Assembly: GCF_053078305.1 (NCBI RefSeq) | Contig: NZ_CP166879.1 | Length of the DNA stretch: 64,000 bases | Direction: 5' to 3' (one strand) | Shown here: piece after piece, positions 1 to 64,000 of the stretch | How positions within the stretch are numbered: position 1 is the stretch's first letter | Layout: every line of letters starts with the position of its first letter | Notes under the pieces: generated by a model | The model's database searches: none | Seen by the model: only the letters and a program-made list of their open reading frames with translations | Told to the model about the DNA's origin: nothing | Made by a program: the position numbers and the translations under genes

Positions 1-260
1 ATGGTTTCAACCATGTACCGGATGTGTTCTGCCATGCGCTCCTGAAACTCAACATCGTCATCAAACGCACGGGTAATGGCTTTTTTGCTGGCCCCGTGGC
101 GTTGCAAATGATCGATGCATAGCGATTCAAACAGGTGCTGGGGCAGGCCTTTTTCCATGTCGTCTGCCAGTTCTGCCTCTTTCTCTTCACGGGCGATCTG
201 CTGGTAGTGACGCGCCCAGCTCTGAGCCTCAAGACGATCCTGAATGTAATAAGCGTTCAT
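1..260 (-). CDS. gam: Host-nuclease inhibitor Gam (GamS form), 5' part only; gene continues beyond window start
   Basis: Minus-strand ATG at 260; translated N-terminus [34 protein letters not shown]... matches lambda GamS as recalled. Open-ended ORF, not in the supplied ORF track. Confidence 0.8.
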
Positions 261-335
261 GGCTGAACTCCTGAAAATGGCTGTGAAAAAATCGCCCGCG
301 GAATGCCAGGCTGATTCGGAAAACAGGAAAGGGGA

Positions 336-626
336 TTAGTGATTCAGACCGTTGCCGCGTCCGTCGAGAAAAACTTCCACGAGCAAGTCACGGGTATAAG
401 TGCGCTCAATGCCGCGATGCAGATAAAGTCGTCCGCGTAAATTAGCTGATGCAGTCCAGGTACCATCTTTGCGTTTGACCAGCATTCCTGGCATGACCGC
501 ACCGCGATTAACGGTCTGCGTTCCGTAATGTTGATGAACCATAAAAACTCCTGCCCGTAAGCTGGGCTGCTGAACATATAAAGACTTCTGCGCGTATTCA
601 GGCGGTGGATGGCCGCCGGTTGTCAT
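336..626 (-). CDS. Hypothetical early-left (pL-side) protein
   Basis: 96-aa ORF between gam and the OL-like operator region; coding-like composition; no family recognised. Confidence 0.3.
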   Translation of the reverse strand: MTTGGHPPPEYAQKSLYVQQPSLRAGVFMVHQHYGTQTVNRGAVMPGMLVKRKDGTWTASANLRGRLYLHRGIERTYTRDLLVEVFLDGRGNGLNH

Positions 627-823
627 AACTAAGCCGCCTCGTTGAAGCGACTAAGGTATGAAATGTTGAGTTGATTTCAGCTGGTCACACCGACGTTCAC
701 GCGTCCGTTTCATCCCTCGCACTCCCCGAAGCCTGCTGAAATTCAAGCTGCGGATCTAAGCGGTCATCGCAACGGTGAATCAGGTGGTTGCCGTATCGTT
801 GTGTTGTTGCGATATGGTGATAA

Positions 824-863
824 TAGCTATTGCTATTGGTAATATCAATACTTATTGCTATTA
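824..863. promoter_or_regulatory. Putative OL operator cluster (GCTATTGCTAT-type repeats)
   Basis: Motif tagctattgctattggtaatatcaatacttattgctatta closely mirrors the cI-cro intergenic motif at 3496-3529. Confidence 0.4.
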
Positions 864-986
864 GTTGATGTGTTTTGATATTAAATGTTTGATAGCAAAA
901 AGAATTAATTTTGTGACTTGCATCGCATAGCGATAACTGAAGTGAGGTCGTGGTGGTTTTTTGAACGGTGTGTGATGAGGGGAGGG

Positions 987-1012
987 CAAAAGAAAACCCG
1001 GCAAGGCCGGGT
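987..1012 (-). terminator. Intrinsic terminator downstream of the 1047-2623 operon
   Basis: On the minus strand: CCCGGC-ctt-GCCGGG hairpin followed by ttttcttttg. Confidence 0.45.
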
Positions 1013-1046
1013 TGTTGATAAGGTATGTCACATACAATAATAAATT

Positions 1047-1889
1047 TTAGACTTGAGGAAGTATTTTTTTTGCAAAATCAATAGTTTCTTTGTGGCTGGA
1101 TGCAGGTATATGATTTATTTTCTTAGCATCCATAGTTCTCTTTATGATGTCAATAACTTTGCTTTGGCCTGAGTTTGGTGATTCAGGGGTTTCAATTGTG
1201 AATAGAATGTCATCAAGTGAAAGCAGGTTTTCTTCTGCTGCTCGAGTTATTCTCATCACCCAAGTATCACTATGCTCCATCATTTTTCCGGGTTCAGTTT
1301 GAGTGAATGCCAGAGGTTTGATGGCACATTGGATCCTGTCGTGCTTCTTGGCGACCAATGGCATTGAGAACTTTGCGAAATACCCATCAATAGTTGCTTG
1401 TTTGAAGACGTTCTTCAATCCATCTATTCTATCGATACTGCGTTTTAGCTCTCTAGCTAGGACATCTTCACGGCGCTCTTTTGTGTAGTCAGCGTGGTTT
1501 ACATATTTATTGTAAATGCGAGCCAACTCTTCTTTCGGGTTTTCACTGAGGATAACTCTCGTAGAGCTGAACTGAAAAATTGATTCTTTTTTGTTTGTAA
1601 AATATCTGAAGAATTGTGCAAGTTGTTGATGTCCAACAATCTGGGTAGCATGCATTTTTGCGAACTGGAGTTCTCTTTGTATTGAGTCTTTTGCTACGGG
1701 AAAAATGCAATCATCATGGAAGAAATTCTTTACACGAGAGTCATTTCGCTTTGTGAGATGGAAGTCAAAGTAATTTTCTTTTGGCGCGCACAGAAGTACG
1801 CCTATGTTTGCGAACTCTTCAGTCTCCGCATAAGGCGCATAGCGAACGATGCTATATAGGCATGGAGTTGTCATTCTATTGCGCTCCAA
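1047..1889 (-). CDS. DUF3037-like protein (tentative); second gene of immunity-region cargo pair
   Basis: 280-aa ORF; N-terminal motif YSIVRYAPYAETEEFANIGV recalled as typical of DUF3037; overlaps the upstream gene by 19 nt (operon). Confidence 0.5.
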   Translation of the reverse strand: MERNRMTTPCLYSIVRYAPYAETEEFANIGVLLCAPKENYFDFHLTKRNDSRVKNFFHDDCIFPVAKDSIQRELQFAKMHATQIVGHQQLAQFFRYFTNKKESIFQFSSTRVILSENPKEELARIYNKYVNHADYTKERREDVLARELKRSIDRIDGLKNVFKQATIDGYFAKFSMPLVAKKHDRIQCAIKPLAFTQTEPGKMMEHSDTWVMRITRAAEENLLSLDDILFTIETPESPNSGQSKVIDIIKRTMDAKKINHIPASSHKETIDFAKKILPQV

Positions 1890-2623
1890 AATTCATCACA
1901 ATCACCTTTGCCTAGCGTAGTGCAGACAAAAGGTAAAAACTCATCATCTACTATCCACTCCTCTGGAATTTCGTCAAGGATAGCAGGAAGTTTGTGTAAA
2001 CTGTCAACGACCCTCTGGCGGTACTCTACGCGATCCACTAAATCATACTGCCATTTGCGGTTACCCGGGCCGTACACGTGTACAGAAAAATCTTCAGGCC
2101 CAGCATTCTGATCAAATGATAGATTATGGTCAATCAGATAATACTTATCGTTACTGATGTCATAAAGGATATTGACGTTTCCGCCTTTATCAGTAAGCGT
2201 TCTGTCTGCATTTAATATCCACTTATCAAAAGCATAGATTAATTTTTGCTGTTCGACTGGGATGATCATTTCGTTTCTTGACTGCGTAAACGTTAACGCG
2301 ATTGCACCGTCTATGAACAATGAAGCAAAAGCATACCCTGTACAAATTTGTTGCTGCAGATCAGGTGTGTACTCTACAAGTTCCTCTGGTACAAATACGA
2401 TTTTAAAGTCAGGTAAAGGAAGGCCGATATCATTAGCCAGGCACGCCGAAATGAACTCAGCTAAGAGATTTTTCGGGGGCATTGATGGTTTAGATTTCAA
2501 AACATACAACTGCCCATCATCACATTTGCAAAGAAATGGCTGAGTGGAACCTTCATTGATGCGACGTATTACTTCAACGACATTAGGTATTGCACTACTG
2601 CTGCTTGCTTCGCGCTCCATCAC
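1871..2623 (-). CDS. Small kinase-like protein (HipA-like / atypical Ser-Thr kinase fold, tentative)
   Basis: 250-aa ORF; beta3-like QLYVLKSKP with conserved Lys and catalytic-loop-like YYLIDHNLSFDQN; lies directly downstream of cI on the same strand, the position rexAB occupies in lambda. Confidence 0.45.
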   Translation of the reverse strand: MMEREASSSSAIPNVVEVIRRINEGSTQPFLCKCDDGQLYVLKSKPSMPPKNLLAEFISACLANDIGLPLPDFKIVFVPEELVEYTPDLQQQICTGYAFASLFIDGAIALTFTQSRNEMIIPVEQQKLIYAFDKWILNADRTLTDKGGNVNILYDISNDKYYLIDHNLSFDQNAGPEDFSVHVYGPGNRKWQYDLVDRVEYRQRVVDSLHKLPAILDEIPEEWIVDDEFLPFVCTTLGKGDCDEFWSAIE

Positions 2624-2758
2624 TAACCCTTACGTGATTCAAGTCTTCCACCTCATTACTCCGCATCTCAAAGAGCGGTTCTACACAGCGTGTTTAAAGA
2701 AAAACAACAGGCTTCATTGCTGTAGCTGTTTTTCCGTAATGTCACTTTTGGTCTCGTT

Positions 2759-3451
2759 TTAACCATGCTTCCTGTACGTCTGAGGCATGCTCCCGATGAC
2801 CTTACCGAAGATGAATACACGGTTCATCTCGTCTTTCTCGATTGGGTCCCATGGTGAATAGCTCTTGTTGTCAGAGATAACCAGCAGCTTATCCTTCATC
2901 ATTTGAAGGCGCTTAACATGGGCCGTATCGTCGTAAAGGAACGCATAAATCCCGTCGCCGTCGAAAGATTTGATGGCGATATCGACGAACAGCAAGTCAC
3001 CCGGTTCGATCGTTCCTGACATGCTGTCACCGCGTACGTTAATGATGCGGATATTTTCTGCCTTCCTGCCATCGAACATGTGACGAGCATCGTCAAACGA
3101 GTACTCAACCGAGCGTAGGACTTCTACAAACTCACGGTTGATGACACCCGGCCCAGCACTGACTTCTATATCAAGAACGTCAATCTTGAAGTATTTGGAA
3201 TGGTTGACAGTAGGCTTCCCTGATTGTTGACCGTCATTTCTCATCGGGCCTATGCCTGATGAGAGCCACTCTGTTCGAACACCCAATGCATTAGCTATTT
3301 CAACAATTTTTGTTGAGCCGCGCGCGTTGCCGCTTGTCAGTCTCCAGATTGTGGGTTGAGCTACGCCAGACGCCTTTGCAAGAGCGCCTTGAGACATTCC
3401 AGATTGTTCCATCGCTAGGTTTAAGCGATCAGCAAGAGTTTCTTTTTTCAT
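2759..3451 (-). CDS. cI: CI-type prophage repressor (HTH plus LexA-like S24 peptidase domain)
   Basis: N-terminal HTH (MSQGALAKASGVAQPTIWRL), Ala-Gly cleavage site (VSAGPG), GDSM Ser motif and downstream KR Lys. ATG at 3451 preferred over the TTG at 3487 used by the ORF track. Confidence 0.85.
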   Translation of the reverse strand: MKKETLADRLNLAMEQSGMSQGALAKASGVAQPTIWRLTSGNARGSTKIVEIANALGVRTEWLSSGIGPMRNDGQQSGKPTVNHSKYFKIDVLDIEVSAGPGVINREFVEVLRSVEYSFDDARHMFDGRKAENIRIINVRGDSMSGTIEPGDLLFVDIAIKSFDGDGIYAFLYDDTAHVKRLQMMKDKLLVISDNKSYSPWDPIEKDEMNRVFIFGKVIGSMPQTYRKHG

Positions 3452-3495
3452 AAGTTTTAATTTATACGCTTGCGTATTGATGGTCAAAACACGTT

Positions 3496-3529
3496 TTGCT
3501 ATTGCTATGGTTAATACGCATTGCTATTA
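3496..3529. promoter_or_regulatory. Putative OR operator cluster in the divergent cI/cro promoter region
   Basis: ttgctattgctatggttaatacgcattgctatta lies between divergent cI and cro and matches the OL-like motif at 824-863. Confidence 0.45.
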
Positions 3530-3558
3530 TTTATTTGTTGTAATACCAATAGGAATTG

Positions 3559-3789
3559 ATGATGACAAATCAAACCATTCAACTCGCAATCAGTATTACA
3601 GGTAGTCAAAAACGACTGGCAGATCTATGCGGTGTAGCCCAGCCCACTGTTTGGCGTTGGCTACACGGTGGCGGAATTGATGCCCGCTATGTAATGAAAA
3701 TTGTCTCAGCCACTGGTGGAAAGATTAAGCCAGCAGATATTCGTCCCGACCTCGCACCATTGTTTAACGCGAGTAATTCTGCCGCCTAA
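3559..3789 (+). CDS. cro: Cro-like HTH regulator
   Basis: Small HTH protein (RLADLCGVAQPTVWRW) transcribed divergently from cI. Confidence 0.6.
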   Translation: MMTNQTIQLAISITGSQKRLADLCGVAQPTVWRWLHGGGIDARYVMKIVSATGGKIKPADIRPDLAPLFNASNSAA

Positions 3790-3813
3790 TCTGCGGCGTT
3801 AACTGATAAGGCA

Positions 3814-4359
3814 ATGATTATGCAACCACTTACATACCAACAGACTAGCGGATTTAGCCCGACTGCGGTGATAAATCGTTCTCAAACAAAACAGGCGCCA
3901 GGCCACGAAAAAATCCGTGATGCCGTCCGCGCCTGGTCGGCTGCAGATAATCAGGATGTTGTTGCCGCACTCATTGTGAATGAGTATCGGGAGCAGGGCG
4001 GCGGCACCATCGATTTCCCTGATGATGTCAGCCGTGCACGCCAGAAGCTGTTCCGCTTCCTCGATAACAAATTCGATTCTGAAAAATACCGAAATAACGT
4101 GCGTGAACTGACCCCGGCAATTCTGGCGGTACTACCGCTGGAATATCGCGGCCACCTGGTTGTGCAGGATAGCTTCATGGCTCGGCTGGCTGAAATGGAA
4201 AAGGAACTCAGTGAGGCAAAACAGGCTGTCATTCTCAACGCACCACGCCACCAGAAACTGAAGGAGATGAGTGAAGGCATTGTGTCGATGTTTCGTGTGG
4301 ACCCGGATCTGGCTGGTCCACTGATGGCGATGGTCACCACCATGCTGGGGGTAATATGA
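3814..4359 (+). CDS. Hypothetical early regulator in the cII position
   Basis: 181-aa ORF between cro and the replication genes; assignment by position only. Confidence 0.35.
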   Translation: MIMQPLTYQQTSGFSPTAVINRSQTKQAPGHEKIRDAVRAWSAADNQDVVAALIVNEYREQGGGTIDFPDDVSRARQKLFRFLDNKFDSEKYRNNVRELTPAILAVLPLEYRGHLVVQDSFMARLAEMEKELSEAKQAVILNAPRHQKLKEMSEGIVSMFRVDPDLAGPLMAMVTTMLGVI

Positions 4360-4445
4360 CAGGTTCAGAAATGGCGAAAGCCGGTCTGCGCGAACATAAC
4401 CGACTTTCAGGTGCAAATCGTAACACACTCATTGCGGGAGGAATT

Positions 4446-5375
4446 ATGGCAAACACTGCTGAGATATTCAATTTTCCAGTGCCGGATGTGGCACAAAAGG
4501 AGCCGCGCGTGGCAGATCTCGATGATGGTTATACGCGCATTGCAAATGAGTTGCTGGAAGCTGTAATGCTGGCCGGATTAACACAGCACCAGCTTCTGGT
4601 CTTCCTGGCTGTCATGCGCAAAACATATGGCTTTAATAAAAAACTGGATTGGGTGAGCAACGAGCAACTTTCCGAATTGACCGGGATATTGCCGCACAAG
4701 TGTTCTGCTGCAAAAAGCGTTCTGGTAAAGCGTGGGATTCTTATTCAGAGCGGGCGGAATATCGGCATCAATAATGTGGTCAGTGAATGGTCAACATTAC
4801 CCGAATCAGGTAAGAAAAATAAAGTTTACCTGAAAGAGGTAAATTTACCTGAATTAGGTAAGAAAAGTTTACCCAAATCAGGTAAAGGCACTTACCCGAA
4901 TCAGGTAAACACAAAAGACAAACTAACAAAAGACAATATAAAACCTTTTTCGTCCGAGAATTCTGACGAATCCTCTGACCAGCCAGAAAATGCCCTTCCT
5001 GTGGTGAAACCGGATGCTGCGATTCAGAGCGGCAGCAAGTGGGGGACAGCAGAAGACCTGACCGCCGCAGAGTGGATGTTTGACATGGTGAAGACCATCG
5101 CGCCATCAGCCAGAAAACCGAATTTTGCAGGGTGGGCTAACGATATCCGCCTGATGCGTGAACGTGACGGACGTAACCACCGCGACATGTGCGTGCTGTT
5201 CCGCTGGGCATGCCAGGACAACTTCTGGTCCGGTAACGTGCTAAGTCCGGCCAAACTCCGCGACAAGTGGACCCAACTCGAAATCAACCGTAACAAGCAA
5301 CAGGCAGGCGTGACAGCTAGCAAACCAAAACTCGACCTGACAAACACAGACTGGATTTACGGGGTGGATCTATGA
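4446..5375 (+). CDS. O: Replication initiator O-like protein (contains ori iterons)
   Basis: RBS ggagg before ATG 4446 (ORF track starts at 4356); gene contains the iteron array and precedes P; lambdoid architecture. Confidence 0.8.
   Translation: MANTAEIFNFPVPDVAQKEPRVADLDDGYTRIANELLEAVMLAGLTQHQLLVFLAVMRKTYGFNKKLDWVSNEQLSELTGILPHKCSAAKSVLVKRGILIQSGRNIGINNVVSEWSTLPESGKKNKVYLKEVNLPELGKKSLPKSGKGTYPNQVNTKDKLTKDNIKPFSSENSDESSDQPENALPVVKPDAAIQSGSKWGTAEDLTAAEWMFDMVKTIAPSARKPNFAGWANDIRLMRERDGRNHRDMCVLFRWACQDNFWSGNVLSPAKLRDKWTQLEINRNKQQAGVTASKPKLDLTNTDWIYGVDL
4796..4911. repeat. Lambdoid origin of replication: five ~19-bp iterons (TTACCyGAAwyAGGTAA) followed by an AT-rich tract
   Basis: Direct repeats ttacccgaatcaggtaag / tttacctgaaagaggtaaa / tttacctgaattaggtaag / tttacccaaatcaggtaaa / cttacccgaatcaggtaaa inside the O gene. 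Confidence 0.85.
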
Positions 5376-6073
5376 AAAACATCGCCGCACAGATGATTAA
5401 CTTTGACCGTGAGCAGATGCGTCGGATCGCCAACAACATGCCGGAACAGTACGACGAAAAGCCGCAGGTACAGCAGGTAGCGCAGATCATCAATGGTGTG
5501 TTCAGCCAGTTACTGGCAACTTTCCCGGCGAGCCTGGCTAACCGGGACCAGAACGAACTGAACGAAATCCGCCGCCAGTGGGTTCTGGCTTTCCGGGAAA
5601 ACGGGATCACCACAATGGAACAGGTTAACGCAGGAATGCGCGTAGCCCGTCGGCAGAATCGACCATTCCTGCCATCACCCGGGCAGTTTGTTGCCTGGTG
5701 CCGGGAAGAAGCATCCGTTACTGCCGGGCTGCCAAACGCCAGCGAGCTGGTTGATATGGTTTACGAGTATTGCCGGAAGCGTGGCCTGTATCCGGATGCA
5801 GAGTCTTATCCATGGAAATCAAACGCGCACTACTGGTTGGTTACCAACCTGTATCAGAACATGCGGGCCAATGCGTTGACTGACGCGGAATTACGGCGCA
5901 AGGCTGCCGATGAACTGTCCTGTATGACCGTGCGAATTAACCGTGGTGAGGCTATACCTGAACCAGTAAAACAACTTCCTGTCATGGGCGGTAGACCTCT
6001 AAATCGTGCACAGGCTCTGGCGAAGATCGCAGAAATCAAAGCTAAGTTTGGGCTGAAAGGAGCAAGTGTATGA
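5372..6073 (+). CDS. P: Replication protein P (DnaB helicase loader)
   Basis: 233-aa protein near-identical to lambda P as recalled (MKNIAAQMINFDREQMRRIANNMPEQYDEKPQ...). Confidence 0.9.
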   Translation: MKNIAAQMINFDREQMRRIANNMPEQYDEKPQVQQVAQIINGVFSQLLATFPASLANRDQNELNEIRRQWVLAFRENGITTMEQVNAGMRVARRQNRPFLPSPGQFVAWCREEASVTAGLPNASELVDMVYEYCRKRGLYPDAESYPWKSNAHYWLVTNLYQNMRANALTDAELRRKAADELSCMTVRINRGEAIPEPVKQLPVMGGRPLNRAQALAKIAEIKAKFGLKGASV

Positions 6074-6243
6074 CGGGCAAAGAGGCAATTATTCATTATC
6101 TGGAGACGCACAAGAGCTTCTGTGCGCCGGACGTTGTTGCGACAACAGGTGTGACATTAACCAGCATAAATCAGGCTGCGGCAAAAATGGCGCGGGCAGG
6201 AATCCTGGTCATTGATGGTAAGGTCTGGCGAACGTTTGTTTAA
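6070..6243 (+). CDS. ren: Ren-like protein, short (57 aa)
   Basis: MTGKEAIIHYLETHKSFCAPDV... resembles the lambda Ren N-terminus; ATGA overlap with the P stop; below the ORF-track length cutoff. Confidence 0.5.
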   Translation: MTGKEAIIHYLETHKSFCAPDVVATTGVTLTSINQAAAKMARAGILVIDGKVWRTFV

Positions 6244-6389
6244 CGGTTAGCTACTCAGGATGATAGGGCGGGGCAAGTGAGTATGAAGCGGATTTTCAGG
6301 AATGCCGTCAGAGTTTGGAAATAAAGTGGGTTTTCTAGTGGCAAGAGACTTGATAATATTTAGTTCTTTAAATCCAAGGAGATAGGGTT

Positions 6390-6884
6390 ATGAGAAAATT
6401 TATTTTAGCCTTTGTCATAAGTGCCTCGTTTACAGCAAATGCTGGTGTAGAGAAGTTAGGGCCGTGGATAACAAAGTCTGAGATAAATAAAATGACTGAC
6501 CAGACTGACTTTGTGGCTCTTAATTTATCACCAGATTCATATAACAAAGCAGGTACTGATCGTGCAACTTCACTGGTGTTGCGTTGTAGTGATAACAAAA
6601 CAGATGCCTATTTATCATTCAATGATTATATGGGTTCGGACAACCCAAGAATTACAGTGCGGTTAGATGGCGGAAAGCCGGTCAAGAGTGTTTGGGGAGG
6701 TGGGGAAGGCGGTGATTCTGCATTTGCTCCACAACCAATACAATTTATAAAGACCTTGGCTAAGCATAAAAAAGCTATTTTTGGGTTTGAACCTTATGGA
6801 TCAACTATGCAAGTAGTTGAGTTTGACTTGTCTGAGATTGATAAGGTTGTGGAAAAAATTTCACAGTCTTGCAATTGGAAATGA
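6390..6884 (+). CDS. Secreted hypothetical protein (signal peptide), AT-rich moron
   Basis: N-terminal signal peptide MRKFILAFVISASFTANA; low-GC codon usage compared with flanking phage genes. Confidence 0.5.
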   Translation: MRKFILAFVISASFTANAGVEKLGPWITKSEINKMTDQTDFVALNLSPDSYNKAGTDRATSLVLRCSDNKTDAYLSFNDYMGSDNPRITVRLDGGKPVKSVWGGGEGGDSAFAPQPIQFIKTLAKHKKAIFGFEPYGSTMQVVEFDLSEIDKVVEKISQSCNWK

Positions 6885-6904
6885 CAAAAAAATTTCATAT
6901 GAAC

Positions 6905-6930
6905 CCAGTTGGCGCTGGGTTTTTTATTTC
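6905..6930 (+). terminator. Intrinsic terminator after the secreted-protein gene
   Basis: cccag-ttggcg-ctggg hairpin followed by ttttttatttc. Confidence 0.4.
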
Positions 6931-7237
6931 AGTAGCCAATAATGCATTCAAAATCTCTTACTTGAGAAACGGCCTATTTGAGATTTCAGTCGTGGCAGGA
7001 TGATCAGTTGATTCGAGTATTGACGCATTTGCGTCATAATAGATTGCAGTAATTTCATTGCACTACGTGAACTGGTCATGACTCGTCACCGATTTTGTAG
7101 GATGCTTAGAAGGAAAACTATTGAATGCCACTGCAGCAGCACAACAGCTGGAGGTAAAATGAAGAACAAATTGACGGGAATTAGCATAGATACAAATCAA
7201 AGCTCTTAGAGGGCTTTTATTCTATGATAAATGGACT

Positions 7238-7582
7238 TTGTTTGAGAGTGATATTATGAAACCGAAGAAACTAAGAGCTGAGCAGCAGTACCATTTAGAC
7301 CTTGAATTAGTAAAGAAGAAGCCAGCGAACCGCACCGAGGCAAAAGCCCATTTGGCGGCACAATTACGGATTAGCAAGTACAAGACGCAGGCCTCTTCCA
7401 AAATTCGCGTTGGTAGTTTCAAGGGAAGAAAGAAGGTGCATTTTAGCCAGGCGGAAGAAGATGCTAGGAAGGCAATGGCTAAAGCTAATGCAGTTAGGTT
7501 TTCAGAAGGTGAGGTTGAATCCGTTGATACAGAAAGAATATCAGAAAGTAACAAACGCTGGCGCGGGAGAACCGCTGACTAA
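7238..7582 (+). CDS. Basic hypothetical protein (Lys/Arg-rich)
   Basis: 114-aa ORF; probable start at MKPKKL (7256); no family recognised. Confidence 0.35.
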   Translation: MFESDIMKPKKLRAEQQYHLDLELVKKKPANRTEAKAHLAAQLRISKYKTQASSKIRVGSFKGRKKVHFSQAEEDARKAMAKANAVRFSEGEVESVDTERISESNKRWRGRTAD

Positions 7583-7686
7583 TGTCTGATTTAGATATTG
7601 CAGCAAAGCTGTATGAAGAAAACACATTCATGGGCAGATGTGACATTACAGGGAGTTTTAGTTTTCAATTGCTGAAGACATCGAAT

Positions 7687-7710
7687 CATATTCATATTCA
7701 TATTCATATT
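7687..7710. repeat. Hexanucleotide microsatellite (CATATT)x4 in the 5' region of gene 7728-8273
   Basis: Four perfect tandem CATATT units ending 17 nt upstream of the ATG at 7728. Confidence 0.9.
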
Positions 7711-7727
7711 GTTTTGAGGGGTAATTT

Positions 7728-8273
7728 ATGGATGCAGGGATAGCCTCAGTTGTCGCCGCAATTATTGCCGCAGCTGCAGCTGGAGTGGGGCTTGTTATCA
7801 CTAAGGAGAATAAAACATCTGAGTTTCGGCAAGCGTGGATAGATGGTTTAAGGGAAGAGTTAGCCGAATTGATGGAGAACTTTTTACAATTACGCACGAC
7901 TCCGCCTGAGAAGCTCCCTGAGGTGGCTGGAAAAATTTATTTTCTTTCCGCAAAAGTGAAGCTTAGGTTATCCAGTAAAAACTTAACTAATGAAGAGTCT
8001 CAGCTTTTGAAAATCATTGAGGATTACATTTTAAAAATGGATCGCTCATCTAACATTACAGATGTGGTCAGACAGTATTTTGAATATAGTTCCAGTGTTC
8101 TTAAAACTGAGTGGGAGAGAGTGAAGCGAGGCGAGAAAAAATACAGAGTCGCTATCACGGTTTCGTACTCAATATTGGTTTTTTTGGGGCTCTATTTTGC
8201 TTCACGTTTCATTCCAGCGATAAGTGAAAAAATCTTAGAAATTATAGAGTTTTTAAATTATTCGTTGTTCTGA
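7728..8273 (+). CDS. Hypothetical membrane protein (hydrophobic segments near both termini)
   Basis: 181-aa ORF; hydrophobic N-terminal (IASVVAAIIAAAAAGVGLVI) and C-terminal (VAITVSYSILVFLGLYFA) segments; RBS gagggg. Confidence 0.5.
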   Translation: MDAGIASVVAAIIAAAAAGVGLVITKENKTSEFRQAWIDGLREELAELMENFLQLRTTPPEKLPEVAGKIYFLSAKVKLRLSSKNLTNEESQLLKIIEDYILKMDRSSNITDVVRQYFEYSSSVLKTEWERVKRGEKKYRVAITVSYSILVFLGLYFASRFIPAISEKILEIIEFLNYSLF

Positions 8274-8464
8274 TGACAAGCTTTGATTTTCCATAATCAA
8301 CTTGTCATAATTAAGTCACCGGAGCCTGAACAACTCCGGTGACTTCTGCGCTAAACGGGGACGTTTATGCGCACATACAATCCAAACTCTCTTCTCCCTT
8401 CACAGATGCAGAAATGTACCTGCGATTTTTTGCATCCAGCGTTTGACCTCTGCGGAGGTGAATC

Positions 8465-8920
8465 GTGAACCTCCTACAAGATGGCATCAAATTGCATCGC
8501 GGTAACTTCACCGCTATCGGCCAGCAGATCCAGCCTTATCTGGAGAACGGAAAATGCTTTCGCATGGTGCTTAAACCGTGGCGTGAGAAACGCAGTCTTT
8601 CCCAGAATGCACTCAGCCACATGTGGTACAGCGAAATCAGTGAATACCTCATCAGCAGGGGGAAATCGTTCGCTACTTCAGCATGGGTAAAAGATGCTCT
8701 CAAACACACATACCTCGGTTATGAAACCAAGGACCTGGTTGATGTCGTAACCGGCGAAATCACTACTATCCAGTCGTTACGCCATACCTCCGATCTTGAT
8801 ACCGGAGAGATGTATGTCTTCCTGTGTAAGGTTGAAGCCTGGGCGGTGAATATTGGCTGCCACCTGACTATTCCGCAGAGCTGCGAGTTCCAGCTGCTGC
8901 GCGACAAGCAGGAGGCGTAA
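8465..8920 (+). CDS. ybcN: NinB/YbcN-like nin-region protein
   Basis: 151-aa ORF at the head of the DLP12-type order ybcN-ninE-ybcO-rusA-ylcG-Q; contains an S-Q-N motif. Confidence 0.5.
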
Positions 8921-9090
8921 TGGCTACACCGCTTATTCGTGTCATGAACGGACACATCTACAGAGTACCAAATCGTCGTAAGCGTAAACCGGAGCTGAAG
9001 CCTTCCGAAATACCAACACTGCTCGGATATACCGCCAGCCTGGTTGATAAAAAATGGTTGCGACTGGCAGCAAGGAGGAATCATGGCTGA
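8920..9090 (+). CDS. ninE: NinE-like small basic protein
   Basis: 56-aa ORF ([30 protein letters not shown]...); ATG overlaps the preceding stop; below the ORF-track cutoff. Confidence 0.5.
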   Translation: MATPLIRVMNGHIYRVPNRRKRKPELKPSEIPTLLGYTASLVDKKWLRLAARRNHG

Positions 9091-9373
9091 TTTGAGAAAA
9101 GCAGCGCGTGGTCGGGAATGCCAGGTAAGAATCCCTGGCGTATGTAATGGCAACCCTGAAACGTCTGTACTGGCACATATCCGGCTGACTGGATTGTGCG
9201 GCACCGGTACCAAACCGCCAGACCTGATTGCCACCATTGCATGTTCTGCCTGCCACGACGAAATCGACCGCCGCACACATTTTGTCGATGCTGCATATGC
9301 AAAAGAATGCGCGCTGGAAGGTATGGCGAGAACACAGGTTATCTGGCTGAAAGAGGGGGTTATTAAGGCGTGA
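9083..9373 (+). CDS. ybcO: YbcO-like DUF1364 protein (putative nuclease, Cys-rich)
   Basis: [35 protein letters not shown]... matches DLP12 YbcO as recalled; real start is the internal ATG of ORF 9044-9373. Confidence 0.75.
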
Positions 9374-9732
9374 ATACCTACAGCATCACATTACCCTGGC
9401 CTCCGAGCAATAATCGCTATTACCGCCATAATCGCGGGCGCACGCACGTCAGCGCAGAGGGGCAGGCATACCGCGATAACGTCGCCCGAATCATTAAAAA
9501 CGCAATGCTGGATATCGGCCTGGCTATGCCTGTGAAAATCCGCATTGAGTGCCACATGCCGGATCGCCGTCGCCGTGACCTGGATAATCTGCAAAAAGCC
9601 GCTTTTGACACACTCACTAAAGCAGGTTTCTGGCTGGATGATGCTCAAGTCGTTGATTACCGCGTTGTGAAGATGCCTGTTACCAAAGGTGGGAGGCTGG
9701 AACTGACCATCACCGAAATGGGGAATGAATGA
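9370..9732 (+). CDS. rusA: Holliday-junction resolvase RusA
   Basis: 120-aa protein [31 protein letters not shown]... matches E. coli RusA as recalled. Confidence 0.9.
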
Positions 9733-9869
9733 TGTTTGAGTTTTATATGGCAGAACTTCTTCGCCACCGCTGGGGGCGTCTGCGCTTATATCGTTTCCCC
9801 GGTTCTGTTTTGACCGATTACCGAATACTGAAGAGTTACGCCAAAACCCTGACAGGAGCAGGAGTATGA
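9729..9869 (+). CDS. ylcG: YlcG-like small protein
   Basis: 46-aa [29 protein letters not shown]... immediately after rusA, as in DLP12. Confidence 0.5.
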
Positions 9870-9954
9870 AGTCAGAGATAACAATCAACTAATACTGTTT
9901 TGTTGATTTTTGCTTGTAATTGGCGTTCTGGTCTGATTTTTGTGGAGTAAGTTG

Positions 9955-10338
9955 ATGCGTGATATTCAGATGGTTCTTGAGCGTTGGGGAGCGTGGGCGG
10001 CTAATAATCATGAAGATGTGACCTGGTCGTCCATTGCCGCCGGTTTTAAGGGATTAATTCCTTCAAAAGTAAAATCTCGCCCGCAATGTTGTGACGATGA
10101 CGCGATGATCATTTGCGGGTGCATGGCCCGTCTGAAAAAGAACAACAGCGATTTGCACGATTTATTAGTAGATTATTATGTAGTCGGTATGACATTCATG
10201 TCACTGGCAGGTAAGCATTGCTGCTCTGATGGTTATATCGGGAAAAGGTTACAGAAGGCTGAGGGTATAATTGAAGGGATGTTAATGGCATTAGATATCC
10301 GGTTAGAGATGGATATCGTTGTTAATAACTCTAATTAA
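9955..10338 (+). CDS. quuD: Late-gene antiterminator Q (QuuD / phage-21-type)
   Basis: [34 protein letters not shown]... matches the DLP12/21-type Q as recalled; ORF track starts 15 nt upstream. Confidence 0.8.
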
Positions 10339-10527
10339 TATGCCAGTTGTTTACTAAAAGTTATTAAAAATGGGGCGTTGCAACGCCCCCCAAAATAAAG
10401 GGTAATATATAACAGAAGGTTTATATAGTTAGAAGCAAGGTTGTGCTCCTAAAGGAAGTGGCTTGAGGGAGCCACTTATATGTTGGGGAGGCAAAGCCTC
10501 CCGCAACATATCTTTTTCGTAATCAGA

Positions 10528-11626
10528 TTAGAACTGGTAAACCAGACCTACAGCAACGATGTCATCAGTGCTTACACCGAGTGCTTTAGTGAAGTCATTT
10601 TTGTCAAGCAGGTTGATTTTGTAATCAACGAAAGTAGACATATTTTTGTTGAAGTAATAGGTTGCACCTACATCAACATATTTGACTAAGTCCTGATCGC
10701 CCCATACTCCAAGATCCTTACCTTTAGATTGCAGGTAAGCAACGGACGGACGCAGACCGAAATCGAACTGATATTGTGCAACAGCTTCGAAGTTTTGAGC
10801 TTTATTAGCAACGAAGTGATCAGCAAATACAGTCATATTCTGGGTTTCAGAATAGGTAGTGGCCAGGTAAATGTTGTTAGCGTCATATTTCAGACCTGCG
10901 GCCCAAACTTCTGCATTTTTACCGGAAGCAAATACTTCAGGAAGAACTTTCCCTGCATTAACTTGAGTGTCGGTACGATCAGATTTCGCATAAGTTGCAC
11001 CGATACCGAATCCTTCGTATTCATAGGTAGCAGAGAAACCGAAGCCATCACCGTTACCTTCGGTGTAGTTATCGAAATCGCTACGATCGTTTTTGCCTTG
11101 GTACTGAGCAGCAAAGTTCAGACCATCAACCAGACCAAAGAAGTCGTTGTTACGATAGGTTGCAACACCAGTGGTACGACCAGTCATGAACACATCTGTT
11201 TGGGTCCAGGGTATCGCCACCGAATTCTGGCAGAACGTCAGTCCACGCACCGATGTCGTATGCTACACCGTAGTTACGGCCGTAATCGATTGAGCCGTAG
11301 TCACCGAATTTCAGGCCTGCAAATGCAAGACGGGTTTTGTCTTTGGAGGAACCTTGAGATTCAGCGCGGTTGCCTTTGAATTCATATTCCCACTGACCGA
11401 AACCAGTCAGCTGATCGTTGATTTGGGTTTCGCCTTTGAAGCCCAGACGAACATAAGTAGTATCACCATCATCTGCATCGTTAGAGGAAAAGTAGTGCTT
11501 GGCATTAACTTTCCCGTACAGATCCAGCTTGTTACTGTCTTTATTATAAATTTCAGCTGCCTGAGCAGACATCGCCATCAGTACTGATGCAGCTACAGCA
11601 GAAATTGCCACTGTTAATTTTTTCAT
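10528..11626 (-). pseudogene. nmpC: OmpC/NmpC-family porin moron, disrupted by a frameshift near 11150-11250
   Basis: Two overlapping minus-strand ORFs (10528-11250, 11150-11626) jointly encode a porin with signal peptide and C-terminal VYQF; the 1099-nt span is 1 nt off a multiple of three; an extra C in gataccCtggaccc near 11215 is suspected. Confidence 0.7.
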
Positions 11627-12214
11627 CGTGAGCCCTTTTTTTTGAACTATTATTAAAAAATGATGTCACTGCGAGATAAATATTCATCTAATCAATGTGA
11701 TTATTTCAAGATGTAAGTTTTAGTTTCTCATTTAATTTGTGAGGTAGATCTCTATTTTTATCTGAGCTTTTTCTATCGAAACCTATTTATGGCTCTTATT
11801 TGAACAAAAATAAACCTATTAGCTAATTTATATTAATGGCTGTTATTTATGGAGGTTCTATAATTCGGCGGTTTAATTTAAATCAACTAAAAATAACGCC
11901 GGAAATTATTTATTGGATATTTGTTGAGGTTTTCTTATGTATTTGTGGTGGTGTTTTGAACACTCGGTAGCATTCTCATAAATATCATTCAGTGGTTTAC
12001 GTACGTAAAAAATTGGTTATGCTGTTAAGAGTGGTTACTTCGTCACACAGCTTAAACCCGCCGTCGAGCTGGTTTTTCCATTTTTTGAGTCTCGATATTA
12101 GCTGATAACTCAATACCTGAGTTATTCACTGACTCCGAGTCTGTTACGTTTCTGCTTTTTTGCGATACGTTGTATTCCCTCAATTTACACCCGCTTTGTC
12201 TGCGAGGTGGGGTT

Positions 12215-12430
12215 ATGAAATCCATGGATAAGTTAACAACGGGTGTCGCCTATGGCACCTCAGCAGGTAGTGCCGGTTACTGGTTTTTACAGCTGCTCGA
12301 TAAAGTCACGCCCTCACAGTGGGCAGCAATAGGTGTGCTGGGTAGCTTGGTATTTGGCCTGCTGACGTACCTGACAAACCTTTATTTCAAGATTAAAGAA
12401 GATAAGCGCAAGGCTGCGAGAGGTGAATAA
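12215..12430 (+). CDS. S: Class II holin/pinholin (S21-type) with dual-start motif
   Basis: [29 protein letters not shown]... matches phage-21 S as recalled; Met-Lys-Ser-Met dual start. Confidence 0.8.
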
Positions 12431-12927
12431 TGCCTCCATCATTACGAAAAGCCGTTGCTGCTGCTATTGGTGGCGGAGCAATTGCTATAGCATCAGTGTT
12501 AATCACTGGCCCAAGTGGTAACGATGGTCTGGAAGGTGTCAGCTACATACCATACAAAGATATTGTTGGTGTATGGACTGTATGTCACGGGCATACAGGA
12601 AAAGACATCATGCTCGGTAAAACGTATACCAAAGCAGAATGCAAAGCACTCTTGAATAAAGACCTTGCCACTGTCGCCAGACAAATTAACCCGTACATCG
12701 AAGTCGATATACCGGAAACAACGCGCGGCGCTCTTTACTCATTCGTTTACAACGTGGGTGCTGGCAATTTCAGAACATCGACGCTTCTTCGCAAAATAAA
12801 CCAGGGCGATATCAAAGGCGCATGTGATCAGCTACGTCGCTGGACATATGCTGGCGGTAAGCAATGGAAAGGTCTCATGACTCGTCGTGAGATTGAGCGT
12901 GAAATCTGTTTGTGGGGTCAGCAATGA
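12430..12927 (+). CDS. R: SAR endolysin (signal-anchor-release lysozyme, R21-type)
   Basis: Hydrophobic N-terminal SAR domain ([20 protein letters not shown]) followed by a lysozyme-like domain. Confidence 0.85.
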
Positions 12928-13385
12928 ACAGAGTAACCGCGATTATCTCCGCTCTGGTTATCTGCATCATCGTCTGCCTGTCATGGGCTGTTAATCATTA
13001 CCGTGATAACGCCATTACCTACAAAGCCCAGCGCGACAAAAATGCCAAAGAACTGAAGCTGGCGAACGCGGCAATTACTGACATGCAGATGCGTCAGCGT
13101 GATGTTGCTGCGCTCGATGCAAAATACACGAAGGAGTTAGCTGATGCGAAAGCTGAAAATGATGCTCTGCGTGATGATGTTGCCGCTGGTCGTCGTCGGT
13201 TGCACATCAAAGCAGTCTGTCAGTCAGTGCGTGAAGCCACCACCGCCTCCGGCGTGGATAATGCAGCCTCCCCCCGACTGGCAGACACCGCTGAACGGGA
13301 TTATTTCACCCTCAGAGAGAGGCTGATCACTATGCAAAAACAACTGGAAGGAACCCAGACGTATATTAATGAGCAGTGCAGATAG
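12924..13385 (+). CDS. Rz: Spanin inner-membrane subunit Rz
   Basis: [39 protein letters not shown]... matches lambda Rz as recalled. Confidence 0.85.
13144..13326 (+). CDS. Rz1: Spanin outer-membrane lipoprotein Rz1, embedded in Rz in the +1 frame
   Basis: [24 protein letters not shown]...PPPPPAW... with lipobox and proline-rich stretch; matches lambda Rz1 as recalled. Confidence 0.8.
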
Positions 13386-13416
13386 AGCTGCCCATATCGA
13401 TGGGCAACTCATGCAA

Positions 13417-13701
13417 TTATTGTGAGCAATACACACGCGCTTCCAGCGGAGTATAAATGCCTAAAGTAATAAAACCGAGCAATCCATTTACGAATGTTTG
13501 CTGGGTTTCTGTTTTAACAACATTTTCTGCACCACCACAAATTTTTGCTGCATCGACAGTTTTCTTCTGCCCAATTCCCGAAACGAAGAAATGATGGGTG
13601 ATGGTTTCCTTTGGTGTTACTGCTGTAGGTTTGTTTCCAACAGTAAACGTCTGTTGAGCACATCCTGTAATAAGCATTGCCAGAGCGGCAGAAAACAACA
13701 T
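13417..13701 (-). CDS. bor: Bor lipoprotein (serum-resistance-associated)
   Basis: Lipobox LITGC and ...ETITHHFFVSGIGQKKTVDAAKICGGAENVVKTETQQTF... match lambda Bor as recalled; the lambda N-terminal MKK is absent because the A-run is one nt shorter. Confidence 0.85.
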   Translation of the reverse strand: MLFSAALAMLITGCAQQTFTVGNKPTAVTPKETITHHFFVSGIGQKKTVDAAKICGGAENVVKTETQQTFVNGLLGFITLGIYTPLEARVYCSQ

Positions 13702-13876
13702 TTTTTCATCTTATTATCCTGCATTGTTAAAAACGGCAGAATCCTATGTGACAACAATTAAACGATAGTTAAATGGATTGATGAAAATTAAAACTATATA
13801 GGTGGATGCTCAGCCTATTGGAGGAGGGGGGGCACTCAGAATCCTGTGGAATGAAATAAACCGCTCTATCTGTCCA

Positions 13877-14101
13877 TTACCCTTTTAGCTGCGCTGTATC
13901 GTCGCCGTATTCCCGCATTAACCATGACCGTAGCCCGACGGGGAATTCCTTCTGCGTGAGTGTGCGGGAATAATCAAAAACGATGCACACCGGGTTTTTA
14001 CCGCGTTTATGGTTCGCGGGGGTGTCCCTCATGCTCGCCAGTCCTGTGCGGGGGTGGAAGAAACAGGACGTGTATTCAGGTCTGTGTGACTGTGGTCGCA
14101 A
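13877..14101 (-). CDS. Hypothetical protein between bor and cos
   Basis: 74-aa ORF; positional analogue of lambda/DLP12 ORFs downstream of bor; no motif recognised. Confidence 0.3.
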   Translation of the reverse strand: MRPQSHRPEYTSCFFHPRTGLASMRDTPANHKRGKNPVCIVFDYSRTLTQKEFPVGLRSWLMREYGDDTAQLKG

Positions 14102-14149
14102 GACTTTTGTCGTTCAGCTATTAAATCCCATTACGAAGTAGACCAGAAC

Positions 14150-14375
14150 GGCCAACGGGTCCTTTCCGGCGATCCGACAGGTTACGGGGCGGCGACCTCG
14201 CGGGTTTTCGCTATTTATGAAAATTTTCCGGTTTAAGGCGTTTCCGTTCTTCTTCGTCGTAACTTAATGTTTTTATTTAAAATACCCCCTGAAAAGAAAG
14301 GAAACGACAGGTGCTGAAAGCGAGCTTTTTGGCCTCTGTCGTTTCCTTTCTCTGTTTTTGTCCGTGGAATGAACA
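14150..14375 (+). promoter_or_regulatory. Helper prophage cos site (cosQ-cosN-cosB); cosN cohesive-end sequence GGGCGGCGACCT at 14187-14198
   Basis: gttacggggcggcgacctcgcgggttttcgctatttatgaaaattttccgg matches the lambda cos region as recalled and sits directly upstream of Nu1. Confidence 0.85.
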
Positions 14376-14895
14376 ATGGAAGTCAACAAAAAGCAGCTGG
14401 CTGACATTTTCGGTGCGAGTATCCGTACCATTCAGAACTGGCAGGAACAGGGAATGCCCGTTCTGCGAGGCGGTGGCAAGGGTAATGAGGTGCTTTATGA
14501 CTCTGCTGCCGTTATAAAATGGTATGCCGAAAGGGATGCTGAAATTGAGAACGAAAAGCTGCGCCGGGAGGTTGAAGAACTGCGGCAGGCCAGCGAGGCA
14601 GATCTCCAGCCAGGGACTATTGAGTACGAACGCCATCGACTTACGCGTGCGCAGGCCGACGCACAGGAACTGAAGAATGCCAGAGACTCCGCTGAAGTGG
14701 TGGAAACCGCATTCTGTACTTTCGTGCTGTCGCGGATCGCAGGTGAAATTGCCAGTATTCTCGACGGGATCCCCCTGTCGGTGCAGCGGCGTTTTCCGGA
14801 ACTGGAAAACCGACATGTTGATTTCCTGAAACGGGATATCATCAAAGCCATGAACAAAGCAGCCGCGCTGGATGAACTGATACCGGGGTTGCTGA

Positions 14896-14921
<26 letters not shown>
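14376..14921 (+). CDS. Nu1: Terminase small subunit Nu1
   Basis: 181-aa protein near-identical to lambda Nu1 as recalled (MEVNKKQLADIFGASIRTIQNWQEQGMPVLRGGGKGNEVLYDSAAV...). Confidence 0.95.
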
Positions 14922-17850
<2,929 letters not shown>

Positions 17851-17977
17851 TTATGTCTATCATCTCCCCGTAGTTGTCCGCATCGTTCGCCAACTCCACT
17901 GAAACCCTTGCTGCGGCTGGAATGTCGTTTTCCATACTTTTGATGACCGTTCATCACACTTCCAGGTTTTCGCGGTT

Positions 17978-18031
17978 TTGTGTATTGCAATGTGTATTGC
18001 AAATTGGCGATCGGGATGGGTGTGTATTGCA
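17978..18031. repeat. Three copies of TGTGTATTGCAA upstream of the island integrase (attL-proximal, putative integrase binding sites)
   Basis: Copies at 17978-17989, 17990-18001 and 18020-18031; the same motif occurs in tandem at 29588-29610 near the other island end. Confidence 0.7.
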
Positions 18032-18050
18032 AATCTCTTGAGGGCTGTTA

Positions 18051-19292
18051 ATGGCTATTGAAAACAAACTCAGTGACAAACTGTTAAAGAGTCTTGTCGG
18101 AAAACGGCAGGACAAACAAAAAACAATAGCGGATGGGCGCGGGTTGTCTGTGCGTGTAAGCATGGTTGGGGGGATCAGCTTTGTTTTTTACTATCGTCTT
18201 GGTGGCAGGGAATCCCCTCCGGTATGGCTTACACTTGGGCGCTATCCTGATATGTCTCTTGCAACAGCCAGGCGCATGCGTGATCAGTGCCGTGAGTGGC
18301 TGGCTGAAAATCTGGACCCCCGCAGGCAAATAAAACTTGCCGCCGAAAAAACCATGCAACCAGTGACCGTAAGGGATGCGCTGTTTTACTGGTACGACAA
18401 TCACGCCACAACAGCCAGAAAAGAGCATGAATATTTAATAAAACGATTTGAAAAGCATATCTTCCCCTATATCGGTGATATGGCTATAGAACAGTGCAAA
18501 TTACACACATGGCTTGCCGTCTTTGACAGGATCAAAAAAAATGCGCCTGTTATGTCTGGTGCAATTTTTCTTGATATCAAACAGGCGTTGCGTTTTTGTC
18601 GCGTCAGGCAATACATCGCGTGCGATCCCTTTGGCGATATTAACGTAAGTTATGTCGGGCGCTCATCCGGTATAAGGGATCGCGTTCTTAATATCAATGA
18701 AACAGCGGATGTATGGTCTTATGCTTACGGTAATAATTTGCTGACACTGTCATCAATACATAACAGAAGAATAATGGTTATCTGCCTGGTGTTTGGTTGC
18801 CGTCAGCAGGAGGCGAGGTTATCCACATGGGACGAATGGGATTTAAAAAACTGGGTATGGACAGTCCCAAAAGAGCACAGCAAAAACAAGGAGGCCATAG
18901 TAAGGCCTGTTCCTGACGGCATAAAACAATGGCTCGTTAATCTTTACGCAGAAACAAAAAATCGCGGTTATGTTGTCGGTTGTGCTTTGCAAAGGGCGAC
19001 AATAACAGGGGCTGCAAACAGAATATGCAGGCGTCTTGGTCATGATATTAATGGCTTGTGGTGCATACATGATTTCAGGCGCACATTTTCCACTGCGCTT
19101 AATGATATGGGGGCGGATCCTTATATTGTCGAACTTCTTTTAGGTCATAAAGTGAAAGGGGTTGCCGGTGTTTACAATAAAAGCAGGCATATAAAGAAAA
19201 AACTTGAGGTGCTTAATATGTGGGTTAATTACCTTAATACGATAGCAGGATTTAACAACAACGTTATCGAGCTTAATAAAGAGGTGGTGTGA
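18051..19292 (+). CDS. int: Tyrosine integrase (P4-type, N-terminal arm-binding DUF4102-like domain)
   Basis: 413-aa ORF; N-terminal region resembles P4-family integrases; C-terminal catalytic motifs HDFRRTF, LLGH and VYNKS (Tyr). Confidence 0.9.
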   Translation: MAIENKLSDKLLKSLVGKRQDKQKTIADGRGLSVRVSMVGGISFVFYYRLGGRESPPVWLTLGRYPDMSLATARRMRDQCREWLAENLDPRRQIKLAAEKTMQPVTVRDALFYWYDNHATTARKEHEYLIKRFEKHIFPYIGDMAIEQCKLHTWLAVFDRIKKNAPVMSGAIFLDIKQALRFCRVRQYIACDPFGDINVSYVGRSSGIRDRVLNINETADVWSYAYGNNLLTLSSIHNRRIMVICLVFGCRQQEARLSTWDEWDLKNWVWTVPKEHSKNKEAIVRPVPDGIKQWLVNLYAETKNRGYVVGCALQRATITGAANRICRRLGHDINGLWCIHDFRRTFSTALNDMGADPYIVELLLGHKVKGVAGVYNKSRHIKKKLEVLNMWVNYLNTIAGFNNNVIELNKEVV

Positions 19293-19293
19293 T

Positions 19294-19551
19294 ATGGCAA
19301 TTTATTCTCTTGTTGATGAAAACGATTTGCGCACAATGAAGGACATTGATCGGTTCATTCGTGAAAAAGAGTGCATAGCACTTACCACGCTGGCAAACTC
19401 AACACGCTGGAAAATGGAGCAGGCAGGTAAATTCCCGCGACGTATCAAGATCGGTGAACGTGCGGCAGGGTATCGACTTTCAGAGGTTCAGGCATGGATC
19501 CGTGGTGAGTGGCATCCTGGATGGAAACCTGGAAAAACAAAACAGCAATAA
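19294..19551 (+). CDS. alpA: AlpA-family excisionase/transcriptional regulator
   Basis: 85-aa HTH protein (ALTTLANSTRWKMEQAGKFPRRIKIGERAAGYRLSEVQAWI) immediately downstream of int. Confidence 0.7.
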   Translation: MAIYSLVDENDLRTMKDIDRFIREKECIALTTLANSTRWKMEQAGKFPRRIKIGERAAGYRLSEVQAWIRGEWHPGWKPGKTKQQ

Positions 19552-19605
19552 CCAGTAAATAACGCCCCTCATCAAGAGGGGTTTTTGTCTATAGGGTAAA
19601 ACGCG

Positions 19606-20184
19606 ATGAATAAAAATATTGCCGTGACGGGCAAGGGGTACGCTCGTCCAGTGAAAAAATTCTGTGATATTCGTGATCTTGTCGTTCTGCGCTTTGATGG
19701 TGTGAGCGTTCGCGTGGTGTATGTGAACGGCGATCCGTGGTTTGTTGCCGTTGACGTGTGCGCTGCGCTGGAAATTGTTGATCACAAGGTTGCGTTACGC
19801 CGTCTCGATGATGATGAAAAGGGGGAGTGTTTAATACCCACCCCAGGTGGAAATCAAACAATGCGAACGGTATGCGAGTCAGGGTTCTACAAACTAATCG
19901 CCAGAAGTCGGAAAGCTGTTACTCCTGGCACGTTCGCCCGTCGTTTCAGTAACTGGGTATTCAGAAATGTGATACCAGGTATCAGAAAAACGGGGGCTTA
20001 TGGTATCCCGTGGGGGGCATTACAGGATTTTTCCCGCCGTAAAGAGCAATATCAAATAAGTGCCAGCGAGAAGGGGAGGGAGCTACAGGCATGTAAGCGC
20101 AAAAAACGTGAACTGGAGGAAGAAGAAAAAAGGCTGATACGTGAATATCAGCCTGAGTTTTACTTTGGTGAGCGTATTCAGTAA
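19606..20184 (+). CDS. Bro-N domain protein (prophage antirepressor-like)
   Basis: N-terminal Bro-N-like region (VRVVYVNGDPWFVAVDVCAALEI...FYKLIARSRKA) with a charged coiled C-terminus. Confidence 0.6.
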   Translation: MNKNIAVTGKGYARPVKKFCDIRDLVVLRFDGVSVRVVYVNGDPWFVAVDVCAALEIVDHKVALRRLDDDEKGECLIPTPGGNQTMRTVCESGFYKLIARSRKAVTPGTFARRFSNWVFRNVIPGIRKTGAYGIPWGALQDFSRRKEQYQISASEKGRELQACKRKKRELEEEEKRLIREYQPEFYFGERIQ

Positions 20185-20521
20185 CCACACGCGGTGCTGA
20201 TTATACGGTACATCGTGTTAACCGAGAAGCTACCCACCAGCAAGGCAAAATCTTCTGCTAAAAAATGACATATGGCCAGTCGTCCGGAAAGCATGAAATT
20301 TTACAAAAATGGAAAATGAAGATTTTTATTGTGCTGGTGGGTAAAAACAAAAAGCGCCCCGTTGCCGGAGCGCCCTTGTGAACAATTAACCTGCTGCGAA
20401 AAAATTGGATCAGTGCAGGGAAATTATATCAACTGTGTGAAGAAGCGCCACAATTGCCAGTTTAGCTTTGCGGCGAACGCGTCAATAAAGAATATTCTTT
20501 CTTTAAATTCTGTTTGTGTAT

Positions 20522-20551
20522 TTTTTCGTAGTTTTTCGTAGTTTTTCGTAA
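20522..20551. repeat. Tandem decamer repeat (TTTTTCGTAG)x3 in island intergenic region
   Basis: ttttttcgtagtttttcgtagtttttcgtaagg; a related palindromic motif cgaaattttcgtag occurs at 29194-29207. Confidence 0.8.
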
Positions 20552-20647
20552 GGAGAAAGAGCGGCGCGTATGCACCGCTAAGGAGTTTATTTTCATGACT
20601 TATGCAGCTTTCAATCTTAGCACCGCCGTAGCTGGTGGACAAGGCTA

Positions 20648-20875
20648 TCAGCCAGGCGGTCGGTTTTTAGTGGCTTTTAACCGCCGTGGGTATTTCTCGA
20701 CAAAATCTTCAAGGGCAAATTTTTCTGGTGGCACTAAGCGCGGCGCTGGTGGTGGTATTTTTGTTCTGGTTAGTTCTTCCTCAAGTCTGGCGCAGGCTTC
20801 TAACTGCCTTTGCCGGATGATTTCATCATCTTGCGTTTGCGTGTCTTGTATTGGTGATAGTGTGTTGTTGGTCAT
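20648..20875 (-). CDS. Hypothetical protein (island, leftward operon)
   Basis: 75-aa acidic ORF downstream of the RHH gene on the minus strand; weak RBS. Confidence 0.35.
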   Translation of the reverse strand: MTNNTLSPIQDTQTQDDEIIRQRQLEACARLEEELTRTKIPPPAPRLVPPEKFALEDFVEKYPRRLKATKNRPPG

Positions 20876-20932
20876 GATACTGCCCTGTAAAGCAATGCGC
20901 CGGAGTACCTCACGCCACGGCGCTGATAGTGA

Positions 20933-21238
20933 TTATTCTGATTCTTGGGTCTTGCGACGCTGGAGTTCTTCGCGTGCAACGGTGACAAGTTGCCCGATTT
21001 CTTCCGCTGCTTTGATGCCGATTTGTTCGACCTTAGCCAGAGCATCCAGTGAAGACACAAGGGGATTTTCTCCGCTGCCTTCTGCCTGGCGGCGGGCGAT
21101 TTCACCGCGCATGGCGGTTACTATGAATCCGGCGTTGCTTTCACCGTCCAGTTTTACGGATTCCATGCCTTCAATAACATCATGCGGGATCCGAGCTGTC
21201 AGTGATTGTGATTTTGCGTTTTTTGAACCTGTAGCCAT
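20933..21238 (-). CDS. Ribbon-helix-helix (CopG/Arc-like) putative regulator, divergent from the island rightward operon
   Basis: SLTARIPHDVIEGMESV resembles an RHH beta-strand plus helix; ATG 21238 with RBS gaggat preferred over the TTG at 21253. Confidence 0.45.
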   Translation of the reverse strand: MATGSKNAKSQSLTARIPHDVIEGMESVKLDGESNAGFIVTAMRGEIARRQAEGSGENPLVSSLDALAKVEQIGIKAAEEIGQLVTVAREELQRRKTQESE

Positions 21239-21797
21239 CTGTAATCCTCTCAATGAAAGTGTAAGACAATATACACATAAAAAGTCTTACATAAAAGCAT
21301 TGACATGTAAGCCACCTATAAATAAAGTTACTTACACCTTGTTAATGCAAGGTGCAGAAACGACGAAACCCGGCAGTGCGCTAACACTAACCGGGCTTCT
21401 AACCACCAACGATAGAAAGCGTATCGAGGTAGCTATGAGAAATCATACCACACACCCGCAAGGGCGGGACTCGCACAACCTGAATAAATACATCTGGCGT
21501 TTTCTGGCCCGAAAAAACCAGTTGATCGCCAGTGTCGAAAATAGCTATGATTCCCGCGCACCTCATAAAACGGGTGCCGGGATTGGCGTCCTGGGCAAAA
21601 CTGAAGCGCATAACACGCGCCCCGCGTGTTTTTTTGTGCCGCATAGTCACACCTTATCAATGGTGGGCTGTACGGGGGCGGAGCAATCCGCGCCGGTTTC
21701 TTCAGTGTCCGGTTACGCCAACCCTGTACAGTCCGCCACCAGCGAAATTGGCGTTTCCGGTGGCGGTTATCTTAACCACACTGAGGAGGCTGCCAAC

Positions 21798-21989
21798 ATG
21801 GCTACTATCCCTACCCTTGTACATTCTCAAACCGCCTTTCTCTGGCGCTTTATCATCTTTGGCGCGTCAGACCATCAAATCATCCACGTCACCGCCTGGA
21901 CGGAACGCGAAGCGCGTAGCCGTTGCCCGTCCGGTTGTGTTGCTGTATTCGCCGCCCGTATTCGTCAGGAGGTGTGCCATGTGCAATAA
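21798..21989 (+). CDS. Icd-like small protein (host cell-division inhibitor family, tentative)
   Basis: 63-aa ORF with strong RBS gaggagg; MATIPTLVHSQTAFLWRFIIFGASDHQIIHV... recalled as resembling Icd-like proteins of P4-type islands; it is the only plausible part of ORF 20595-21989. Confidence 0.4.
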   Translation: MATIPTLVHSQTAFLWRFIIFGASDHQIIHVTAWTEREARSRCPSGCVAVFAARIRQEVCHVQ

Positions 21990-22431
21990 AACCACACCGG
22001 ACGCAGCCGCCGCGCTCACTACACTGATGCACGCGCTGATTGATATTTCTGTTATTGCTGACAGGGCGCATAAGCACGCCACCAGTGAAACAGAATATGC
22101 CGGGGCTTTCGTTCCTCATTCGCTGGCGGTTATGCAACTTAGTGCTGATATGGCGCTGAATGAGGCCAAAGCTATCCTGATTTCTGATTGTGAAAATGGG
22201 GGGGGGGTTATGCGTGATGATCGTTTTAATGCCCTGAAACAGGAGTTTGATGGTGCGCCTGATGATGCAGGTGATGCGCTTTCGTCAATATCCGAACTGA
22301 TAAGAGTGGCCTTTTTCTTACTTGGCACGAAAGAATATAAATCAACTGGAATAGACGTACTGAATATTACTGCTGATTATGCGGAATATATGGCAGAAGT
22401 GGATTTAAGAAAGATAACGGACAGGGGGTAA
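21979..22431 (+). CDS. Hypothetical protein (island early operon)
   Basis: RBS aggagg before ATG 21979; the upstream part of ORF 21532-22431 is rejected as a spurious extension. Confidence 0.5.
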   Translation: MCNKTTPDAAAALTTLMHALIDISVIADRAHKHATSETEYAGAFVPHSLAVMQLSADMALNEAKAILISDCENGGGVMRDDRFNALKQEFDGAPDDAGDALSSISELIRVAFFLLGTKEYKSTGIDVLNITADYAEYMAEVDLRKITDRG

Positions 22432-22432
22432 T

Positions 22433-22666
22433 ATGCGTGATATTTACCACGAAACAATAGACCGCGCATTTAGTGCCCTTGCTTACGCTGAAGGTATGTA
22501 CGAAATATTGCAAATGTGTCTGGAAACATTTGGCGATAATGAGCGTGATGTAAAGAAGGCGCGGATTATTAAATCACTGATAACTCTCCTTGAACCTGTA
22601 ATAACAGAGTTGCAGGAAATAGACTTATTGCACGACAGATATAACGAACAGCACACCGGAGAATAA
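22433..22666 (+). CDS. Hypothetical protein
   Basis: 77-aa ORF tightly packed after the preceding gene (start 2 nt after its stop). Confidence 0.45.
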   Translation: MRDIYHETIDRAFSALAYAEGMYEILQMCLETFGDNERDVKKARIIKSLITLLEPVITELQEIDLLHDRYNEQHTGE

Positions 22667-22671
22667 AAATA

Positions 22672-22971
22672 ATGAAACTTAAATATCCTGGCTTAACTGC
22701 CAGTGGCAACACTCACCCTAAATTTACGCGCGGTGATATTTACCGCGACCAGTACGGCGGCACGGTAATGATTAAGGGCGTGGCGGGACGGTGCGTAACT
22801 TACCGCCGTGAAGGCTACGAATATGATTGCGTGATGCCTGTTTATCAGTTCCGGCGTGATTTTTCTCTGGTACAGACCGCGCCGCATAACGTGCCCACCA
22901 GCAACGCCAGGGCACGGGCAAACATCCAGAAGCTGAAAACCATGATTAACGGATTCAGGGGTAAAAAATGA
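22672..22971 (+). CDS. Hypothetical protein
   Basis: 99-aa ORF; 3' end overlaps the rep start by 4 nt. Confidence 0.45.
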   Translation: MKLKYPGLTASGNTHPKFTRGDIYRDQYGGTVMIKGVAGRCVTYRREGYEYDCVMPVYQFRRDFSLVQTAPHNVPTSNARARANIQKLKTMINGFRGKK

Positions 22972-24377
22972 AACTGGCACCGAACGTAAAACGATTACCG
23001 AAAGATAAATACACCGAAGCGGTTATTTTTGCGGGTATTGATGCTCACTCATTCGCAGAGCATTACATCATTGCACAGGCCAAAAAAGCAGGCGATCCAG
23101 TCCCTCCCGTTTATCTGGGGCGTTATCAGTTAAGCGAACTGGATAACCTCCAGATTGTTGATGATGGGCGATACAGGGCGACGGTGATACGCGCCGGAAA
23201 TATTGAAGAGCCGCAGCTGTTAACCATCGCCACGAAACTGGCGAGCGCCGGAGTCCAGGAGGCGCGGCTACTTTCTGAAAATTTCGAATTGCTGGAGGAA
23301 TGGAGCGACCAGCTTCCACGGCTTAGGGAGGCATGGGAACGCGGGGAAAGCCTGGTCATGAAAAAAATTCCCCAGCGAAAAACCACGCTACCGATGAGCG
23401 TTGGATCTACCGGATACGACACACAGCTTGATTACGTGGTAAAGGGGATTATTCCGGCATCGTCGCTTTGCAGCATATACGGGGCGAGCGGTTCCTATAA
23501 ATCATTCCTTGCCGGATCGTGGGCGTGTCACGTTTCCACGGGCCGCCAGTGGGGAGGCCGCAGGGTGGCGCATGGCGCTGTTCTCTATGTGGTTGGTGAA
23601 GGCGGTATCGGCGTTCCGCGTCGTGTAAAAGCCTGGGAGGTTGTGCACGGTGAGCAGGTGAAAAATCTGTATCTGGTAAACCGTCCCATCTTTCCGGCTG
23701 TCCCGCTTGATGTTGATGAACTGGTTATTGCTGCCAGTCAGGTGGAGAGGGAAACGGGTAAACCTGTTCGCATGATTATTCTGGACACGCTGGCGCGTTG
23801 CTTTGGCGGCAATGATGAAAATGACTCCCGCGACATGGGGGCATTTATCCGTGGTTGTGACGAGCTTAAACGGCGCACAGGGGCTACGGTGCTGGTGGTT
23901 CACCATTCCGGCAAGGATGAAACAAAGGGGGCGCGTGGTTCCAGTGCATTTCGTGCATCACTGGACGCTGAATACCGGATACGCAGGGAGGACGCAGGAA
24001 GCGAAGCGCTGGTTATCTCATGCACCAAAATGAAGGACGCGGAGGAACTCAAAGAGGCTGCCTATGATTTGCGGGTGGTGGAGCTTTTTACCGACGCTGA
24101 CGGGGAGTTAATTACGTCGCTGGTGGTGGTGGATAAGCCGCGCCCTCCCGTTGAACTGGAGCGCATCGAGGAGGCAGGCAACAAGACGGAAAACCATACC
24201 GCGCTATGGGGGTGCATCCGTTCACGCACACAGAACGGCGACAAGTGCACGATCCCGCTGTTACGTGACGATATGAAAAAGCTGGGGTATGACACAAAAC
24301 ACCTTAAACGATGGTTAGCCAAACTGGAAAAAGACGACGTGATCTACATTGACGGTGATGATGTAGGACCACTGTAA
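22968..24377 (+). CDS. rep: Replication initiator/helicase (RepA-like AAA_25 RecA-fold ATPase with N-terminal primase-C-like region)
   Basis: Walker A-like SIYGASGSYKSFLA, Walker B-like RMIILDTLAR, and TVLVVHHSGKD; followed directly by an iteron array. Confidence 0.75.
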   Translation: MKLAPNVKRLPKDKYTEAVIFAGIDAHSFAEHYIIAQAKKAGDPVPPVYLGRYQLSELDNLQIVDDGRYRATVIRAGNIEEPQLLTIATKLASAGVQEARLLSENFELLEEWSDQLPRLREAWERGESLVMKKIPQRKTTLPMSVGSTGYDTQLDYVVKGIIPASSLCSIYGASGSYKSFLAGSWACHVSTGRQWGGRRVAHGAVLYVVGEGGIGVPRRVKAWEVVHGEQVKNLYLVNRPIFPAVPLDVDELVIAASQVERETGKPVRMIILDTLARCFGGNDENDSRDMGAFIRGCDELKRRTGATVLVVHHSGKDETKGARGSSAFRASLDAEYRIRREDAGSEALVISCTKMKDAEELKEAAYDLRVVELFTDADGELITSLVVVDKPRPPVELERIEEAGNKTENHTALWGCIRSRTQNGDKCTIPLLRDDMKKLGYDTKHLKRWLAKLEKDDVIYIDGDDVGPL

Positions 24378-24582
24378 AAAGTGGGCATTAAAAGTGGGAA
24401 AGGTGGGCGATTTAACGTAATTTTAACAAAATCACCCACTTTCCCACGTGTATATATCCCAAAAAGTGGGCACTAAAAAAATACCTATGAAACAAGATGA
24501 TATAAATCCCAAACTTCCCACGTTGGACGAAGTGGGAAAACGTAAAAAGTGGGCGAAAAAAGTGGGTAGAGGTGGGCAAATG
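24375..24582. repeat. Island origin of replication: iteron array with GTGGG core (AAAGTGGGCA/AAGTGGGAAA, direct and inverted copies)
   Basis: About 8 direct and 3 inverted copies of (A)AGTGGG(C/A) within ~200 bp immediately 3' of rep. Confidence 0.7.
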
Positions 24583-24831
24583 ACTCAAAAACACAGAGAC
24601 AGAACAGAGCCAAAATATAAAGCGTTAGACATGACAGAGCACGCTTTAAAGGTGGCAATCAGGGTAATAGACCGCCACACGCGGGAAGGATACGCGAAGG
24701 AACATCCCGACCTGATAAGCGCATTCATGACCACAGCGGCGGCAAACTTTGCCACGCTGACAGAACGGGAGATAGCCGAAGCGGAACAGGTAACAACCAT
24801 CAACGTTAAAACCGGAGAGGTGGAATCATGA
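24580..24831 (+). CDS. Hypothetical protein
   Basis: In-frame ATG just after the iteron array; the upstream part of ORF 24448-24831 overlaps the iterons and is unlikely to be coding. Confidence 0.4.
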   Translation: MTQKHRDRTEPKYKALDMTEHALKVAIRVIDRHTREGYAKEHPDLISAFMTTAAANFATLTEREIAEAEQVTTINVKTGEVES

Positions 24832-25238
24832 CAGCACAGATAGCCGCTTACGGGCGGCTGGTGGACGACCCGCAGGTAAAACAAACCAGCAAGGGCACAC
24901 CGATGACGCTGGCGCGTATGGCGGTATCTCTGCCATGCAGCCAGGCACAGGACGGGCAGGCTACGTTATGGCTATCAGTGATGGCATTTGGTAAGCAGGC
25001 CGACTTCCTGGCTAAACATCAAAAAGGCGATGTTGCCAGCGTATCCGGCACGATGCAGGTAAGCCAGTGGACCAGACAGAACGGGGAAACGCGGCAGGGT
25101 TATCAGGTTATTGCAGACAGTGTAATCAGTGCCCGTGCTGCCCGTCCTGGCGGGAGCAGACGTACAACCACAGGCACACAGGGTAATCAGCCACCAGCGG
25201 GAGGCGATGACCCTTACGGTGACGGTATTCCGTTCTGA
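24828..25238 (+). CDS. ssb: Single-stranded DNA-binding protein (SSB-like)
   Basis: OB-fold signature (LWLSVMAFGKQADFL...KGDVASVSGTM) and acidic C-terminal tail DDPYGDGIPF. Confidence 0.7.
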   Translation: MTAQIAAYGRLVDDPQVKQTSKGTPMTLARMAVSLPCSQAQDGQATLWLSVMAFGKQADFLAKHQKGDVASVSGTMQVSQWTRQNGETRQGYQVIADSVISARAARPGGSRRTTTGTQGNQPPAGGDDPYGDGIPF

Positions 25239-25248
25239 GGGGGTGACG

Positions 25249-25521
25249 ATGGTACATGACCGCATAGCGGAGGAACTCGAGGCAAAAGGCTTTTACCGGA
25301 GGGCGGCGGCGCGATGGGGTGAAGTTATGCAGCTGGTGGAGACAGACAAGGAACGGCATCAGGTTACGATGCGACGGCTGGAATGTTCCAGGAAGGCACA
25401 GAGGCCACCGGAGCCGCCGGATAACTTCGGAGACCTGAAAAAAGCAGTAGATCGCACTTATGCCGAAATGGGTATGGATGGTGTAAGCGATGAAATATGG
25501 CGTAATTACCCAGACAGCTAA
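25249..25521 (+). CDS. PerC-family transcriptional activator-like protein
   Basis: AEELEAKGFYRRAAARWGEVMQLVETDKERHQV resembles the PerC/Pch signature; RBS gagggg; real start internal to ORF 25129-25521. Confidence 0.5.
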   Translation: MVHDRIAEELEAKGFYRRAAARWGEVMQLVETDKERHQVTMRRLECSRKAQRPPEPPDNFGDLKKAVDRTYAEMGMDGVSDEIWRNYPDS

Positions 25522-25527
25522 TCAACA

Positions 25528-25549
25528 GCCGGAGAAATCCGGCTTTTTT
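25528..25549 (+). terminator. Intrinsic terminator (GCCGGAGAAATCCGGC + T6)
   Basis: Perfect hairpin plus T-run directly after the PerC-like gene; the identical hairpin recurs at 27802-27824. Confidence 0.7.
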
Positions 25550-25561
25550 GTACCCAAAAAA

Positions 25562-25598
25562 AGCCCGATAAGTACAGGAGGCATCTTATCGGGCTTTT
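25562..25598 (+). terminator. Second tandem intrinsic terminator
   Basis: agcccgataag...cttatcgggct hairpin followed by tttt. Confidence 0.55.
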
Positions 25599-25676
25599 GC
25601 ATATGAGGTTTTTTTGGTGCACTGACACACATGATCGGGGTAATCATTTCATAATTTGCAACACAACTCAACATCA

Positions 25677-25737
25677 TTGCACAAAATGCAATCCTGATTA
25701 TAATCAGAGCTGGATGAACATCCAGTTCTGATTTTTT
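25677..25737 (+). promoter_or_regulatory. Sigma70-like promoter followed by a hairpin and U-run, upstream of the island capsid/packaging operon
   Basis: TTGCAC (25677-25682), 16-nt spacer, TATAAT (25699-25704); hairpin ctggatg-aa-catccag (25710-25725) then ttctgatttttt. Confidence 0.5.
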
Positions 25738-25760
25738 AAGTCAAAGAGGAATTTCTTACT

Positions 25761-25967
25761 ATGGCTGAAGAGAAAAAAGGCGGTGTTTCGGTGTACATAA
25801 GCCCCGAAATCGTGGAGGTGCTCAAGCAGCGCCACAAAAAAAACTATGAGGCTGGCGTAGCGGCTGGACTGGATCCGCTGATGACGCCGGAGCCGTCGAT
25901 AGGTTCACTTGTGCGCTCTTATTTACTTGCGGCGCTTGGGATGCATAAAAATTATGGTGGTGAATAA
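25761..25967 (+). CDS. Hypothetical small protein (first gene of island morphogenetic operon)
   Basis: 68-aa ORF with RBS agagga; stop overlaps the capsid gene start. Confidence 0.4.
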   Translation: MAEEKKGGVSVYISPEIVEVLKQRHKKNYEAGVAAGLDPLMTPEPSIGSLVRSYLLAALGMHKNYGGE

Positions 25968-27022
25968 TGACAGTAAAAGCAATGGCACTTACAACTAACC
26001 AGCTTTTCGCGTACCTGAATCGCGGGGATATTGCAGAATTTAAATTCAGTCCGCTGTTTACCACGCTGTTTTTCCCGAACGTGGCGACCTTCAACACCCA
26101 GAACATCATGCTGGACACCCTGGACATTGAAGAGGTTACGATGTCAGCGTTCTGTTCGCCTATGGTGGGTAGTCAGGTCCAGCGCGATAAAGGGTACGAA
26201 ACCAGCACGATTAAACCAGGCTACATGAAACCCAAACACGAAATCGATCCAACAAAAACCATCATGCGCATGGCTGGAGAAGATCCGGCACAGCTTAACG
26301 ACCCTACCTACCGCCGTATGCGCCTGATTACTGGCAACATGCGCCGCCAGATAAACGCCATTAAAGCGCGCGTGGAATGGCTGGCGGTGAATGCGATAAC
26401 GACCGGAAAAAACATCATTGAGGGCGAAGGCATAGAACGCTATGAAATCGACTGGAAAATACCGGAAAACTGCATCATAGAGCAGGCCAAGGGTAAAAAA
26501 TGGTCCGAGCATGATAAAGATATTTACGATCCAATCTATGACATCGAACTATACGCAGATCAGGCAGGTTGCCCCGCCAACGTCATGATTATGGGCGCTG
26601 AGGTATGGCGCACGTTACGCAGCTTTAAAAAATTCCGCGAACTGTACGATCTTTCCCGTGGTTCAGAATCCGCCGCAGAACTGGCCTGTAAAAACCTGGG
26701 TGAAGTAGTGAGCTTTAAAGGCTATCTGGGCGATATTGCCCTTATCGTCTATTCCGGCAAATACACTGACAGCGACGGTACCGAAAAATATTTCCTTGAG
26801 CCTGATTTGCTGGTCCTGGGTAACACCAACAATAAAGGGCTGGTGGCCTATGGTGCGATTATGGATCAGGAAGCGGTAAGAACGGGCGCAACGCAAAACA
26901 TGTTCTACCCGAAAAACTGGATTGAAGACGGCGATCCGGCGATTGAGTACGTTCAGACGCACAGCGCACCGCAGCCGGTACCGGCAGATATTCGCAAATT
27001 TGTTACCGTCAAAATTGCTTAA
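25967..27022 (+). CDS. Major capsid protein homologue (diverged lambda gpE-like, HK97 fold)
   Basis: Collinear with the helper E at 32160-33185: FKFSPLFTTLFF / FKFDPLFLRLFF, KPGYMKPKHEIDP / TPGYVKPKHEVNP, DPTYRRMRLITGNMRRQINAI / DPAYRRRRIIMQNMRDEELAI. Confidence 0.8.
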   Translation: MTVKAMALTTNQLFAYLNRGDIAEFKFSPLFTTLFFPNVATFNTQNIMLDTLDIEEVTMSAFCSPMVGSQVQRDKGYETSTIKPGYMKPKHEIDPTKTIMRMAGEDPAQLNDPTYRRMRLITGNMRRQINAIKARVEWLAVNAITTGKNIIEGEGIERYEIDWKIPENCIIEQAKGKKWSEHDKDIYDPIYDIELYADQAGCPANVMIMGAEVWRTLRSFKKFRELYDLSRGSESAAELACKNLGEVVSFKGYLGDIALIVYSGKYTDSDGTEKYFLEPDLLVLGNTNNKGLVAYGAIMDQEAVRTGATQNMFYPKNWIEDGDPAIEYVQTHSAPQPVPADIRKFVTVKIA

Positions 27023-27033
27023 CGGGGGATTCT

Positions 27034-27369
27034 ATGGACACTCCATACATTGAGTTATTTGCAGGCAGTCAGCAGGTATCCACGACGCTGGTACATTTTG
27101 CCGCTGATGCTGGCGTTATTCAGGAATTTACCCCGCTGATGCTGGCGGACAATGGCGAGTTTAAGCCGTGGGATGGTCAGGAATCTGGCAAGGCTGTTTA
27201 TCTGACCTCGTACCCCGTGGACACGTCAAAGCAGAAATCAGCACAGTGTTACAAGACGGGGATATTTAATATCGCCGCCGTAAACTGGCCTGAGAGCGCC
27301 GACACTGACGCGAAAAAATGCGCCGCCTTTGCGGGTTCTGGCGTATCCGTTCAGCCGCTGGCGCGATAA
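27034..27369 (+). CDS. Head decoration protein homologue (diverged lambda gpD-like)
   Basis: 111 aa; TPLMLADNGEFKPWDG...AAFAGSGVSV parallels the helper D (31766-32104) [17 protein letters not shown]...[11 protein letters not shown]. Confidence 0.7.
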   Translation: MDTPYIELFAGSQQVSTTLVHFAADAGVIQEFTPLMLADNGEFKPWDGQESGKAVYLTSYPVDTSKQKSAQCYKTGIFNIAAVNWPESADTDAKKCAAFAGSGVSVQPLAR

Positions 27370-27381
27370 GCAGGGGAAACG

Positions 27382-27795
27382 ATGGCAACGAATGAAAGCA
27401 TCATGGCGCTACCGCTGGCGAGTAAATTTAAAGCAGAAGCGCGGGCAATGGCTGACAGAGGTTTATCAACCTACGAGGCCGTATATCAACTCAACAAACT
27501 GGAAGAGCAGGACAAGCCGCGCGCTGATGCGATTATGGCGCTTCATGAACATAACGACTATCAGCCGCTGTTACGTGCAATGGCAAACGTGCCATGTATT
27601 AGCGTCGATAATGCTCGTGAAATCCTGAACATGACCATAGAGCAGGAGCGCCCAAAGGTTGCGCCGGAGCTTACCGCAGCCTTTGAAAACTTTATGGACA
27701 TGCACAGCCCGAAAGCCGTATCACCCGGCATGGCATACGACGGCAGAAACCAGGGCGATGAAGGCGACGTCGATCGCATACTGAAAACCATCTGA
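27382..27795 (+). CDS. Hypothetical protein (island morphogenetic operon)
   Basis: 137-aa ORF followed by a strong terminator; no family recognised. Confidence 0.45.
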   Translation: MATNESIMALPLASKFKAEARAMADRGLSTYEAVYQLNKLEEQDKPRADAIMALHEHNDYQPLLRAMANVPCISVDNAREILNMTIEQERPKVAPELTAAFENFMDMHSPKAVSPGMAYDGRNQGDEGDVDRILKTI

Positions 27796-27801
27796 CATAA
27801 G

Positions 27802-27824
27802 GCCGGAGAAATCCGGCTTTTTTT
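27802..27824 (+). terminator. Intrinsic terminator (GCCGGAGAAATCCGGC + T7)
   Basis: Same hairpin as at 25528; ends the capsid operon just before the island cos. Confidence 0.7.
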
Positions 27825-27825
27825 A

Positions 27826-27895
27826 CGGGTCCTTTCCGGCATATGGACCCGTTACGGGGCGGCGACCTCGCGGTTTTTCGCTATTTATGAGCTTT
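27826..27895 (+). promoter_or_regulatory. Island cos site: cosN identical to the helper (GGGCGGCGACCT at 27857-27868), with a distinct downstream cosB-like region
   Basis: gggtcctttccggc...gttacggggcggcgacctcgcggtttttcgctatttatga aligns with the helper cos at 14155-14222, then diverges before terS. Confidence 0.7.
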
Positions 27896-28001
27896 TTTCG
27901 GGTGCTGGTGGTGGTTTTGTTTTTCGCTCTATCTCTATGAATAAAAAGGGAAAGATAAAACCAATACACCAACCTGAAACATTACTTAAGTGGGGATATT
28001 G

Positions 28002-28544
28002 ATGAAATCGCACCTGATGAACAAAAAAAACATGGCGCAAAGCTGCCGTGTAAGTGCGACAGCGTTCGACAAGTGGGGAGTGACTCCCGTTGAACGTAAA
28101 GGACGCGAGGCTTTTTACGATGTTGCCAGCGTGATAGACAATCGGGTAAGCAATGCAATTAACCAGGTTACAAACGACAAAGGCGAGATTGATGATGATG
28201 AACTCTTACGAGTCAGGATCAGATTACTGACCGCCCAGGCTGAGGCGCAGGAACTTAAAAACGAGCGCGATCGCGGTGACGTAATTGATACTGAGTTTTG
28301 CCTGTACGCGCTTTCAAAGCTGGCGAGTCAGATTTCTTCAATCATGGACAGTTTGCCGCTTACCATGCAAAGGCGCTTCCCGCAGATTACTCCCGCTATG
28401 CTGGATGGGCTTAAAAGGGAAGTGGTTAAAGCCTGTAATGCCAGTGCCACAGTTGCCGACAACCTCCCGAAGATACTGGCTGATTACCTGATGGAAACTA
28501 CCGGAGACGTACCGGAGAAGTTGCTACAGAAGAAAGGCGAGTAA
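28002..28544 (+). CDS. Terminase small subunit homologue (Nu1-like, divergent N-terminal DNA-binding region)
   Basis: C-terminal two-thirds collinear with Nu1 (LTAQAEAQELKNERDRGDVIDTEFCLYALSKLASQISSIMDSLPLTMQRRFPQI vs LTRAQADAQELKNARDSAEVVETAFCTFVLSRIAGEIASILDGIPLSVQRRFPEL); N-terminal ~50 aa diverged. Start 28002 chosen by RBS. Confidence 0.75.
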   Translation: MKSHLMNKKNMAQSCRVSATAFDKWGVTPVERKGREAFYDVASVIDNRVSNAINQVTNDKGEIDDDELLRVRIRLLTAQAEAQELKNERDRGDVIDTEFCLYALSKLASQISSIMDSLPLTMQRRFPQITPAMLDGLKREVVKACNASATVADNLPKILADYLMETTGDVPEKLLQKKGE

Positions 28545-28689
28545 CAGACGCGCAATTATTGAACAAAAGTAAGGCCCGACATGAAATCACCCAAAAATGC
28601 CTTTTTCATGCGTTTGTATGTCTGACCTTTTACGGTTTCGATATTATAAAAAACAAATAGTTACGCTCGAGAGGTACCGACACGCATTT

Positions 28690-28775
28690 TTCAGGAAAAT
28701 TTTCATAAACAGATAAAAACCGCGAGGTCGCCGCCCCGTAACGGGCCATAATTCCAGGAAGGACCCGACGACACC
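28690..28775 (-). promoter_or_regulatory. Second cos-like site in inverted orientation (cosN at 28725-28736, minus strand), helper-like flank
   Basis: Minus-strand read gttacggggcggcgacctcgcggtttttatctgtttatgaaaattttcc shares ttatgaaaattttcc with the helper cosB side; no terminase gene lies downstream in this orientation. Confidence 0.6.
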
Positions 28776-28800
28776 AGGCTATCAGAACGATGAGGGCACA

Positions 28801-29082
28801 ATGACAGAAGCCGAACTACTGGGATTAATCCGCTACGTTACCGGAATCAGCCAGCAGCATGACGAACAGGCCACGCAGCCGGACAGCGTGACCGCTGAAA
28901 ATTATGCGCGTGTTGTTGCTGAGGTGATGCGCCGTGATGGTATCCAGCTTAATGATGCAGATATGCGCGACATACGGATCCGCGTTCTTGAAATGCTGGC
29001 CTACCGTCGCCGCGTGCAGACGTACAGGGAAAAAGCAAAAATAACGTACCAGTGGAAGAAGCCGGAGCGATTACGGCGGTAA
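28801..29082 (+). CDS. Hypothetical protein
   Basis: 93-aa ORF near the right island end; no family recognised. Confidence 0.4.
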   Translation: MTEAELLGLIRYVTGISQQHDEQATQPDSVTAENYARVVAEVMRRDGIQLNDADMRDIRIRVLEMLAYRRRVQTYREKAKITYQWKKPERLRR

Positions 29083-29477
29083 CTTGCTGATATTCCCGAT
29101 AACGCAAAATTGCGCTCTGTCCTAACCCGTTGATATTTTCGGGAACAGCCAACGGCTGAGGCCGGAACAACGATTATCTTTCAGATAGTCAGAGCTACGA
29201 AATTTTCGTAGTTTAATTACTCGCCAGTTTATCGTTAACTCGTTGATATTTTCGGTAACCTCAATTTGAGGAGATCGGAAACATAACCCTTCACATTCTG
29301 AATGGTTATAATGACCACTCAGACCATCAAGGCAACCATAACGAACATCGTTACGGTTGGAGCTTTTACCCCACTGGGGGGAAGGTGCACATCTGGATCA
29401 TCATTACCGTGATCAAGGGTATGTAAAACCCACCAGCCTGATTAACTGTTAACCGGAAAAAAGCCAGGTAGCCAATC

Positions 29478-29501
29478 TCGATATGGGGATCCCCATATCG
29501 A
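29478..29501. repeat. Perfect 24-bp palindrome TCGATATGGGGATCCCCATATCGA
   Basis: Exact inverted repeat centred on GGATCC within the ~600-bp non-coding right arm of the island. Confidence 0.9.
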
Positions 29502-29587
29502 CATTAACGCCCCCTAGAACTGCGCATATCTGCATATAAAAACATCCACCAGCTTTATGACGGATGCCGCTCATCTGATAAATAATC

Positions 29588-29610
29588 GTGTATTGCAATG
29601 TGTATTGCGA
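29588..29610. repeat. Two tandem copies of (T)GTGTATTGC(A/G)A near the island right end (attR-proximal)
   Basis: gtgtattgcaatgtgtattgcga; same motif as the attL-proximal triplet at 17978-18031. Confidence 0.7.
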
Positions 29611-29688
29611 CTCCTTTAAACGATAGGTTTGAGCATTCGTAATGTACTGTTTTTAAATTTTATTTTTTCCTGTCTTTTCATAAAAGCC

Positions 29689-40153: not shown

Positions 40154-40897
40154 ATGACACAGACAGAATCAGCGATTCTGGCGCACGCCCGGCGATGTGC
40201 GCCAGCGGAGTCGTGCGGCTTCGTGGTAAGCACGCCGGAGGGGGAAAGATATTTCCCCTGCGTGAATATCTCCGGTGAGCCGGAGGCGTATTTCCGTATG
40301 TCGCCGGAGGACTGGCTGCAGGCAGAAATGCAGGGTGAGATTGTGGCACTGGTCCACAGCCACCCCGGTGGTCTGCCCTGGCTGAGTGAGGCCGACCGGC
40401 GGCTGCAGGTGCAGAGTGATTTGCCGTGGTGGCTGGTCTGCCGGGGGACGATTCATAAGTTCCGCTGTGTGCCGCATCTCACCGGGCGGCGCTTTGAGCA
40501 CGGGGTGACGGACTGTTACACGCTGTTCCGGGATGCTTATCATCTGGCGGGGATTGAGATGCCGGATTTTCATCGCGGGGATGACTGGTGGCGTCACGGT
40601 CAGAATCTCTATCTGGATAATCTGGAGGCCACAGGGCTGTATCAGGTGCCGTTGTCATCAGCACAACCGGGCGATGTGCTGCTGTGCTGTTTTGGTTCAT
40701 CGGTGCCGAATCATGCCGCCATTTACTGTGGTGATGGCGAGCTGCTGCACCATATTCCTGAACAACTGAGCAAACGAGAGAGGTATACCGACAAATGGCA
40801 GCGACGCACACACTCCCTCTGGCGTCACCGGGCATGGCGCGCATCTGCCTTTACGGGGATTTGCAACGATTTGGCCGCCGCATCGACCTTCGTGTGA
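40154..40897 (+). CDS. K: Tail assembly protein K (JAB/MPN + NlpC/P60 domains)
   Basis: MTQTESAILAHARRCAPAESCGFVVSTPEGERYFP... with HSHPGG JAMM motif; overlaps the start of I. Confidence 0.85.
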   Translation: MTQTESAILAHARRCAPAESCGFVVSTPEGERYFPCVNISGEPEAYFRMSPEDWLQAEMQGEIVALVHSHPGGLPWLSEADRRLQVQSDLPWWLVCRGTIHKFRCVPHLTGRRFEHGVTDCYTLFRDAYHLAGIEMPDFHRGDDWWRHGQNLYLDNLEATGLYQVPLSSAQPGDVLLCCFGSSVPNHAAIYCGDGELLHHIPEQLSKRERYTDKWQRRTHSLWRHRAWRASAFTGICNDLAAASTFV

Positions 40898-41466
40898 AAA
40901 CGGGGGCTGAAGCCATCCGCGCACTGGCCACACAGCTCCCGGTGTTTCGTCAGAAACTGAGCGACGGCTGGTATCAGGTACGGATTGCCGGGCGGGACGT
41001 CAGCACGTCCGGGTTAACGGCGCAGTTACATGAGACTCTGCCTGATGGCGCTGTGATTCATATTGTTCCCAGAGTCGCCGGGGCCAAGTCAGGTGGCGTA
41101 TTCCAGATTGTCCTGGGGGCTGCCGCCATTGCCGGATCATTCTTTACCGCCGGAGCCACCCTTGCAGCATGGGGGGCAGCCATTGGGGCCGGTGGTATGA
41201 CCGGCATCCTGTTTTCTCTCGGTGCCAGTATGGTGCTCGGTGGTGTGGCGCAGATGCTGGCACCGAAAGCCAGAACTCCCCGTACACAGACAACGGATAA
41301 CGGCAAACAGAACACCTATTTCTCCTCACTGGATAACATGGTTGCCCAGGGCAATGTTCTGCCGGTTCTGTACGGTGAAATGCGCGTGGGGTCACGCGTG
41401 GTTTCTCAGGAGATCAGCACGGCAGACGAAGGGGACGGTGGTCAGGTTGTGGTGATTGGTCGCTGA
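40795..41466 (+). CDS. I: Tail assembly protein I
   Basis: 223-aa protein MAATHTLPLASPGMARICLYGDLQRFGRRIDLRVKTGAEA... matches lambda gpI as recalled. Confidence 0.9.
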   Translation: MAATHTLPLASPGMARICLYGDLQRFGRRIDLRVKTGAEAIRALATQLPVFRQKLSDGWYQVRIAGRDVSTSGLTAQLHETLPDGAVIHIVPRVAGAKSGGVFQIVLGAAAIAGSFFTAGATLAAWGAAIGAGGMTGILFSLGASMVLGGVAQMLAPKARTPRTQTTDNGKQNTYFSSLDNMVAQGNVLPVLYGEMRVGSRVVSQEISTADEGDGGQVVVIGR

Positions 41467-41523
41467 TGCAAAATGTTTTATGTGAAACCGCCTCCGGGCG
41501 GTTTTATCGTTTATGGAGCATGA

Positions 41524-44925
<3,402 letters not shown>

Positions 44926-44991
44926 ATTTTATAACCCATAACGGGCGTCAGAAATGACGCCTTTTTTATTGCAGAAAAGCGAGAGGTAATT

Positions 44992-45591
44992 ATGCGTAAA
45001 CTTTATGCCGCCATTTTGTCCGCAGCCATTTGTCTGGCCGTATCCGGTGCGCCTGCATGGGCGTCTGAACATCAGTCCACGCTGAGCGCGGGGTATCTTC
45101 ATGCCTCGACGAACGTTCCCGGCAGCGATGATCTGAACGGGATTAACGTGAAATACCGTTATGAGTTTACGGACACACTGGGGATGGTGACGTCATTCAG
45201 CTATGCAGGAGACAAGAATCGCCAGCTGACCCATTACAGCGATACCCGCTGGCATGAAGATTCCGTGCGTAACCGCTGGTTCAGCGTGATGGCGGGGCCG
45301 TCTGTGCGCGTGAATGAATGGTTCAGCGCGTATGCGATGGCGGGTGTGGCTTACAGCCGTGTGTCGACTTTCTCCGGGGATTATCTTCGCGTAACTGACA
45401 ACAAGGGGAAAACGCACGATGTACTGACCGGAAGTGATGACGGTCGCCACAGCAACACGTCTCTGGCGTGGGGAGCTGGCGTGCAGTTTAACCCGACCGA
45501 ATCCGTGGCCATTGATATTGCTTATGAAGGCTCCGGCAGTGGCGACTGGCGCACTGACGGTTTCATCGTGGGTGTCGGTTATAAGTTCTGA
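44992..45591 (+). CDS. lom: Outer-membrane protein Lom (Ail/Lom family)
   Basis: Signal peptide plus beta-barrel Ail/Lom-like sequence; position after J as in lambda. Confidence 0.9.
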   Translation: MRKLYAAILSAAICLAVSGAPAWASEHQSTLSAGYLHASTNVPGSDDLNGINVKYRYEFTDTLGMVTSFSYAGDKNRQLTHYSDTRWHEDSVRNRWFSVMAGPSVRVNEWFSAYAMAGVAYSRVSTFSGDYLRVTDNKGKTHDVLTGSDDGRHSNTSLAWGAGVQFNPTESVAIDIAYEGSGSGDWRTDGFIVGVGYKF

Positions 45592-45649
45592 TTAGCCAGG
45601 TAACACAGTGTTATGACAGCCCGCCGGTTCAGGCGGGCTTTTTTGTGGG

Positions 45650-48600
45650 GTGAATATGGCAGTAAAGATTTCAGGTGTACTGAAAGACGGCACAGGAAAA
45701 CCGGTACAGAACTGCACAATCCAGCTGAAAGCAAAACGTAACAGCACCACGGTGGTGGTGAACACGCTGGCCTCAGAAAATCCGGATGAAGCCGGGCGTT
45801 ACAGCATGGACGTTGAGTACGGTCAGTACAGCGTTATTCTGTTGGTGGAAGGATTCCCGCCGTCACATGCCGGGACCATCACCGTGTATGAAGATTCTCA
45901 ACCCGGTACGCTGAATGATTTTCTCGGTGCCATGACGGAGGATGATGCCCGTCCGGAGGCACTGCGCCGTTTTGAACTGATGGTGGAAGAGGTGGCGCGT
46001 AACGCGTCCGTAGTGGCACAGAACACGGCAGCCGCGAAGAAGTCAGCCGGCGATGCCAGCACATCTGCCCGTGAGGCGGCAACCCATGCGACTGATGCTG
46101 CAGATTCAGCACGTGCAGCCAGCACGTCAGCCGGACAGGCCGCTTCGTCGGCTCAGTCAGCGTCTTCCAGCGCAGGAACGGCATCAACAAAGGCCACTGA
46201 AGCCTCAAAAAGTGCTGCCGCTGCAGAGTCCTCAAAAAGCGTGGCAGCTACCAGTGCCGGTGCGGCGAAAACGTCAGAAACGAATGCCGCAGCGTCAGAA
46301 CAATCAGCCGCCACTTCTGCATCCACCGCGACCACGAAAGCGTCAGAAGCTGCCACCTCAGCCCGGGATGCGGCGGCCTCAAAAGAGGCAGCGAAATCAT
46401 CAGAAACGAACGCATCCTTGAGCGCCAGTAGCGCAGCTTCCTCGGCAACGGCGGCAGGAAATTCCGCGAAGGCGGCAAAAACGTCCGAGACGAACGCCAG
46501 GTCTTCTGAGACGGCAGCGGGACAGAGCGCCTCAGCTGCGGCAGGCTCAAAAACAGCGGCTGCGTCGTCTGCCAGTGCCGCGTCAACAAGTGCCGGGCAG
46601 GCCTCAGCCAGTGCCACCGCCGCCGGAAAATCGGCAGAAAGCGCCGCATCATCCGCTTCAACAGCCACAACGAAGGCTGGCGAAGCCACTGAGCAGGCCA
46701 CGGCAGCAGCGAGGTCAGCTTCCGCAGCGAAGACATCCGAAACGAACGCGAAAGCGTCGGAAACCCGTGCAGAATCCTCAAAAACGGCAGCGGCATCGTC
46801 CGCCAGTTCGGCGGCGTCATCGGCATCATCGGCGTCTGCTTCAAAAGATGAGGCGACCAGACAGGCGTCAGCAGCGAAGGGCAGCGCCACGACGGCATCC
46901 ACGAAGGCGACAGAGGCTGCTGGTAGTGCGAAGGCAGCAGCTCAGAGCAAAAGTACGGCGGAATCTGCAGCAACGCGCGCTGAGACAGCGGCAAAACGGG
47001 CAGAGGATATTGCATCCGCCGTGGCACTTGAGGATGCGAGCACGACGAAAAAGGGGATAGTACAGCTCAGTAGTGCGACTAACAGCACTTCCGAGTCACT
47101 GGCGGCAACACCAAAAGCCGTTAAGGCCGCGTATGACCTGGCTAACGGGAAATACACCGCACAGGATGCAACGACAGCACAGAAAGGGATAATCCAGCTA
47201 AGCAGCGCGACCAACAGCACGTCTGAAACGCTGGCGGCAACGCCAAAGGCAGTAAAAGCAGCCAATGACAATGCTGAGAAACGTCTGCAGAAAGATCAGA
47301 ACGGTGCGGATATCCCTGGCAAAGACACCTTTACGAAAAATATTGGTGCCTGCCGTGCCTTCGGTGGGTCAGTAAGCACAACAACAGGAAACTGGACGAC
47401 TGCACAGTTTATCGAGTGGCTGGATTCTCAGGGAGCATTTAACCATCCATACTGGATGTGCAAGGGTTCCTGGTCTTATGGCAATAATAAAATCATTACT
47501 GATACTGGCTGCGGTAATATTCATCTCGCCGGAGCTGTCATTGAAGTAATGGGGATAAAGTCAGCGATGACGATCCGCATTACCACTCCGACCACATCCA
47601 GCGGTGGCGGAACAACCAACGCCCAGTTTACCTATATTAATCACGGAACAGATTATTCACCTGGCTGGCGAAGGGACTATAACTCCAGAAATAAGCCAAC
47701 GGCATCAGAGATCGGGGCGCTACCGTCAGGTGGAACAGCAGTATCATCAGTTAATCTGGCTTCAAAAGGTCGGGTAGCCGCGCTGACAGACAATACGCAG
47801 GGGGCAGCAGGTCTTGAGTTATACGAGGTGTATAACAACGGATATCCAACAACGTATGGAAATATCATTCACCTGAAAGGGATGACAGCCGTTGGCGAAG
47901 GTGAGTTACTCATCGGCTGGAGTGGTACAAGCGGTGCTCATGCTCCGGCATTTATTCGTTCACGACGGGATACGACCGACGCAAACTGGTCGCCGTGGGC
48001 GCAGCTTTACACCTCGGCTCATCCTCCTGCAGAGTTTTATCCAGTCGGTGCACCAATCCCGTGGCCATCAGATACCGTTCCGTCTGGTTATGCCCTGATG
48101 CAGGGGCAGACTTTTGACAAATCTGCATACCCGAAACTTGCAGCCGCTTATCCGTCAGGCGTGATCCCTGATATGCGTGGCTGGACGATTAAGGGCAAAC
48201 CTGCCAGTGGTCGGGCCGTATTGTCTCAGGAACAGGACGGCATTAAATCGCACACCCACAGCGCCAGCGCATCCAGTACGGATTTGGGGACGAAAACCAC
48301 ATCGTCGTTTGATTACGGCACTAAATCCACGAATAACATCGGGGCGCATACGCACAGTGTGAGCGGTACAGCCGCAAGTGCCGGAAACCATACTCATAGT
48401 GTCACAGGCGCATCAGCAGTCAGCCAGTGGTCACAAAATGGGTCAGTACATAAGGTAGTGTCTGCGGCCAGTGTGAATACAAGTGCTGCAGGAGCGCACA
48501 CTCATAGTGTCAGCGGCACAGCTGCATCTGCAGGTGCTCACGCACATACTGTCGGTATTGGTGCTCATACGCACTCGGTTGCGATTGGCTCACATGGACA

Positions 48601-48682
48601 CACCATCACCGTTAACGCTGCTGGTAACGCGGAAAACACCGTCAAAAACATCGCATTTAACTATATTGTGAGGCTTGCATAA
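45650..48682 (+). CDS. stf: Side tail fiber protein Stf (long form) with Ala/Ser/Thr-rich repeat region
   Basis: N-terminus (MN)[35 protein letters not shown]... and C-terminal His-rich HTHS/GAHAH repeats match lambda-type Stf as recalled; probable start at 45656. Confidence 0.85.
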
Positions 48683-49266
48683 TGGCATTCAGAATGAGTG
48701 AACAACCACGGACCATAAAAATTTATAATCTGCTGTCCGGAACTAATGAATTTATTGGTGAAGGTGATGCATATATTCCGCCTCATACAGGTCTGCCAGC
48801 AAACAGTACCGATATTGCACCGCCAGATATTCCGGCTGGTTTCGTGGCTGTTTTCAACAGTGATGAGTCATCGTGGCATCTCGTTGAAGATCATCGGGGT
48901 AAAACGGTTTATGACGTGGCTTCCGGCGACGCGTTATTTATTTCTGAACTCGGCTCATTACCGGAAAATGTCACCTGGTTATCCCCGGAAGGGGAGTTTC
49001 AGAAGTGGAACGGCACAGCCTGGGTGAAGGATACGGAAGCAGAAAAACTGTTCCGGATCCGGGAGGCGGAAGAAACAAAAAACAGCCTGATGCAGGTAGC
49101 CAGTGAGCATATAGCGCCGCTTCAGGATGCTGTGGATCTGGAGATCGCAACGGAGAAAGAAACCTTGTTGCTGGAAGCCTGGAAAAAGTATCGGGTGTTG
49201 CTGAACCGTGTTGATACATCAACTGCACCTGATATTGAGTGGCCTACGAACCCTGTCAGGGAGTAA
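48682..49266 (+). CDS. tfa: Tail fiber assembly protein Tfa
   Basis: 194-aa protein [41 protein letters not shown]... matches lambda Tfa as recalled. Confidence 0.9.
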
Positions 49267-49320
49267 TCATTGGGATTATGCCGCAGCACGTCTTAAGCAA
49301 GAACGTGCTGCGGTTGGATG

Positions 49321-49989
49321 CTATTTTTTCCCTGAAGCGGAAAACATTACTACAGTACCTTGAACCTTGGTTTTAACATTCTCGAAATGCTCTGAGAGTA
49401 TATGTGTTAAGCCTTCTTCGGAATCTTTTGTGTTTGAAAAGATGCCTTTCTGATTGTAAATGCGCATCAGTTTTTGACCGAAGCTATTGTGCACAACTCC
49501 ATCGCCAAGAATTGTGGCTCCGTATAGAGTTCCATCGTCAGTTAAGGCCTGCGCCGCATTGCGTATTACACAGCTTTTTGTAGATATATTTCCAGGCAGG
49601 CAGTGAAGAAGGTAAAACATGGAAATGGAATCAAATTGACCATGTAACGCCGCGGGATAAGGTTCAAAAACATCATGGTTAATTTTATGTTTAATTTTTG
49701 ATTCCCCAGCCCTTGTAGATGCCGCGTTCAGGCTAGCTTCGTTCAAATCCATTAAAGATATCAGACTACTCTCAGGTACGTGAGTAAGGTAAAACCCAGT
49801 TCCAACACCAATATCCAGATGGTTGTTACCTAAATGTTCCAGAAAGTGTGGAAGAAGGTGTTCCTTTGTAGGACATCCCCATGCAAGCCGATTTGATACT
49901 CCCAAAACCCACCAGTCATAAAGCTTTAGGGTAAGTGGTGTGTAAATTTTAGCCCCATCATCTGTGTTTTTTTTCATTAATTTCACCAT
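49321..49989 (-). CDS. Class I SAM-dependent methyltransferase (ybcY-like moron)
   Basis: SAM-binding motif I HLDIGVGTGFYL; AT-rich; lies between tfa and a tfa fragment as ybcY does in DLP12. Confidence 0.7.
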   Translation of the reverse strand: MVKLMKKNTDDGAKIYTPLTLKLYDWWVLGVSNRLAWGCPTKEHLLPHFLEHLGNNHLDIGVGTGFYLTHVPESSLISLMDLNEASLNAASTRAGESKIKHKINHDVFEPYPAALHGQFDSISMFYLLHCLPGNISTKSCVIRNAAQALTDDGTLYGATILGDGVVHNSFGQKLMRIYNQKGIFSNTKDSEEGLTHILSEHFENVKTKVQGTVVMFSASGKK

Positions 49990-50045
49990 GTTATAGTTTT
50001 ATTTGTGAATTAAATCAATTATGGCGATGAATTACAAGGGGTTAA

Positions 50046-50351
50046 ATGCTGCCGCAGCATAGCGATATTGAAATAGCATGGTATGCTTCGATACAGCAGG
50101 AGCCGAATGGCTGGAAGACCGTCACCACACAGTTCTACATCCAGGAATTCAGTGAGTATATTGCGCCACTGCAGGATGCTGTAGATCTGGAAATCGCAAC
50201 GGAGGAAGAAAGATCGTTGCTGGAGGCATGGAATAAATATCGGGTATTGTTGAATCGAGTTGATACATCAGTAGCTCTGGGTATGAAGCTGTTTGTAACT
50301 CATGTTACAGTAACAGCCATTACTATCTCGAAGGTGCAAAATGTATATTGA
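50046..50351 (+). pseudogene. Tail fiber assembly gene fragment (tfaX-like, C-terminal homology only)
   Basis: [37 protein letters not shown] repeats the tfa C-terminus (compare 49105-49240); no tfa N-terminal domain. Confidence 0.6.
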
Positions 50352-50534
50352 TTTGATATTTTATAAATTTACTTCGAATCTGGCACGTCAACTTTTGATT
50401 AAAGTAATATCAGTTTTCGGCGAAAAAAGGACCGTGTACATGAGACGATTTCATACAAGAATAACAAAAATATGAATATGCTCCCAATGCAATATATGTT
50501 TTGCATTGGGAACAAATAGCGGAATATTTTGAAA

Positions 50535-52019
50535 TTATTGTATTTCTGCTTCAGAATTTCCTGGGCAGTATATATTTTCTGGTTTTTGTGGAGTGATCAG
50601 GTGATGTACAACTGCTTTATCTACACATAAATTAACTCCGGTGAGAGCTAATGTATGCCCATCACCATTTATTGTTAGTAACGGGCTGGAAAATTTCTCT
50701 GCCATCTTACGGGCATTAATCCAGGGCGTTGTTGGGTCGTATTTGTGTGCTACAAACAGTAAACCAGAGGGCAGAACAGTATTTTTCAGGCGAGTTTTGT
50801 TCAGGTCGCTATGTATTGGCCATAATTCACAAAAATCAGGTGAATCGGAACGTCCATTGTCAAAGTTAATAGCCGGGAAGGCATTCGCAAGAGCGTCTTT
50901 TCGGGATTTTCGCTCTTCTGGTGTTAATTGCTCATCCCCCTGATCTACACAGAGGATTACCCCCGAAGCATCGCTTGACTCTTCTGAGGCTATCGGAGCA
51001 CTGAGCGCAGTTTCAATTTCATTACTGACAATCCCCTGAGAGAACTGGCGTATGGCAGTTGCAAGGGTTGGCCATGATGAACGCCATAGCAGAAGGTCTG
51101 TTGTTAATGATATGAGTTCATCTGAAGATATATTTTCTCCCTTACTGTCTAATAAAGGTTTGTGATGTAATTTTGATAATAGCTCATGGAACTGAGTTAT
51201 TGCCTTATCTCTGTCTGAAGAAAGCGGGCAACTTTTTGTACGCGCACACCAGGATGCAAAGCGATCAAACGTTTCCTGATAACTCTGTGCCTGTTTGAGT
51301 TGCCATGTGAAGTTGTCCTCCAGGTCATCGATATCGACGACTCCATCAAGAACGATAGATCTTACGTTGTAGGGAAAACGTTCTGCATATAAGGCTGCAA
51401 TTTGAGTTCCATACGAATACGCCACGGCTGTCAGTTGTTTATCCCCCAAGGCTTGCCTAATACGATCAATATCGTATACAGCCTCGTTAGAGCCGATATG
51501 GCGAATGACTTCGGCTCCGGTATTATGGATACAGGCATTAATTTTATTTAATACTTGTTGCTTTTCGGTTATGTTTTCCTGAGTCTCTGTATCTGATTGC
51601 CGGCAGTTTATTGTCGGAGTGGACTGTCCGACGCCTCGAGGATCAAATCCAATAATATCCCATGACTCACGAAGATTTGTGACTGGCCAGTCAAAGTTAA
51701 TATAAGGATTTATGCCTGGTAACCCGGGACCACCACTTATTATCAGGATACTTCCTTTATGCTTGCTTTTTGCCGGCAATTTTGTCAACGCTAGTTTGAC
51801 TTGTGATTTTTTTTCATAAGAAGCATCTCCGCCTGTGTCTGTATATTTTAATGGAACAGACAAATAACCACATAGTAAGTCAGGAGACGGTTTTTCCTCA
51901 CCAAACCAGTGGTTGAATTGACTGGCCATACAGGATTGCCACTGTATCTGCTGGGCAGATACGGTTACTGGTAGAAGTAACGTTAAAACAACTTTGAAAT
52001 GAGTAATTATTTTTCGCAT
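50535..52019 (-). CDS. Secreted alpha/beta-hydrolase-fold protein (S33-peptidase-like, tentative)
   Basis: Signal peptide MRKIITHFKVVLTLLLPVTVSA; nucleophile-elbow-like AYSYGTQ; 494 aa; AT-rich cargo. Confidence 0.55.
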   Translation of the reverse strand: MRKIITHFKVVLTLLLPVTVSAQQIQWQSCMASQFNHWFGEEKPSPDLLCGYLSVPLKYTDTGGDASYEKKSQVKLALTKLPAKSKHKGSILIISGGPGLPGINPYINFDWPVTNLRESWDIIGFDPRGVGQSTPTINCRQSDTETQENITEKQQVLNKINACIHNTGAEVIRHIGSNEAVYDIDRIRQALGDKQLTAVAYSYGTQIAALYAERFPYNVRSIVLDGVVDIDDLEDNFTWQLKQAQSYQETFDRFASWCARTKSCPLSSDRDKAITQFHELLSKLHHKPLLDSKGENISSDELISLTTDLLLWRSSWPTLATAIRQFSQGIVSNEIETALSAPIASEESSDASGVILCVDQGDEQLTPEERKSRKDALANAFPAINFDNGRSDSPDFCELWPIHSDLNKTRLKNTVLPSGLLFVAHKYDPTTPWINARKMAEKFSSPLLTINGDGHTLALTGVNLCVDKAVVHHLITPQKPENIYCPGNSEAEIQ

Positions 52020-52205
52020 TGTGTCTCTGAATATCGGAATAAAGATAAGATTTGAATATATTGAGGTCTTGTGTTGCGGTAAGAGATTACACGTTATGAC
52101 ATAGGTTAAATGCTTACAAAATTAGTGGATATTGCCTACTTGTAACTGTAAACAAATTCCCCGGGGTTATACAATACCACCGGGGAGAAAATCTGGTTAA
52201 CTTCG

Positions 52206-53159
52206 TTAAAAGGTGTACTTAAGACCAGCAGTAGTGATGAAGTTATAGTTTTCTATGCCTGCACCATTTTTGCTGTAGTCTGAAGTGTTATCATTGTGAT
52301 CATAAAGTGAAGTATTACCTTTTTTATTCGTAACCCGATTCCATGCGCCTTCAACATAAACCTTTGCGTTAGGTGTTACGTAATAACCTGCATTGACTGC
52401 AACAGAATAGTAATTTTGGTCTTTGACTTTACTGCGATAAGTGATTCTTTTTCCTGGGTCATAGTGCTCATCGTTATCAGATGCTTCCACCCAGCCGCTG
52501 TATTTAAATGTGCCACCTAGCTCAAAATCTTCATAACGATAACTTCCAGTCAAGCCAATGTAGGGCATTTTAAAACGTTGTTTGTAGCCGATTGCTCTTT
52601 CTCCATTCGGGAAGGAGCCGATATCATCTCTGAATCCCTCCTCAGAACTGTAGATATAGGAACCACCTCTGGCTGTAAAGCTATAACGGCTTTCCTGATA
52701 TCCGGCCATGAGTCCCAGGCGGTAATTGGGTTCGTTGAGGAGCCAGCCTTTGATATTCAGATCAAATTCGTTGGCATAATTGAGTTGTGTATCAGGGTGC
52801 CTACTTTCATCTGTCCAGGTTCCGGGGTTACTGGAATCCATCCAGTCCTGATCGACCATATTGCCACCTCGGCTGCCGAGAGTAGTCCAGCCCGCAGCCC
52901 CAATAGATATCTGGGGCATCAAATCCCAATTAATTGCACCTTTAATAATTGCAGCGTTATTGAATTTCCAGTCGAGTTGACTGACTTTTCGGCCTCCTTC
53001 TTCAGCTAGATAAACGCGCTCTTTTGTTTTTCCGCTCAGAGTTCCAAGACTAATGTCCGCATTTATGTTGTCAGGAGTAAACGATATAGTCTCGGTAGAA
53101 GCAAAAGAGCTGATCGCAATAGGGGTTGTCAGAACTATTCCCAGAAGTTTCGCCCGCAT
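52206..53159 (-). CDS. ompT: Omptin-family outer-membrane protease (OmpT-like)
   Basis: 317-aa protein MRAKLLGIVLTTPIAISSFASTETISFTPDNINADISLG... near-identical to E. coli OmpT as recalled. Confidence 0.9.
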   Translation of the reverse strand: MRAKLLGIVLTTPIAISSFASTETISFTPDNINADISLGTLSGKTKERVYLAEEGGRKVSQLDWKFNNAAIIKGAINWDLMPQISIGAAGWTTLGSRGGNMVDQDWMDSSNPGTWTDESRHPDTQLNYANEFDLNIKGWLLNEPNYRLGLMAGYQESRYSFTARGGSYIYSSEEGFRDDIGSFPNGERAIGYKQRFKMPYIGLTGSYRYEDFELGGTFKYSGWVEASDNDEHYDPGKRITYRSKVKDQNYYSVAVNAGYYVTPNAKVYVEGAWNRVTNKKGNTSLYDHNDNTSDYSKNGAGIENYNFITTAGLKYTF

Positions 53160-53531
53160 AAAAGTTCTCCATTCAATCGTTTTAATGATTGAATATGTAT
53201 TTTTTATATCTAACTTAATGAGTCAATCACATATTGCTCCACTGTTTATATTTTGTTTAGTATTGAATGATTATCACAATGCGCTATCTGTTTTTGGTTT
53301 AATTATCTGTTATTGTTTTATGTTGCGGTTTTACTGTGTGGTTTTTTATGCTTTTGTGGTGTTTTTATCTATTTAAGCGCCATGCCTTTAAAGGCATATA
53401 AGCGAAAATAGCATGAGGTTTATCCTCAATTGCTATGTTTTTTAGTACAAAAAAGAGGGACAAAACTGAGACACACATAGCTTTGTACTGGATTGCAAGG
53501 CTTTGTGCTCTTCGATAGTGGTTAAGGCGGA

Positions 53532-54725
53532 TTACTCCACCTTCCCATCAAGCCAGTCCGCCCACCATTGCATCATTTCTCTGCGCTTATCGAGATACTG
53601 AGCATGGTTGTAAATTCCACGTACAGATCCGCCGTTGGCATGTGCCAGTTGCACTTCAATGGCGTCGGCAGGCCATTCGTGCTCGTTCATAATCGTGCTG
53701 AATTCATGCCTGAATCCGTGACCGCTTTCCAGACCTTCATAGCCGATTTGTTTGATCACAAGTAGCACCGCGTTCTCGCAGATTGGCTTCTTCTTATCGT
53801 TGCGCCCGGAAAAAACAAACTCTGATACTGGTTTAGTGATTGAGCTTAGTGTAGTGAGAAGTTCAACCACCTGGTCTGACATCGGGACAACATGAATTTT
53901 GCGTCCCTTCATCACATTGGCGTCGATGGTGATAATCCTGTTTTCAAAATCGACGTTCTTCCATAGCATGGAACGAAGCTCTTTTGTTCTGAGGGCTGTG
54001 TAGCGTAAAACTTTGGTCGCAATGAGCGATACGATGCTTCCTGAAAATGTTGCCAGTGCTTTGTTAAATGCCGGGATCTGGTCTGCAGGAAGAAACGGGA
54101 AGTTTTTCTTGCGGTATCCCTTCATGGCGTCAGCAAGGTCAGGTGCCGGGTTATATTTAGCCCTACCAGTGACAATAGCGTAACGGAAAACCTCGCCGCA
54201 TCTTCTGCGGGCTTTGTTGGCTCGCTCCATTGCACCGCGATCTTCAAATCTGCGGATTACTTCCAGCAGTTGCATCGGCTCAATATCCTGAATTTCAAGG
54301 CCGCCGATGATAGGTAAAATGTCGTCATCAAACATTTTTGCAAGTTCAGTTGCATAGCCTACTGACCAGACTTGCTTCTTGTGCTCGTACCATTCCTTGT
54401 AAATCGCACTAAAGGAATTGTTGTTAGACGAAGCCTTTTTCGCTTTTACCGGATCGATGCCAACCGAGATGTCTTTCCTCGCGGTCCATGCTTTATCTCT
54501 TGCCTCCTGCAAAGTCATAAGCGGATATTTTCCTACGGTCAGGATTTTCTCCTTACCGTCAATCTTGTAGCGAAGCTGCCATACCTTTTTCCCTGACACA
54601 GGGACATAAAGGTACAGGCCATTACCATCGAGTAGGCGGTATGGTTTTTCTTTCGGCTTTGCTGCTTCAATCTGCTTAACGGTGAGCATGGGTAAAAATC
54701 CGGTGGGTAAAATTATTTTATCCAC
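53532..54725 (-). CDS. intS: Tyrosine integrase, IntS (CPS-53)-type, adjacent to argW
   Basis: 397-aa ORF; sequence from LTVKQIEAAKPKEKPYRLLDGNGLYLYVPVSGKK... matches K-12 IntS as recalled. Confidence 0.85.
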   Translation of the reverse strand: MDKIILPTGFLPMLTVKQIEAAKPKEKPYRLLDGNGLYLYVPVSGKKVWQLRYKIDGKEKILTVGKYPLMTLQEARDKAWTARKDISVGIDPVKAKKASSNNNSFSAIYKEWYEHKKQVWSVGYATELAKMFDDDILPIIGGLEIQDIEPMQLLEVIRRFEDRGAMERANKARRRCGEVFRYAIVTGRAKYNPAPDLADAMKGYRKKNFPFLPADQIPAFNKALATFSGSIVSLIATKVLRYTALRTKELRSMLWKNVDFENRIITIDANVMKGRKIHVVPMSDQVVELLTTLSSITKPVSEFVFSGRNDKKKPICENAVLLVIKQIGYEGLESGHGFRHEFSTIMNEHEWPADAIEVQLAHANGGSVRGIYNHAQYLDKRREMMQWWADWLDGKVE

Positions 54726-54840
54726 TTTTTACCCGTCATGGAGTGCGGCTGTCAACGATCTGAAGCGAACCATGACGAACTGTGAATCTACGGAAGGCTT
54801 GATATTCAGGGGATTTTGCGGACTGGTACGGATGGAGGCG

Positions 54841-54915
54841 AACTGATAAATGGTGTCCCCTGCAGGAATCGAACCTGCAATTAGCCCTTAGGAGGGGCTC
54901 GTTATATCCATTTAA
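54841..54915 (-). tRNA. argW: tRNA-Arg (CCU anticodon), argW
   Basis: Minus-strand sequence GTCCTCTTAGTTAAATGGATATAACGAGCCCCTCCTAAGGGCTAATTGCAGGTTCGATTCCTGCAGGGGACACCA; cloverleaf with CCT anticodon and CCA end. Confidence 0.9.

Positions 54916-64000: not shown

Follow-up and report, generated by a model that had tools for sequence, protein, structure and literature searches.

A probable second HipAD anti-phage allele, located in a lambdoid immunity region

Two genes that lie directly downstream of a cI-type repressor gene in a 64,000-nucleotide stretch of contig NZ_CP166879.1 ("the window") are very likely another instance of the HipAD anti-phage system (DS-6; PDC-M66), which a lambdoid prophage here carries in its immunity region as lysogen-expressed cargo. 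The pair is already known: it has been published, named, deposited in GenBank, and experimentally validated as a near-identical allele. An earlier note, made from the sequence alone, did not recognize the pair as a named system. This needs correcting, as the genes are annotated as HipA and HipD in phage PhiR5_1, were validated as DS-6/HipAD, and are represented in PADLOC by PDC-M66A and PDC-M66B. What the window adds is a second natural HipAD allele, which is tied to a different repressor specificity.

Identity of the gene pair

The nearest match among phage genomes (by megablast) is Escherichia phage PhiR5_1 (PV340545.1), with 94% nucleotide identity over the pair. Its record shows a "HipA toxin" and a "HipD antitoxin" directly after cI and ahead of Kil, Gam, Bet, and Exo. 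At the protein level, the window's HipA is identical to that of PhiR5_1 at 239/249 positions (96%) and HipD at 271/275 positions (99%). The primary HipAD paper is reportedly Brenes & Laub 2025 (Cell Host Microbe 33:1004). We cross-checked that the HipA and HipD of PhiR5_1 are the DS-6 sequences in Table S8 of DeWeirdt, Mahoney & Laub (Science 2026; PMC13092281), where DS-6A is WP_000389051.1 and DS-6B is WP_000210934.1; in the same paper, DS-6 is renamed HipAD.

DS-6, together with no more than 200 bp of upstream DNA, was placed in pCV1 (a low-copy vector with no promoter before the insert) and introduced into E. coli MG1655 (PMC13092281). Against phage Bas1, the -log10 efficiency of plating (EOP) was 3.9 and 5.2, while for the D139A mutant it was 0.88, so defense was largely abolished (Table S7 of PMC13092281). 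AlphaFold3 predicts that DS-6A and DS-6B form a complex (PMC13092281).

The window's HipA differs from the validated protein by ten substitutions (window residue first: R3C, E4V, S8N, V82I, T85S, M118T, A130V, D206N, D226E, and G237D), and HipD differs by four (H39Q, A128S, T193A, and S260N). None of these 14 substitutions hits a position that is invariant in the families, and all of the family-invariant residues are intact in the window alleles of both proteins. Relative to the validated allele, hipA has a dN/dS of 0.11 and hipD one of 0.04, which implies that both genes are under purifying selection. Phage resistance has been published for the 96%/99% identical allele, which defends against Bas1 (PMC13092281), and the window allele would probably confer it as well. 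To that extent, the suggestion in the earlier note that the pair is an anti-phage system holds up.

PADLOC's models also hit the two adjacent genes, with PDC-M66A matching HipA (E = 4.7e-15) and PDC-M66B matching HipD (E = 9.8e-16); these are HMM E-values and not a formal PADLOC call with its score thresholds. With E-values of only about 1e-15, the PDC-M66 models evidently derive from a clade more remote from the window pair.

The locus and its transcription

hipA (1871–2620, minus strand) encodes a Ser/Thr-kinase-like toxin of the HipA_2 family, with 249 amino acids from the ATG at 2620. There is an in-frame GTG at 2623. hipD (1047–1874, minus strand) encodes the DUF3037 partner, or antitoxin, with 275 amino acids from the ATG at 1874. 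We took both ATG starts from the annotations of near-identical public records. The program that listed open reading frames instead chose upstream GTG or TTG codons (1871–2623 and 1047–1889, both on the minus strand). With the annotated starts, the real overlap between hipA and hipD is 4 nucleotides, rather than the 19 nucleotides in that list. The overlap is an ATGA (1871–1874, minus strand; read from the sequence), which contains the stop codon of hipA and the start codon of hipD, an arrangement for translational coupling.

The first gene of the leftward unit that includes hipA and hipD is the cI-type repressor (2759–3451, minus strand), which has a helix-turn-helix domain and an S24 autopeptidase domain. 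It matches phrog_4 (E = 2.5e-69) as well as the CI-like phrog_6201, and the annotation of isolate F467 lists it as an XRE family regulator. Opposite cI, in divergent orientation, are a cro-like gene and cII/O/P-type genes. The leftward unit is followed by an intrinsic terminator (985–1013, minus strand): a hairpin at 1013–995, AACCCGGCCTTGCCGGGTT, has an 8-bp stem with 6 GC pairs and leads into the T-run TTCTTTTGCC. The hairpin starts 34 nucleotides past the stop codon of hipD. This terminator would end the leftward transcript of the immunity region, analogous to tImm of lambda. Thus, as the earlier note had described, two overlapping minus-strand genes follow cI in the orientation of cI and are themselves followed by a terminator.

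The operators place the pair more precisely. The OR region (3480–3532) is a 53-nucleotide repeat, with 74% identity to 814–866, and contains half-sites of the TTGCTATTG type (family D1). Its direct-repeat partner, the OL region (814–866), carries a PL-like promoter (848–820, minus strand; 10/12 consensus positions). Because the repeats lie at 814–866 and 3480–3532, hipAD falls within the immunity region, flanked by cI and OL. Together with the positions of cI and the terminator, the OL/OR repeat bears out the idea that the pair occupies the slot where lambda has rexAB.

We infer that hipAD is transcribed along with cI from PRM, and also from a weak promoter of its own. A consensus scan found a PRM-like promoter (3459–3487, minus strand; TTGACC-17-TAAATT, 9/12) and a PR-like promoter (3502–3530). 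The -10 element of the PRM-like site ends 8 nucleotides ahead of the ATG of cI. The message of lambda cI is leaderless, and this consensus match suggests that the same may be true of the cI mRNA here. The spacer between cI and hipA (2621–2758, minus strand; 138 nucleotides) has a Shine-Dalgarno-like AAGGG 9 nucleotides before the ATG of hipA. In this spacer, the consensus scan found no sigma-70-like promoter with a match of at least 9/12 and no terminator-like site. The lack of a terminator between cI and hipA, combined with the PRM-like site 8 nucleotides before cI, suggests a leaderless cI-hipA-hipD message. On the other hand, DS-6 was active from the promoterless pCV1, which implies some promoter activity within the 138-nucleotide spacer, even though the scan finds no promoter there. 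Promoter-like matches also occur inside hipA (2133–2105, 1977–1950, and 1901–1873); across the region, the scan found 8 promoter-like matches versus 6.7 expected from shuffled sequences, which is the chance level. The predicted RNA fold of the spacer is ordinary, with a hairpin that is no more stable than those of shuffled sequence (z = -0.89), and no Rfam family matches within 1–4400.

HipA is a kinase-like protein

The earlier note considered the upstream protein to be kinase-like, and both its sequence family and its predicted structure agree. HipA matches nearly all of HipA_2 (Pfam PF20613; E = 2.6e-76, far beyond chance), with residues 15–248 aligning to model positions 1–239 of 240. It also matches phrog_3162, a PHROG family of unknown function (E = 5e-80). 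No NCBIfam model matches HipA or HipD, and searching the PDB by sequence with either protein gave only noise (E of 0.3 or higher). The AlphaFold2 model of HipA is confident (pLDDT 89.4, pTM 0.88) and has a kinase fold. Among PDB structures, its best Foldseek matches are PI4KII-alpha, CtkA from H. pylori, and HipA, with E-values from 3e-6 to 2e-4.

The invariant residues of HipA include T26, P28, K42, D132, N137, D139, R140, G147, N148, N150, D164, H165, and N166. K42, in the motif QLYVLK, had been picked out as a kinase feature, and its invariance fits a role as the ATP-binding lysine. The motif IDHNLSFDQN had been described as similar to a catalytic loop, but it is more probably the equivalent of DFG. 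Going by the motifs of PI4KII, LNADR...GGN of HipA would be the catalytic loop and LIDHNLSF the metal-binding motif of the IDNG/DFG type. The invariant IDHN (D164-H165-N166) is most likely the DFG-type metal-binding motif. D139, which is within LNADR, is present in the window's HipA and is invariant across 45 homologues. This tentative assignment of LNADR as the catalytic loop is consistent with the published work, in which D139 was the catalytic residue selected for mutation.

A proposed mechanism

The pair most likely works as a toxin-antitoxin-like kinase switch. HipD, whose synthesis would be translationally coupled to that of HipA, would bind HipA and silence it as long as the cell is uninfected. 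When a sensitive phage infects, the kinase would be released or activated, and its activity, which would depend on the catalytic Asp139, would stop productive infection. Most probably, given the analogy to other HipA proteins, HipA phosphorylates an essential host factor, which would lead to cell arrest and abortive infection. Canonical HipA acts on GltX and HipT acts on TrpS; by analogy, the substrate of the window's HipA may also be a translation factor.

A homologous pair has been studied genetically. Khan et al. (PLoS Biol 2025; PMC12548924) found that the HipA-like/DUF3037 pair from the Retron-Sda1 operon still protects when the retron parts are absent. Defense was lost when the kinase gene was deleted, whereas deletion of the DUF3037 gene proved toxic (PMC12548924). 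These authors assigned the pair to PDC-M66 and described it as similar to DS-6 (PMC12548924). Since deleting the DUF3037 gene is toxic without phage, the kinase appears to have a host target that can halt growth.

We also considered that the same HipAD system might be non-abortive, with the kinase directly phosphorylating and inactivating either a protein of the phage or a host factor that only the phage needs, and with infected cells surviving. Cell death or growth arrest upon infection is absent from the published data (the primary HipAD paper aside), and the large drop in EOP against one phage family fits a specific target (PMC13092281). However, this alternative does not sit well with the toxicity, in the homologous system, of deleting the DUF3037 partner when no phage is present (PMC12548924), and HipA's kinship in fold and family to the HipA toxins also favors a host target. 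We consider it unlikely.

HipD and its C-terminal domain

The earlier note associated the N-terminus of the partner with DUF3037, and this is indeed what Pfam gives: residues 12–130 of HipD match PF11236 with E = 2e-23, far beyond chance. HipD also matches phrog_5137, a PHROG family of unknown function. HipD has an N-terminal DUF3037 domain (about residues 1–126), a flexible linker, and a C-terminal domain (about residues 135–275). The C-terminal domain is probably restriction-endonuclease-like; the Foldseek hits of HipD, tentatively placed in this domain, are weak, with nothing at E ≤ 0.001. The invariant residues of HipD include P14, E20, F21, N23, G25, R47, E136, P172, I185, K186, P187, and W205. 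Where PD and (D/E)xK would be expected in a nuclease, the family has P172-L173 and A184-I185-K186. We judge that an active nuclease site is unlikely, since the acidic residues of PD/(D/E)xK are not conserved. For the same reason, we read the C-terminal domain as a degenerate module that is probably DNA-binding and not a nuclease. AlphaFold3 predicts that DS-6B contacts DNA (PMC13092281), which fits this reading.

It is conceivable, but on balance doubtful, that the C-terminal domain is a DNA-binding sensor that autoregulates the operon and also detects phage DNA or a replication intermediate, thereby releasing HipA. If so, having the pair within the cI transcript would couple the dosage of the kinase to the lysogenic state.

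A different division of labor, with HipD as a nuclease effector of the PD-(D/E)xK type that HipA regulates or for which HipA acts as the sensor, seems very improbable. HipD is far larger and more conserved than typical antitoxins (recall its dN/dS of 0.04), and DefensePredictor considers HipD to be defensive and not HipA, with log-odds of 6.4 versus 0.38 (PMC13092281). But HipD lacks the canonical acidic residues and its structural similarity to nucleases is weak, as described above. Furthermore, the genetics of the homologous pair, where losing the DUF3037 gene is toxic and losing the kinase gene abolishes defense (PMC12548924), are the reverse of what a HipD effector predicts.

Distribution of the pair and its slot

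Among 5,426 complete E. coli genomes, 283 contain the pair at 95% nucleotide identity or above. It is always on the chromosome and is present once per genome. The window allele (at least 99% identity) was found in just one of the 5,426 genomes, that of isolate F467 (99.9%), while the other 282 have the allele that is about 96% identical. In 276 genomes, the match spans at least 80% of window positions 300–4400, so the pair is in the same slot with the same flanks.

The flanks of the slot (627–1046 and 2621–2758) are conserved, and sister prophages share the kil/OL and cI/cII flanks. Between these, the sister prophages carry a Ser/Thr kinase with a hypothetical protein; a SIR2 protein; ImmA/IrrE with a DUF4411 protein; a three-gene module of a hypothetical protein, MqsA, and SecB; or nothing. 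DUF7946, ASCH, and DUF6932 proteins are also listed in the cI-to-OL slot. Such varied cargo between conserved flanks indicates that the cI-to-OL slot is a hotspot for cargo exchange. As a swap site, it can be mined for more defense cargo. Several of the alternative cargos may be uncharacterized defense modules.

More distant homologues (25–55% identity) are found in Enterobacterales, in Pseudomonas and its relatives, and in sphingomonads. We examined three distant contexts: a defense island of Stutzerimonas with MmeI-type, NERD, GmrSD, and AAA_15 genes; an integrase island of Sphingomonas; and a P4-like satellite of Yersinia. In every one, a HipA_2 gene is followed by a DUF3037 gene with a 4-nucleotide overlap. 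The two genes thus travel together both in E. coli and in distant islands and a satellite; the earlier note had named co-occurrence in other genomes as a check on its proposal.

These contexts also bear on whether the pair has any role in defense here. It might instead serve the prophage as an addiction or stabilization module, or its kinase might tune lysogeny and induction, as the pair adjoins cI within the immunity operon, the homologous pair has toxin-antitoxin-like genetics (PMC12548924), and a kinase module of Pf prophages (KKP) reportedly controls both lysogeny and defense (PMC11341870). We give this little credence: the 96%/99% identical allele protects when it is the only insert of a plasmid and the host lacks the prophage (PMC13092281); the pair also occurs outside of prophage immunity regions, in defense islands and in a P4-like satellite; and the same slot in sister prophages holds other defense-type cargo such as SIR2.

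Other elements in the window

The portal gene of the prophage is split into an N-terminal fragment (17021–17902) and a C-terminal fragment (29629–30462). An element of about 11.7 kb separates the fragments and encodes an integrase of its own (18051–19292), a repressor-like protein, a primase/helicase-like protein (22968–24377), a major head protein (25967–27022), and a small terminase subunit (27990–28544). This looks like a capsid-forming satellite of the PICI type that inserted into the portal gene of its helper. Presumably, it is this satellite that led the earlier note to call the prophage a "helper." This layout is likewise annotated in E. coli A5 (NZ_CP028769.1). Within the satellite-like element, at 21558–21743, Rfam identifies isrK (66 bits) and the C4 antisense RNA (77.6 bits) side by side, at the level of the gathering thresholds. 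These matches overlap the 3' part of the open reading frame at 20595–21989, which has repressor-like PHROG hits.

Past the replication genes, at the place that emrE and ybcK occupy in DLP12-type relatives, there are two accessory (moron) reading frames on the plus strand. The first (6390–6884; 164 amino acids) belongs to phrog_1848, a family of unknown function, and its N-terminus resembles a signal peptide. The second (7728–8273; 181 amino acids) has no match in PHROG or PADLOC.

In the tail-fibre-assembly reading frame at 48682–49266, Rfam has a full-length match to IS009 (49025–49223; 218 bits). Further to the right, a tRNA-Arg(CCT) (54851–54925, minus strand) adjoins a reading frame (53532–54725) that is a putative integrase by position only. 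A nearby reading frame at 50535–52019 (494 amino acids) matches PADLOC's PDLC01094, "C3a206, TAP-like protein" (E = 4.5e-57). To the right of the prophage, the region 50535–54925 may thus represent another integrated island.

Comparison with known systems

The closest system is HipAD/DS-6 of PhiR5_1, which shares with the window the gene order, the ATGA overlap, the site directly downstream of cI, and D139. Homology between PhiR5_1 and the window stops within cI, at about window position 3211, and the N-terminus of the repressor, the operators, and cro are different. Because the break lies inside cI, the same hipAD module has been joined to different immunity specificities.

PDC-M66, including the pair from Retron-Sda1, has the same two domain families, and its kinase behaves as a toxin that the DUF3037 protein neutralizes. 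However, the relationship is distant, and PDC-M66A aligns only to residues 16–171 of HipA. Also, the Retron-Sda1 pair is part of a retron operon, and the window pair belongs to the immunity region of a prophage.

RexAB of lambda is similar by position. Both pairs are two-gene, lysogen-expressed exclusion cargo in the slot between cI and OL/PL, in the orientation of cI, and with a terminator after them. We found no Rex match for HipA or HipD in Pfam, PHROG, NCBIfam, or PADLOC, and we rejected homology to RexAB. RexA is a sensor and RexB is a membrane channel. In contrast, the window encodes a soluble kinase and a DUF3037 protein, with no kinship to the Rex proteins in sequence or domains.

Finally, canonical HipBA and HipBST also have a toxin with a HipA/PI3-4K-like kinase fold that is neutralized by a co-encoded protein. 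Compared to the HipA proteins of Shewanella and E. coli, the similarity of the window's HipA model is at the level of the fold only (Foldseek E = 1.8e-4). The window's HipA is a HipA_2 protein of about 250 amino acids without the HipA N-terminal domain, its partner is a DUF3037 protein and not the helix-turn-helix protein HipB, and the order of the genes is reversed, with the toxin gene first. We do not place the pair in canonical HipBA: HipA_2 is the sole Pfam match of the kinase, and instead of an upstream helix-turn-helix antitoxin, it has a DUF3037 partner downstream.

Follow-up and report, generated by a model that had tools for sequence, protein, structure and literature searches.

A low-copy CATATT microsatellite, probably born in a recombination scar, upstream of a membrane-protein gene in one Escherichia coli prophage lineage

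The closest described counterparts of the repeat reported here are SSR tracts of Haemophilus influenzae. Expression of hmw1A is controlled by a 5′ leader SSR, (ATCTTTC)n, with at least 11 units (PMC12721329), and the (TA)n tract of hifA/B is a promoter-spacer SSR (PMC2651432). Screening in the same organism used a permissive threshold of at least 3 units for hexanucleotides, and (TTAAAA)2-3, located 19 bp upstream of HI0525, was recorded as strain-variable with no demonstrated role (PMC2651432). A review of phase variation emphasises that switching rate depends on the number of repeats and that mutation in these tracts is 100-10,000 times faster than background; the phase-variation mechanisms that it gives for E. 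coli are inversion and methylation (PMC11868660).

The tract examined here lies in a lambdoid prophage within a 64-kb stretch of DNA (the window). An earlier note, made from this DNA alone, had described four perfect CATATT units ending 17 nucleotides (nt) upstream of the ATG of a gene for a membrane protein, which has 181 amino acids (aa), and had proposed that slippage in the repeat may cause phase-variable expression. Sequence reading and Tandem Repeats Finder both confirm the arrangement. Like the tracts at hmw1A and hifA/B, this is a short-unit perfect repeat just 5′ of an envelope-protein gene, with a strain-variable count. However, unit numbers in those systems are high (at least 11 at hmw) and their alleles span a wide range, whereas the CATATT tract has 3 or 4 units. 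Their mechanisms involve an RNase III-cut hairpin or −35/−10 spacing, while for the CATATT tract no hairpin is predicted and no spanning promoter was found. The HI0525 tract is more alike, being also a hexanucleotide, with the two present in 2-4 copies, ~17-19 nt from the start codon and differing by one unit between strains, but it belongs to another organism and gene, and the CATATT tract is traceable to a prophage recombination scar. Use of low-copy microsatellite tracts for switching is not known from E. coli. The CATATT tract is probably a low-copy microsatellite that came from such a scar in one E. coli prophage lineage, slippage-prone and neutral or nearly so, rather than an on/off switch.

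Tandem Repeats Finder places the repeat at 7686-7710 with period 6, 4.2 copies and 100% matches. The 17 nt separating it from the ATG (7728), GTTTTGAGGGGTAATTT, include the Shine-Dalgarno (SD) sequence GAGGGG. As a perfect tandem repeat with a unit of 1-9 nt that is tied to a gene, the tract has what SSR contingency loci need. It is the sole perfect repeat in the window with a unit of 4-9 nt and at least 3 copies, and because 0 of 200 composition-preserving, block-wise shuffles of the window held a repeat of at least 4 copies, it is not a product of chance.

The nin-region setting and AT-rich cargo described earlier are borne out by GC content and by RefSeq gene order. The cargo sits between ren and ninB of the prophage, and GC over 6250-8350 is ~0.37-0.45 (mostly 0.37-0.42), with ~0.49-0.58 in the flanking phage genes. 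In identical prophages, RefSeq annotates in the 5′ part an S24 repressor, a cro-like regulator, YdaT, replication O, replication P and a ren pseudogene, then a 164-aa ‘TagO’, a 108-aa hypothetical protein, the 181-aa hypothetical protein and a 33-aa ORF, and finally ybcN, ninE, ybcO, rusA, ylcG, quuD and a porin. Throughout the 14 related prophages described below, the ren gene (6070-6338) is a pseudogene with a frameshift and an internal stop codon, so the cargo adjoins a decayed ren. The cargo shows marks of a moron, namely a place between conserved phage genes, deviant composition and absence from relatives: it is present in 14 of 5,426 genomes, and its flanks are widespread. Like lambdoid nin-region morons, it is AT-rich cargo between ren and ninB that is mostly absent from related prophages. 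Neither a convincing promoter nor a convincing terminator belonging to this copy was detected: the scan gave no promoter of at least 9/12 upstream and no T-run terminator after 8273. In the Klebsiella and Pantoea homologues a terminator stands directly 3′ of the gene.

Two neighbouring genes had also been singled out. The 164-aa product, described as secreted, starts with a signal-peptide-like sequence. RefSeq names it ‘type VI secretion system-associated protein TagO’, a name that NCBIfam did not reproduce (a weak VasI match, E 0.026, scoring 14 bits where the cutoff is 124). The other neighbour is lysine/arginine-rich, in agreement with its description as basic, although its annotated start is 7256 and not 7238 as previously given. 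Between these genes, 6885-7255 forms 370 nt without a convincing ORF in which Rfam recognised nothing, and the hairpin at 7199-7217 could be the terminator of a separate short transcript. Over 5500-9000 as a whole, Rfam found no known RNA families. The right edge of the cargo is the conserved segment 8283-8345, found at 83-93% identity in more than 2000 E. coli genomes and in phage 82; the 70 nt at 8282-8350 are also present in other lambdoid phages. The phage 82 record annotates the area of the hairpin at 8313-8345 with a possible regulator-binding site and −35 and −10 signals, and a G/A polymorphism, SNP 8324, affects the stem base adjoining the loop of this hairpin. A separate 19-nt tandem repeat (2.2 copies) at 4820-4861, in the replication O gene, probably represents origin iterons, by analogy with lambda.

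Table 1. Features of the cargo region, with positions in the window unless another sequence is named.
Feature	Position	Strand	Remarks
164-aa protein with signal-peptide-like N-terminus	6390..6884	+	PHROG 1848
Intrinsic-terminator-like hairpin and T run	6901..6922	+	After the 164-aa gene
Intrinsic-terminator-like hairpin and T run	7199..7217	+	Just 5′ of the basic-protein gene
108-aa basic hypothetical protein	7256..7582	+	PHROG 14068
Theta 5′ stump, ~14 codons, MSDLDIAAKLYEEN	7582..7625	+	Truncated prophage HolE/Hot-like gene
Filler	7626..7686	+	No detectable homology to theta or to other 2TM cassettes
(CATATT)x4 perfect hexanucleotide repeat	7687..7710	+	Sequence reading, Tandem Repeats Finder
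SD sequence GAGGGG of the 181-aa gene	7717..7722	+	Clear homology to the Enterobacter cassette begins here
181-aa membrane protein (TM1, four-helix bundle, TM2)	7728..8273	+	RefSeq WP_021557039.1 ‘hypothetical protein’
Promoter-like TTGATT-17-CATAAT	8283-8311	+	Within the conserved lambdoid segment 8283..8345
Strong hairpin (AAGTCACCGGAG ... CTCCGGTGACTT), no T run	8313-8345	+	3′ of the cargo
Theta genes near the 2TM gene in other prophages	L015 6627-6884; L017 5441-5683; L035 2848-3099		

The 145-nt ‘intergenic’ stretch that carries the repeat is a composite. The segment 7205-7620 has a match of 83-84% identity in nine other E. coli genomes, where the match ends within a gene whose annotation is ‘DNA polymerase III subunit theta’. 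The basic-protein gene elsewhere precedes an intact theta gene: in two of the nine genomes, L031 and L032, these genes are joined by the same TAATG overlap that opens an unannotated 53-aa ORF (7582-7743) in the window, and theta is 82-84 aa long. The intact protein starts MSDWNIAAKPQEE and the ORF of the window starts MSDLDIAAKLYEE; nucleotide homology stops near 7625, and 7626-7716 shows no significant similarity to the remainder of theta. A reading of the filler as decayed theta is unsupported, as the observed score was reached by 12 and 420 of 500 shuffles. Since a theta stump is followed by filler with the repeat, and this by a cassette that starts at its own SD sequence, the stretch is a scar. 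Only the 5′ stump of theta remains in the window; in Klebsiella, Pantoea and Yersinia prophages (L015, L017 and L035) a theta (HolE-like) gene lies within ~3 kb of the gene for the membrane protein (the 2TM gene), in a shared accessory region.

Copy number was compared among related prophages, as the earlier note had suggested. A megablast search of 5,426 complete E. coli genomes found the segment 7200-8290 in 14 of them, and no E. coli relatives of the intergenic segment more distant than these 14 were detected. Metagenome contigs were scanned with both flanks and a gap permitting 1-6 units, which yielded two further copies, the first allele (3 units) and the second (4 units) being represented once each. 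The resulting small sample of 17 sequences (the 14 genomes, the window and the two metagenome copies), drawn from two haplotype clades, comprises ten sequences with 3 units and seven with 4. Nine of the 14 genomes carry 3 units, and 4 are found in the window and in the other five (L001, L006, L007, L008 and L014). No other unit number occurs in the 17 sequences, even with the metagenome pattern open to 1-6. The immunity region of the window (3200-3820) is wholly unlike that of L001, although the prophages are otherwise near-identical, so the prophage of the window is a mosaic relative that is not among the 14. Strain ET201 (L010, L037) carries the prophage region twice, ~40 kb apart and with many frameshifted genes, which reflects either a duplication or an assembly problem. 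Its second copy also has 3 units, as judged by a match length of 202 nt, and was left out of the 17.

An alignment of ~9 kb separates the two clades. Clade B consists of seven genomes, every one with 3 units, and in clade A L002 and L003 have 3 units and the remainder 4. The closest comparison is that of L002 with the 4-unit L001, which differ by one 6-bp unit and 2 substitutions over ~9.1 kb, with 0 substitutions in the 2.2-kb cargo; copy number thus differs between close strains, as it does at SSR contingency loci, and the near-identity of the pair implies that the unit change is recent. SNP 8324 places the 3-unit L002 among 4-unit genomes and excludes the window, which itself has 4 units. 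A clonal tree with just one unit change does not fit this grouping, and there were probably two events, or one event and recombination. Recombination or homoplasy is also evident at the locus from site 6635. Overall, one or two unit-change events explain the allele pattern. Because at least one unit event compares with ~13 substitution sites in 2.2 kb, the tract appears to change far faster than a single base, yet the allele spectrum is minimal despite this fast unit change. As the count varies even within a near-identical pair, slippage is supported as the probable cause of the polymorphism. Since near-identical prophages differ by a unit, copy number is not invariant; invariance was the outcome that the earlier note had named as contrary to its proposal.

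The repeat might be a genuine contingency element, a phase switch or rheostat in which slippage in the leader or promoter alters expression of the membrane protein and creates heritable, reversible heterogeneity among lysogens. The difference in unit number between near-identical prophages, the position of the tract beside the SD sequence and 17 nt from the ATG, and the match of every unit to four of the six positions of a −10 hexamer would all suit such an element. Moreover, its hexanucleotide units, numbering at least 3, pass the H. influenzae screening threshold (PMC2651432), and 5′ UTR SSRs can control expression, as at hmw1A (PMC12721329). We nevertheless regard this explanation as quite improbable. 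Switching rate scales with repeat number (PMC11868660), but the 17 sequences have 3 or 4 units only, compared with at least 11 at hmw (PMC12721329). The hypermutable length and many alleles of SSR contingency loci are not seen, and the allele pattern requires just one or two events.

The predicted consequences of a unit change also argue against a switch. The unit is 6 nt long, a multiple of three, so no reading-frame shift is possible. A consensus scan revealed no sigma-70-like site of at least 9/12 upstream of 7728 on either strand, and a promoter of that quality spanning the tract is therefore rejected; constructs with 1-6 units reached 8/12 at best. The best candidates on the + strand, AAGACA-18-CATATT and TTTTCA-19-CATATT (both 8/12), use a unit itself as the −10 element, which means that −35/−10 spacing is fixed and only the leader shifts by 6 nt. 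Leader folding with 3 versus 4 units gives a predicted SD accessibility of 0.34 versus 0.33 and an AUG accessibility of 0.60 versus 0.58, and a leader RNA structure sensitive to unit number is not predicted for 0-7 units. By these computations, a unit change alters neither frame, promoter spacing nor leader structure. In addition, the homologous genes of five other prophages, including those of Klebsiella, Pantoea, Enterobacter and a 76%-identical relative, are repeat-free upstream. With 3-4 units, an in-frame unit, no promoter of at least 9/12, unchanged predicted accessibility of the ribosome-binding site and repeat-free homologues, the proposal of phase-variable expression finds no support.

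We think it equally improbable that the tract serves as a cis element, in which overlapping weak −10 boxes or an array of protein-binding sites would give the cargo its own transcription in the lysogen, making up for the loss of what originally lay upstream, with copy number incidental. The 8/12 candidates that take a unit as −10 point in this direction, as do the two upstream terminators, which would make read-through from pR unlikely in a repressed lysogen. Other family members also follow AT-rich upstream regions, two of them with their own terminators. However, the candidates fall below the 9/12 threshold and are no better than expected from shuffles, and in clade B a SNP at 7678 turns the AAGACA −35 element into the weaker AAGGCA. 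No known binding motif was recognised in the units; likeness to Fur, IHF and OmpR-type motifs, judged by eye, was unconvincing.

Finally, the 53-aa ORF, in which the tract reads HIHIHIHI, might be a real small protein, or an upstream ORF in translational coupling with both neighbours, in which (His-Ile)n varies the peptide and not expression. It begins in the TAATG where the upstream gene stops, extends 13 nt into the 181-aa gene, is open in 15 of 15 aligned sequences and keeps its frame through 6-nt changes. Even so, we consider this very improbable and reject it as a genuine gene, because its first 14 codons are the theta stump fused to unrelated sequence without a homologue, PHROGs, NCBIfam and PADLOC gave no match, RefSeq leaves it unannotated, and the stretch varies more than either neighbouring gene, 3 of its 5 changes being non-synonymous (codon positions assigned by hand). 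The variable sites number 5 in the 145 intergenic nt versus 6 in the 546 nt of the 181-aa gene and 1 in the 327 nt of the basic-protein gene, which indicates weaker constraint and fits non-coding DNA.

The reading of the tract as a scar-derived, slippage-prone microsatellite would involve the following steps. The tract would have arisen in one E. coli prophage lineage and stayed confined to it. The theta (HolE-like) gene that normally lies 3′ of the basic-protein gene was cut after ~14 codons, and an unrelated filler of ~90 nt that contains the repeat links the stump to the SD sequence of an imported membrane-gene cassette. Replication slippage would then add or remove one 6-nt unit far faster than bases change, producing the 3/4-unit polymorphism, and each change would only resize a leader that is AU-rich, unstructured and immediately 5′ of the ribosome-binding site. 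If only leader length changes, expression should be affected not at all or at most to a small, graded extent. AU-rich leaders can boost translation, so one extra unit may have such a graded effect, and because each unit resembles a −10 hexamer at 4/6 positions, weak promoters missed by consensus scans could be affected. From these sequence-based predictions we infer that the unit change is neutral or nearly so.

The protein encoded downstream has hydrophobic segments at both termini, as had been noted, at residues ~1-27 and ~139-166. Searches of Pfam, PADLOC (best match E 0.029), PHROG, NCBIfam and PDB sequences returned nothing significant, and tblastn against 50,697 phage genomes gave no match; no homology to a described anti-phage defence or superinfection-exclusion family was detected. 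A bestrophin-like domain (PF14023) was considered and rejected (E 0.16 for the query, and no match at E ≤0.001 among 81 family members). The gene is one member of a large family that has no name: one search recovered 333 related proteins, and an exhaustive search 1,181 clusters at 50% identity, 406 of them with E 1e-10 or better. An alignment of 81 members has invariant K26, K29, R34, Q35, W37, R42, W129, G135 and E136, and two motifs, KExKTSEFRQAWIDxLR and VLKxEWERVKxGE, beside the membrane helices.

An AlphaFold2 model of the protein is confident (pLDDT 95.2, pTM 0.80), with helices at residues 3-54, 60-80, 88-101, 110-134 and 137-180 that make up TM1, a four-helix bundle and TM2, and the protein ends ~15 residues past TM2. 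Across the family the N tail lacks Lys/Arg, and the flanks of the bundle carry on average 3.1 and 5.1 of these residues. By the positive-inside rule, this Lys/Arg distribution places the bundle in the cytoplasm, and the protein is predicted to be an inner-membrane protein with a cytoplasmic four-helix bundle between two TM helices. The nearest folds in PDB and AFDB50 searches show a generic helical-bundle or sensor-module likeness (TM-score ≤0.60, E >0.001), and a viral structure set contained nothing similar. The sensor modules of NarQ, QseE and 4HB_MCP chemoreceptors have the same helix arrangement, with TM-scores up to 0.60. However, these have a periplasmic bundle and a cytoplasmic output domain, whereas the 181-aa protein has a predicted cytoplasmic bundle and no output domain. 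Pfam and PDB-sequence searches found no sequence relationship to these sensors, and the protein does not qualify as a four-helix-bundle sensor module of the 4HB_MCP/NarQ type.

The genomic context of the family was sampled at twelve places. Five are accessory slots between the replication genes and a Q-type antiterminator in lambdoid prophages (the E. coli lineage, Klebsiella, Enterobacter, Kosakonia and Yersinia), and the 76%-identical relative (L038) likewise occupies a replication-to-Q slot. Two lie at a prophage end beside the integrase (Pantoea and Limnobaculum), two adjoin integrases or other mobile-element genes, and one has ordinary chromosomal surroundings. The remaining two are among defence-type genes: the Shewanella member adjoins an OLD-TOPRIM ATPase and a UvrD helicase, and the Marinobacter member is found among TIR, SocA/Panacea and DUF4145 genes. 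In the Kosakonia prophage (L034 2825-4819), genes for an AAA_21 ATPase and RloB stand just upstream of the family member, a pair that resembles AbiL-type defence pairs and that suggests that the accessory slot collects defence cargo. There was no conserved partner gene across the twelve places. These contexts and the lack of a constant partner support a stand-alone accessory gene of mobile elements, and for the 181-aa protein such a stand-alone accessory role in the prophage is most likely. A phage-exclusion or defence role is plausible by genomic association and is the leading guess at its function. A bolder version, in which a single-gene exclusion or abortive-infection family (TM, cytoplasmic bundle, TM, with KExKTSEFRQAWIDxLR and EWERVKxGE) populates prophages and defence islands and the repeat tunes its output in the E. 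coli lineage, strikes us as doubtful.

For the biology of this prophage lineage, the repeat itself carries little weight: it adds one case to the known low-copy microsatellite polymorphisms. It does offer a clear case of a repeat that originated in a scar left by recombination, and it may serve as a strain marker for the lineage. The membrane-protein family, large and unnamed and with a confident structure model, is the more useful lead. As a single gene that recurs in the lambdoid slot and beside defence genes, it would be a cheap candidate for a phage-challenge test.

Follow-up and report, generated by a model that had tools for sequence, protein, structure and literature searches.

The window (the whole stretch of 64,000 nucleotides analysed here) hosts a lambdoid prophage whose porin gene is shifted out of frame by a single extra C. 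We propose, with a probability of roughly 0.65, that this frameshift is a real and null lesion that arose recently and privately in one strain, through the decay of a dispensable accessory gene. The finding matters little in itself and its practical consequences are modest: the porin locus should stay annotated as a pseudogene, and Escherichia coli strain 48 should be scored as Lc/NmpC-negative unless the extra C proves to be an error.

The locus is the lc/nmpC gene of E. coli strain 48, carried by a lambdoid prophage of the DLP12/PA-2 type, and its transcription converges with that of the late operon. According to our proposal, one C was inserted into the CC dinucleotide of codons 139/140. 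A ribosome that begins at the normal start then reads 139 native residues, comprising the signal peptide and roughly the first third of the barrel, followed by 19 wrong residues and a stop. Such a product could not fold into the 16 strands of a porin, and the downstream frame is not preceded by a signal peptide, so that the allele is most likely null. The insertion would be very recent and strain-private, an instance of the ordinary mutational decay of dispensable prophage accessory genes, and a further 1-bp indel would have recently disabled the tape-measure gene of this prophage as well. Fixation of the porin frameshift was presumably neutral.

The porin locus and its lesion

The porin lies on the minus strand and is split into two overlapping open reading frames (ORFs) with a joint span of 3n+1 nucleotides, as the first-pass annotation of this DNA had described. 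The locus and its immediate neighbours are composed of the following features:

10528..11626, minus strand: lc/nmpC-type porin pseudogene, whole span of 1,099 nt (3 x 366 + 1; the intact gene has 1,098 nt and encodes 365 aa)
11150..11626, minus strand: N-terminal porin ORF of 158 aa, from the ORF list; matches Pfam Porin_1 positions 1-111
10528..11250, minus strand: C-terminal porin ORF of 240 aa, in the native downstream frame; matches Pfam Porin_1 positions 111-337
11209..11211, minus strand: porin lesion, a CCC run that is CC in all relatives (alignment with intact alleles)
9955..10338, plus strand: quuD-type Q antiterminator, from the ORF list; quuD is annotated at the equivalent position in GMM060, GDAR2-2 and K-12
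12215..13385, plus strand: lysis cassette with essD (holin), rrrD (lysozyme) and rzpD/rzoD, from ORFs 12170..12430, 12430..12927, 12912..13385 and 13144..13326 and the annotation of relatives
10372..10389, minus strand: hairpin resembling a terminator, about 140 nt past the stop codon of the porin (consensus match only)

The two ORFs match complementary stretches of the 337 positions of Porin_1 (PF00267; E-values of 1e-53 and 7e-99 for the N-terminal and C-terminal fragment, respectively) and are therefore halves of one general porin. The N-terminal ORF contains the signal peptide (residues 1-23), the native residues up to T139 and a 19-aa out-of-frame tail that ends at a stop. Native residues 140-365 correspond to positions 10528-11208 within the C-terminal ORF, which in its natural context has neither a signal peptide nor a start of its own. 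Both hallmarks of the family are present, namely a signal peptide of the form MKK...AQA followed by AEIY and a C-terminal aromatic residue (...VYQF). These two ends are found in different reading frames rather than in a single polypeptide, which makes the locus a pseudogene and not a functional porin of this family. A simple sigma-70 scan returned no promoter-like site around the porin gene.

An extra C near position 11215 had been named as the likely lesion. The alignment with the intact allele of GDAR2-2 (L001) places it at 11209-11211, 4-6 nt away, and shows that it is the only difference between the two alleles across 1,221 bp (gataCC[C]TGGaccc). The inserted base falls at CDS positions 416-418, in codons 139/140, and when one C is removed in silico the CDS becomes nucleotide-identical to the intact 1,098-nt gene. 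In its intact form, the aCCTGGa at the lesion is one of the two Dcm (CCWGG) sites of the porin gene.

The repaired protein of 365 aa is WP_000737283.1, and its CDS is nucleotide-identical to the genes in GDAR2-2 and in a sibling contig (L023, GCA_051333645.1). It shares 99.2% identity over all 365 aa with Lc of phage PA-2 (lc, GenBank J02580.1) and is 100% identical to the porin of the temperate phages Turner and PhiR29_1, which is called OmpD in some annotations. K-12 NmpC, once reconstructed across its IS5, differs from the repaired porin at 3 amino-acid positions. The score of the repaired porin against the NCBIfam OmpC subfamily (527.8 bits) is above the cut-off of 484, while its scores against the equivalog models for PhoE and OmpF fall below the respective cut-offs. 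Solved chains of OmpC, OmpF and PhoE align to residues 24-365 (phmmer E-values from 1e-130 to 1e-136; about 1e-131 to 1e-136 for OmpC, OmpK36 and PhoE, with OmpC/OmpK36 at about 1e-136), and the mature OmpC chains start to align at residue 24. OmpC, OmpF and PhoE (PDB 2xe2, 2j1n and 1pho) thus share the fold family of the repaired porin, but they are general porins of which the porin in the window is a prophage-borne paralogue. Judged by its sequence, the porin is the classical lysogenic-conversion porin Lc/NmpC, an already-known gene.

The position of the gene agrees with this assignment and with the earlier description of a moron that encodes an NmpC/OmpC-family porin and separates Q from the lysis cassette. 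The porin lies on the minus strand between Q (9955-10338, plus strand), a late-operon gene with which it is convergent, and the holin (12215-12430, plus strand), in an order common to K-12, GMM060, GDAR2-2 and JNE23-011. It is flanked by ybcN, ninE, ybcO, rusA, ylcG and quuD on one side and by essD, rrrD, rzpD/rzoD and bor/iss on the other, which is the gene order of DLP12. The lc gene of PA-2 also occupies a late-region position beside the lysis genes, and some sources give the name 'outer membrane porin protein LC' to the protein that is identical to the repaired porin; the copy in the window differs from lc in the +1 C frameshift.

The comparison with K-12 is equally close. K-12 nmpC (b0553) in DLP12 is an ortholog with about 97% nucleotide identity, it lies in the same neighbourhood (ybcN-ninE-ybcO-rusA-ylcG-quuD-nmpC-essD-rrrD-rzpD-borD), and both copies are pseudogenes. 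As the first-pass annotation stated, the K-12 gene was inactivated differently, since IS5B interrupts it 58 bp before its 3' end, whereas the copy in the window is broken by a 1-bp insertion one third into the gene. The prophages also differ: DLP12 is a 21-kb remnant at argU, whereas the prophage in the window is found next to the argW/intS region and retains a complete complement of head and tail genes.

The lesion is confined to this strain in all collections that we searched. The best 40 matches among 5,426 complete E. coli genomes cover the 1,221-nt query in 1,220 nt, which is the intact length. None of the 2,041 genomes that match the 80 bp around the lesion shares it at an identity of 99% or more, the best match being 98.8%, equivalent to one gap. 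A 45-nt sequence bearing the lesion is absent from 100,044 GTDB representative genomes (exact-pattern scan), and no public gene call corresponds exactly to the 158-aa or the 240-aa product of the frameshifted gene. A 221-aa form that starts from an internal ATG is on record in six contigs, none of which has the extra C; one of the six (L008) is merely a contig that ends at a Nextera adapter. The sibling contig L023 is 99.7% identical to positions 1-13047 of the window, and its porin CDS, which encodes an intact protein of 365 aa, equals that of the window minus the extra C. Since the gene otherwise matches intact copies at every nucleotide, the lesion is either very recent or not real.

Real base or consensus error

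We consider it fairly likely that the extra C is really present in the DNA of strain 48. The draft genome JPQG00000000 belongs to E. coli strain 48, a subAB2-3-positive STEC from roe deer (PMC5323612). Positions 8051-29293 of the window are identical to the draft contig JPQG01000003.1 (GCA_000736735.1) save for one poly-G tract, and positions 31527-54925 match the same contig with 100% identity over 23,399 bp. The poly-G tract (22188-22198) lies in the non-coding 'Bro zone' of a satellite and reads G11 in the window and G10 in the draft, which may reflect either a variable tract or a homopolymer-calling discrepancy between the two strain records. Because this homopolymer differs, the window appears to be a separate record of strain 48, probably independent of the draft. 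The helicase of the satellite is also found on a 5.94-Mb contig. The draft carries the extra C at about JPQG01000003.1:736300-736302, where no gene is annotated between Q and the holin.

The porin is not the only frameshifted gene of the prophage:

36564..39124, plus strand: tail tape-measure gene with a private 1-bp indel relative to GMM060 (L003), where ccGGcg has become ccGcg (about 37211-37212)

This indel, called against the closest prophage (that of GMM060), splits the 853-aa gene into ORFs 36564..37253 and 37214..39124. It is shared by none of 3,486 complete genomes, and the gene is intact (853 aa) in three records with the prophage at the same chromosomal site (L017, L019 and L021) and in L022. 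Relative to L019 and L021, it is the only indel in about 22 kb, besides 22-39 substitutions. If real, the frameshift would leave the helper prophage unable to make tails. That a gene unrelated to the porin also has a frameshift private to the strain speaks for either decay that is not gene-specific or an error of assembly.

The latter is the main alternative to decay. The extra C could be a residual error of assembly or consensus, in which case the porin of strain 48 would be intact and the missing G of the tape-measure gene would probably be an error as well. Several features of the data speak for this explanation, which we regard as doubtful but worth keeping in mind. Both lesions are 1-bp changes in the length of a G or C run, both are private to the strain, and both occur in sequence that matches intact siblings exactly or almost exactly. 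Apart from them the prophage appears complete, since the split in its portal gene is due to a satellite whose excision restores that gene. The porin lesion is found in no read-derived (Logan) assembly. The draft is a 2014 long-read-type assembly with megabase contigs, sister strains of strain 48 were sequenced by PacBio only (PMC5323612), and the two strain records disagree at the poly-G. Moreover, the intact porin site is a Dcm motif (CCTGG), and Dcm sites are a known hotspot of nanopore consensus errors. This context matters for nanopore but not for PacBio sequencing, and two-base runs, the only runs involved here, are unusual sites for errors in polished long-read consensus. Also against an error, draft and window, as two distinct strain records, agree on both frameshifts, and the general density of errors is low, with the G10/G11 tract as their sole difference over 44.6 kb.

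The distribution of lesions along the window fits decay and error equally well, with two private frameshifts in 64 kb and no private indel in 14 kb of chromosomal genes. The chromosomal genes for omptin, hydrolase, intS, yfdC, mlaA, yfdF, fadL, yfcZ and fadI all have their expected lengths. We also considered the start of bor/iss, where A7 is shortened to A6 at 13701, as a third lesion of the prophage. This candidate was rejected because the shorter run is a natural allele, present in 19 records at 100% identity and annotated as iss. The lipoprotein gene (13417-13701, minus strand) has the A6 run at its 5' end, and its ORF starts with MLFSAAL... and encodes 94 aa.

Losses of lc/nmpC in other strains

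Independent inactivation of the same moron in K-12 and in the window had been taken as a hint of selection against the porin. The frameshift would then be real and fixed by the advantage of losing the porin, whether because phages or colicins that use Lc/NmpC are evaded or because permeability or the tolerance of heat is altered. The first part of this argument holds, as lc/nmpC has been inactivated independently on other occasions:

K-12 DLP12 nmpC: two-piece pseudogene, IS5B
Phage 434 record: same IS5 as in K-12, after codon 346
UTAK-2 (bovine isolate) and SRR34854876: +T frameshift at CDS position 70; UTAK-2 is flagged 'frameshifted' by PGAP
SRR14012081 (Logan assembly): nonsense change, AAA to TAA
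ERR6384881 (Logan assembly): nonsense change, TAC to TAA
ERR14842445 and SRR22784661: apparent IS junctions
E. coli B derivative: truncated copy

The porin pseudogene of E. coli UTAK-2 (ABH553_RS06935) is the nearest parallel, being the same gene in the same context with an independent 1-bp insertion, although the inserted bases differ (+T at CDS position 70 and +C at 416-418, respectively). From their terminal repeats, the junction sequences in ERR14842445 and SRR22784661 (L007 and L009) appear to be ends of IS10 and IS1. An IS10 in nmpC has also been described in Salmonella Paratyphi A AKU_12601 (PMC2658671). As for possible benefits of the loss, work cited in PMC8544407 reports that NmpC increases the sensitivity to colicins and phages, so that its loss could be advantageous in some settings, and that it affects heat resistance.

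The step from recurrent loss to selection finds no support, and we consider a selective cause of the frameshift improbable. A reading of independent inactivation as selection needs a denominator, and the intact allele outnumbers the broken one by orders of magnitude: the exact intact protein is found on at least 1,000 contigs, as opposed to 6 for the broken form. In an even-step sample of genomes, we identified 17 carriers of the porin, composed of 10 with an intact gene, 5 K-12 derivatives that share one IS5 event, 1 B derivative and UTAK-2. The porin is thus intact in 10 of the 11 sampled carriers that are not laboratory strains, as it is in sequenced temperate phages. Each knock-out, including the one in the window, is confined to one strain or lineage. 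The K-12 allele and that of the window differ by 21 synonymous and 7 non-synonymous nucleotide changes (pN/pS about 0.10), which indicates purifying selection. Finally, the prophage has an equally private frameshift in a gene with no relation to the porin, that of the tape measure, so that no gene-specific cause is needed. Overall, the data signal purifying selection, interrupted now and then by losses private to a lineage, and a dispensable accessory gene is expected to behave in this way. Neutral decay or a residual assembly error fits these data better than selection against the porin. Local selection for the loss of the porin is conceivable. In a wider form, the knock-outs of lc/nmpC might reflect episodic, lineage-specific positive selection for loss, for example where the porin acts as a receptor for phages or colicins; we think this hardly probable, and if it were true the moron would switch from a benefit to a liability.

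The last alternative, to which we give practically no credence, is that the split is functional and that a programmed +1 ribosomal frameshift or a phase-variable tract yields the full-length porin. A GGUGG with a weak resemblance to a Shine-Dalgarno sequence is found 4 nt upstream of ACC-C, but this feature is superficial and the GGUGGCGAUACC context is found in in-frame alleles too. The lesion site reads GAU ACC CUG and, judged from these bases and general knowledge, it does not pair a slippery codon with either a slow A-site codon or a stimulator: CUG is a common codon and not a slow one, and tRNA-Thr would be unable to re-pair on CCC. Phase variation would call for a long homopolymer or a short tandem repeat inside the coding frame, and the tract at hand (CCC versus CC) is a 3-base run, far too short for this or for transcriptional slippage. 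As the extra base occurs in no relative that we examined, with sibling and phage copies all in frame, nothing is conserved at this site, and on this basis a programmed frameshift is excluded. Decay of a dispensable gene remains our preferred explanation for the porin frameshift.

Satellite and other features of the window

The portal gene of the prophage is split by an 11.8-kb satellite (about 17851-29688) at Pfam Phage_portal_2 position 241 or thereabouts. It encodes an integrase, AlpA, a Bro-N anti-repressor-like protein, ASH, a RepA/AAA_25 helicase, SSB and PerC, together with a lambda-E-like major capsid protein, a head decoration protein and a Nu1-like small terminase protein. Its integrase lies 6.4 kb from the porin. 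It belongs to the helper-embedded PICIs that Tommasini, Mageeney and Williams described in 2023 (PMC10111431) and occupies a site of their catalogue, B:Phage_portal_2:241. We rejected the idea that the interrupted portal gene proves the prophage dead, because satellites of this kind excise on induction and restore the late gene that they split; the insert is therefore no evidence of decay.

A similar element occupies the same portal site in JNE23-011 (L016). Strain 48 carries a second copy of the helper-embedded PICI (L012/L015, JPQG01000004.1), which shares 99.6% identity over 8 kb with positions 17727-25774 of the window. This copy, too, interrupts a portal gene immediately behind gpW, but in another lambdoid prophage, and the genome therefore contains two helper-embedded satellites.

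A pair of minus-strand genes (1047-2623) adjoins the CI-like repressor, in the position of lambda rexAB. The two genes encode a DUF3037 protein (about 280 aa) and a HipA_2-like protein (about 250 aa) and match the PADLOC candidate defence system PDC-M66B/PDC-M66A (E-values of 1e-15 and 5e-15). Between genes of the nin region, the window has an extra TCATAT unit of a short tandem repeat (7686-7691) compared with GMM060 and L023.

The stretch from the right end of the prophage to tRNA-Arg(CCU)/argW (50535-54925) encodes an alpha/beta hydrolase of 494 aa, an omptin (OmpT-like protease) of 317 aa and an IntS-type integrase. It is a small island remnant at argW. The hydrolase is interrupted by an ISL3 element in GMM060. 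The chromosomal flank (50200-64000, with yfdC, mlaA, yfdF, fadL and fadI) shares no more than about 97.6% identity with its best match among the 5,426 complete E. coli genomes. This suggests either that complete genomes include few members of the lineage of strain 48 or that the divergence is local to this region.

Follow-up and report, generated by a model that had tools for sequence, protein, structure and literature searches.

Five repeated words at the two ends of a helper-embedded phage satellite as probable arm-type binding sites of its integrase

In the window analysed here (the whole 64,000-nucleotide stretch of contig NZ_CP166879.1, assembly GCF_053078305.1) a phage satellite carries five copies of a short word containing TGTATTGCA, three near one end and two near the other, and these words are probably arm-type sites to which the heterobivalent tyrosine integrase (Int) of the satellite binds. 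The first-pass annotation had read the repeats as integrase arm-type or accessory sites which define attL and attR and lie too far inside the element to be the crossover core. Our analysis of the sequence supports this view, as Int possesses an arm-binding domain, the motif is invariant and keeps a fixed spacing amid unrelated flanks, and the same layout, with other words, is found in sister PICIs and in satellite P4. It had also proposed that the repeats locate the boundaries of the element, which the fixed spacing from the core does allow.

The motif and its interpretation have been known since 2023 and what we describe is an independent rediscovery, since Tommasini, Mageeney and Williams (2023, NAR Genom Bioinform 5:lqad036; PMC10111431), who named such elements helper-embedded PICIs (HE-PICIs), reported the same word, the same geometry and the same hypotheses. 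Each element has two copies of their "doubled attP motif", tgTGTATTGCantgTGTATTGCa, in the same orientation, one lying 81 +/- 2 bp upstream of the attP centre and the other 132 +/- 2 bp downstream of it (PMC10111431). As hypotheses for the protein that binds it they named the Int arm domains first, and also AlpA and an unknown protein (PMC10111431). A later experimental test was not found in our literature searches on the motif and on HE-PICIs. To that work we add two modest points: the int-proximal arm has a conserved fifth site, and the layout is a general one.

The satellite and its crossover site in the helper portal gene

The satellite is an 11.84-kb element (17851-29690, + strand) recognized as an HE-PICI by its gene content (PMC10111431) and placed in the same orientation as the late operon of the helper. 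It splits a lambda-type portal gene flanked by the late genes Nu1, A and W to its left and by C, D and E to its right, and when the two portal halves (17021-17850 and 29691-30462) are joined they give a 533-aa protein matched end to end by Pfam Phage_portal_2. The gene set begins with int (18051-19292), encoding a tyrosine integrase of 413 aa with arm-binding, central and catalytic domains, followed by an alpA-like gene of the excisionase/transcriptional regulator family (19294-19551; phrog_2790, phrog_66), whose product is probably the recombination directionality factor, and a gene for a Bro-N anti-repressor-like protein (19606-20184). Further along are a primase/helicase gene (22968-24377), ssb (24828-25238), an E-like capsid gene whose product is 42% identical to the helper E (25967-27022), a D-like decoration gene (27034-27369), a scaffold-like ORF (27382-27795) and a Nu1-like terS, encoding a small terminase subunit 36% identical to the helper Nu1 (27990-28544). 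All of these are on the + strand, co-oriented with the late operon. Because of the split portal gene and this set of genes, the element is a phage satellite embedded in its lambda-like helper prophage, and by inserting and excising such satellites turn the helper portal gene off and on.

Other repeats were seen inside the island. Two cos-like segments in inverted orientation (27825-27901 and 28649-28742) flank the Nu1-like terS and contain the lambda cohesive-end word GGGCGGCGACCT. Their identity to the helper cos region (14155-14274), which lies just upstream of Nu1, is 84% and 79%. Three repeats of the AAAAAGTGGGCA type (24376-24393, 24461-24478 and 24544-24561), 85 and 83 bp apart and directly past the primase/helicase gene, are probably the iterons of the satellite replication origin. 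In addition an identical 22-nt hairpin-plus-T-run, GCCGGAGAAATCCGGCTTTTTT, is present at 25528-25549, before the capsid module, and at 27802-27823, before the terS module, and the two look like duplicated intrinsic terminators. Iterons or packaging repeats were therefore rejected as the identity of the five words, for the island has separate candidates for both and the spacing of the words is tied to the crossover site.

The same portal insertion was found, 97-98% identical, in 63 of the 5426 complete E. coli genomes. A further 174 of them have a related satellite with int DNA about 65% identical, in most or all cases within the major capsid gene (this location was seen in the 4 of 4 loci that were fetched). 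At the protein level Int is 54% and 51% identical, in pairwise comparison, to the integrases of the capsid-gene (E:80) and protease-gene (C) satellites which bear the same motif. The 2023 survey mapped 491 HE-PICIs to 14 sites in nine lambda-type late genes, with three of the sites in B:Phage_portal_2 (PMC10111431). Our junction falls at portal residue 276, roughly position 235-246 of the profile, and of these three it is probably B:Phage_portal_2:241. A different location was observed in NZ_CP127262, where an HE-PICI (5200-17431) lies in a ClpP-like protease/capsid fusion gene of another PICI beside a tRNA-Ile gene, and is thus a satellite inside a satellite; the 2023 paper places this class at C:CLP_protease:110 (PMC10111431).

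The portal sequence stops at 17850 and its reading frame picks up at 29691. The alignment with intact portal genes extends to 17855 on the left side and, on the right side, starts at 29683 or 29689. The two junctions had been said to share only AT/TATG; what they in fact have in common is an imperfect 13-bp block (17843-17855 and 29683-29695), reading AAGGCGAT-T-TATG in the attL core and AAAGCCAT-G-TATG at attR. The first 8 bp of this block do not differ between the two ends in any other portal-site relative examined. Within attL (17843-17855, + strand) we infer a 7-bp overlap, AGGCGAT (17844-17850), after which comes the core-type half-site TTATG (17851-17855). The attR core (29679-29695, + strand) is correspondingly made of CATAA (29679-29683), the putative overlap AAGCCAT (29684-29690) and the portal GTATG. 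Since attR is CATAAAGGCGATGTATG in every other portal-site relative examined, the attP of these relatives was reconstructed as CATAA-AGGCGAT-TTATG, a perfect 5-bp dyad around 7 bp. Cores of tyrosine recombinases usually have this shape.

The predicted overlap is not the same at the two ends of this copy, AGGCGAT at attL and AAGCCAT at attR, the differences being at 17845/29685 and 17848/29688. Both are synonymous in the portal frame, and AGGCGAT is found at attR in all the other portal-site relatives examined. This pattern fits a heteroduplex overlap that segregated after integration from a variant attP, and this copy may excise poorly as a result of the mismatch.

The five words and the protein that reads them

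The arm next to int (P') carries a doubled motif composed of two tandem, exact TGTGTATTGCAA half-sites with a 12-bp period (17979-17990 and 17991-18002), which begins 128 bp inside the left junction (17850/17851). A third site on the same arm, a single exact TGTGTATTGCAA, is placed at 18021-18032, 18 nt past the pair and 18 nt ahead of the int ATG, the pair itself being 48 bp ahead of that codon. On the opposite arm (P) the doubled motif consists of CGTGTATTGCAA (29587-29598) followed by TGTGTATTGCGA (29599-29610), each matching in 11 of 12 positions, and it finishes 80 bp inside the right junction (29690/29691). The five words, all located by sequence match, are thus real, and lie on the + strand in one orientation as had been noted, the earlier coordinates being one base off. 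The published word is also present, as 17981-18000 and 29589-29608 both read TGTATTGCAATGTGTATTGC.

When the 64-kb window was searched on both strands for TGTGTATTGCAA with at most one mismatch, five matches were obtained against 0.39 expected, and these are exactly the five words; 0 of 100 shuffles gave five matches. The concern that the motif might simply be frequent by chance is therefore not borne out within the window. The doubled form TGTATTGCNNNNTGTATTGC occurs exactly twice in it, once at either end of the satellite. The sole further exact match to GTGTATTGC, at 13426-13434 on the - strand, is taken to be a chance one: it encodes ..VYCS at the 3' end of a helper bor/iss-like gene, and was rejected as a site because it is within that coding sequence. 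An inverted TGTATTGC singleton is also found within int (18608-18615, - strand), 557 nt past its start, and is probably due to chance; in parallel, the P4 record (L092, 3621-3632) also annotates one arm repeat inside int.

With the putative overlap centred at 17847 on the left and 29687 on the right, the P' pair begins about 132 bp after the centre and the P pair finishes 77 bp before it. Both pairs are co-oriented as in other HE-PICIs, at 77-80 bp on the P side and 132 bp on the P' side; the former distance shifts with the centre that is chosen, and the centre of the putative overlap gives 77 bp versus the published 81 +/- 2. In the excised circle, judged by the reconstructed attP, both pairs are upstream of int and about 210 bp apart.

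The protein best suited to read such words is suggested by Int itself. Its residues 7-94 (18069-18332) match Pfam Arm-DNA-bind_3 (PF13356, E 1.7e-16) and are followed by the central and catalytic domains, and the N-terminal stretch also matches the integrase N-terminal chains 3JTZ/3RMP and 3JU0 of the PDB. Among the HE-PICI site groups the arm domain shows 63-68% identity, the core-binding domain 42-53% and the catalytic domain 47-51%, so that the arm domain is the best conserved, which fits a constant arm word combined with a changing core specificity. Inspection of either arm of the 334-bp reconstructed attP revealed no other repeated word that the Int arm domain could use.

It is nevertheless conceivable, albeit unlikely, that the words are read not by the integrase but by the AlpA of the satellite, acting as an excisionase and/or as an activator of the int-alpA operon. 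The alpA gene directly follows int, and its product, a member of excisionase/regulator families, shares 33% identity with P4 Vis. AlpA identity is 63-65% among HE-PICI groups and 35-41% to non-HE PICIs, and the HTH region in particular is conserved among the former and differs in PICIs with other arm words. Covariation cannot separate Int from AlpA because both track the motif class equally well. Excisionase-type binding sites are described as typically direct repeats about one helical turn apart (PMC7498355), and the 12-bp period of the words agrees with this description. However, the sites of a directionality factor normally occupy one arm only, between the core and a separate set of arm-type sites, whereas here identical pairs are found on both arms. 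Assigning the words to AlpA would also leave the Int arm domain with no candidate word. Moreover the motif does not occur elsewhere in the island, not even in the region before the replication and packaging genes where an activator might act, and the equivalent repeats of P4, which bear the annotation of attP arm repeats, are not found at the late promoters regulated by Vis.

Binding by Int thus remains the reading that we prefer, and it can be put as a mechanism. The P arm, on the attR side, would hold two words and the P' arm, on the attL side just upstream of int, three, so arranged in the excised circle that the pairs would be about 77-81 bp before and about 130-132 bp after the core CATAA-AGGCGAT-TTATG. 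The N-terminal Arm-DNA-bind_3 domains of Int would grip the arm words while the central and catalytic domains grip the core, and attP, or attL together with attR, would in this way be folded into a recombinogenic complex by which the satellite enters or leaves the helper portal gene. There being five sites and one tetramer, not all of them would be occupied by a single complex.

Since the P' sites are 18-72 bp upstream of the int start codon, Int bound to them probably also damps its own expression. P4 Int and KplE1 IntS control their own genes in this manner, by direct DNA binding beside int that represses it (PMC2951348). One could go further and regard the int-proximal copies as mainly an operator for int, bound by Int, AlpA or a satellite repressor, with the distal pair serving for looping or being a by-product of little importance in synapsis; this we consider quite improbable. 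Its attractions are the position of the P' copies relative to the int ATG, the like-placed sites from which P4 Int and KplE1 IntS repress their own promoters, and the fact that in the circular form both pairs come to lie upstream of int, about 210 bp from each other. On the other hand a scan of 17750-18150 for sigma-70 promoters and terminators detected none, so that no sigma-70-like promoter is visible between the junction and int. This fits the published hypothesis that int is transcribed by read-through from the helper late operon (PMC10111431), which is itself at odds with a principal operator role. In addition the fixed distance of the distal pair is to the crossover site and not to any gene, across unrelated flanks, and this points to a role in recombination. 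An operator function is, in any case, compatible with arm-type binding and not exclusive of it.

We give hardly any credence to the idea that the words are bound by a host nucleoid protein or some other factor, or that they are functionless chance repeats. The 2023 paper does leave room for "some unknown DNA binding protein" (PMC10111431). Chance, however, is excluded by the word statistics, and a host factor would not explain why, in one host species, the integrase subclades each use a different word while the geometry stays the same. Nor was the IHF consensus WATCAANNNNTTR found in either arm with at most one mismatch.

Conservation of the arm words among related satellites

The question whether the repeats also accompany related integrases in other genomes, raised by the first-pass annotation, was answered by scanning IMG/VR with an alignment of three HE-PICI integrases. 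This gave 80 loci, 78 of them with upstream sequence, and a pair just upstream of int was found in every one of these (78/78). A second, co-oriented pair was present in 45 loci, 9.7-11.2 kb downstream. In each of the 33 remaining loci the sequence downstream extends for no more than 11.3 kb, which falls short of the 11,608 bp spanned from one pair to the other in the element described here. Lineages of the capsid-site group have unrelated DNA around the distal pair, and yet the distance from pair to core is fixed. An additional doubled motif was observed in one locus (L056, IMG/VR UViG_2778261172_000002), 2944 bp upstream of the int-proximal pair, and may mark a remnant or tandem HE-PICI end.

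The TGTATTGC half-sites, 100 in number and coming from 50 distinct contexts, were aligned. GTATTGC is present in 100 of 100 and the first T in 98 of 100; the base after the TGTATTGC core is A in 80% and the rest of the inter-core bases are variable. As the half-sites were picked with at most one mismatch their invariance is partly ascertained, although almost all of them had none.

The third P' site (18021-18032) is perfectly kept, with the same spacing, in two loci (L030 and L031) whose integrase is 89% identical, and the 18-nt spacer has diverged. With a weight matrix made from the half-sites the third site of the portal group gets a perfect score (20.5), the background of this matrix being 0.7 per kb at a score of at least 4. 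In the capsid (E) group a conserved ..GYGTTGCA.. is found 17 bp upstream of the pair, its scores ranging between 12.8 and -2.5; a similar candidate is present in the protease (C) group at the same 17-bp offset with a score of -4.1. Given these poor scores a fifth site in the E and C groups is a possibility only, and its position is not kept between site groups.

When our observations are set beside the 2023 description, the word, its two co-oriented copies and their spacing are the same, and so is the general plan, a satellite with int, alpA, Bro, primase and late genes co-oriented inside a lambda-type late gene. The difference is that the paper describes four half-sites whereas the portal-site lineage has a fifth copy at 18021-18032. 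The words serve as a ruler, readable from sequence alone, for the exact ends and the crossover point of helper-embedded satellites, an idea that is already in the literature.

Comparison with sister PICIs, P4, KplE1 and lambda

A pair of words with a 12-bp period was found on each arm in all five elements that were compared, and the geometry is kept while the word differs according to the integrase subclade. In the portal-site HE-PICI described here (word TGTGTATTGCAA) the P pair is 77-80 bp and the P' pair 130-132 bp from the core centre, and in the capsid-site HE-PICI (L002, word TGTATTGCA) these distances are 80.5 and 131.5 bp. Two PICIs that are not embedded and whose integrases are related to the HE-PICI Int have similar values. 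The PICI at fis (NZ_CP041628, reverse strand) carries TGTATAAACA twice at 659-682 and 16550-16573, with distances of 75 and 135 bp, and the thiM-leader PICI (NZ_CP031215) carries TGTGTGGTCAG twice at 651-676 and 10204-10229, with distances of 75.5 and 133.5 bp. In satellite P4 (NC_001609), which has tandem 12-mer pairs with the core GGGGGCAT, they are 63.5 and 122.5 bp. The 2023 paper calls the motif unique to HE-PICIs, which is true of the word, but the layout is common to the fis and thiM-leader PICIs and P4; for the fis PICIs the paper reports only the absence of the HE-PICI word (PMC10111431).

The identity block shared by attL and attR of the thiM-leader PICI, AGAAATACCCGTAT (511-524 and 10296-10309; rcnR/thiM site), is in the leader upstream of thiM and possibly within the thiM TPP riboswitch, so this satellite may target a riboswitch.

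The likeness to P4 extends to several details. P4 also has co-oriented tandem pairs of 12-bp direct repeats, one pair per arm. Its int-proximal pair stops 15 nt short of the annotated int start and is separated by about 122 bp from the core centre, to which the distal pair has a distance of about 63 bp. It likewise has a fifth single copy after the int-proximal pair, the gap being 15 nt in P4 and 18 nt here, and in the record both pairs and this fifth copy, which is at the int start, carry the annotation "attP arm sequence repeat". The arm repeats of the P4 attP were reportedly first described by Pierson and Kahn in 1987. The proteins are homologous as well, Int with its arm-binding domain being 23% identical to P4 Int over the full length and AlpA 33% identical to Vis/ORF88. 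Vis regulates the late promoters of P4, and the P4 arm word GGGGGCAT was found only around attP and int and not at those promoters. P4 differs in the word itself, in the orientation of the fifth copy (inverted in P4, direct here), in arms that are 10-15 bp shorter and in a 20-bp core that is annotated in its record. The integration target differs too, a tRNA-Leu gene for P4 and a phage gene for the satellite described here.

The presence of the layout in P4 and in the fis and thiM-leader PICIs suggests a simple rule for annotating the att sites of P4-type integrases. Beyond this, we offer as a speculation, and one that we hold with considerable doubt, that a constant and portable 2 + 3 arm scaffold (12-bp period, ~80/~130 bp) is common to the whole P4/PICI integrase clade and re-worded in each subclade, with the fifth, lineage-specific site setting directionality or int autoregulation under read-through from the helper late operon. 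If this were true, constant arms combined with a changing core of the CATAA-N7-TTATG type would explain how one clade was retargeted to at least 14 late-gene sites, and arm word and spacing could predict the boundaries and crossover points of satellites not yet known.

KplE1 resembles our satellite in that int adjoins attL and reads into the element, with arm-type sites just upstream of int (PMC2951348). There the integrase and the directionality factor have been demonstrated experimentally to repress int (PMC2951348), whereas here repression is predicted and a sigma-70-like promoter was not found upstream of int. The two also differ in that the TorI sites of KplE1 are apart from its arm sites, while a second set of sites is not visible here.

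The phage lambda differs from the satellite in the word and its spacing and in the Pfam family of the arm-binding domain, which here is Arm-DNA-bind_3, the P4/CP4 type; differently from lambda, moreover, the IHF consensus was not detected in the arms. The arm-type sites of the lambda attP, P1, P2, P'1, P'2 and P'3, are bound by the N-terminal domain of a heterobivalent tyrosine integrase. The same plan is recognizable in the satellite, with five arm sites disposed as 2 + 3 around a small core and an arm word that is unlike the core word.

Follow-up and report, generated by a model that had tools for sequence, protein, structure and literature searches.

The region between 20.3 and 22.0 kb of the window, the 64,000-nucleotide stretch of contig NZ_CP166879.1 (assembly GCF_053078305.1) that was analysed, probably serves a helper-embedded PICI satellite as its switch for immunity and derepression. 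The switch would be under two layers of control, one exerted by RNA and one by a protein repressor. The control region is real, and its kind has already been described: it is an antisense-RNA immunity cassette of the P4/P1 type beside a small repressor gene with operators. An earlier, sequence-only reading had placed the control of the island here by analogy with the immunity region of phage P4, and this analogy proved to be homology, with matches to the same isrK and C4 models present in P4. We infer the RNA layer from this homology to P4 and P1, with covariation supporting the RNA pairings; the protein layer is deduced from a repressor-like gene and from repeats at the divergent promoters.

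The satellite element covers about 17.85–29.69 kb and interrupts the portal gene of a lambda-type prophage, as can be seen from the divided match to PHROG phrog_21, of which positions 13–295 and 292–527 are found on separate pieces. Its int gene, AlpA-like gene and RepA-type helicase gene (a helicase/primase relative) all lie on the plus strand. The landmarks outside the switch that are needed below are the following.

17979–18002 and 29589–29612: doubled TGTATTGC motif, one on each attP arm
19606–20184: Bro/Ant-like gene, upstream of the RNA cassette
22968–24377: RepA-type helicase gene, a replication gene

The element resembles the HE-PICIs (Eco567.11capE and relatives; PMC10111431) in its co-oriented position inside a lambda-type late gene, in the zone order Integration, Bro, Replication, Late, and in the doubled TGTATTGC motif on both arms. 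Integration sites of the type B:Phage_portal_2 and, in 2023, C4/isrK 'immunity RNA' matches were reported for HE-PICIs in the same paper (PMC10111431), whereas the name YlcI/YnfO and operators are absent from its text, which also contains no analysis of C4 pairing or specificity types. A PADLOC search with ylcI, orf75, bro, orf150 and the eta-like ORF gave no defence-system assignment.

The start codons of the divergent genes are 559 nt apart, in agreement with the earlier figure of about 560 bp. The suggestion that this gap might encode a regulatory RNA was correct, as two Rfam families are matched above their gathering thresholds, but the accompanying statement that it has no convincing ORF does not hold: the Icd frame is open upstream, and an ATG at 21435 gives an ORF of 184 amino acids with a Phage_ASH match. 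The parts of the rightward cassette are listed here.

21435–21989, plus strand: 184-aa ORF with Ash-family and Icd-like parts, ATG at 21435 with Shine-Dalgarno sequence GAGG; it reads through both RNA genes
21522–21551, plus strand: promoter-like site P_imm, TTGATC-18-TATGAT, 9 of 12 consensus positions
21558–21634, plus strand: IsrK/seqA-like RNA (Rfam RF01394, 66 bits against a gathering score of 50)
21583–21589: target a1 in the IsrK-like RNA, UUGGCGU, in the loop of hairpin 2
21600–21606: target b1 in the IsrK-like RNA
21612–21634: intrinsic terminator of the IsrK-like RNA, a hairpin at 21612–21630 followed by a T-run
21656–21743, plus strand: C4/CI-like antisense RNA (Rfam RF01695, 77.6 bits against a gathering score of 45)
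21697–21708: C4 segment b', a loop, UUUCUUCAGUGU
21715–21721: C4 segment a', ACGCCAA
21748–21754, plus strand: target a2, downstream of C4
21778–21789, plus strand: target b2, containing the Icd Shine-Dalgarno sequence GAGGAGG at 21783–21789
21798–21989, plus strand: Icd/Kil-like gene, 63 aa (NCBIfam NF033153, 58.9 bits against a cutoff of 25)

The two RNAs are the only above-gathering matches of the C4/isrK type in the 64 kb. The C4 match spans the full-length model (positions 1–87), the RNA ends in ...CCACCAGC, and the minimum free energy fold of C4 alone is the Rfam structure (−46.9 kcal/mol, z=−5.2). Compensatory changes are found in all five pairs of its hairpin 1, and its 17-bp closing stem is 99.7% paired. 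Two further RNA matches were set aside: a weak c4-a1b1 match (21.2 bits) is superseded by the isrK match, and a SymR-like match at 21362–21434 was taken as chance (32.8 bits against a gathering score of 61).

We propose P_imm as the analogue of the P4 promoter PLE. Its −10 hexamer, which does not vary among the 27 aligned sequences, stops 6 nt short of 21558, and by consensus match transcription would begin with the first nucleotide of the IsrK-like RNA. Only three of the sequences that cover the −35 hexamer deviate from it, and its ATC is invariant. Promoter-like sites in the region are no more numerous than in shuffled sequence, and P_imm, as well as the P_R site described below, is a consensus match only.

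The complementarities in this cassette are those of a C4 system, with two segments, predicted to be exposed, that can pair with targets upstream and downstream in the same transcript, the downstream target overlapping the putative ribosome-binding site of icd. The GAGGAGG inside b2 lies 8 nt before the Icd ATG at 21798, and the b'-b2 duplex has 12 pairs and an energy of −15.0 kcal/mol, a value matched by 0 of 300 shuffles. In the minimum free energy fold of the 243-nt transcript, a1 and b1 are paired in cis with a' and b'. Covariation, computed over 23 distinct relatives, extends to all four helices: a'-a1 and a'-a2 each have five of their seven pairs changed on both sides while staying 100% paired, and compensatory pairs number 7 of 9 in b'-b1 and 7 of 12 in b'-b2; slid control helices are only 35–47% paired. 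Cognate combinations always scored highest in an 8x8 matrix of C4 RNAs and targets. At least five specificity types per C4 segment are present across the 23 relatives, and a and b types reassort, as illustrated by L033, whose a type is that of L024 and whose b type is that of L018.

The small Icd-like ORF recognized in the sequence-only reading is confirmed by the NCBIfam model 'host cell division inhibitor Icd-like', which is also matched by P4 Kil (73.1 bits). The next ORF begins (ATG 21979) before the Icd-like gene has ended, and the latter is the predicted first translated gene of the replication operon. Within the 184-aa ORF, residues 38–131 match Pfam Phage_ASH (E=7e-17) and residues 135–178 the Icd-like model, and a BLASTP alignment with P4 Eta is collinear (32% identity over 111 aa, E=3e-8); by these similarities the ORF is the putative equivalent of eta in P4, within which kil lies. 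Of the 23 distinct relatives, 22 have the frame open, and a 3-nt indel preserves it. Across 21522–21797 there is no codon periodicity, the entropies of the three positions being 0.51, 0.45 and 0.54, without third-position excess, and thus no protein-level evidence for the Ash part; the 'Ash' similarity of the predicted ORF may merely mirror the conserved RNA genes in translation. Many relatives have Icd-like genes but neither C4 nor isrK, so the replication operon can do without RNA immunity.

The closest known system is phage P4, with the layout PLE, seqA, CI RNA, seqC and kil nested in eta, and with PLL upstream. P4 has the same two Rfam matches in the same order, the same geometry of the internal promoter (TTGCCT, then TATAGT, 6 nt to the isrK 5' end), the same sequence from Shine-Dalgarno to start (GGAGGCTGCCAnCATGGCTAC) and an AlpA/Vis homologue upstream; its Kil belongs to the Icd-like family, and there too a longer ORF (eta) runs through both RNAs and has the short gene as its C-terminal part. 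The two loci differ on the left side, where eta of P4 follows directly after vis without an opposite-strand gene, whereas the window has a leftward YlcI/YnfO gene, in some elements with orf75, divergent promoters and operators between alpA/bro and the RNA cassette. Furthermore, P4 has about 107 nt between isrK and C4 and the window 21 nt, the genes downstream are of PICI type (RepA helicase, SSB, capsid) instead of P4 epsilon and alpha, and nothing in the window visibly corresponds to the late control that Delta, Ogr and Vis exert in P4. The mechanism of P4 immunity has been summarised (PMC10111431; PMC4825925), and according to the first of these summaries, which together with the P4 sequence itself is the source of the facts on eta and kil, translation of eta renders the P4 transcript insensitive to RNA immunity (PMC10111431). 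In P4-like prophages of S. Typhi, the IsrK-like RNA is required (PMC3632133).

By Rfam, the window also shares C4-family membership with the immI region of P1 and P7 (a1b1, c4, a2b2, icd, ant). The two exposed segments of the P1/P7 C4 RNA pair with upstream and downstream targets, the latter covering the ribosome site of icd; icd is translationally coupled to the next gene, and heteroimmunity arises through changed pairing segments. P1 and P7 are plasmid prophages, whereas the element in the window is a satellite, and the gene that follows icd in the window is not an antirepressor; a Bro/Ant-like gene lies upstream at 19606–20184 instead.

On this basis, the RNA layer would work as follows. 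A constitutive promoter at 21522–21551, inside the long ORF, would drive transcription from 21558, and most transcripts would stop at the terminator at 21634, yielding a 77-nt IsrK/seqA-like RNA. Read-through RNA would contain the C4/CI-like RNA (21656–21743), presumably excised and stable. Pairing of its a' segment (ACGCCAA) and b' loop with a2 and b2 would mask the Icd/Kil-like Shine-Dalgarno sequence and prevent translation of Icd; since icd ends within the next ORF, transcription of this untranslated RNA would then terminate before the replication genes (RepA-type helicase) are reached. The same C4 segments may pair with a1 and b1 of the IsrK-like RNA, an interaction that, as in P4, should strengthen termination or buffer C4.

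The second layer would depend on the leftward gene and on the sequences around its promoter.

20648–20875, minus strand: orf75, the second leftward ORF
20933–21238, minus strand: YlcI/YnfO-family gene, 101 aa
21256–21340, strand-neutral: operator-like repeats with TGTAAG(AC) half-sites
21260–21267, 21284–21291 (inverted), 21306–21311 and 21331–21336 (inverted): the TGTAAG(AC) half-sites
21300–21328, plus strand: promoter-like site P_R, TTGACA-17-TAAAGT, 10 of 12 consensus positions

The minus-strand ORF at 20933–21238, which had been proposed to encode a ribbon-helix-helix (RHH) protein, is present and starts at an ATG at 21238 with Shine-Dalgarno sequence GAGG. The family to which it belongs also occurs in the cryptic prophages DLP12 and Qin of E. 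coli K-12. Its product matches no RHH profile in Pfam (best match PSK_trans_fac, E=0.089), and Foldseek gave no match in the PDB. The predicted fold is, with modest confidence, beta-alpha-alpha and RHH-like; the best compact structural matches are the RHH antitoxins Rv0298, MazE4, TacA1 and MazE6, and some UniRef names are 'Arc-like' or 'CopG'. A weak HhH-like match in the C-terminal helix, found in sequence and profile searches of the PDB, was set aside and is not relied on because AF2 predicts one continuous helix there. A literature search for YlcI, YnfO and DUF3950 returned nothing functional.

The operator-like repeats bracket the leftward −10 region as well as the rightward promoter. Among 24 variant lineages, element-specific 7-mers are located at the same positions, approximately −40, +5 and +30/40 from the conserved −35; around the conserved promoter hexamers, three to four such repeats stand at fixed positions. 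In most variants, 61 nt separate the P_R −35 (TTGAC/TTGAA) from the ylcI ATG, and we propose P_R as the analogue of P4 PLL. Across the variant lineages, the repeats change together with the N-terminal strand of the YlcI-like protein, a link that could also be simple physical linkage in one mosaic block. From this pattern, the candidate operators are probably the element-specific 7–9-mers at 21256–21340, not the decamers discussed below, and the YlcI-like protein is probably an autoregulated repressor of RHH type acting on the divergent promoters. When bound to the repeats at 21256–21340 through its RHH-like domain, the protein would repress its own promoter and the rightward promoter at 21300–21328. 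If P_R fires, or if transcription enters from upstream, ribosomes would translate the 184-aa ORF through both RNAs into icd; such eta-like translation would make the transcript insensitive to RNA immunity, as in P4, and the replication genes would be expressed. As to other satellites, the leftward repressor gene facing a rightward replication operon is reminiscent of Stl/Str in SaPIs, but there is no sequence or fold relationship to Stl, and Stl is inactivated by helper proteins, of which there is no indication here. Gram-negative PICIs have been reported to be activated through AlpA.

Two other ways of wiring the same parts deserve consideration. In the IsrK - orf45 - anrP region of Gifsy-1 in Salmonella (PMC4825925), an RNA of the IsrK family has a promoter of its own and a leaky intrinsic terminator and likewise precedes a processed stable RNA and a small ORF coupled to the next gene, and IsrK activates downstream translation in trans, after which AnrP together with AntQ causes prophage induction. 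Operation of the window in this mode, with the terminated IsrK-like RNA opening an inhibitory structure of the read-through RNA in trans and activating the downstream ORF, would turn the locus into an induction trigger instead of an immunity system. The mechanism was shown experimentally in Gifsy-1 (PMC4825925), the isrK match in the window is above gathering, and the pairing of a1 and b1 with C4 in cis in the long-transcript fold means that free IsrK-like RNA could compete. We nevertheless regard it as unlikely, as the conserved, covarying helix in the window joins b' of C4 to the ribosome site, directly at the Icd Shine-Dalgarno sequence, which is the repressive geometry of P1 and P4, the locus is collinear with P4 as far as the kil start, and titration of C4 by IsrK fits the two-layer switch too, as a modulator. 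The leftward genes ylcI and orf75 might, on the other hand, form a toxin-antitoxin or addiction pair, made up of an RHH antitoxin and a small toxin, with repeats that autoregulate only the pair and with the rightward operon under the RNAs and AlpA alone. The antitoxins among the structural matches of the YlcI-like protein, and the arrangement of two small genes in the same direction whose promoter is overlain by repeats, speak for such a pair, but it is quite unlikely, because orf75 has no match in Pfam, NCBIfam or PHROGs and in PADLOC only a marginal one to ZorE (E=0.009), so that no recognisable toxin is present, and because orf75 is missing from most relatives that keep ylcI and is confined to a subset. 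Moreover, two of the conserved repeat positions flank the rightward −35/−10 and not the ylcI promoter. In the two-layer switch, orf75 is an accessory gene outside the core.

The sequence-only reading had drawn attention to a threefold tandem repeat at 20522–20551, which does exist as an array with period 10 and 3.3 copies at 20518–20551 (TRF score 59), and had located it upstream of the leftward genes, where it is not: it lies 3' of them, between leftward terminator-like hairpins at 20579–20560 and 20377–20350. The recurrence of the motif as a palindrome stands as well, at 29195–29211 instead of 29194–29207, in the non-coding right arm of the element.

20350–20377, minus strand: strong intrinsic terminator, leftward, 12 pairs and then a T-run; a compensated stem is kept in relative L001
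20394–20403: inverted decamer copy, CTGCGAAAAA
20522–20551, plus strand: tandem decamers TTTTTCGTAG, TTTTTCGTAG and TTTTTCGTAA
29195–29211: palindrome CTACGAAA-T-TTTCGTAG, perfect 8+1+8, holding the decamer core

The 8-mer TTTCGTAG occurs five times on both strands of the 64-kb window, and with four of these occurrences in the array and palindrome the recurrence is unlikely to be chance. Some RHH proteins, such as omega and MetJ, bind tandem direct repeats. This, together with the non-random sharing of the motif between the two sites and the inverted copy at 20394–20403, could point to the (TTTTTCGTAG)x3 array and the palindrome as the binding sites of the RHH-like protein and the main operator of the element, as had been envisaged. 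Such a role is most unlikely, since the array follows the leftward operon on its 3' side, over 700 bp away from either promoter, since in relatives whose flanks are 87–93% identical it has drifted in sequence (L001, L043) or has only two copies left (L010), and the ylcI/operator region can differ, and since the promoter region holds different, element-specific repeats. The array might also be an origin or packaging repeat bound by a replication or packaging protein, comparable to the 'type 2' repeats of the P4 ori; P4 has three tandem 10-bp repeats at 9176–9205, in the ori region beside PLL/vis, and the second copy of the motif lies in a non-coding arm near other repeats. This too is very unlikely, given that the two arrays have only their 3x10 layout and no sequence similarity in common, that no iteron field was found around the array, that its copy number and sequence are unstable among relatives, and that in PICIs the ori is reportedly found downstream of the primase gene (PMC10111431). 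The window decamers put TAG, TAG and TAA in the three plus-strand frames, but three-frame stop placement as their function fails in L001, L043 and L010. In the two-layer switch, the decamer array would not belong to the operator set.

The plus-strand frame in phase with icd extends well beyond the eta-like ORF. It is open from 20595 to 21989 (464 aa), with a strong AAGGAG Shine-Dalgarno sequence at its start; in 14 of the 24 variant lineages it has no stop from the ylcI ATG to the icd ATG, where the other frames have 3–15 stops, and in some relatives it reaches the gene just after alpA. It is conceivable, though doubtful, that this represents an undescribed, two-tier variant of P4 immunity, in which the repressor gene and the divergent promoters lie antisense within an ORF that is kept open only for being translated. 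Transcription from alpA or from the helper late operon would then be accompanied by translation that crosses the repressor gene, its operators and the two RNA genes, and both immunity layers would be overridden at once. If this is true, the immunity groups of the satellites would be set by the reassorting a/b types, of which there are at least 5 x 5.

[quoted passage not shown] The two-layer switch proposed here offers a concrete wiring scheme for the silence and switch-on of helper-embedded and capsid-forming enterobacterial PICIs, and suggests a role for the uncharacterised YlcI/YnfO family as operator-specific repressors. The reassorting pairing-segment types should decide which satellites coexist and which exclude one another. 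Parts of the 1.9-kb region have similar DNA in 2393 of 5426 complete E. coli genomes, and its building blocks are thus common.

Between two divergent genes of the satellite, computation finds two RNA genes with their structures, covarying intermolecular helices, masking of the icd ribosome site and homology to the P4 immunity region. The sequence-only reading had expected the control of the island here and had suggested that the gap might encode a regulatory RNA; both guesses were right, as this is a genuine control region with a C4/isrK cassette. The two divergent ORFs that it described some 560 bp apart are present, with 559 nt between their start codons, and the rightward one is, as proposed, a clear member of the Icd-like family. 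In an Rfam scan of the 64-kb window, isrK and C4 were matched only at the two places listed.

20933-21238, minus strand: ylcI, YlcI/YnfO-family ORF (NCBIfam NF041551, 71.1 bits)
21522-21551: promoter-like site TTGATC-18-TATGAT, upstream of the IsrK-like RNA
21558-21634, plus strand: IsrK-like RNA (Rfam isrK, full length, 66 bits against a gathering cutoff of 50)
21583-21589: a1, loop of the second IsrK hairpin, complementary to a'
21600-21606: b1, pairs with b'
21612-21630: intrinsic terminator ending the IsrK-like RNA, then a T-run
21656-21743, plus strand: C4 antisense RNA (Rfam C4, full length, 77.6 bits against a gathering cutoff of 45)
21697-21708: b', loop of the second C4 hairpin
21715-21721: a', single-stranded ACGCCAA of C4
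21748-21754: a2, UUGGCGU, complementary to a'
21778-21789: b2, complementary to b', containing the Icd Shine-Dalgarno sequence GAGGAGG
21798-21989, plus strand: icd, Icd-like ORF (NCBIfam NF033153 'host cell division inhibitor Icd-like', 58.9 bits against a cutoff of 25)

Elsewhere in the window an IS009 RNA (Rfam, 49025-49223, plus strand, 218.5 bits) and a tRNA gene (54854-54925, minus strand) were found.

Folded alone, C4 adopts exactly the structure of its family (-46.9 kcal/mol, z=-5.2), and its b' segment forms with b2 a duplex of 12 pairs (-15.0 kcal/mol) that was matched by 0 of 300 shuffled targets. Via the Icd-like protein, 80 related loci were fetched from viral contigs; the 27 with the RNA cassette were aligned, and covariation was counted on the 23 distinct sequences among them. 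In both the a'-a1 and the a'-a2 helix, 5 of 7 pairs have changed on both sides while pairing stays at 100%, and compensatory pairs make up 7 of 9 in the b'-b1 helix and 7 of 12 in the b'-b2 helix; when the 3' partners were slid by 1-3 columns as a control, just 35-47% of the cells were paired. When specificity types were compared in an 8x8 matrix, the top score always fell to the cognate combination of C4 and target. The a types and the b types number at least five each and reassort, as illustrated by one related locus (L033) that joins the a type of L024 to the b type of L018. Such covariation and reassorting specificity is the behaviour that would be expected of an antisense immunity determinant. 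The promoter-like site at 21522-21551 ends six bases ahead of the first isrK model position, and in the 27 aligned relatives its -10 hexamer is invariant and its -35 hexamer nearly so.

Both Rfam models also match P4, at the CI RNA (8420-8507) and the seqA region (8615-8692), with order and strand as in the window. The spacing of -10 hexamer, 6 nt and RNA start is common to both, as is GGAGGCTGCCAnCATGGCTAC, which runs from the Shine-Dalgarno sequence to the start of icd. The last 65 aa of P4 eta (ORF 8168-8812, 214 aa), the kil segment, match the Icd-like model with 73.1 bits. The sequence-only reading saw no convincing ORF in the gap, but the icd frame is open upstream, and a start at ATG 21435, which has GAGG as its Shine-Dalgarno sequence, yields a 184-aa ORF, of which residues 38-131 match Pfam Phage_ASH (E=7e-17). 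Its alignment with P4 Eta covers the C4 and Kil parts (E=3e-8, 32% identity over 111 aa). Of 23 distinct relatives, 22 keep the frame open where it crosses both RNA genes, and a 3-nt indel leaves the frame intact. Since no third-position excess of variation was found in it among the distinct relatives, the Ash/Eta amino-acid similarity probably reflects RNA constraints.

In P4, processing of the leader releases the CI RNA, which causes premature termination by pairing with seqA and seqC (PMC4825925, PMC3632133), and translation of eta, not the Eta product, is reported to prevent immunity-specific termination (summarised in PMC10111431). By analogy with P4 and P1, the internal promoter at 21522-21551 would be constitutive and C4 would be processed and stable; blocked translation of Icd would let transcription terminate ahead of the replication genes, and on the upstream transcript translation of the eta-like ORF would override immunity. 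The anatomy of the region suggests that the YlcI-like protein would repress its own promoter and the upstream rightward promoter, with the neighbouring Bro/Ant-like protein, AlpA and helper late transcription reading in as candidate relievers of this repression.

The leftward gene had been called ribbon-helix-helix (RHH)-like. Pfam detects no RHH domain in its product and Foldseek gave no match, but the AlphaFold model built from 30 homologues (pLDDT 81.7) begins with an extended strand, followed by two helices (19-28 and 35-54) and a long helix at the C-terminus; thus, an RHH fold is likely, not proven. The following sites lie in the divergent intergenic region.

21260-21267, 21284-21291, 21306-21311 and 21331-21336: TGTAAG(AC) half-sites
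21300-21328: rightward promoter-like site TTGACA-17-TAAAGT

The half-sites bracket this rightward site and a conserved element, AGTATACAC, interpreted as a leftward -10. Across 24 variant lineages a different, element-specific 7-9-mer occupies the same positions; counted from a -35 situated 61 nt from the ylcI ATG, these are about -40, +5 and +30/40. No part of the protein alignment varies more than the N-terminal strand, and lineages with the same strand have the same repeat.

SLTARI or SVTARI: GTGTAAG
QQLNARF: GCGATTCAC or GGTATTCAC
KKLEARV: GTGGCTG
KQISIRI: TGTGATT

The YlcI-like protein and its putative operators thus look like an immunity-type repressor with its operators; strand and repeats are adjacent and could be co-inherited as a block. 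A hairpin, ACCTTG-loop-CAAGGT (21338-21353), sits where the upstream rightward transcript is predicted to start, and its sequence is kept in several variants with differing operators.

On the plus strand, the frame that is in phase with icd stays open over 422 codons (20595-21989); it starts at an ATG preceded by a strong Shine-Dalgarno sequence, AAGGAG, and runs antisense through orf75 (the second leftward ORF, 20648-20875) and ylcI, crossing the AT-rich region of the divergent promoters as well. From the ylcI ATG to the icd ATG it is stop-free in 14 of 24 variant lineages, against 3-15 stops in the other frames, and one of the antisense frames of ylcI has no stop in any of the 24. A long open frame was noted also in related loci L007, L011, L013, L019, L023, L035 and L041.

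The element measures 11.8 kb (about 17.85-29.69 kb, junctions near 17848 and 29688) and splits a lambda-type portal gene.

17021-17902: N-terminal portal fragment (phrog_21 positions 13-295)
29689-30462: C-terminal portal fragment (phrog_21 positions 292-527)
17979-18002 and 29589-29612: doubled motif TGTATTGC-n-TGTATTGC, in both arms

On the portal-gene strand it encodes int, AlpA-like, Bro/Ant-like, RepA-type helicase, SSB, PerC-like, major head, decoration and small terminase genes. Its lambda E-like capsid and D-like decoration genes are its own; the helper has its own too. It is a helper-embedded PICI (HE-PICI), matching those of PMC10111431, which include B:Phage_portal_2 integration sites and the doubled TGTATTGC motif. 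The RNA cassette adds a member to a well-known family, and its occurrence in this class of elements had been reported before: according to PMC10111431, several Gram-negative PICIs and HE-PICIs are matched by the C4 and isrK profiles of Rfam, and the RNAs concerned are immunity-conferring relatives of P4 CI and seqA. YlcI is not mentioned in that paper, and this switch is absent from the work on Gram-negative PICIs and cf-PICIs, where AlpA is presented as master regulator. The putative YlcI-type repressor and its candidate operators, like the putative long frame running antisense to ylcI, were not found in the literature searched.

A capsid-forming PICI of E. coli FHI_NMBU_10 has this regulatory and replication module as well; there PGAP labels the RNA region an 'ash family protein' pseudogene. 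Among 5426 complete E. coli genomes, 2393 contain DNA like parts of this 1.9-kb region. A second c4-a1b1 and C4 unit stands downstream of icd in some relatives (L024, L035, L037, L043; about 1720-1925), and in others the icd-like 5' end (MVAVNHIPHLVHTQTAFVWRF) is fused upstream of isrK (L014, L015, L017, L022, L028, L029, L034), so that immunity modules can be tandem or rearranged. In many relatives (L038-L040, L045-L047, L050, L051, L053, L061) ylcI and the Icd-like gene are about 200 nt apart and neither isrK nor C4 is matched; the RNA layer is therefore optional in the module.

The ORF after icd (21979-22431) overlaps its end by 11 nt and contains a run of ten G (22198-22207). In PHROGs it corresponds to one full-length family (phrog_2512) and two half-length ones (phrog_5146, residues 1-72; phrog_24341, residues 78-148), whose boundary falls exactly at the run, which suggests a slippage-prone tract.

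The reported decamer repeat and its palindromic recurrence in the right arm are both present.

20522-20551: tandem decamers TTTTTCGTAG, TTTTTCGTAG, TTTTTCGTAA (TRF period 10, 3.3 copies, score 59)
29195-29211: perfect palindrome with the decamer motif, CTACGAAA-T-TTTCGTAG
20394-20403: inverted decamer copy

Four of the five occurrences of the 8-mer TTTCGTAG in the window are at the array and the palindrome, which makes recurrence by chance unlikely. The array had been placed upstream of the leftward genes; it actually lies 3' of them, with a leftward terminator-like hairpin on either side. Among relatives whose flanks are 87-93% identical, it reads TTGTTCGTAG TTGTTCGCGG TTGTTCGTTA (L001), has three drifted copies (L043) or is reduced to two (L010), and we therefore regard it as an unstable tandem repeat 3' in the leftward operon and not as a conserved operator. 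Given the TTTCGTAG core common with 29195-29211 and the inverted copy, some DNA-binding protein may recognise the decamers. Kinship with the three 10-bp 'type 2' ori repeats of P4 was rejected, as these have no sequence similarity to the window decamers.

Within 20338-20432 (minus strand), a hairpin and a strong terminator (20377-20350) come after a candidate extended -10 promoter, TGATATAAT (about 20432-20424), the 83-nt stretch folding at -28.2 kcal/mol (z=-3.1); this could be a small leftward RNA, or merely the end of the leftward operon. In the right arm, the direct repeat GTTGATATTTTCGG(G/T)AAC (29130-29147, 29242-29259 and 29481-29498) flanks the decamer-type palindrome, near which a second perfect palindrome, ATATGGGGATCCCCATAT, is found; this non-coding arm may serve as an accessory region for packaging or recombination.

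Follow-up and report, generated by a model that had tools for sequence, protein, structure and literature searches.

The satellite island and its two hairpin copies

The window (the whole 64-kb stretch of DNA that was analysed) contains a lambda-like helper prophage whose portal reading frame breaks off at about 17866 and is taken up again at about 29690, with the helper genes Nu1, A and W upstream of the interrupting island and C, D and E downstream. The island carries int, alpA, Bro-N, isrK/C4 RNAs, a RepA-type helicase, iterons (24374-24566, directly past the helicase gene), SSB, PerC, a capsid-homologue cassette, cos1, terS, cos2 and o93, with Pfam matches to integrase, Phage_AlpA, the AAA_25 helicase and SSB. 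Its int and alpA genes, its replication gene followed by an origin, its unidirectional gene order and its size within 10-20 kb identify it, by sequence, as a Gram-negative PICI of the EcCICFT073 family. Its insertion within the portal gene makes it a PICI embedded in a helper prophage, a published arrangement (HE-PICI; PMC10111431), and the junction of portal and int is common to 61 complete E. coli genomes at about 99% identity. The island/portal junctions have in common just an imperfect AT(T/G)TATG block and yielded no exact att core, and a 21-nt exact repeat at 17980 and 29588, inside the island ends, is more likely an integrase arm-site motif. The features of the locus are given below.

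17867-29689, + strand: whole satellite, about 11.8 kb, in the helper portal gene (end coordinates approximate)
25249-25521, + strand: PerC-family gene, 90 aa from the ATG used in RefSeq relatives (PF06069, E = 1e-44; RefSeq annotation of relatives)
25528-25549, + strand: hairpin copy 1, predicted intrinsic terminator (stem 25528-25533/25538-25543, loop GAAA, T6)
25559-25598, + strand: bidirectional-looking second terminator hairpin (A-run, 14-bp stem, T-run; -20.5 kcal/mol, z = -4.1)
25677-25704, + strand: putative cassette promoter (TTGCAC, 16 nt, TATAAT), presumed from sequence and alignment
25702-25737, + strand: 14-bp hairpin with T-run, third terminator-like element (-21.9 kcal/mol, z = -7.0)
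25761-27795, + strand: capsid-homologue cassette (PF03864, PF02924; PHROGs 3255, 29, 49, 1999)
25761-25967, + strand: o68
25967-27022, + strand: lambda-E-type major capsid protein (MCP)
27034-27369, + strand: lambda-D-type decoration protein (Dec)
27382-27795, + strand: o137
27802-27824, + strand: hairpin copy 2, predicted intrinsic terminator (same 16-mer, T7), at the end of the capsid-homologue operon
27825-27868, + strand: island cos1, cosQ-like ACGGGTCCTTTCCGG followed by cosN GGGCGGCGACCT (27857-27868)
27990-28544, + strand: island Nu1-type small terminase, TerS (PF07471, phrog_57)
28725-28736, - strand: cosN of island cos2, in inverted orientation, with no hairpin before its cosQ

The 16-mer GCCGGAGAAATCCGGC followed by T6 occurs exactly twice in the window, from 25528 and from 27802, both times on the + strand (16-mer at 25528-25543 and 27802-27817), and no third match was found in the 64 kb when up to two mismatches were allowed. 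Shuffling of the window gave an expectation of 0.05 matches to the 16-mer, and none of the 100 shuffles reached two. A repeat search showed that the identity runs into the T-run over 22 nt (25528-25549 equals 27802-27823), and the sequences flanking the two copies are unrelated. The core stem of both copies is a G+C-rich stem of 6 bp with 5 G-C pairs, closed by a GAAA (GNRA) tetraloop, and flanking A-U pairs lengthen it to 7 pairs in copy 1 and 9 pairs in copy 2, with fold energies of -12.6 kcal/mol (z = -4.2) and -14.0 kcal/mol (z = -5.0), respectively. The T tracts lie directly 3' of the stems (T6 at 25544-25549 and T7 at 27818-27824), and copy 1 is among the terminators listed by a consensus scan. 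Copy 1 begins 6 nt after the stop codon (25519-25521) of the PerC-family gene, which is the last gene before it, and copy 2 begins 6 nt after that of o137 (27793-27795), the last cassette gene. The description and coordinates of an earlier note, which had placed the same hairpin with a T-run behind the PerC-like gene and behind the last gene of the cassette, thus proved accurate. Each copy combines a G+C-rich stem-loop, a T tract and a co-oriented gene end just upstream, and by this anatomy both hairpins are ordinary Rho-independent terminators with a predicted termination activity.

Between the two copies, the hairpin at 25559 opens the cassette's own homology block and is kept at the head of every right flank of the type we call R1. 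The TATAAT of the putative promoter is invariant in 30 unique relatives and TTGCA repeats lie around its -35, which matches only 3 of 6 positions, and for this reason the element was missed by the consensus scan. The -10 runs into the hairpin at 25702-25737, which is placed 24-60 nt before the o68 start codon (25761); this hairpin would be terminator-like for transcripts begun upstream, and its pair 25707:25728 is G:C, U:A, C:G, U:G and also G:A across relatives. The island MCP is 42% identical to helper gpE and the island TerS 36% identical to helper Nu1. No similarity was found between the cassette promoter region and the helper late region, and hijacking of helper Q found no support, as comparison of the promoter and hairpin region with the helper Q-to-lysis region gave chance 8-12-mers only. 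For a role of o137 as a Nu3-type scaffold, the sole hint is a weak PHROG hit that covers the C-terminal end of proteins in a protease family (E = 1.5e-9), and o137 has no significant similarity to helper C/Nu3.

Occurrence of the hairpin in relatives and in other genomes

In the related loci a hairpin copy was found behind 40 of 40 PerC, 21 of 21 o74x and 41 of 41 o137 gene ends (102/102 in 86 loci), counts that do not represent independent events, since the loci were gathered by exact hairpin match and many are near-identical E. coli strains. Some SSB and o127 gene ends also carry the hairpin, and in capsid-forming PICIs it stands ahead of their unrelated HK97 module, so that the idea of a hairpin specifically bracketing the morphogenetic cassette had to be abandoned. 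The stem is near-invariant and without compensatory variation across these relatives, an invariance that in part follows from how the loci were gathered, and the loop is GAAA, GCAA, GTAA, GAAG or GAAAA, with an ACA-type trinucleotide often conserved just before the hairpin. Behind o137 the loop in relatives is always GAAA, and the usual state is a GCAA loop in the upstream copy and a GAAA loop in the downstream copy. The two copies are exactly identical in just 2 of 36 relatives; the identical reuse at both boundaries is true in the window but is not the usual state of the family. There are 2-3 copies per 10-kb island. The closest portal-embedded relatives (L247 and L248) have a different E/D cassette and are without PerC, o68, o137 and the hairpin; both have cos1, and their equivalent junctions do without the hairpin.

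The hairpin was found in 912 of 5,426 E. coli genomes (17%), in no more than five places per genome, and every context that was spot-checked is a PICI. The exact hairpin occurs in no lambdoid phage genome, and the best matches in E. coli phages are imperfect ones in P1-like phages; capture of the hairpin together with a phage cos was rejected, as phage PhiR5_1 has the common cos region yet no hairpin. Outside E. coli, among the matches listed from GTDB genomes, a 21-mer of the hairpin was found at more than 120 sites across unrelated phyla in comparison to about 0.3 expected by calculation; 94 of 122 listed copies sit just past a long same-strand ORF, and no PICI markers were seen beside them. 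Judged by these sequence contexts, the 21-mer is a generic terminator design on which bacteria at large have converged, but it is PICI-confined within E. coli, where contexts were spot-checked. The view that a hairpin common genome-wide would be a generic terminator therefore received a split answer.

Mosaic joints at the hairpin and their explanation

Copy 1 joins at least six kinds of left flank to at least five kinds of right flank; an E-type capsid cassette, the HK97 capsid-forming module, a cassette with a small ORF and a site resembling cos are among the latter. Both PerC alleles, a and b, were seen in front of each of three right modules (E-capsid cassette, o74x cassette, HK97 module), and no left-by-right combination that was tested was missing. 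There are 57 homology breakpoints in 41 nt at copy 1 in comparison to about 1.8 expected, many of them at its exact edges, with 22 HSPs of right homology starting at 25527/8 and 23 HSPs of left homology ending at 25548/9, and 14 loci differ from the window solely by an insert between two hairpin copies. Copy 1 thus lies between unrelated flanks in several combinations, with breakpoints inside the sequence, as expected of a boundary or linker sequence, and copy 2 is weak as a linker, with 6 breakpoints and 43 relatives aligning straight across it. Copy 1 is a major mosaic joint and copy 2 is rarely a joint; the proposal that both hairpins stand at module boundaries is correct for terminators and correct only for copy 1 as far as major joints are concerned. 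Comparably strong joints without the hairpin are found on the island at about 23040 and about 24560-24620, so recombination has no need of it.

These breakpoints also bear on the reading of the two hairpins as the outer limits, left and right, of a late-gene cassette mobile as one unit, from terminator to terminator. The cassette is one unbroken homology block, with no breakpoint common to four or more HSPs (20-nt bins) in 25560-27820; it occurs behind PerC, SSB or an extra small ORF in different islands, homology to L247 resumes at 27826, directly past the T-run of copy 2, and two copies literally enclose the small o74x ORF. However, copy 1 stays with PerC or SSB when HK97 or o74x lies downstream, the block's own left end is the 25559 hairpin and not copy 1, and the usual right-hand joint lies at about 27900, after cosN and about 80 nt past copy 2, so that cassette, copy 2 and cosQ/cosN travel together. 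We regard the terminator-to-terminator unit as rather unlikely, although a modular cassette acquired as a unit, as the earlier note had suggested, stands in so far as the cassette is a coherent exchangeable block.

We consider it probable that both hairpins are copies of one family-specific terminator that closes PICI modules, with a shared origin and an exchange point mainly at copy 1. EcCICFT073-type PICIs and EcCIEDL933-type capsid-forming PICIs would close each co-directional module with this terminator. Copy 1 would end the replication/PerC unit and, together with the hairpins at 25559-25598 and 25702-25737, may insulate a capsid-homologue operon that has its own promoter-like site, and copy 2 would end this operon 1 nt before the cosQ of cos1. 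The copies would be alike because of their shared origin and not because of separate selection, and since neighbour modules that are otherwise unrelated have just the hairpin sequence in common, exchange would have been resolved repeatedly within it, for the most part at copy 1. The exact identity in the window would come from a PerC allele with a GAAA-loop copy joined directly to the cassette, a layout to be expected from a crossover between the hairpin copies on the two sides of the o74x mini-cassette, an optional element of relatives. The hairpin may itself promote recombination and not merely survive it, and, more tentatively, it could be an adaptor of about 22-27 nt by which short-homology recombination lets PICIs swap whole packaging modules, a proposal we find somewhat doubtful. 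If true, it would cover the switch between borrowers of helper capsids (E-type cassette and cos) and builders of their own capsids (HK97 module), and would make the linker model of mosaic evolution, proposed long ago, accessible to experiment in one concrete case.

A stem without compensatory change beside a varying loop, the ACA-type trinucleotide in front of it and the superficially integron-cassette-like appearance of the o74x mini-cassette would also be compatible with a site recognised by its sequence, for instance by an antitermination factor, by an RNase or by a recombinase that mobilises cassettes. The AlpA of P. aeruginosa is a Q-like antiterminator (PMC7969949, PMC9371919); it is larger than the island AlpA and has a 21Q-like fold. 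This raised the possibility that the island AlpA reads through the hairpins. The island AlpA (85 aa, PF05930) was rejected as an antiterminator: its one match is 8c3t ('AlpA family phage regulatory protein'), no match to antiterminator chains was found even at E up to 10, and it has no sequence match to the Pseudomonas protein, so the common name is a coincidence. An integron gene cassette was rejected as well, the 16-mer being a perfect palindrome without GTTRRRY-type cores or other attC features, and the only recombinase on the island is a phage-type integrase with an Arm-DNA-binding domain and different att sequences. No candidate factor was found, the cassette promoter region is unlike the helper late region, and the invariance of the stem may reflect recent common descent as well as the way the loci were gathered; a recognition site is in our judgement improbable.

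That the hairpin belongs to the packaging signal, extending cosQ rather than acting primarily as a terminator, is suggested by the position of copy 2 next to the cosQ of cos1, and by L125, L126 and other loci, in which the upstream copy follows SSB and is itself followed at once by a diverged cosQ/cosN-like site. Nevertheless, the hairpin is missing at the helper cos (14187), the PhiR5_1 cos, the island cos2 and the L247 cos1, for which reason this role was rejected, and the L248 cos1 also lacks it; many copies precede sequence other than cos (o74x, the HK97 module, the cassette promoter region), leaving the cosQ extension very improbable. Independent convergence, in which the copies are unrelated cases of a thermodynamically favoured generic terminator, would fit the marker-free copies behind ORFs of unrelated phyla but is hardly credible here, given the absence of the hairpin from 83% of E. 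coli genomes, its location in PICIs wherever checked, the repeated copies within single islands, the flank-swap junctions that have the hairpin in common to the base and the rarity of matches in shuffled windows.

Significance and comparison with known systems

The verdict is that the hairpins are ordinary terminators that serve this family as its own boundary sequence. In a widespread family of E. coli phage satellites every module is closed by one terminator sequence, and replication/regulatory modules meet at least five different downstream modules at it, the capsid-forming one included. The hairpin offers satellite biologists a precise landmark for module boundaries, and it is a likely explanation for the left halves common to classic PICIs and capsid-forming PICIs. 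It also provides a simple test system for whether mosaic evolution is driven by short conserved boundary sequences or just leaves them intact, and the terminators are relevant to the engineering of PICI-based delivery vehicles.

EcCICFT073 is the prototype Gram-negative PICI, with the c1499 capsid and c1500 decoration genes, cos1/cos2 and Rpp (PMC6092414, PMC6739421), and homologues of c1499/c1500, which make up the cassette between the terminators, are dispensable for its transfer (PMC6092414). The window island is 91.6% identical to it in DNA over SSB, PerC, o68, MCP, Dec and o137 (2.8 kb), in the same gene order, with both hairpin positions present (9422 and 11694 of its locus, L001), cos1 behind the second hairpin and an inverted cos2. 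The island cos1 is equivalent to the EcCICFT073 cos site behind the same hairpin (L001 position 11749), and cos1 and cos2 of EcCICFT073 are published, whereas the hairpins go unmentioned in the same descriptions (PMC6092414, PMC6739421). It differs in that the upstream copy of CFT073 has a GCAA loop and another PerC allele, in that CFT073 has Rpp where the window island has the Nu1-type TerS, and in that the CFT073 island is chromosomal, near phoQ and pepT, in comparison to the helper portal gene for the window island. In comparison to HE-PICI (PMC10111431), the window island shares the portal location, with the junction seen in the 61 E. coli genomes, whereas L247 and L248 carry the other E/D cassette and the right half of the window island is of the CFT073 type.

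Short conserved boundary ('linker') sequences have been proposed at the mosaic joints of lambdoid phages, as summarised in PMC3029335 (its refs 21 and 22). Similarly, a 22-nt hairpin (about 27 nt with the preceding ACA) is conserved here between unrelated modules, with breakpoints inside it; unlike those linkers as described there, it is a functional-looking terminator and belongs to a family of satellites, not to phages, and its causal role in recombination would be a presumed one. Morons, a concept cited in PMC3029335, are insertions of promoter, gene and terminator in phage genomes. The optional o74x ORF, for which no Pfam match was found, resembles them: it sits between PerC and the packaging module as an insertion that brings a terminator along behind it. 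Since this terminator duplicates the resident one, however, gain or loss of o74x is explicable by exchange between two copies. An insulating terminator was shown experimentally in Tn916 (PMC11658703), where a terminator within a mobile element is likewise proposed to silence a module until the right moment; that element and its sequence are different, and in the PICI island the insulation is a predicted one.

The split portal gene and the embedded island

The lambda-B-type portal gene of the helper prophage was found to be split (17021-17866 and 29690-30462), the product reading …QSAIVKA up to the break at about 17866 and MYAATIESE… from the restart at about 29690, and the interruption is a satellite of 11.8 kb, with C/Nu3, D and E lying downstream of the portal remainder. 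The portal-integrase junction is common to 61 complete E. coli genomes at approximately 99% identity. The main features are as follows.

Head genes of the lambda-like prophage: Nu1 at 14376, A at 14896, W at 16818, portal at 17021
Island left part, in order: integrase, AlpA-family protein, Bro-N protein
Island RNAs, after Bro-N: isrK and C4-type RNAs
Island replication part: RepA-type helicase, iterons, SSB, PerC
25559-25598: bidirectional-looking hairpin
Between hairpin copies 1 and 2: 68-aa ORF (o68), lambda-E-type capsid protein, lambda-D-type decoration protein, 137-aa ORF (o137)
3' of copy 2: cosQ/cosN, Nu1-type small terminase, inverted second cos, 93-aa ORF

Some further elements were also observed. 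The matches to isrK (21558-21634) and C4 antisense RNA (21656-21743) have Rfam scores above the gathering score, sit within a 464-aa mechanical ORF (20595-21989) that is probably no gene, and are consistent with a P4-like immunity region. Three iterons GTAAAAAGTGGGC (24374-24566, spacing about 84 nt) lie directly 3' of the helicase gene and are probably the replication origin of the island, and four TGTGTATTGCAA repeats lie near the two island ends (17979-18034 and 29588-29612), among them a 21-nt stretch that is exactly the same at 17980 and at 29588; arm-type sites of the integrase are a more probable identity for them than the crossover core. The exact lambda-type cosN GGGCGGCGACCT occurs three times in the window, at 14187 (+, helper), 27857 (+, cos1) and 28736 (-, inverted cos2). 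Identification of the island AlpA with the Pseudomonas AlpA antiterminator was rejected, as the proteins are not related. No detectable relationship of o137 to the helper's scaffold was found.

Terminator-like hairpins around the capsid cassette

The hairpin GCCGGAGAAATCCGGC has two exact matches in the window, both on the + strand, at 25528 (copy 1) and 27802 (copy 2), just as the earlier note had described them, in comparison to an expected count of 0.05 in the shuffled window, and no third match was found in the window with up to two mismatches allowed. The two copies are identical over 22 nt, T-tract included, their flanks are without kinship, and in each case a stop codon lies 6 nt before the start. 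Both fold into a G+C-rich stem of 6 bp closed by a GAAA tetraloop, with U6 or U7 directly 3' of it (folding energies -12.6 and -14.0 kcal/mol). Their anatomy, position and conservation fit ordinary intrinsic terminators.

Shortly before the first cassette gene (25699-25737), an invariant TATAAT within a perfect palindrome CTGATTATAATCAG makes up the 5' arm of a 14-bp hairpin with a T-run (25702-25737), and TTGCA repeats flank the -35; one stem pair is G:C, U:A, C:G or U:G in relatives, but G:A mismatches also occur. This element looks like a regulated promoter which doubles as a terminator of upstream transcripts. No likeness of the promoter region to the helper late region was seen. The cassette is preceded by three successive terminator-like elements (copy 1, 25559-25598 and 25702-25733), which would insulate it from upstream transcription and, if so, leave it dependent on its own promoter, and copy 2 would halt the cassette transcripts ahead of cos1. 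The helper Q gene (9955-10338), which appears to be of the QuuD type by collinearity with a close portal-embedded relative (L247), is co-oriented with the cassette in the embedded state and situated 5' of it. From what is established on lambdoid Q proteins, Q-modified polymerase would be expected to read through these hairpins.

The hairpin as a boundary between modules

For comparison, 80 viral-contig loci were chosen by exact hairpin match and their 144 copies were sorted by neighbouring genes. In this set, selected for the hairpin and consisting mostly of close E. coli kin, a copy was present at all complete gene ends of PerC (40/40), o137 (41/41) and the 74-aa ORF o74x (21/21), and the stem was almost invariant (substitutions in 4 of 144 copies), with GAAA, GCAA, GTAA, GAAG and GAAAA as loop variants.

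Loops of the hairpin copies, by neighbouring genes
Copies between o137 and cos1 with TerS/Rpp: GAAA without exception
Copies between PerC and o74x: GAAA, apart from one with GCAA
Copies directly ahead of o68 or the HK97 module: GCAA for the most part
Copies behind SSB or o127 where the island has no PerC further on: GCAA for the most part

Because the 16-mers are identical in only 2 of the 36 loci having both bracketing copies, the identity of copies 1 and 2 that the earlier note had pointed out is an exception.

Breakpoints were taken as internal alignment ends of the island against the comparison loci. Exactly at the two edges of copy 1, 22 alignments start (25527/8) and 23 end (25548/9). 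Altogether, 57 breakpoints lie within 41 nt versus about 1.8 expected under an even spread, and in 14 loci an insert between two hairpin copies is the sole difference from the window. The hairpin joins at least six left-flank classes (three PerC alleles, two o74x alleles, SSB, o127) to at least five right-flank classes (E-capsid cassette, o74x cassette, HK97 module, cos-like site, others). Three right-hand modules were seen with PerC allele a and likewise with allele b. On its left side and in its GAAA loop, copy 1 of the window is of the "PerC to o74x" type, and in its T6 and right flank it is of the "o74x to cassette" type; a crossover between copies of these two types would leave such a sequence. 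The modular interpretation made earlier is borne out in part. Copy 2 is seldom a joint, with 43 loci aligned across it and only 6 breakpoints at 27826. The usual right-hand joint is at about 27900, 3' of cosN, the point from which islands of the TerS type differ from those of the Rpp type (Rpp is the EcCICFT073 protein at the TerS position). Homology to the closest portal-embedded relatives nevertheless restarts exactly at 27826. As judged from these alignments, both hairpins represent one boundary sequence, specific to this family, where PICI modules have been reshuffled.

The hairpin may either promote recombination or simply be all that is conserved where viable recombinants are joined; joints of similar strength elsewhere in the island lack a hairpin. 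That it is simply a generic terminator is true in part. Among the matches listed, the 21-mer, made up of the hairpin with either loop and a T5 tail, was present at at least 120 places in unrelated phyla, versus about 0.3 expected by our own calculation, 77% of them directly 3' of a long co-oriented ORF and none beside PICI genes, and this recurrence across phyla therefore points to convergence on what makes a good terminator. In E. coli, however, only 912 of 5,426 complete genomes carry the 21-mer (median one place, maximum five), the flank patterns among the rows listed fall into two contexts, and three of three spot checks lay inside PICIs; no lambdoid phage genome was found with the hairpin. 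In this host the hairpin is, on this sequence evidence, a satellite-family marker, and independent origins for the several copies of one island are implausible. That it belongs to the cos site was rejected, since the cos sites of phage and helper lack it.

Related islands and published systems

The o74x ORF (L002 9547-9771, L003 9549-9773), which has no Pfam match, is optional and moron-like in lying between two hairpin copies, the extra copy in both loci being 3' of it; it occurs in classic and capsid-forming PICIs and is absent from the window. L002 is itself a capsid-forming PICI, in which an HK97-type module for capsid, portal and terminase comes after PerC and the hairpin. Another right-hand module, seen in a spot check 3' of an SSB-hairpin junction, encodes a ClpP-like protease/major capsid fusion (L251 4142-6030, strain CEC01302, annotated as frameshifted). 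In the portal-embedded islands nearest to this one, the E/D capsid cassette is a different one (L247 20810-22596, L248 20809-22595). Its third gene encodes, where o137 would stand, a Phage_AlpA-domain protein of 127 aa, and PerC, o68 and a terminator hairpin before cos1 are all absent from these islands. In PerC-less islands such as L125 and L126 (both 8804-8880), SSB and the hairpin directly precede a diverged, putative cos-like site, acgggtcctcctggcgg…acggggcgggaggcgcgg, oriented as cos1, and in these islands the capsid cassette therefore lies between two cos-like sites.

The capsid and decoration genes (c1499/c1500) and two cos sites of EcCICFT073, the CFT073 island and prototype Gram-negative PICI, have already been published (PMC6092414, PMC6739421), and the hairpins are without mention in the papers examined. 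EcCICFT073 is 91.6% identical to the window over the PerC-to-o137 segment and carries the hairpin at both positions, its upstream copy having a GCAA loop. Late genes of lambdoid helpers are known insertion sites of such islands, termed HE-PICIs (PMC10111431), and the split portal gene in the window matches this published helper-embedded arrangement.

Follow-up and report, generated by a model that had tools for sequence, protein, structure and literature searches.

In phage lambda, the terminator tR' is located about 190 nt downstream of the transcription start. The operator of the plasmid pMV158 protein CopG overlaps the -35 region of its promoter, as does the proximal one of two dyads in the locus described below. 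CopG binds a 13-bp element spanning two TGCA motifs and represses by blocking the access of the polymerase (PMC3413123). For phage-inducible chromosomal islands (PICIs) of Gram-negative bacteria, the regulation covered in the corresponding papers (PMC6092414, PMC6739421, PMC10111431, PMC11773190) is limited to AlpA and the alpA promoter, and they do not report how the capsid-like, decoration and TerS-like (Rpp-type) genes are switched on. Neither the late promoter nor the three terminators (T1, T2, and T3) presented here are described in the PICI papers that were consulted, their exact sequences occur in no searchable paper, and a literature search by gene name returned no transcription start site or expression data for the late operon.

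The locus lies within a 64-kb window, by which we mean the whole stretch of DNA that was analyzed. The region from 17.9 to 29.65 kb of this window is a PICI of the EcCICFT073 type, as identified from its open reading frames, PHROG matches and sequence similarity. The island encodes, in this order, an integrase, AlpA, a Bro-type anti-repressor, the isrK and C4 RNAs, a DUF4222 protein (RgdR) and a RepA helicase, followed by SSB, PerC, a 68-aa protein, a lambda E-like capsid protein, a D-like decoration protein, a Nu3-like protein and a TerS-like protein. Its insertion divides the portal gene of a lambdoid prophage into two parts (17021-17902 and 29629-30462), and island and gene are read in the same direction. 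The int-alpA, Bro, replication and late zones are unidirectional and co-oriented within the lambdoid late gene, as in helper-embedded PICIs, and the arrangement matches the helper-embedded architecture of Tommasini et al. (PMC10111431). The same promoter module is also found in islands that are not helper-embedded, such as that of CFT073. The genes surrounding the region of interest are the following:

25249-25521, + strand: PerC-family gene, the last gene of the upstream (replication/accessory) zone (phrog_994 at 1e-46)
25761-25967, + strand: first operon gene, encoding a 68-aa protein (phrog_3255), a predicted ribbon-helix-helix (RHH) dimer and candidate autoregulator
25967-27022, + strand: lambda E-like capsid gene (PHROG matches; CFT073 and SS17 annotation)
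27034-27369, + strand: D-like decoration protein gene (PHROG matches; CFT073 and SS17 annotation)
27382-27795, + strand: Nu3/scaffold-like protein gene (PHROG matches; CFT073 and SS17 annotation)
27990-28544, + strand: TerS-like protein gene (PHROG matches; CFT073 and SS17 annotation)
28801-29082, + strand: open reading frame of 93 aa at the end of the late zone (25967-29082)

The gene at 25761 was described as morphogenetic in the initial annotation, but we recognized no morphogenetic function in its 68-aa product. Two cosN 12-mers are present at 27857 and 28725. A cos site or a replication origin was rejected as an explanation of the region, since cosN is found at these two positions and the PICI origin adjoins the replication gene (PMC6092414).

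Our reading of the region 25647-25737, to which we give an even chance of being right, is that of the late-zone promoter of an EcCICFT073-type PICI, combined with three insulating terminators and with autoregulation by the first gene. A sigma70 promoter with a start near 25711 would drive the 68-aa gene and subsequently the capsid-like, decoration, scaffold-like and TerS-like genes. T1, T2, and T3 would shield this operon from upstream transcription, including that of the basally expressed PerC/PchE gene. Two TGCA-N5-TGCA dyads, located three helical turns apart and flanking or covering the -35, would be bound by the RHH-like product of the first gene, and the outcome would be negative autoregulation in the style of CopG. 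The elements are the following:

25527-25550, + strand: terminator T1, with a 7-bp G+C-rich stem (25527-25544), a GAAA loop and T6
25554-25598, unstranded: terminator T2, with 14-nt perfectly complementary arms (25559-25572 and 25585-25598), an A-run before and a T-run after
25647-25661, unstranded: distal dyad TTTCA-N5-TGCAA, a putative operator centered near -57 and the weaker copy
25677-25691, unstranded: proximal dyad TTGCA-N5-TGCAA, a putative operator covering the -35 hexamer and half of the spacer
25677-25682, + strand: -35 hexamer TTGCAC
25699-25704, + strand: -10 hexamer TATAAT, after a 16-nt spacer
25702-25737, + strand: terminator T3, with a 14-bp stem (25702-25715 and 25720-25733), the loop GAAC and a T-run (25732-25737)
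25710-25712, + strand: predicted transcription start (about 25711), from the sigma70 spacing rule
25710-25725, + strand: apical hairpin CTGGAT-GAAC-ATCCAG, all that a transcript from the promoter would include of the T3 hairpin, positioned at the very 5' end of this transcript
25745-25750, + strand: conserved Shine-Dalgarno sequence AGAGGA of the first gene

The promoter was initially described as near-consensus. The hexamers, their 16-nt spacing and their positions were confirmed, but this description does not hold for the -35: TTGCAC matches TTGACA at three out of six positions, these being the three best-conserved ones (TTG), and a consensus promoter scan with a threshold of at least four out of six matches per hexamer did not call the site at 25677-25704. 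Together, both hexamers share nine out of 12 positions with the consensus, including TTG and TAnnnT, and the spacer falls within the 16-18 nt of sigma70 promoters. In a rough, position-weighted scoring, with approximate weights after the classical compilations, the promoter ranks 14th among about 640,000 candidates in the 64-kb window and third on the + strand of the island; by hexamer matches alone it does not rise above chance. It is the conservation that makes the promoter convincing. Loci were collected via the 68-aa gene (80 loci) and via a promoter 18-mer (102 loci), supplemented with divergent E. coli and Salmonella loci and three more distant relatives, and pooled into 55 distinct versions of the 128 nt preceding the start codon. 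All 55 variants retain the TTGC of the -35, the 16-nt spacer and the -10, which is TATAAT or, in the L137/L189 lineage only, TAAAAT. The block from -68 to +6 shows 76-78% identity between the window and the Salmonella and L083 lineages, compared to 36-46% at the third codon positions of the capsid gene and 44-63% in the DNA just upstream in the same comparisons. With the capsid third positions as comparison, the hexamers and their spacing are thus conserved beyond neutral expectation, and the homology between islands starts at the terminators, irrespective of the gene located upstream. On these grounds, TTGCAC-16 nt-TATAAT is a real sigma70 promoter in the evolutionary sense, as initially proposed. 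A sigma70 start typically lies about 7 nt past the -10 hexamer, which would place it near 25711. A promoter with TTG and a perfect -10 could be merely constitutive.

Of 5,426 complete E. coli genomes, 901 contain the 301 bp around the promoter, among them CFT073 and O157:H7 (O-island 51); two plasmids contain them as well. None of 50,697 phage records contains this module, and contigs representing one genome per species gave no matches in either of two scans, one using the 68-aa alignment and the other the capsid protein as the query. Two other promoter types were rejected: an extended -10 because its TG is one base too far upstream, and a sigma54 promoter (TGGCAC-N5-TTGCA), by inspection, because it lacks the GG and would need a spacing 2 nt longer.

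Upstream of the promoter, related islands have retained T1; the sequence of its stem differs in L083 and L086. T2 is near-universal in the island family; its stem is swapped for another G+C-rich stem in L083 and L189, with the layout of A-run and T-run being kept. T2 looks bidirectional, given its A-run on one side and T-run on the other. The architecture of both terminators is conserved despite the replaced stems, which fits the insulating role that had been proposed for them. In O157, the orthologue of the PerC gene, PchE, has promoters of its own that are active without induction (PMC7369912), and this transcription has to be stopped in some way.

The hairpin initially noted at 25710-25725 (CTGGATG-AA-CATCCAG) is correct in sequence but not in extent, as it forms the tip of a 14-bp stem that spans 25702-25733. 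This tip consists of six base pairs with a 4-nt loop because a 2-nt loop is sterically impossible. The full stem of T3 reads AATCAGAGCTGGAT-GAAC-ATCCAGTTCTGATT and is followed by TTTT, the whole T-rich tract being ttctgatttttt (25726-25737). Its predicted RNA fold has a free energy of -21.9 kcal/mol (z -7.0 versus shuffles). Hairpins with at least 12 pairs and a T-run are found at about five loci in the 64 kb, compared to 0.4 hits in dinucleotide shuffles. T3 thus has the make-up of an intrinsic terminator on the + strand, a stable 14-bp stem-loop followed directly by six consecutive T. The T-run is conserved on this strand, and none follows the stem on the - strand.

The 5' arm of T3 covers the last three bases (AAT) of TATAAT as well as the predicted start. 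RNAs initiated upstream would carry the whole 14-bp hairpin with its U-run and would be terminated. RNAs initiated at the promoter would carry only the 3' arm and a small hairpin at their 5' tip, and would run into the operon. When folded from the predicted +1, the transcript forms a tip of 5-6 bp with the U-run 6 nt past the stem (-5.9 kcal/mol, z -0.7).

The tip hairpin might also act by itself in the promoter's own transcript, either by protecting the mRNA from 5'-end-dependent decay or as a hairpin-stabilized pause. This reading, which is compatible with our main explanation, is unlikely in our estimate. Stem-loops at the 5' terminus are known to stabilize E. coli mRNAs, as reported in the ompA work of Belasco and colleagues, and the hairpin begins only 0-2 nt from the predicted 5' end, with arms that are the most conserved part of the stem; its position 11-12 nt upstream of the U-run would suit a pause. 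However, the fold is weak (about -5 to -5.9 kcal/mol, z -0.7) and the hairpin is absent from the L137/L189 lineage.

Relatives differ in T3. The Salmonella version has an outer stem (AATCAT/ATGATT) and an inner stem that flank an internal loop (-13.7 kcal/mol). Five variants of the L137 type and L189 retain the promoter and the T-run and form no stable hairpin (about -4 kcal/mol), so T3 is either dispensable or a later addition. Judged from these variants, T3 looks like a useful yet dispensable addition to the promoter.

The candidate operators were found at and upstream of the -35. The proximal dyad comprises two TGCA boxes within 13 bp and is conserved in all seven divergent lineages examined; the left half of the distal dyad is degenerate in E. 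coli (TTTCA). Their spacing is 30 bp in E. coli, Salmonella and L192, and 32 bp in L189. In the seven divergent lineages, exactly two such sites (at least eight out of ten matches) occur in the 200 nt before the gene, the background rate being 0.64 per kb, and the intergenic DNA of the island contains no further copy. Lineage L192 keeps the dyads even though its flanking sequences are unalignable and it has a capsid gene of another family close by. It is thus the 68-aa gene that the dyads accompany, rather than the capsid gene or PerC.

The family of the 68-aa protein comprises 14 clusters among 1.84 billion representatives. No Pfam match was found at E ≤10, sequence and profile searches of the PDB were empty, Foldseek returned no matches for either of the two models, and hhalign gave a probability of 0.25%. 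The sequence follows an RHH-like pattern (GVSVYIS-PEIVEVLK...PSIGSLVRSYLLAAL), and an AF2 tandem model, in which two copies are joined by a flexible linker, predicts a strand (residues 9-13) and two helices per copy, with a pLDDT of about 76-85 in the ordered parts. The strands of residues 9-13 can pair only mutually. Short repeated boxes that overlap the regulator's own promoter are a trait of RHH repressors, and the two TGCA-N5-TGCA dyads are of this kind. By analogy and from the predicted fold, the most likely ligand of the dyads is the RHH-like product of the first gene, a candidate negative autorepressor, and the promoter is probably autorepressed by this product. After helper induction, the operon might be switched on by titration of the repressor through island replication, or by an anti-repressor of the helper.

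An alternative is that the promoter needs the PerC-like protein or another island activator (DUF4222/RgdR or AlpA), for which the conserved upstream block would be the binding site. We consider this decidedly unlikely. The PerC-family gene lies directly upstream in the window, has additional matches to transcriptional-activator PHROGs and has RefSeq relatives annotated as PerC family, a family of transcriptional activators. The weak -35, together with the conserved upstream block, would suit an activated promoter, and DUF4222, present in 60 of the 66 promoter-bearing islands, is a known positive regulator of LEE1 (PMC3378721). The distribution of the PerC gene speaks against the proposal that PerC activates the promoter: the gene is found directly upstream in only 31 of these 66 islands and anywhere in the locus in 33, the other 33 having the same promoter and lacking PerC. 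Its O157 orthologue PchE is expressed at a basal level (PMC6265319, PMC7369912), and this expression drops on SOS induction (PMC6265319). PerC is thus unlikely to be a required activator. As to activators in general, a dyad over the -35 and the spacer has the geometry of a repressor site and not of an activator site, and the promoter motifs have no second copy near alpA or elsewhere. L192 keeps the dyads and a 65-aa gene in a 3.4-kb locus where no PerC, DUF4222 or AlpA stood out among the called genes.

We also rejected the idea that the module and the CFT073 alpA promoter have a motif in common (ACACAAC-type repeats), as each island has only one copy.

The pairing of T3 was analyzed in an alignment of 24 distinct ungapped variants, with 500 shuffles as control. 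Standard pairs are formed in 94.9% of the cells, and double (compensatory) changes occur at three pairs (C-G to U-A; U-A/G-C/C-G; A-U/G-C). The outer stem of several variants contains a mismatch or two (10 of the 24 have G.A at pair 15-36, one has C.A). G.U pairs occupy 11 cells, with the G on the 5' arm, which fits an RNA from the + strand and not a symmetric DNA palindrome. Only one out of 500 shuffles reaches the observed values for pairing or covariation, but we should note that related sequences can beat shuffles without any structure. The covariation thus provides moderate evidence for the pairing of T3, not proof.

These data also bear on the possibility that the inverted repeats act as DNA, with CTGGAT-N4-ATCCAG (+1 to +16) and a palindrome at the -10 (TGATTATAATCA) being operators of a dimeric repressor. 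The apical arms are unchanged in 22 of the 24 variants, with one C-to-A change in the 3' arm in the remaining two, and the loop varies (GAAC, with GTTC and GTAC as variants). Such near-invariant inner arms, which do not covary, would equally suit a protein site, and the -10 palindrome survives in the lineage without T3. However, the tolerance of G.U on the + strand, the compensatory double changes in the outer stem and the conservation of the T-run on the + strand only argue against a role as DNA. The covariation of the -10 palindrome is non-significant (reached by 41 out of 500 shuffles), eight of its 12 bases (ATTATAAT) are the palindrome that contains the TATAAT hexamer itself, and the motifs have no other copy. 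This makes DNA operators of this kind quite improbable.

Three further candidates were rejected. Operators of the helper repressor do not apply because the OR region of the helper has ATTGCTAT-type repeats and no TTGCA-N5-TGCAA. A LexA box (CTG-N10-CAG) was discarded because CTGATTATAATCAG has the form CTG-N8-CAG and most relatives have ATG...CAT in its place. An RNA switch between the pairings R1:R2 and R2:R3 was dismissed because R1:R2 has only five A/U-rich base pairs, cannot compete with 14 bp, and shows non-significant covariation.

The combination of promoter, hairpin and U-run had initially been compared to the lambdoid PR'-tR' arrangement, with coupling of the late genes to the Q protein of the helper. 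The locus would then be a satellite PR'-qut-tR', in which an early terminator lies in the leader and is read through with the help of an antiterminator recruited at the promoter, either the helper Q or a factor of the island. The conserved element between the -35 and the -10 resembles in its position the binding elements of Q and of P. aeruginosa AlpA (PMC7969949, PMC9371919), the hairpin and the U-run come after the promoter, and the island lies inside the late operon of the helper in the same orientation. Yet the 5' arm of T3 lies upstream of the predicted start, with the stem beginning at 25702 and the start predicted near 25711, so the basis for the analogy is gone: the promoter's own transcript would lack the terminator, which in a Q cassette is wholly inside the transcript, and the leader would hold only a hairpin of 5-6 bp with the U-run 6 nt off.

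The other hallmarks of a Q cassette were not found either. There is no conserved sigma-dependent pause element; GAACAT (25716-25721), which alone resembles a -10 hexamer shortly after the start, lacks conservation and loses its key A in the natural variants GTTCAT and GTACAT. The helper open reading frame at 9940-10338 is presumably Q21/QuuD-like. By similarity, neither the stretch downstream of it nor the rest of the window contains anything resembling the promoter module, and by the same test no Q binding element is shared with the helper late promoter. The module also occurs in non-embedded islands, presumably with helpers of differing Q types. The AlpA of the island has 85 aa; the antiterminator AlpA of P. 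aeruginosa is larger and Q21-like, and the likeness is one of name only. We rate a satellite PR'-qut-tR' as very improbable, and the proposed coupling to Q at this promoter is not supported. Q-modified polymerase coming from the helper late promoter may read passively through an entire embedded island, as proposed elsewhere (PMC10111431), which would be a further way to switch on the operon in embedded copies. Such read-through is unrelated to the island promoter itself.

The island AlpA was also rejected as a Q-like antiterminator on its size, 85 residues versus at least 142 residues and eight helices for Pseudomonas AlpA (PMC9371919).

A non-coding RNA of about 75 nt that starts upstream (e.g., from the -10 CATAAT at 25650-25655) and ends at T3 is highly unlikely: T3 would be a good terminator solely for upstream-initiated RNAs and the preceding 60 nt are highly conserved, but there is no conserved -35, the sequence upstream of 25643 is not conserved, no Rfam match was found and the covariation is confined to T3.

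The reading of the locus as an insulated and probably autorepressed late promoter can be taken one step further. The interlocked promoter and terminator, together with the dyads, may form a switch that times capsid formation and packaging, in which the RHH protein and the terminators keep the operon near-silent until a helper-derived signal arrives. We regard this extension as rather improbable. If it is true, Gram-negative PICIs would have in the 68-aa protein the late regulator that has been missing, and a terminator around the -10 would be a general device for sorting transcripts by their start. The parts themselves are ordinary in kind (a sigma70 promoter, intrinsic terminators and a probable small autorepressor), and what is new is an uncharacterized member of familiar classes. 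The analysis yields a defined promoter, a candidate pair of operators and a candidate regulator of 68 residues, and it corrects the tempting analogy to lambda PR'-tR'. An insulated late promoter would be of practical value for engineered PICIs as delivery vehicles.

Compared to known systems, the locus shares with lambdoid PR'-qut-tR' and with AlpA/PalpB-tB of P. aeruginosa a conserved element between the -35 and the -10, a hairpin with a U-run near the promoter, and a position at the head of a late or morphogenetic operon. The targets of AlpA differ in that the terminator is inside the transcript, starting 26-54 nt past the start (PMC7969949). In both known systems the terminator is wholly contained in the transcript, whereas in the island its 5' arm lies upstream of the predicted start. 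Unlike in these systems, a sigma-dependent pause element is not conserved in the island module, which has no likeness to the DNA past the helper Q-like open reading frame.

In the transposase genes of IS10 and IS50, transcription from outside is reportedly inhibited by fold-back, as found by Davis, Simons and Kleckner in 1985 and by Krebs and Reznikoff in 1986. The likeness to T3 is close, since the native start lies inside an inverted repeat and only read-through RNAs from outside hold both arms and are thereby disabled. The difference is that the hairpin hides a ribosome-binding site in the insertion sequences and thus acts on translation, whereas the hairpin of the island would terminate transcription.

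In the SaPIs, which are phage satellites of staphylococci, capsid/packaging genes likewise form an operon under its own control (operon I), whose promoter carries an operator for a repressor (PMC6739421). There, the repressor is the LexA protein of the host (PMC6739421), whereas the candidate repressor described here is encoded by the island, and a LexA box is CTG-N10-CAG, compared to CTG-N8-CAG in the island palindrome.

The resemblance to CopG and the Pcr promoter of pMV158 involves a small protein encoded by the first gene of the operon, a predicted beta-alpha-alpha dimer, and a similar ribbon pattern (GVSVYIS in the 68-aa protein, RLTITLS in CopG). The 13-bp CopG operator has two TGCA boxes (PMC3413123), and the dyads of the island have exactly the form TGCA-N5-TGCA. 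Both proteins have no detectable homology, and the 68-aa protein has about 15 extra residues between its two helices. In addition, the island has two putative operators located 30 bp apart, and the operon that they would control is a satellite capsid/packaging operon instead of one for a replication protein.

The EcCICFT073-type phage-inducible chromosomal island (PICI) splits a lambdoid (B-like) portal gene into two parts (17021-17902 and 29629-30462) and has the same orientation as the gene it interrupts. It is therefore a helper-embedded PICI. Near both island ends lies a 21-bp direct repeat, GTGTATTGCAATGTGTATTGC (17980-18000 and 29588-29608), which probably represents the ‘doubled motif’ reported for helper-embedded PICIs (PMC10111431).

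Among the morphogenetic genes of the island, E-like and D-like genes adjoin a scaffold-like gene:
27382-27795, + strand, 137-aa scaffold-like protein matching phrog_53 (head maturation protease / scaffold; 1.5e-9)
This match is limited to the C-terminal part of the family, so that the protein would be a Nu3-like scaffold that lacks the protease. The 12-mer GGGCGGCGACCT, which we take to be the lambda cohesive-end (cosN) sequence, is found in three exact copies in the window, versus 0.17 expected by chance:
14187-14198, + strand, helper copy, upstream of the helper Nu1 gene
27857-27868, + strand, first island copy
28725-28736, - strand, second island copy
Both island copies are inverted relative to each other, on either side of a TerS-like gene (27990-28544).

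The candidate autoregulator encoded by the first gene of the island late operon (68 aa; 25761-25967, + strand) has a distant homologue in a Logan contig:
L192:710-3407, locus in the ERR11525680 contig encoding a 65-aa homologue
The homologue is accompanied by the same pair of TTGCA-N5-TGCAA-type dyads, 30 bp apart, and its gene heads a block encoding a different major-head-protein family as well as a P22-type tailspike N-terminal domain. The candidate regulator and its putative operator pair are thus also present outside E-like capsid islands. A comparison of L002:3023-3623 (E. coli O157:H7 SS17) with window 25522-25600 revealed that, in O157:H7 islands, an insert of about 365 bp separates the PerC gene from the conserved promoter module; a pair of short ORFs, of 43 and 74 aa, is annotated in this insert. 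In the minimum-energy fold of 25740-25765 (+ strand), the 68-aa gene has its Shine-Dalgarno sequence (GAGG) and some of its AUG paired with the intervening U/C-rich bases, and in the Salmonella version AGGU can pair with ACCU at the same place. Translation of this gene may be weakly occluded by such pairing.

The helper region with the Q-like ORF and the lysis genes contains the following features:
9940-10338, + strand, helper Q-like ORF
10528-11626, - strand, porin-like gene, apparently split into two ORFs
The latter is presumably nmpC/ompD-like and appears to be situated between the Q-like ORF and the lysis genes, as in the DLP12 prophage. The variable zone of the island holds two Rfam matches, both above the gathering score:
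21558-21634, + strand, isrK (66 bits)
21656-21743, + strand, C4 antisense RNA (77.6 bits)
The two highest-scoring sigma70-like sites on the island + strand (21300 and 21522) lie upstream of these matches, and the isrK/C4 region looks like a P4/P1-type immunity RNA.

Follow-up and report, generated by a model that had tools for sequence, protein, structure and literature searches.

A helper-embedded PICI in a prophage portal gene with diverged gpE- and gpD-like genes and a Nu3-like neighbour

The window analysed here is a stretch of 64,000 nucleotides from contig NZ_CP166879.1 (assembly GCF_053078305.1), and all features described below lie on its plus strand unless stated otherwise. Junction sequences delimit an island of 11,840 bp (17851-29690) located within the portal gene B of a helper prophage and co-oriented with it. 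The 5' part of gene B (17021-17850) comprises codons 1-276, ends two bases into codon 277 and matches Phage_portal_2 (PF05136, E=1.5e-62) over profile positions 2-237 of 354, and the translation of the 3' part (29691-30462) carries on the lambda gpB sequence (...MYAATIESELD...). The split falls at codon 276/277, read-through across attL gives ...VKAIYVYHLPVV...stop, and attL and attR have a short, imperfect block of identity (AT-TATG) in common. The flanks of the island align at adjacent positions in uninterrupted lambdoid phages, and computed precise excision, joining 17850 to 29691, restores a portal protein of 533 aa.

In helper-embedded PICIs (HE-PICIs), a doubled motif occurs twice in the same orientation, once 81 +/- 2 bp before the attP centre and once 132 +/- 2 bp after it (Tommasini, Mageeney & Williams 2023, PMC10111431). 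The island matches this published spacing with two co-oriented doubled TGTATTGC motifs, the one in the P' arm (tgTGTATTGCantgTGTATTGCa, 17979-18003) starting about 130 bp after the crossover and the one in the P arm (29587-29609) ending 81 bp before it. With its insertion near position 237 of the Phage_portal_2 profile, in the orientation of the helper late genes, the island is of a published type, a helper-embedded PICI inside the helper portal gene. The same portal-int junction is present in 59 complete E. coli genomes, with 95.7-98.4% nucleotide identity among the matches listed.

The gene content is that of a Gram-negative PICI of the EcCICFT073 type, and the 11,840 bp of the island lie within the range of about 10-20 kb expected of this group. 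A tyrosine integrase with Arm-DNA-bind_3, Phage_int_M and Phage_integrase domains (18051-19292) occupies one end and is followed by an AlpA excisionase/activator (19294-19551; Phage_AlpA PF05930, E=5e-14), the replication zone encodes a RepA-type helicase (22968-24377; AAA_25, E=6.5e-44; phrog_2850) and a single-strand DNA-binding protein (24828-25238; SSB PF00436, E=3e-17), and there are no tail or lysis genes. Also present are a Bro-N (anti-repressor-like) protein (19606-20184; Bro-N PF02498, E=5e-16; phrog_2593) and a P4-CI-like immunity RNA pair (21558-21743) consisting of isrK (21558-21634) and the C4 antisense RNA (21656-21743), with Rfam scores (66 and 77.6 bits) that exceed the gathering score in each case. 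These RNAs have been reported in the Bro zones of HE-PICIs (PMC10111431). An ORF of 464 aa (20595-21989) was judged spurious given its odd composition, its overlap with opposite-strand ORFs and its position over both RNAs; one of the ORFs opposite it resembles a YlcI/YnfO-family gene that occupies the same place in related islands. A PerC-family regulator (25249-25521; PerC PF06069, E=3.4e-45) is followed by a 68-aa protein (25761-25967; phrog_3255) that is 68% identical to the product of the CFT073 gene in the matching position, and a conserved 93-aa late-zone protein (28801-29082; phrog_1561) has a CFT073 counterpart that is 82% identical. An NCBIfam search gave no names for any of the late-zone proteins.

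The major capsid protein of the island, E' (25967-27022; 351 aa), is the orthologue of c1499 of EcCICFT073 (96.6% amino acid identity). It matches Phage_cap_E (PF03864, E=2.5e-50) over profile positions 14-328 of 329 and the 'major head protein' family phrog_29 (1.4e-107). Residues 20-351 match the lambda gpE chains solved by cryo-EM (7VI9, E=7.7e-82), and PDB 3BQW, which appears to be the crystal structure of c1499 itself, matches the full length of E' (residues 1-351, E=2.9e-232). The full-length profile match together with the matches to solved structures places E' in the lambda gpE family with its HK97 fold. The decoration protein of the island, D' (27034-27369; 111 aa), is the orthologue of c1500 (97.3% amino acid identity) and belongs to the gpD/phage 21 SHP decoration family (PF02924), as revealed by its matches to HDPD (E=1e-17), to phrog_49 (4e-27) and to the solved structures of phage 21 SHP (1TD0, 6e-13) and lambda gpD (1C5E, 1e-9). 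The fold comparison proposed in the initial annotation is thereby borne out for both proteins, in the form of sequence matches to solved structures.

That annotation had described the two genes as collinear with those of the helper yet substantially diverged, and this holds: E' shares 42.3% identity with helper E over 343 aa (residues 9-351 against 5-341) and D' shares 36.8% with helper D over 76 aa. The inversion of gene order that it pointed out is also real, as E' precedes D' in the island and D (31772-32104) precedes E (32160-33185) in the helper (31772-33185), and the respective orders recur in three further islands and two further helpers. The best match of E' in 50,697 phage records reaches 46.5% identity and that of D' at most 45%. 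Two PICI lineages are 54-55% identical to each other, and their identity to helper E or D proteins does not go beyond 41-45%, with E' and D' having diverged in parallel; judged from these sequences, the two proteins probably form an old, satellite-specific clade. Purifying selection acts strongly on both, with dN/dS values of 0.07-0.11 (E') and 0.03-0.15 (D'). Among the signals of the cassette are good Shine-Dalgarno sequences, with gaps of 11-12 nt, and an overlap (TAATG) in which the stop codon of the 68-aa gene meets the start of E'.

The module was thought to consist of shell and decoration proteins only, which is not the case, since a Nu3-like gene (27382-27795) and a Nu1-like gene between two cosN sites are also present. 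The 137-aa product of the former, Nu3', is the orthologue of c1501 (89.8% amino acid identity) and shares homology with the scaffold (Nu3) domain at the C-terminal end of lambdoid gpC, specifically with the C-terminal gpC/Nu3 repeat and tail. It matches phrog_1999 (6.7e-62) and, at the C-terminal end of that family, phrog_53 (1.5e-9), the C-terminus of helper gpC/Nu3 itself matches phrog_1999 (5e-25 and 2e-26), BLASTP aligns Nu3' with residues 416-493 of the CFT073 helper gpC (36% identity, E=7e-10), and a 195-aa Nu3-type scaffold (P0041) connects the two families. A comparison of profiles built from shallow alignments gave a weak match (hhalign E=0.0026, probability 11%), a word-indexed homologue search returned close E. 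coli relatives only, and BLASTP gave no significant match with this helper's own gpC, a protease with a nested Nu3 scaffold (30449-31762; Peptidase_S49; phrog_53, phrog_8399, phrog_8940). The homology is thus clear only through the PHROG profiles, the CFT073 helper gpC and the intermediate sequence, and on these grounds the product is a Nu3-like scaffold-domain protein and a predicted scaffold. A second E'/D' lineage (GZEC065) is devoid of a Nu3-like gene, and its third gene encodes an HTH protein.

Packaging features of both helper and island type follow, as expected for Gram-negative PICIs, which have helper-type cos sites and/or their own TerS or Rpp. The first cosN copy (GGGCGGCGACCT, 27857-27868) has a cosQ-cosN stretch in common with the helper and a different cosB region, and the second is inverted (28725-28736, minus strand); both are identical to helper cosN. 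Between these two exact copies lies the gene for TerS' (28002-28544; possible GTG start at 27990), a full-length Nu1 homologue (Phage_Nu1 PF07471, E=6e-24; phrog_57, 9e-52) with 36% identity to helper Nu1 over 179 aa. TerS' holds the position of RppA (c1503) in EcCICFT073. Given that PDB sequence searches for RppA with the 93-aa, 184-aa and 137-aa late-zone proteins gave no match at all, and that BLASTP of TerS' against CFT073 RppA was not significant, the island is regarded as a TerS-type rather than an Rpp-type variant.

When helper Nu1, A, W, B, C, D, E, FI, FII, Z, U and V were compared with the island by tblastn, only Nu1, D and E gave matches, and neither Pfam nor PHROG profiles, run on the examined island ORFs (two of them with Pfam only), revealed a large terminase, a portal or an S49 protease. 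These searches agree with the initial annotation, which had listed the same three functions as missing, and the island has to obtain portal, protease, TerL and tails from its helper. The suggestion that assembly takes place on both helper portal and helper scaffold holds for the portal; the part concerning the scaffold does not, as it overlooked the island's own Nu3-like gene. Connectors were likewise not detected by tblastn and profile scans. Complete capsid-forming islands, the cf-PICIs such as EcCIEDL933 (Alqurainy et al., bioRxiv 10.1101/2022.09.08.507074), resemble this island in having their own capsid protein in a clade apart from phage homologues and PICI-type int, alpA and rep genes, but they encode a complete HK97-type set (TerS, TerL, HNH, portal, protease and head-tail connectors) and form their own small capsids. 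Membership in this group was rejected because TerL, portal, head-maturation protease and head-tail connectors are lacking, and a P4-like satellite was rejected because the sid, psu, delta and alpha primase families are absent from the Pfam and PHROG scans. The sole resemblance of the island to P4 is the C4/isrK RNA pair.

The closest known relatives are HE-PICIs of the B:Phage_portal_2:240-243 site group and EcCICFT073. The former (PMC10111431) share the attP without replacement sequence, the spacing of the doubled motifs, the four zones (integration, Bro with C4 and isrK RNAs, replication, late) and a late-zone capsid gene; no defining difference was observed, and the profile position (about 237 here against 240-243) likely reflects the profile version. 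EcCICFT073 has the same late-zone order (68-aa protein, 351-aa capsid protein, 111-aa decoration protein, 137-aa protein, packaging-specificity gene, 93-aa protein), two inverted cosN sites and a length of about 11-12 kb. However, it carries RppA where the island has the Nu1-like TerS', encodes a primase instead of the RepA-type helicase, differs in its left end (integrase, AlpA, Bro) and resides between roxA and phoQ rather than in a prophage portal gene. Its c1499 and c1500 were described in 2018 (Fillol-Salom 2018, PMC6092414), with a further study in the following year (Fillol-Salom et al. 2019, PMC6739421). Given these orthologues, and given that 597 of 5,426 complete E. coli genomes (~11%) contain the pair, the view of the partial module as unusual has to be abandoned.

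The published EcCICFT073 work provides the functional background, as induction, replication and high-frequency transfer dependent on a helper phage are on record for EcCICFT073 alone. Deletion of c1499 or c1500 left both interference and transfer unchanged, both cos sites of EcCICFT073 were functional, the packaged DNA in lysates of lambda with EcCICFT073 was all phage-sized, and induction of CFT073 gave no PICI-monomer band. Islands encoding TerS (IHE3034, 18098) were transferred poorly or not at all. All published assays used islands marked c1501::tetA or c1499::cat, and with the marker in one of these genes an intact cassette was absent from every one of them; our literature search found no later functional work on c1499/c1500. 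The null phenotypes of the deletions could mean that E' and D' are without any role in heads.

We consider it somewhat better than an even bet (roughly 0.55) that E' and D', the c1499/c1500 orthologues of an EcCICFT073-type PICI in helper-embedded form, make up with Nu3' a tightly coupled, late-expressed accessory shell cassette, with the island DNA packaged as tetramers into full-size heads. Expression of the cassette, its assembly and the packaged form are what we infer from the EcCICFT073 data and lambda biology. The cassette would add satellite shell subunits to lambda-type heads, which would still need the helper portal, gpC protease, TerL, head-completion proteins and tails. The island cos would be recognized by its own Nu1-like TerS', the DNA would be passed to helper gpA, and tetramers of about 47 kb may then fill full-size heads. 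The initial annotation noted that four island copies come close to a lambda headful, and the arithmetic is right (4 x 11,840 = 47,360 bp); tetramer packaging is suggested by this unit length together with lambda packaging limits. The multimer packaging that it offered as an alternative is favoured by the phage-sized EcCICFT073 DNA and by the unaffected transfer after the deletions, the latter being one of the outcomes that the annotation had named as contradicting its main proposal. Unit lengths of about 10.6-11.8 kb amount to approximately one quarter of a lambda headful, which fits multimer packaging. The cassette would accordingly be accessory, kept by selection and dispensable for transfer in laboratory conditions. 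Several observations count against this explanation: the null phenotypes would also fit proteins without a role in heads, the EcCICFT073 data come from an island with RppA instead of TerS', the TerS-encoding islands assayed in the same paper moved poorly or not at all, and the Nu3-like gene is missing from the GZEC065 lineage.

A more tentative possibility is that the intact E'-D'-Nu3' cassette builds satellite-specific heads, with a wholly or partly satellite-derived and possibly smaller shell, on the helper portal, protease and terminase. Such heads could have been missed because the model island was studied only as c1501::tetA or c1499::cat, in which the cassette is destroyed.

Redirection of capsid size, in which E', D' and the Nu3-like scaffold would build small heads of their own or redirect helper gpE so that one 11.8-kb copy is packaged and the helper genome is excluded, is in our view unlikely. 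Satellite capsid homologues do so elsewhere, as in SaPIbov5 with Ccm and in PmCI172, which has small heads and a capsid homologue, and a small scaffold sharing the C-terminal domain of the helper scaffold finds a parallel in SaPI CpmB, as reportedly described by Dearborn in 2017. By an inferred volume scaling (capacity ~ T^1.5), a lambda-type shell of T=3 would have room for about 13.6 kb, of which an 11.84-kb copy would fill about 87%, and the published negatives came from islands whose cassette was not intact. Nevertheless, those negatives speak against small heads, as do the c1499::cat island, which keeps c1500 and c1501 intact and in combination with phage 80 reached transfer levels of up to 1e6 per ml, and the unit lengths near a quarter headful. 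E' itself is full length and collinear with gpE, and it shows no obvious size-determining change. The chimeric or resized capsids put forward initially are therefore unsupported, though conceivable, as the assays were limited to disrupted islands. Among the well-studied satellite factors, SaPIbov5 Ccm resembles E' as a satellite homologue of the helper capsid protein with the shared HK97 fold, SaPI1 CpmB resembles Nu3' as a small alternative scaffold mimicking the C-terminus of the helper scaffold, and P4 Psu resembles D' as a satellite-encoded decoration protein. Ccm, CpmB and Sid/Psu differ, however, in having demonstrated size-redirecting or stabilising roles, and apart from the HK97 fold of Ccm their sequences are unrelated to E', D' and Nu3'.

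It is rather improbable that E' and D', instead of being building blocks of transducing particles, counteract lambdoid phages or capsid-sensing defences in the manner of poison subunits or decoys. Interference with the helper is typical of PICIs, the divergence from the helper (42% and 37%) is enough for possibly defective mixed assemblies, and strong conservation is combined with the absence of a transfer phenotype. On the other hand, interference with lambda persisted when c1499 or c1500 had been deleted, only c1503 (rppA) among the post-ori EcCICFT073 genes expressed singly from pBAD18 lowered lambda plaquing, and the parallel divergence of E' and D' next to a cognate scaffold-like gene points to real shell assembly. 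Least probable is that the genes are backup copies or recently captured helper genes, kept as passive cargo or as replacements of interrupted genes: Tommasini et al. (PMC10111431) suggest that captured late genes may back up the interrupted gene, and gene-E HE-PICIs do carry their own capsid gene, but the gene interrupted here is the portal, of which the island has no copy, no phage record exceeds 47% identity to E' or D' and their order is reversed, which argues against recent capture, and purifying selection speaks against inert cargo, as does the presence of the same cassette in chromosomal PICIs that interrupt no phage gene against a backup role.

The finding is not new as such, since the genes, the apparent c1499 structure, the presence of the pair in Gram-negative PICIs and the portal-embedded form have already been published, and it matters little as a discovery. 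What is added here is the Nu3-like identity assigned to the c1501 orthologue, the likely satellite-specific clade under purifying selection, and the recognition that the published assays are limited to disrupted islands. The pair occurs in about one in nine complete E. coli genomes, under purifying selection and in an apparently satellite-only clade, and the Nu3-like neighbour and the disrupted islands of the published assays make its role directly testable. If a role of the cassette were found, it would revise the view of the model E. coli PICI as a mere passenger in helper-made, full-size capsids. If satellite-specific heads were formed, these islands would represent a 'shell-forming' intermediate that links classical PICIs and cf-PICIs.

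Both open reading frames that the initial annotation had singled out in the island (17851-29690) are present at the coordinates given, and their identity and fold are established. E' (25967-27022) encodes a 351-aa protein that matches Pfam Phage_cap_E (2.5e-50) and phrog_29 (1.4e-107) and is 42.3% identical to the helper E, collinear across 343 residues. D' (27034-27369) encodes a 111-aa protein that matches Pfam HDPD (1e-17) and phrog_49 (4e-27) and shares 36.8% identity with the helper D across 76 residues. E' precedes D' in the island and D precedes E in the helper prophage, an arrangement repeated across a further three islands and two helpers; the diverged, reversed pair described initially was confirmed. 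The 351-aa PDB entry 3BQW ("putative capsid protein of prophage") aligns with E' from end to end (E=2.9e-232). This entry was the model used to solve another HK97-fold capsid protein by molecular replacement and, judged from the alignment with E', is apparently the crystal structure of c1499 itself, the capsid gene product of the model E. coli PICI EcCICFT073. Further matches are to the cryo-EM chains of lambda gpE (7VI9, 7.7e-82) for E', and to phage 21 SHP (1TD0, 6e-13) and lambda gpD (1C5E, 1e-9) for D'. Given these matches, the question of fold needs no structure prediction.

The absence of portal, protease and large terminase also held, as a tblastn search of the island with 12 head and tail proteins of the helper matched Nu1, D and E homologues only, and no portal, S49 protease or large terminase emerged among the island ORFs that were scanned against profiles. 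The module is nevertheless not confined to shell and decoration proteins, as had been proposed, but includes a third gene, Nu3' (27382-27795; 137 aa). PGAP names for this gene are inconsistent, and a function for its EcCICFT073 counterpart, c1501, is absent from the 2018 supplement (PMC6092414). By sequence comparison, its product is homologous to the Nu3 scaffold portion at the C-terminus of lambdoid gpC. The protein matches the C-terminal end of phrog_53 (1.5e-9), the helper gpC/Nu3 C-terminus matches its own family, phrog_1999 (~1e-25), and BLASTP aligns residues 49-131 with residues 416-493 of the CFT073 helper gpC (36% identity, E=7e-10). An exhaustive search added the 195-aa Nu3-type scaffold P0041 (phrog_8399, 1e-34), with three copies of an IMxLxEAxGRE...PGMT...A(K/R)xLL repeat and an FExFMxxHSP tail, common to the island protein.

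The late zone of EcCICFT073 is collinear with that of the island, gene for gene, with amino acid identities of 68% (68-aa protein), 96.6% (E' and c1499), 97.3% (D' and c1500), 89.8% (137-aa protein and c1501) and 82% (93-aa protein). The sole substitution is a full-length Nu1-like TerS' in place of RppA (c1503). As c1499 and c1500 were named putative capsid protein and head decoration protein in 2018 (Fillol-Salom et al., 2018; PMC6092414), a major capsid gene occurs in 21 of 29 reference Gram-negative PICIs, where it was called the most common late gene (Tommasini et al., 2023; PMC10111431), and the window's allele of the pair (at least 80% coverage) is found in 597 of the 5,426 complete E. 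coli genomes in the collection searched, the suggestion that such a partial module is unusual does not stand. Among the matches listed, the pair is annotated "major capsid protein" and "head decoration protein". The feature has been described before, and the island is a member of two published families, the Gram-negative and the helper-embedded PICIs (HE-PICIs).

The island follows the four-zone plan of Gram-negative PICIs, with integrase, AlpA and a Bro-N protein; an isrK and C4 RNA pair; DUF4222, a RepA-type helicase, SSB and PerC; and the late zone. The adjacent isrK and C4 antisense RNAs in the Bro zone (21558-21743; Rfam 66 and 77.6 bits, respectively) are a P4-CI-like immunity RNA pair, and a 464-aa ORF overlying them (20595-21989) looks spurious. 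Iterated AAAAAGTGGGC repeats (24374-24566) directly follow the helicase gene, the place where PICI replication origins are reported. The same 22-nt hairpin terminator, GCCGGAGAAATCCGGCTTTTTT, stands at 25528-25549 and 27802-27823, bracketing the 68-aa gene and the E'-D'-Nu3' cassette; the CFT073 and RM14516 islands have the downstream copy only. The paired terminators could be the edges of a module or a sign that antitermination is needed.

The window contains a natural lambda-like prophage, whose arms (1-17849 and from 29693) are 96-97% identical in nucleotide sequence to Escherichia phages PhiR68_2 and PhiR26_1 and abut, in these alignments, at adjacent positions of an unsplit portal gene. 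Beyond ~54 kb lies the E. coli fadL/fadI/fadJ/intS chromosomal region (97.3% identity). Between the arms, the 11,840-bp island cuts portal gene B after codon 276 (17021-17850 and 29691-30462). Joining 17850 to 29691 in silico regains a 533-aa portal (...SAIVKAMYAAT...), which exact excision of the island would be predicted to give back. Identity between attL and attR covers a short, imperfect block (GAAGGCGAT|TTATGTC versus AAAAGCCAT|GTATGCC). HE-PICIs have been reported in 14 sites of lambda late genes, including a group at Phage_portal_2 positions 240-243 (Tommasini, Mageeney and Williams; PMC10111431); here the N-terminal portal fragment stops at about profile position 237 of the current Pfam model. 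As in HE-PICIs, the island is co-oriented with the late gene it interrupts, contains no replacement sequence and carries the doubled motif tgTGTATTGCantgTGTATTGCa twice in the same orientation, with one copy ending 81 bp ahead of the crossover and its partner beginning ~130 bp past it (published spacing 81 +/- 2 and 132 +/- 2 bp; PMC10111431). Within 17979-18034 and 29587-29612, doubled TGTATTGC motifs have the published attP-arm spacing, and a third, single TGTATTGC copy is seen at 18021-18034. This portal-embedded configuration is already published. In all, 59 complete E. coli genomes have the same junction between portal and int, among them GZEC065 (E. coli, L003 20322-23148), where another HE-PICI occupies this portal site.

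The pair of E' and D' is ancient and satellite-specific, and its two members, both under selection, have diverged together. Among the proteins of 50,697 phage records, the best identity is 46.5% to E' and at most 45% to D'. The two PICI lineages of the pair, the second represented by GZEC065, are 54-55% identical to each other and 41-45% identical to helper proteins, which are 56-62% identical among themselves. In GZEC065, the third gene encodes an AlpA-like HTH protein where this island has the Nu3-like protein. Pairwise dN/dS values are 0.07-0.11 (E'), 0.03-0.15 (D') and 0.23-0.33 (Nu3-like gene); the cassette genes have good ribosome-binding sites, spacers of 11-12 nt and an overlap of stop and start codons with the 68-aa gene upstream. 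Records H103-H106 of the phage collection (19.8-27 kb), which are Escherichia phage vB_EcoM-569R10 and its relatives, carry a D'-like decoration gene (43% identity); they may represent satellites or incomplete genomes that were submitted as phages.

TerS' (28002-28544; PF07471) is a full-length Nu1 homologue with 36% identity to the helper Nu1. Two exact, inverted cosN copies, the same as the helper cosN, flank it at 27857-27868 (+) and 28725-28736 (-), and EcCICFT073 likewise has two inverted cosN copies around its packaging-specificity gene. The island cosQ-cosN stretch matches the helper cos site (14187), whereas the cosB region differs. The C-terminal end of TerS', LPKILADYLMET, resembles that of the helper Nu1, and in lambda the C-terminal region of Nu1 binds gpA; by analogy, it is possible that TerS' recruits the helper TerL directly.

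On the best-supported reading, lambda-type heads that depend on the helper receive shell, cement and scaffold-like subunits from the cassette. We infer that, once expressed, these satellite-encoded subunits would assemble into heads still needing the helper portal, protease, gpA, completion proteins and tails, while TerS' and the island cos site would direct gpA to island concatemers, packaged as ~47-kb tetramers. Four island copies come to 47,360 bp, in agreement with the initial estimate of 47.4 kb, and four of EcCICFT073 (~11.4 kb by annotated flanks) to ~45 kb. In the embedded configuration, expression has been proposed to occur by read-through from the helper late operon (PMC10111431).

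All DNA extracted from lambda particles with EcCICFT073 was phage-sized (PMC6092414), and the authors of the EcCICFT073 work read the packaging as skipping of successive cos sites; the packaged DNA was later summarised as phage-length (~45-kbp) concatemers (Tommasini et al., 2023; PMC10111431). Deletion of c1499 or c1500 neither relieved interference with lambda nor changed transfer (3.8e3 and 8.7e3 versus 8e3 transductants per ml; PMC6092414). Such unaffected transfer had been counted in advance against chimeric or resized capsids, and together these results favour the alternative of multimer packaging. On the reading given above, the cassette would be accessory under laboratory conditions. 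The tetA-marked island is, however, c1501::tetA and the other marker c1499::cat; the c1499 and c1500 deletions were built in the c1501::tetA background (PMC6092414), and a 2019 study used the same two markers (PMC6739421). The published null results are therefore confounded, and in the papers that we searched and read, neither capsid size nor particle composition nor transfer is reported for an island whose E'-D'-Nu3' cassette is intact. This confound, the CpmB-like logic of a scaffold mimic and a T=3 shell that would correspond to ~13.6 kb by simple volume scaling all speak for redirection to smaller heads, which we nonetheless consider unlikely. A role of E' and D' as interference factors or decoys is weakened by single-gene expression data, since of the EcCICFT073 post-ori genes expressed one by one, c1503 alone inhibited lambda. 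Backup or recent capture of helper genes is contradicted, since it is the portal gene that the island interrupts and E' and D' are ancient. What remains of value is a concrete, testable reason to re-examine cassette function.
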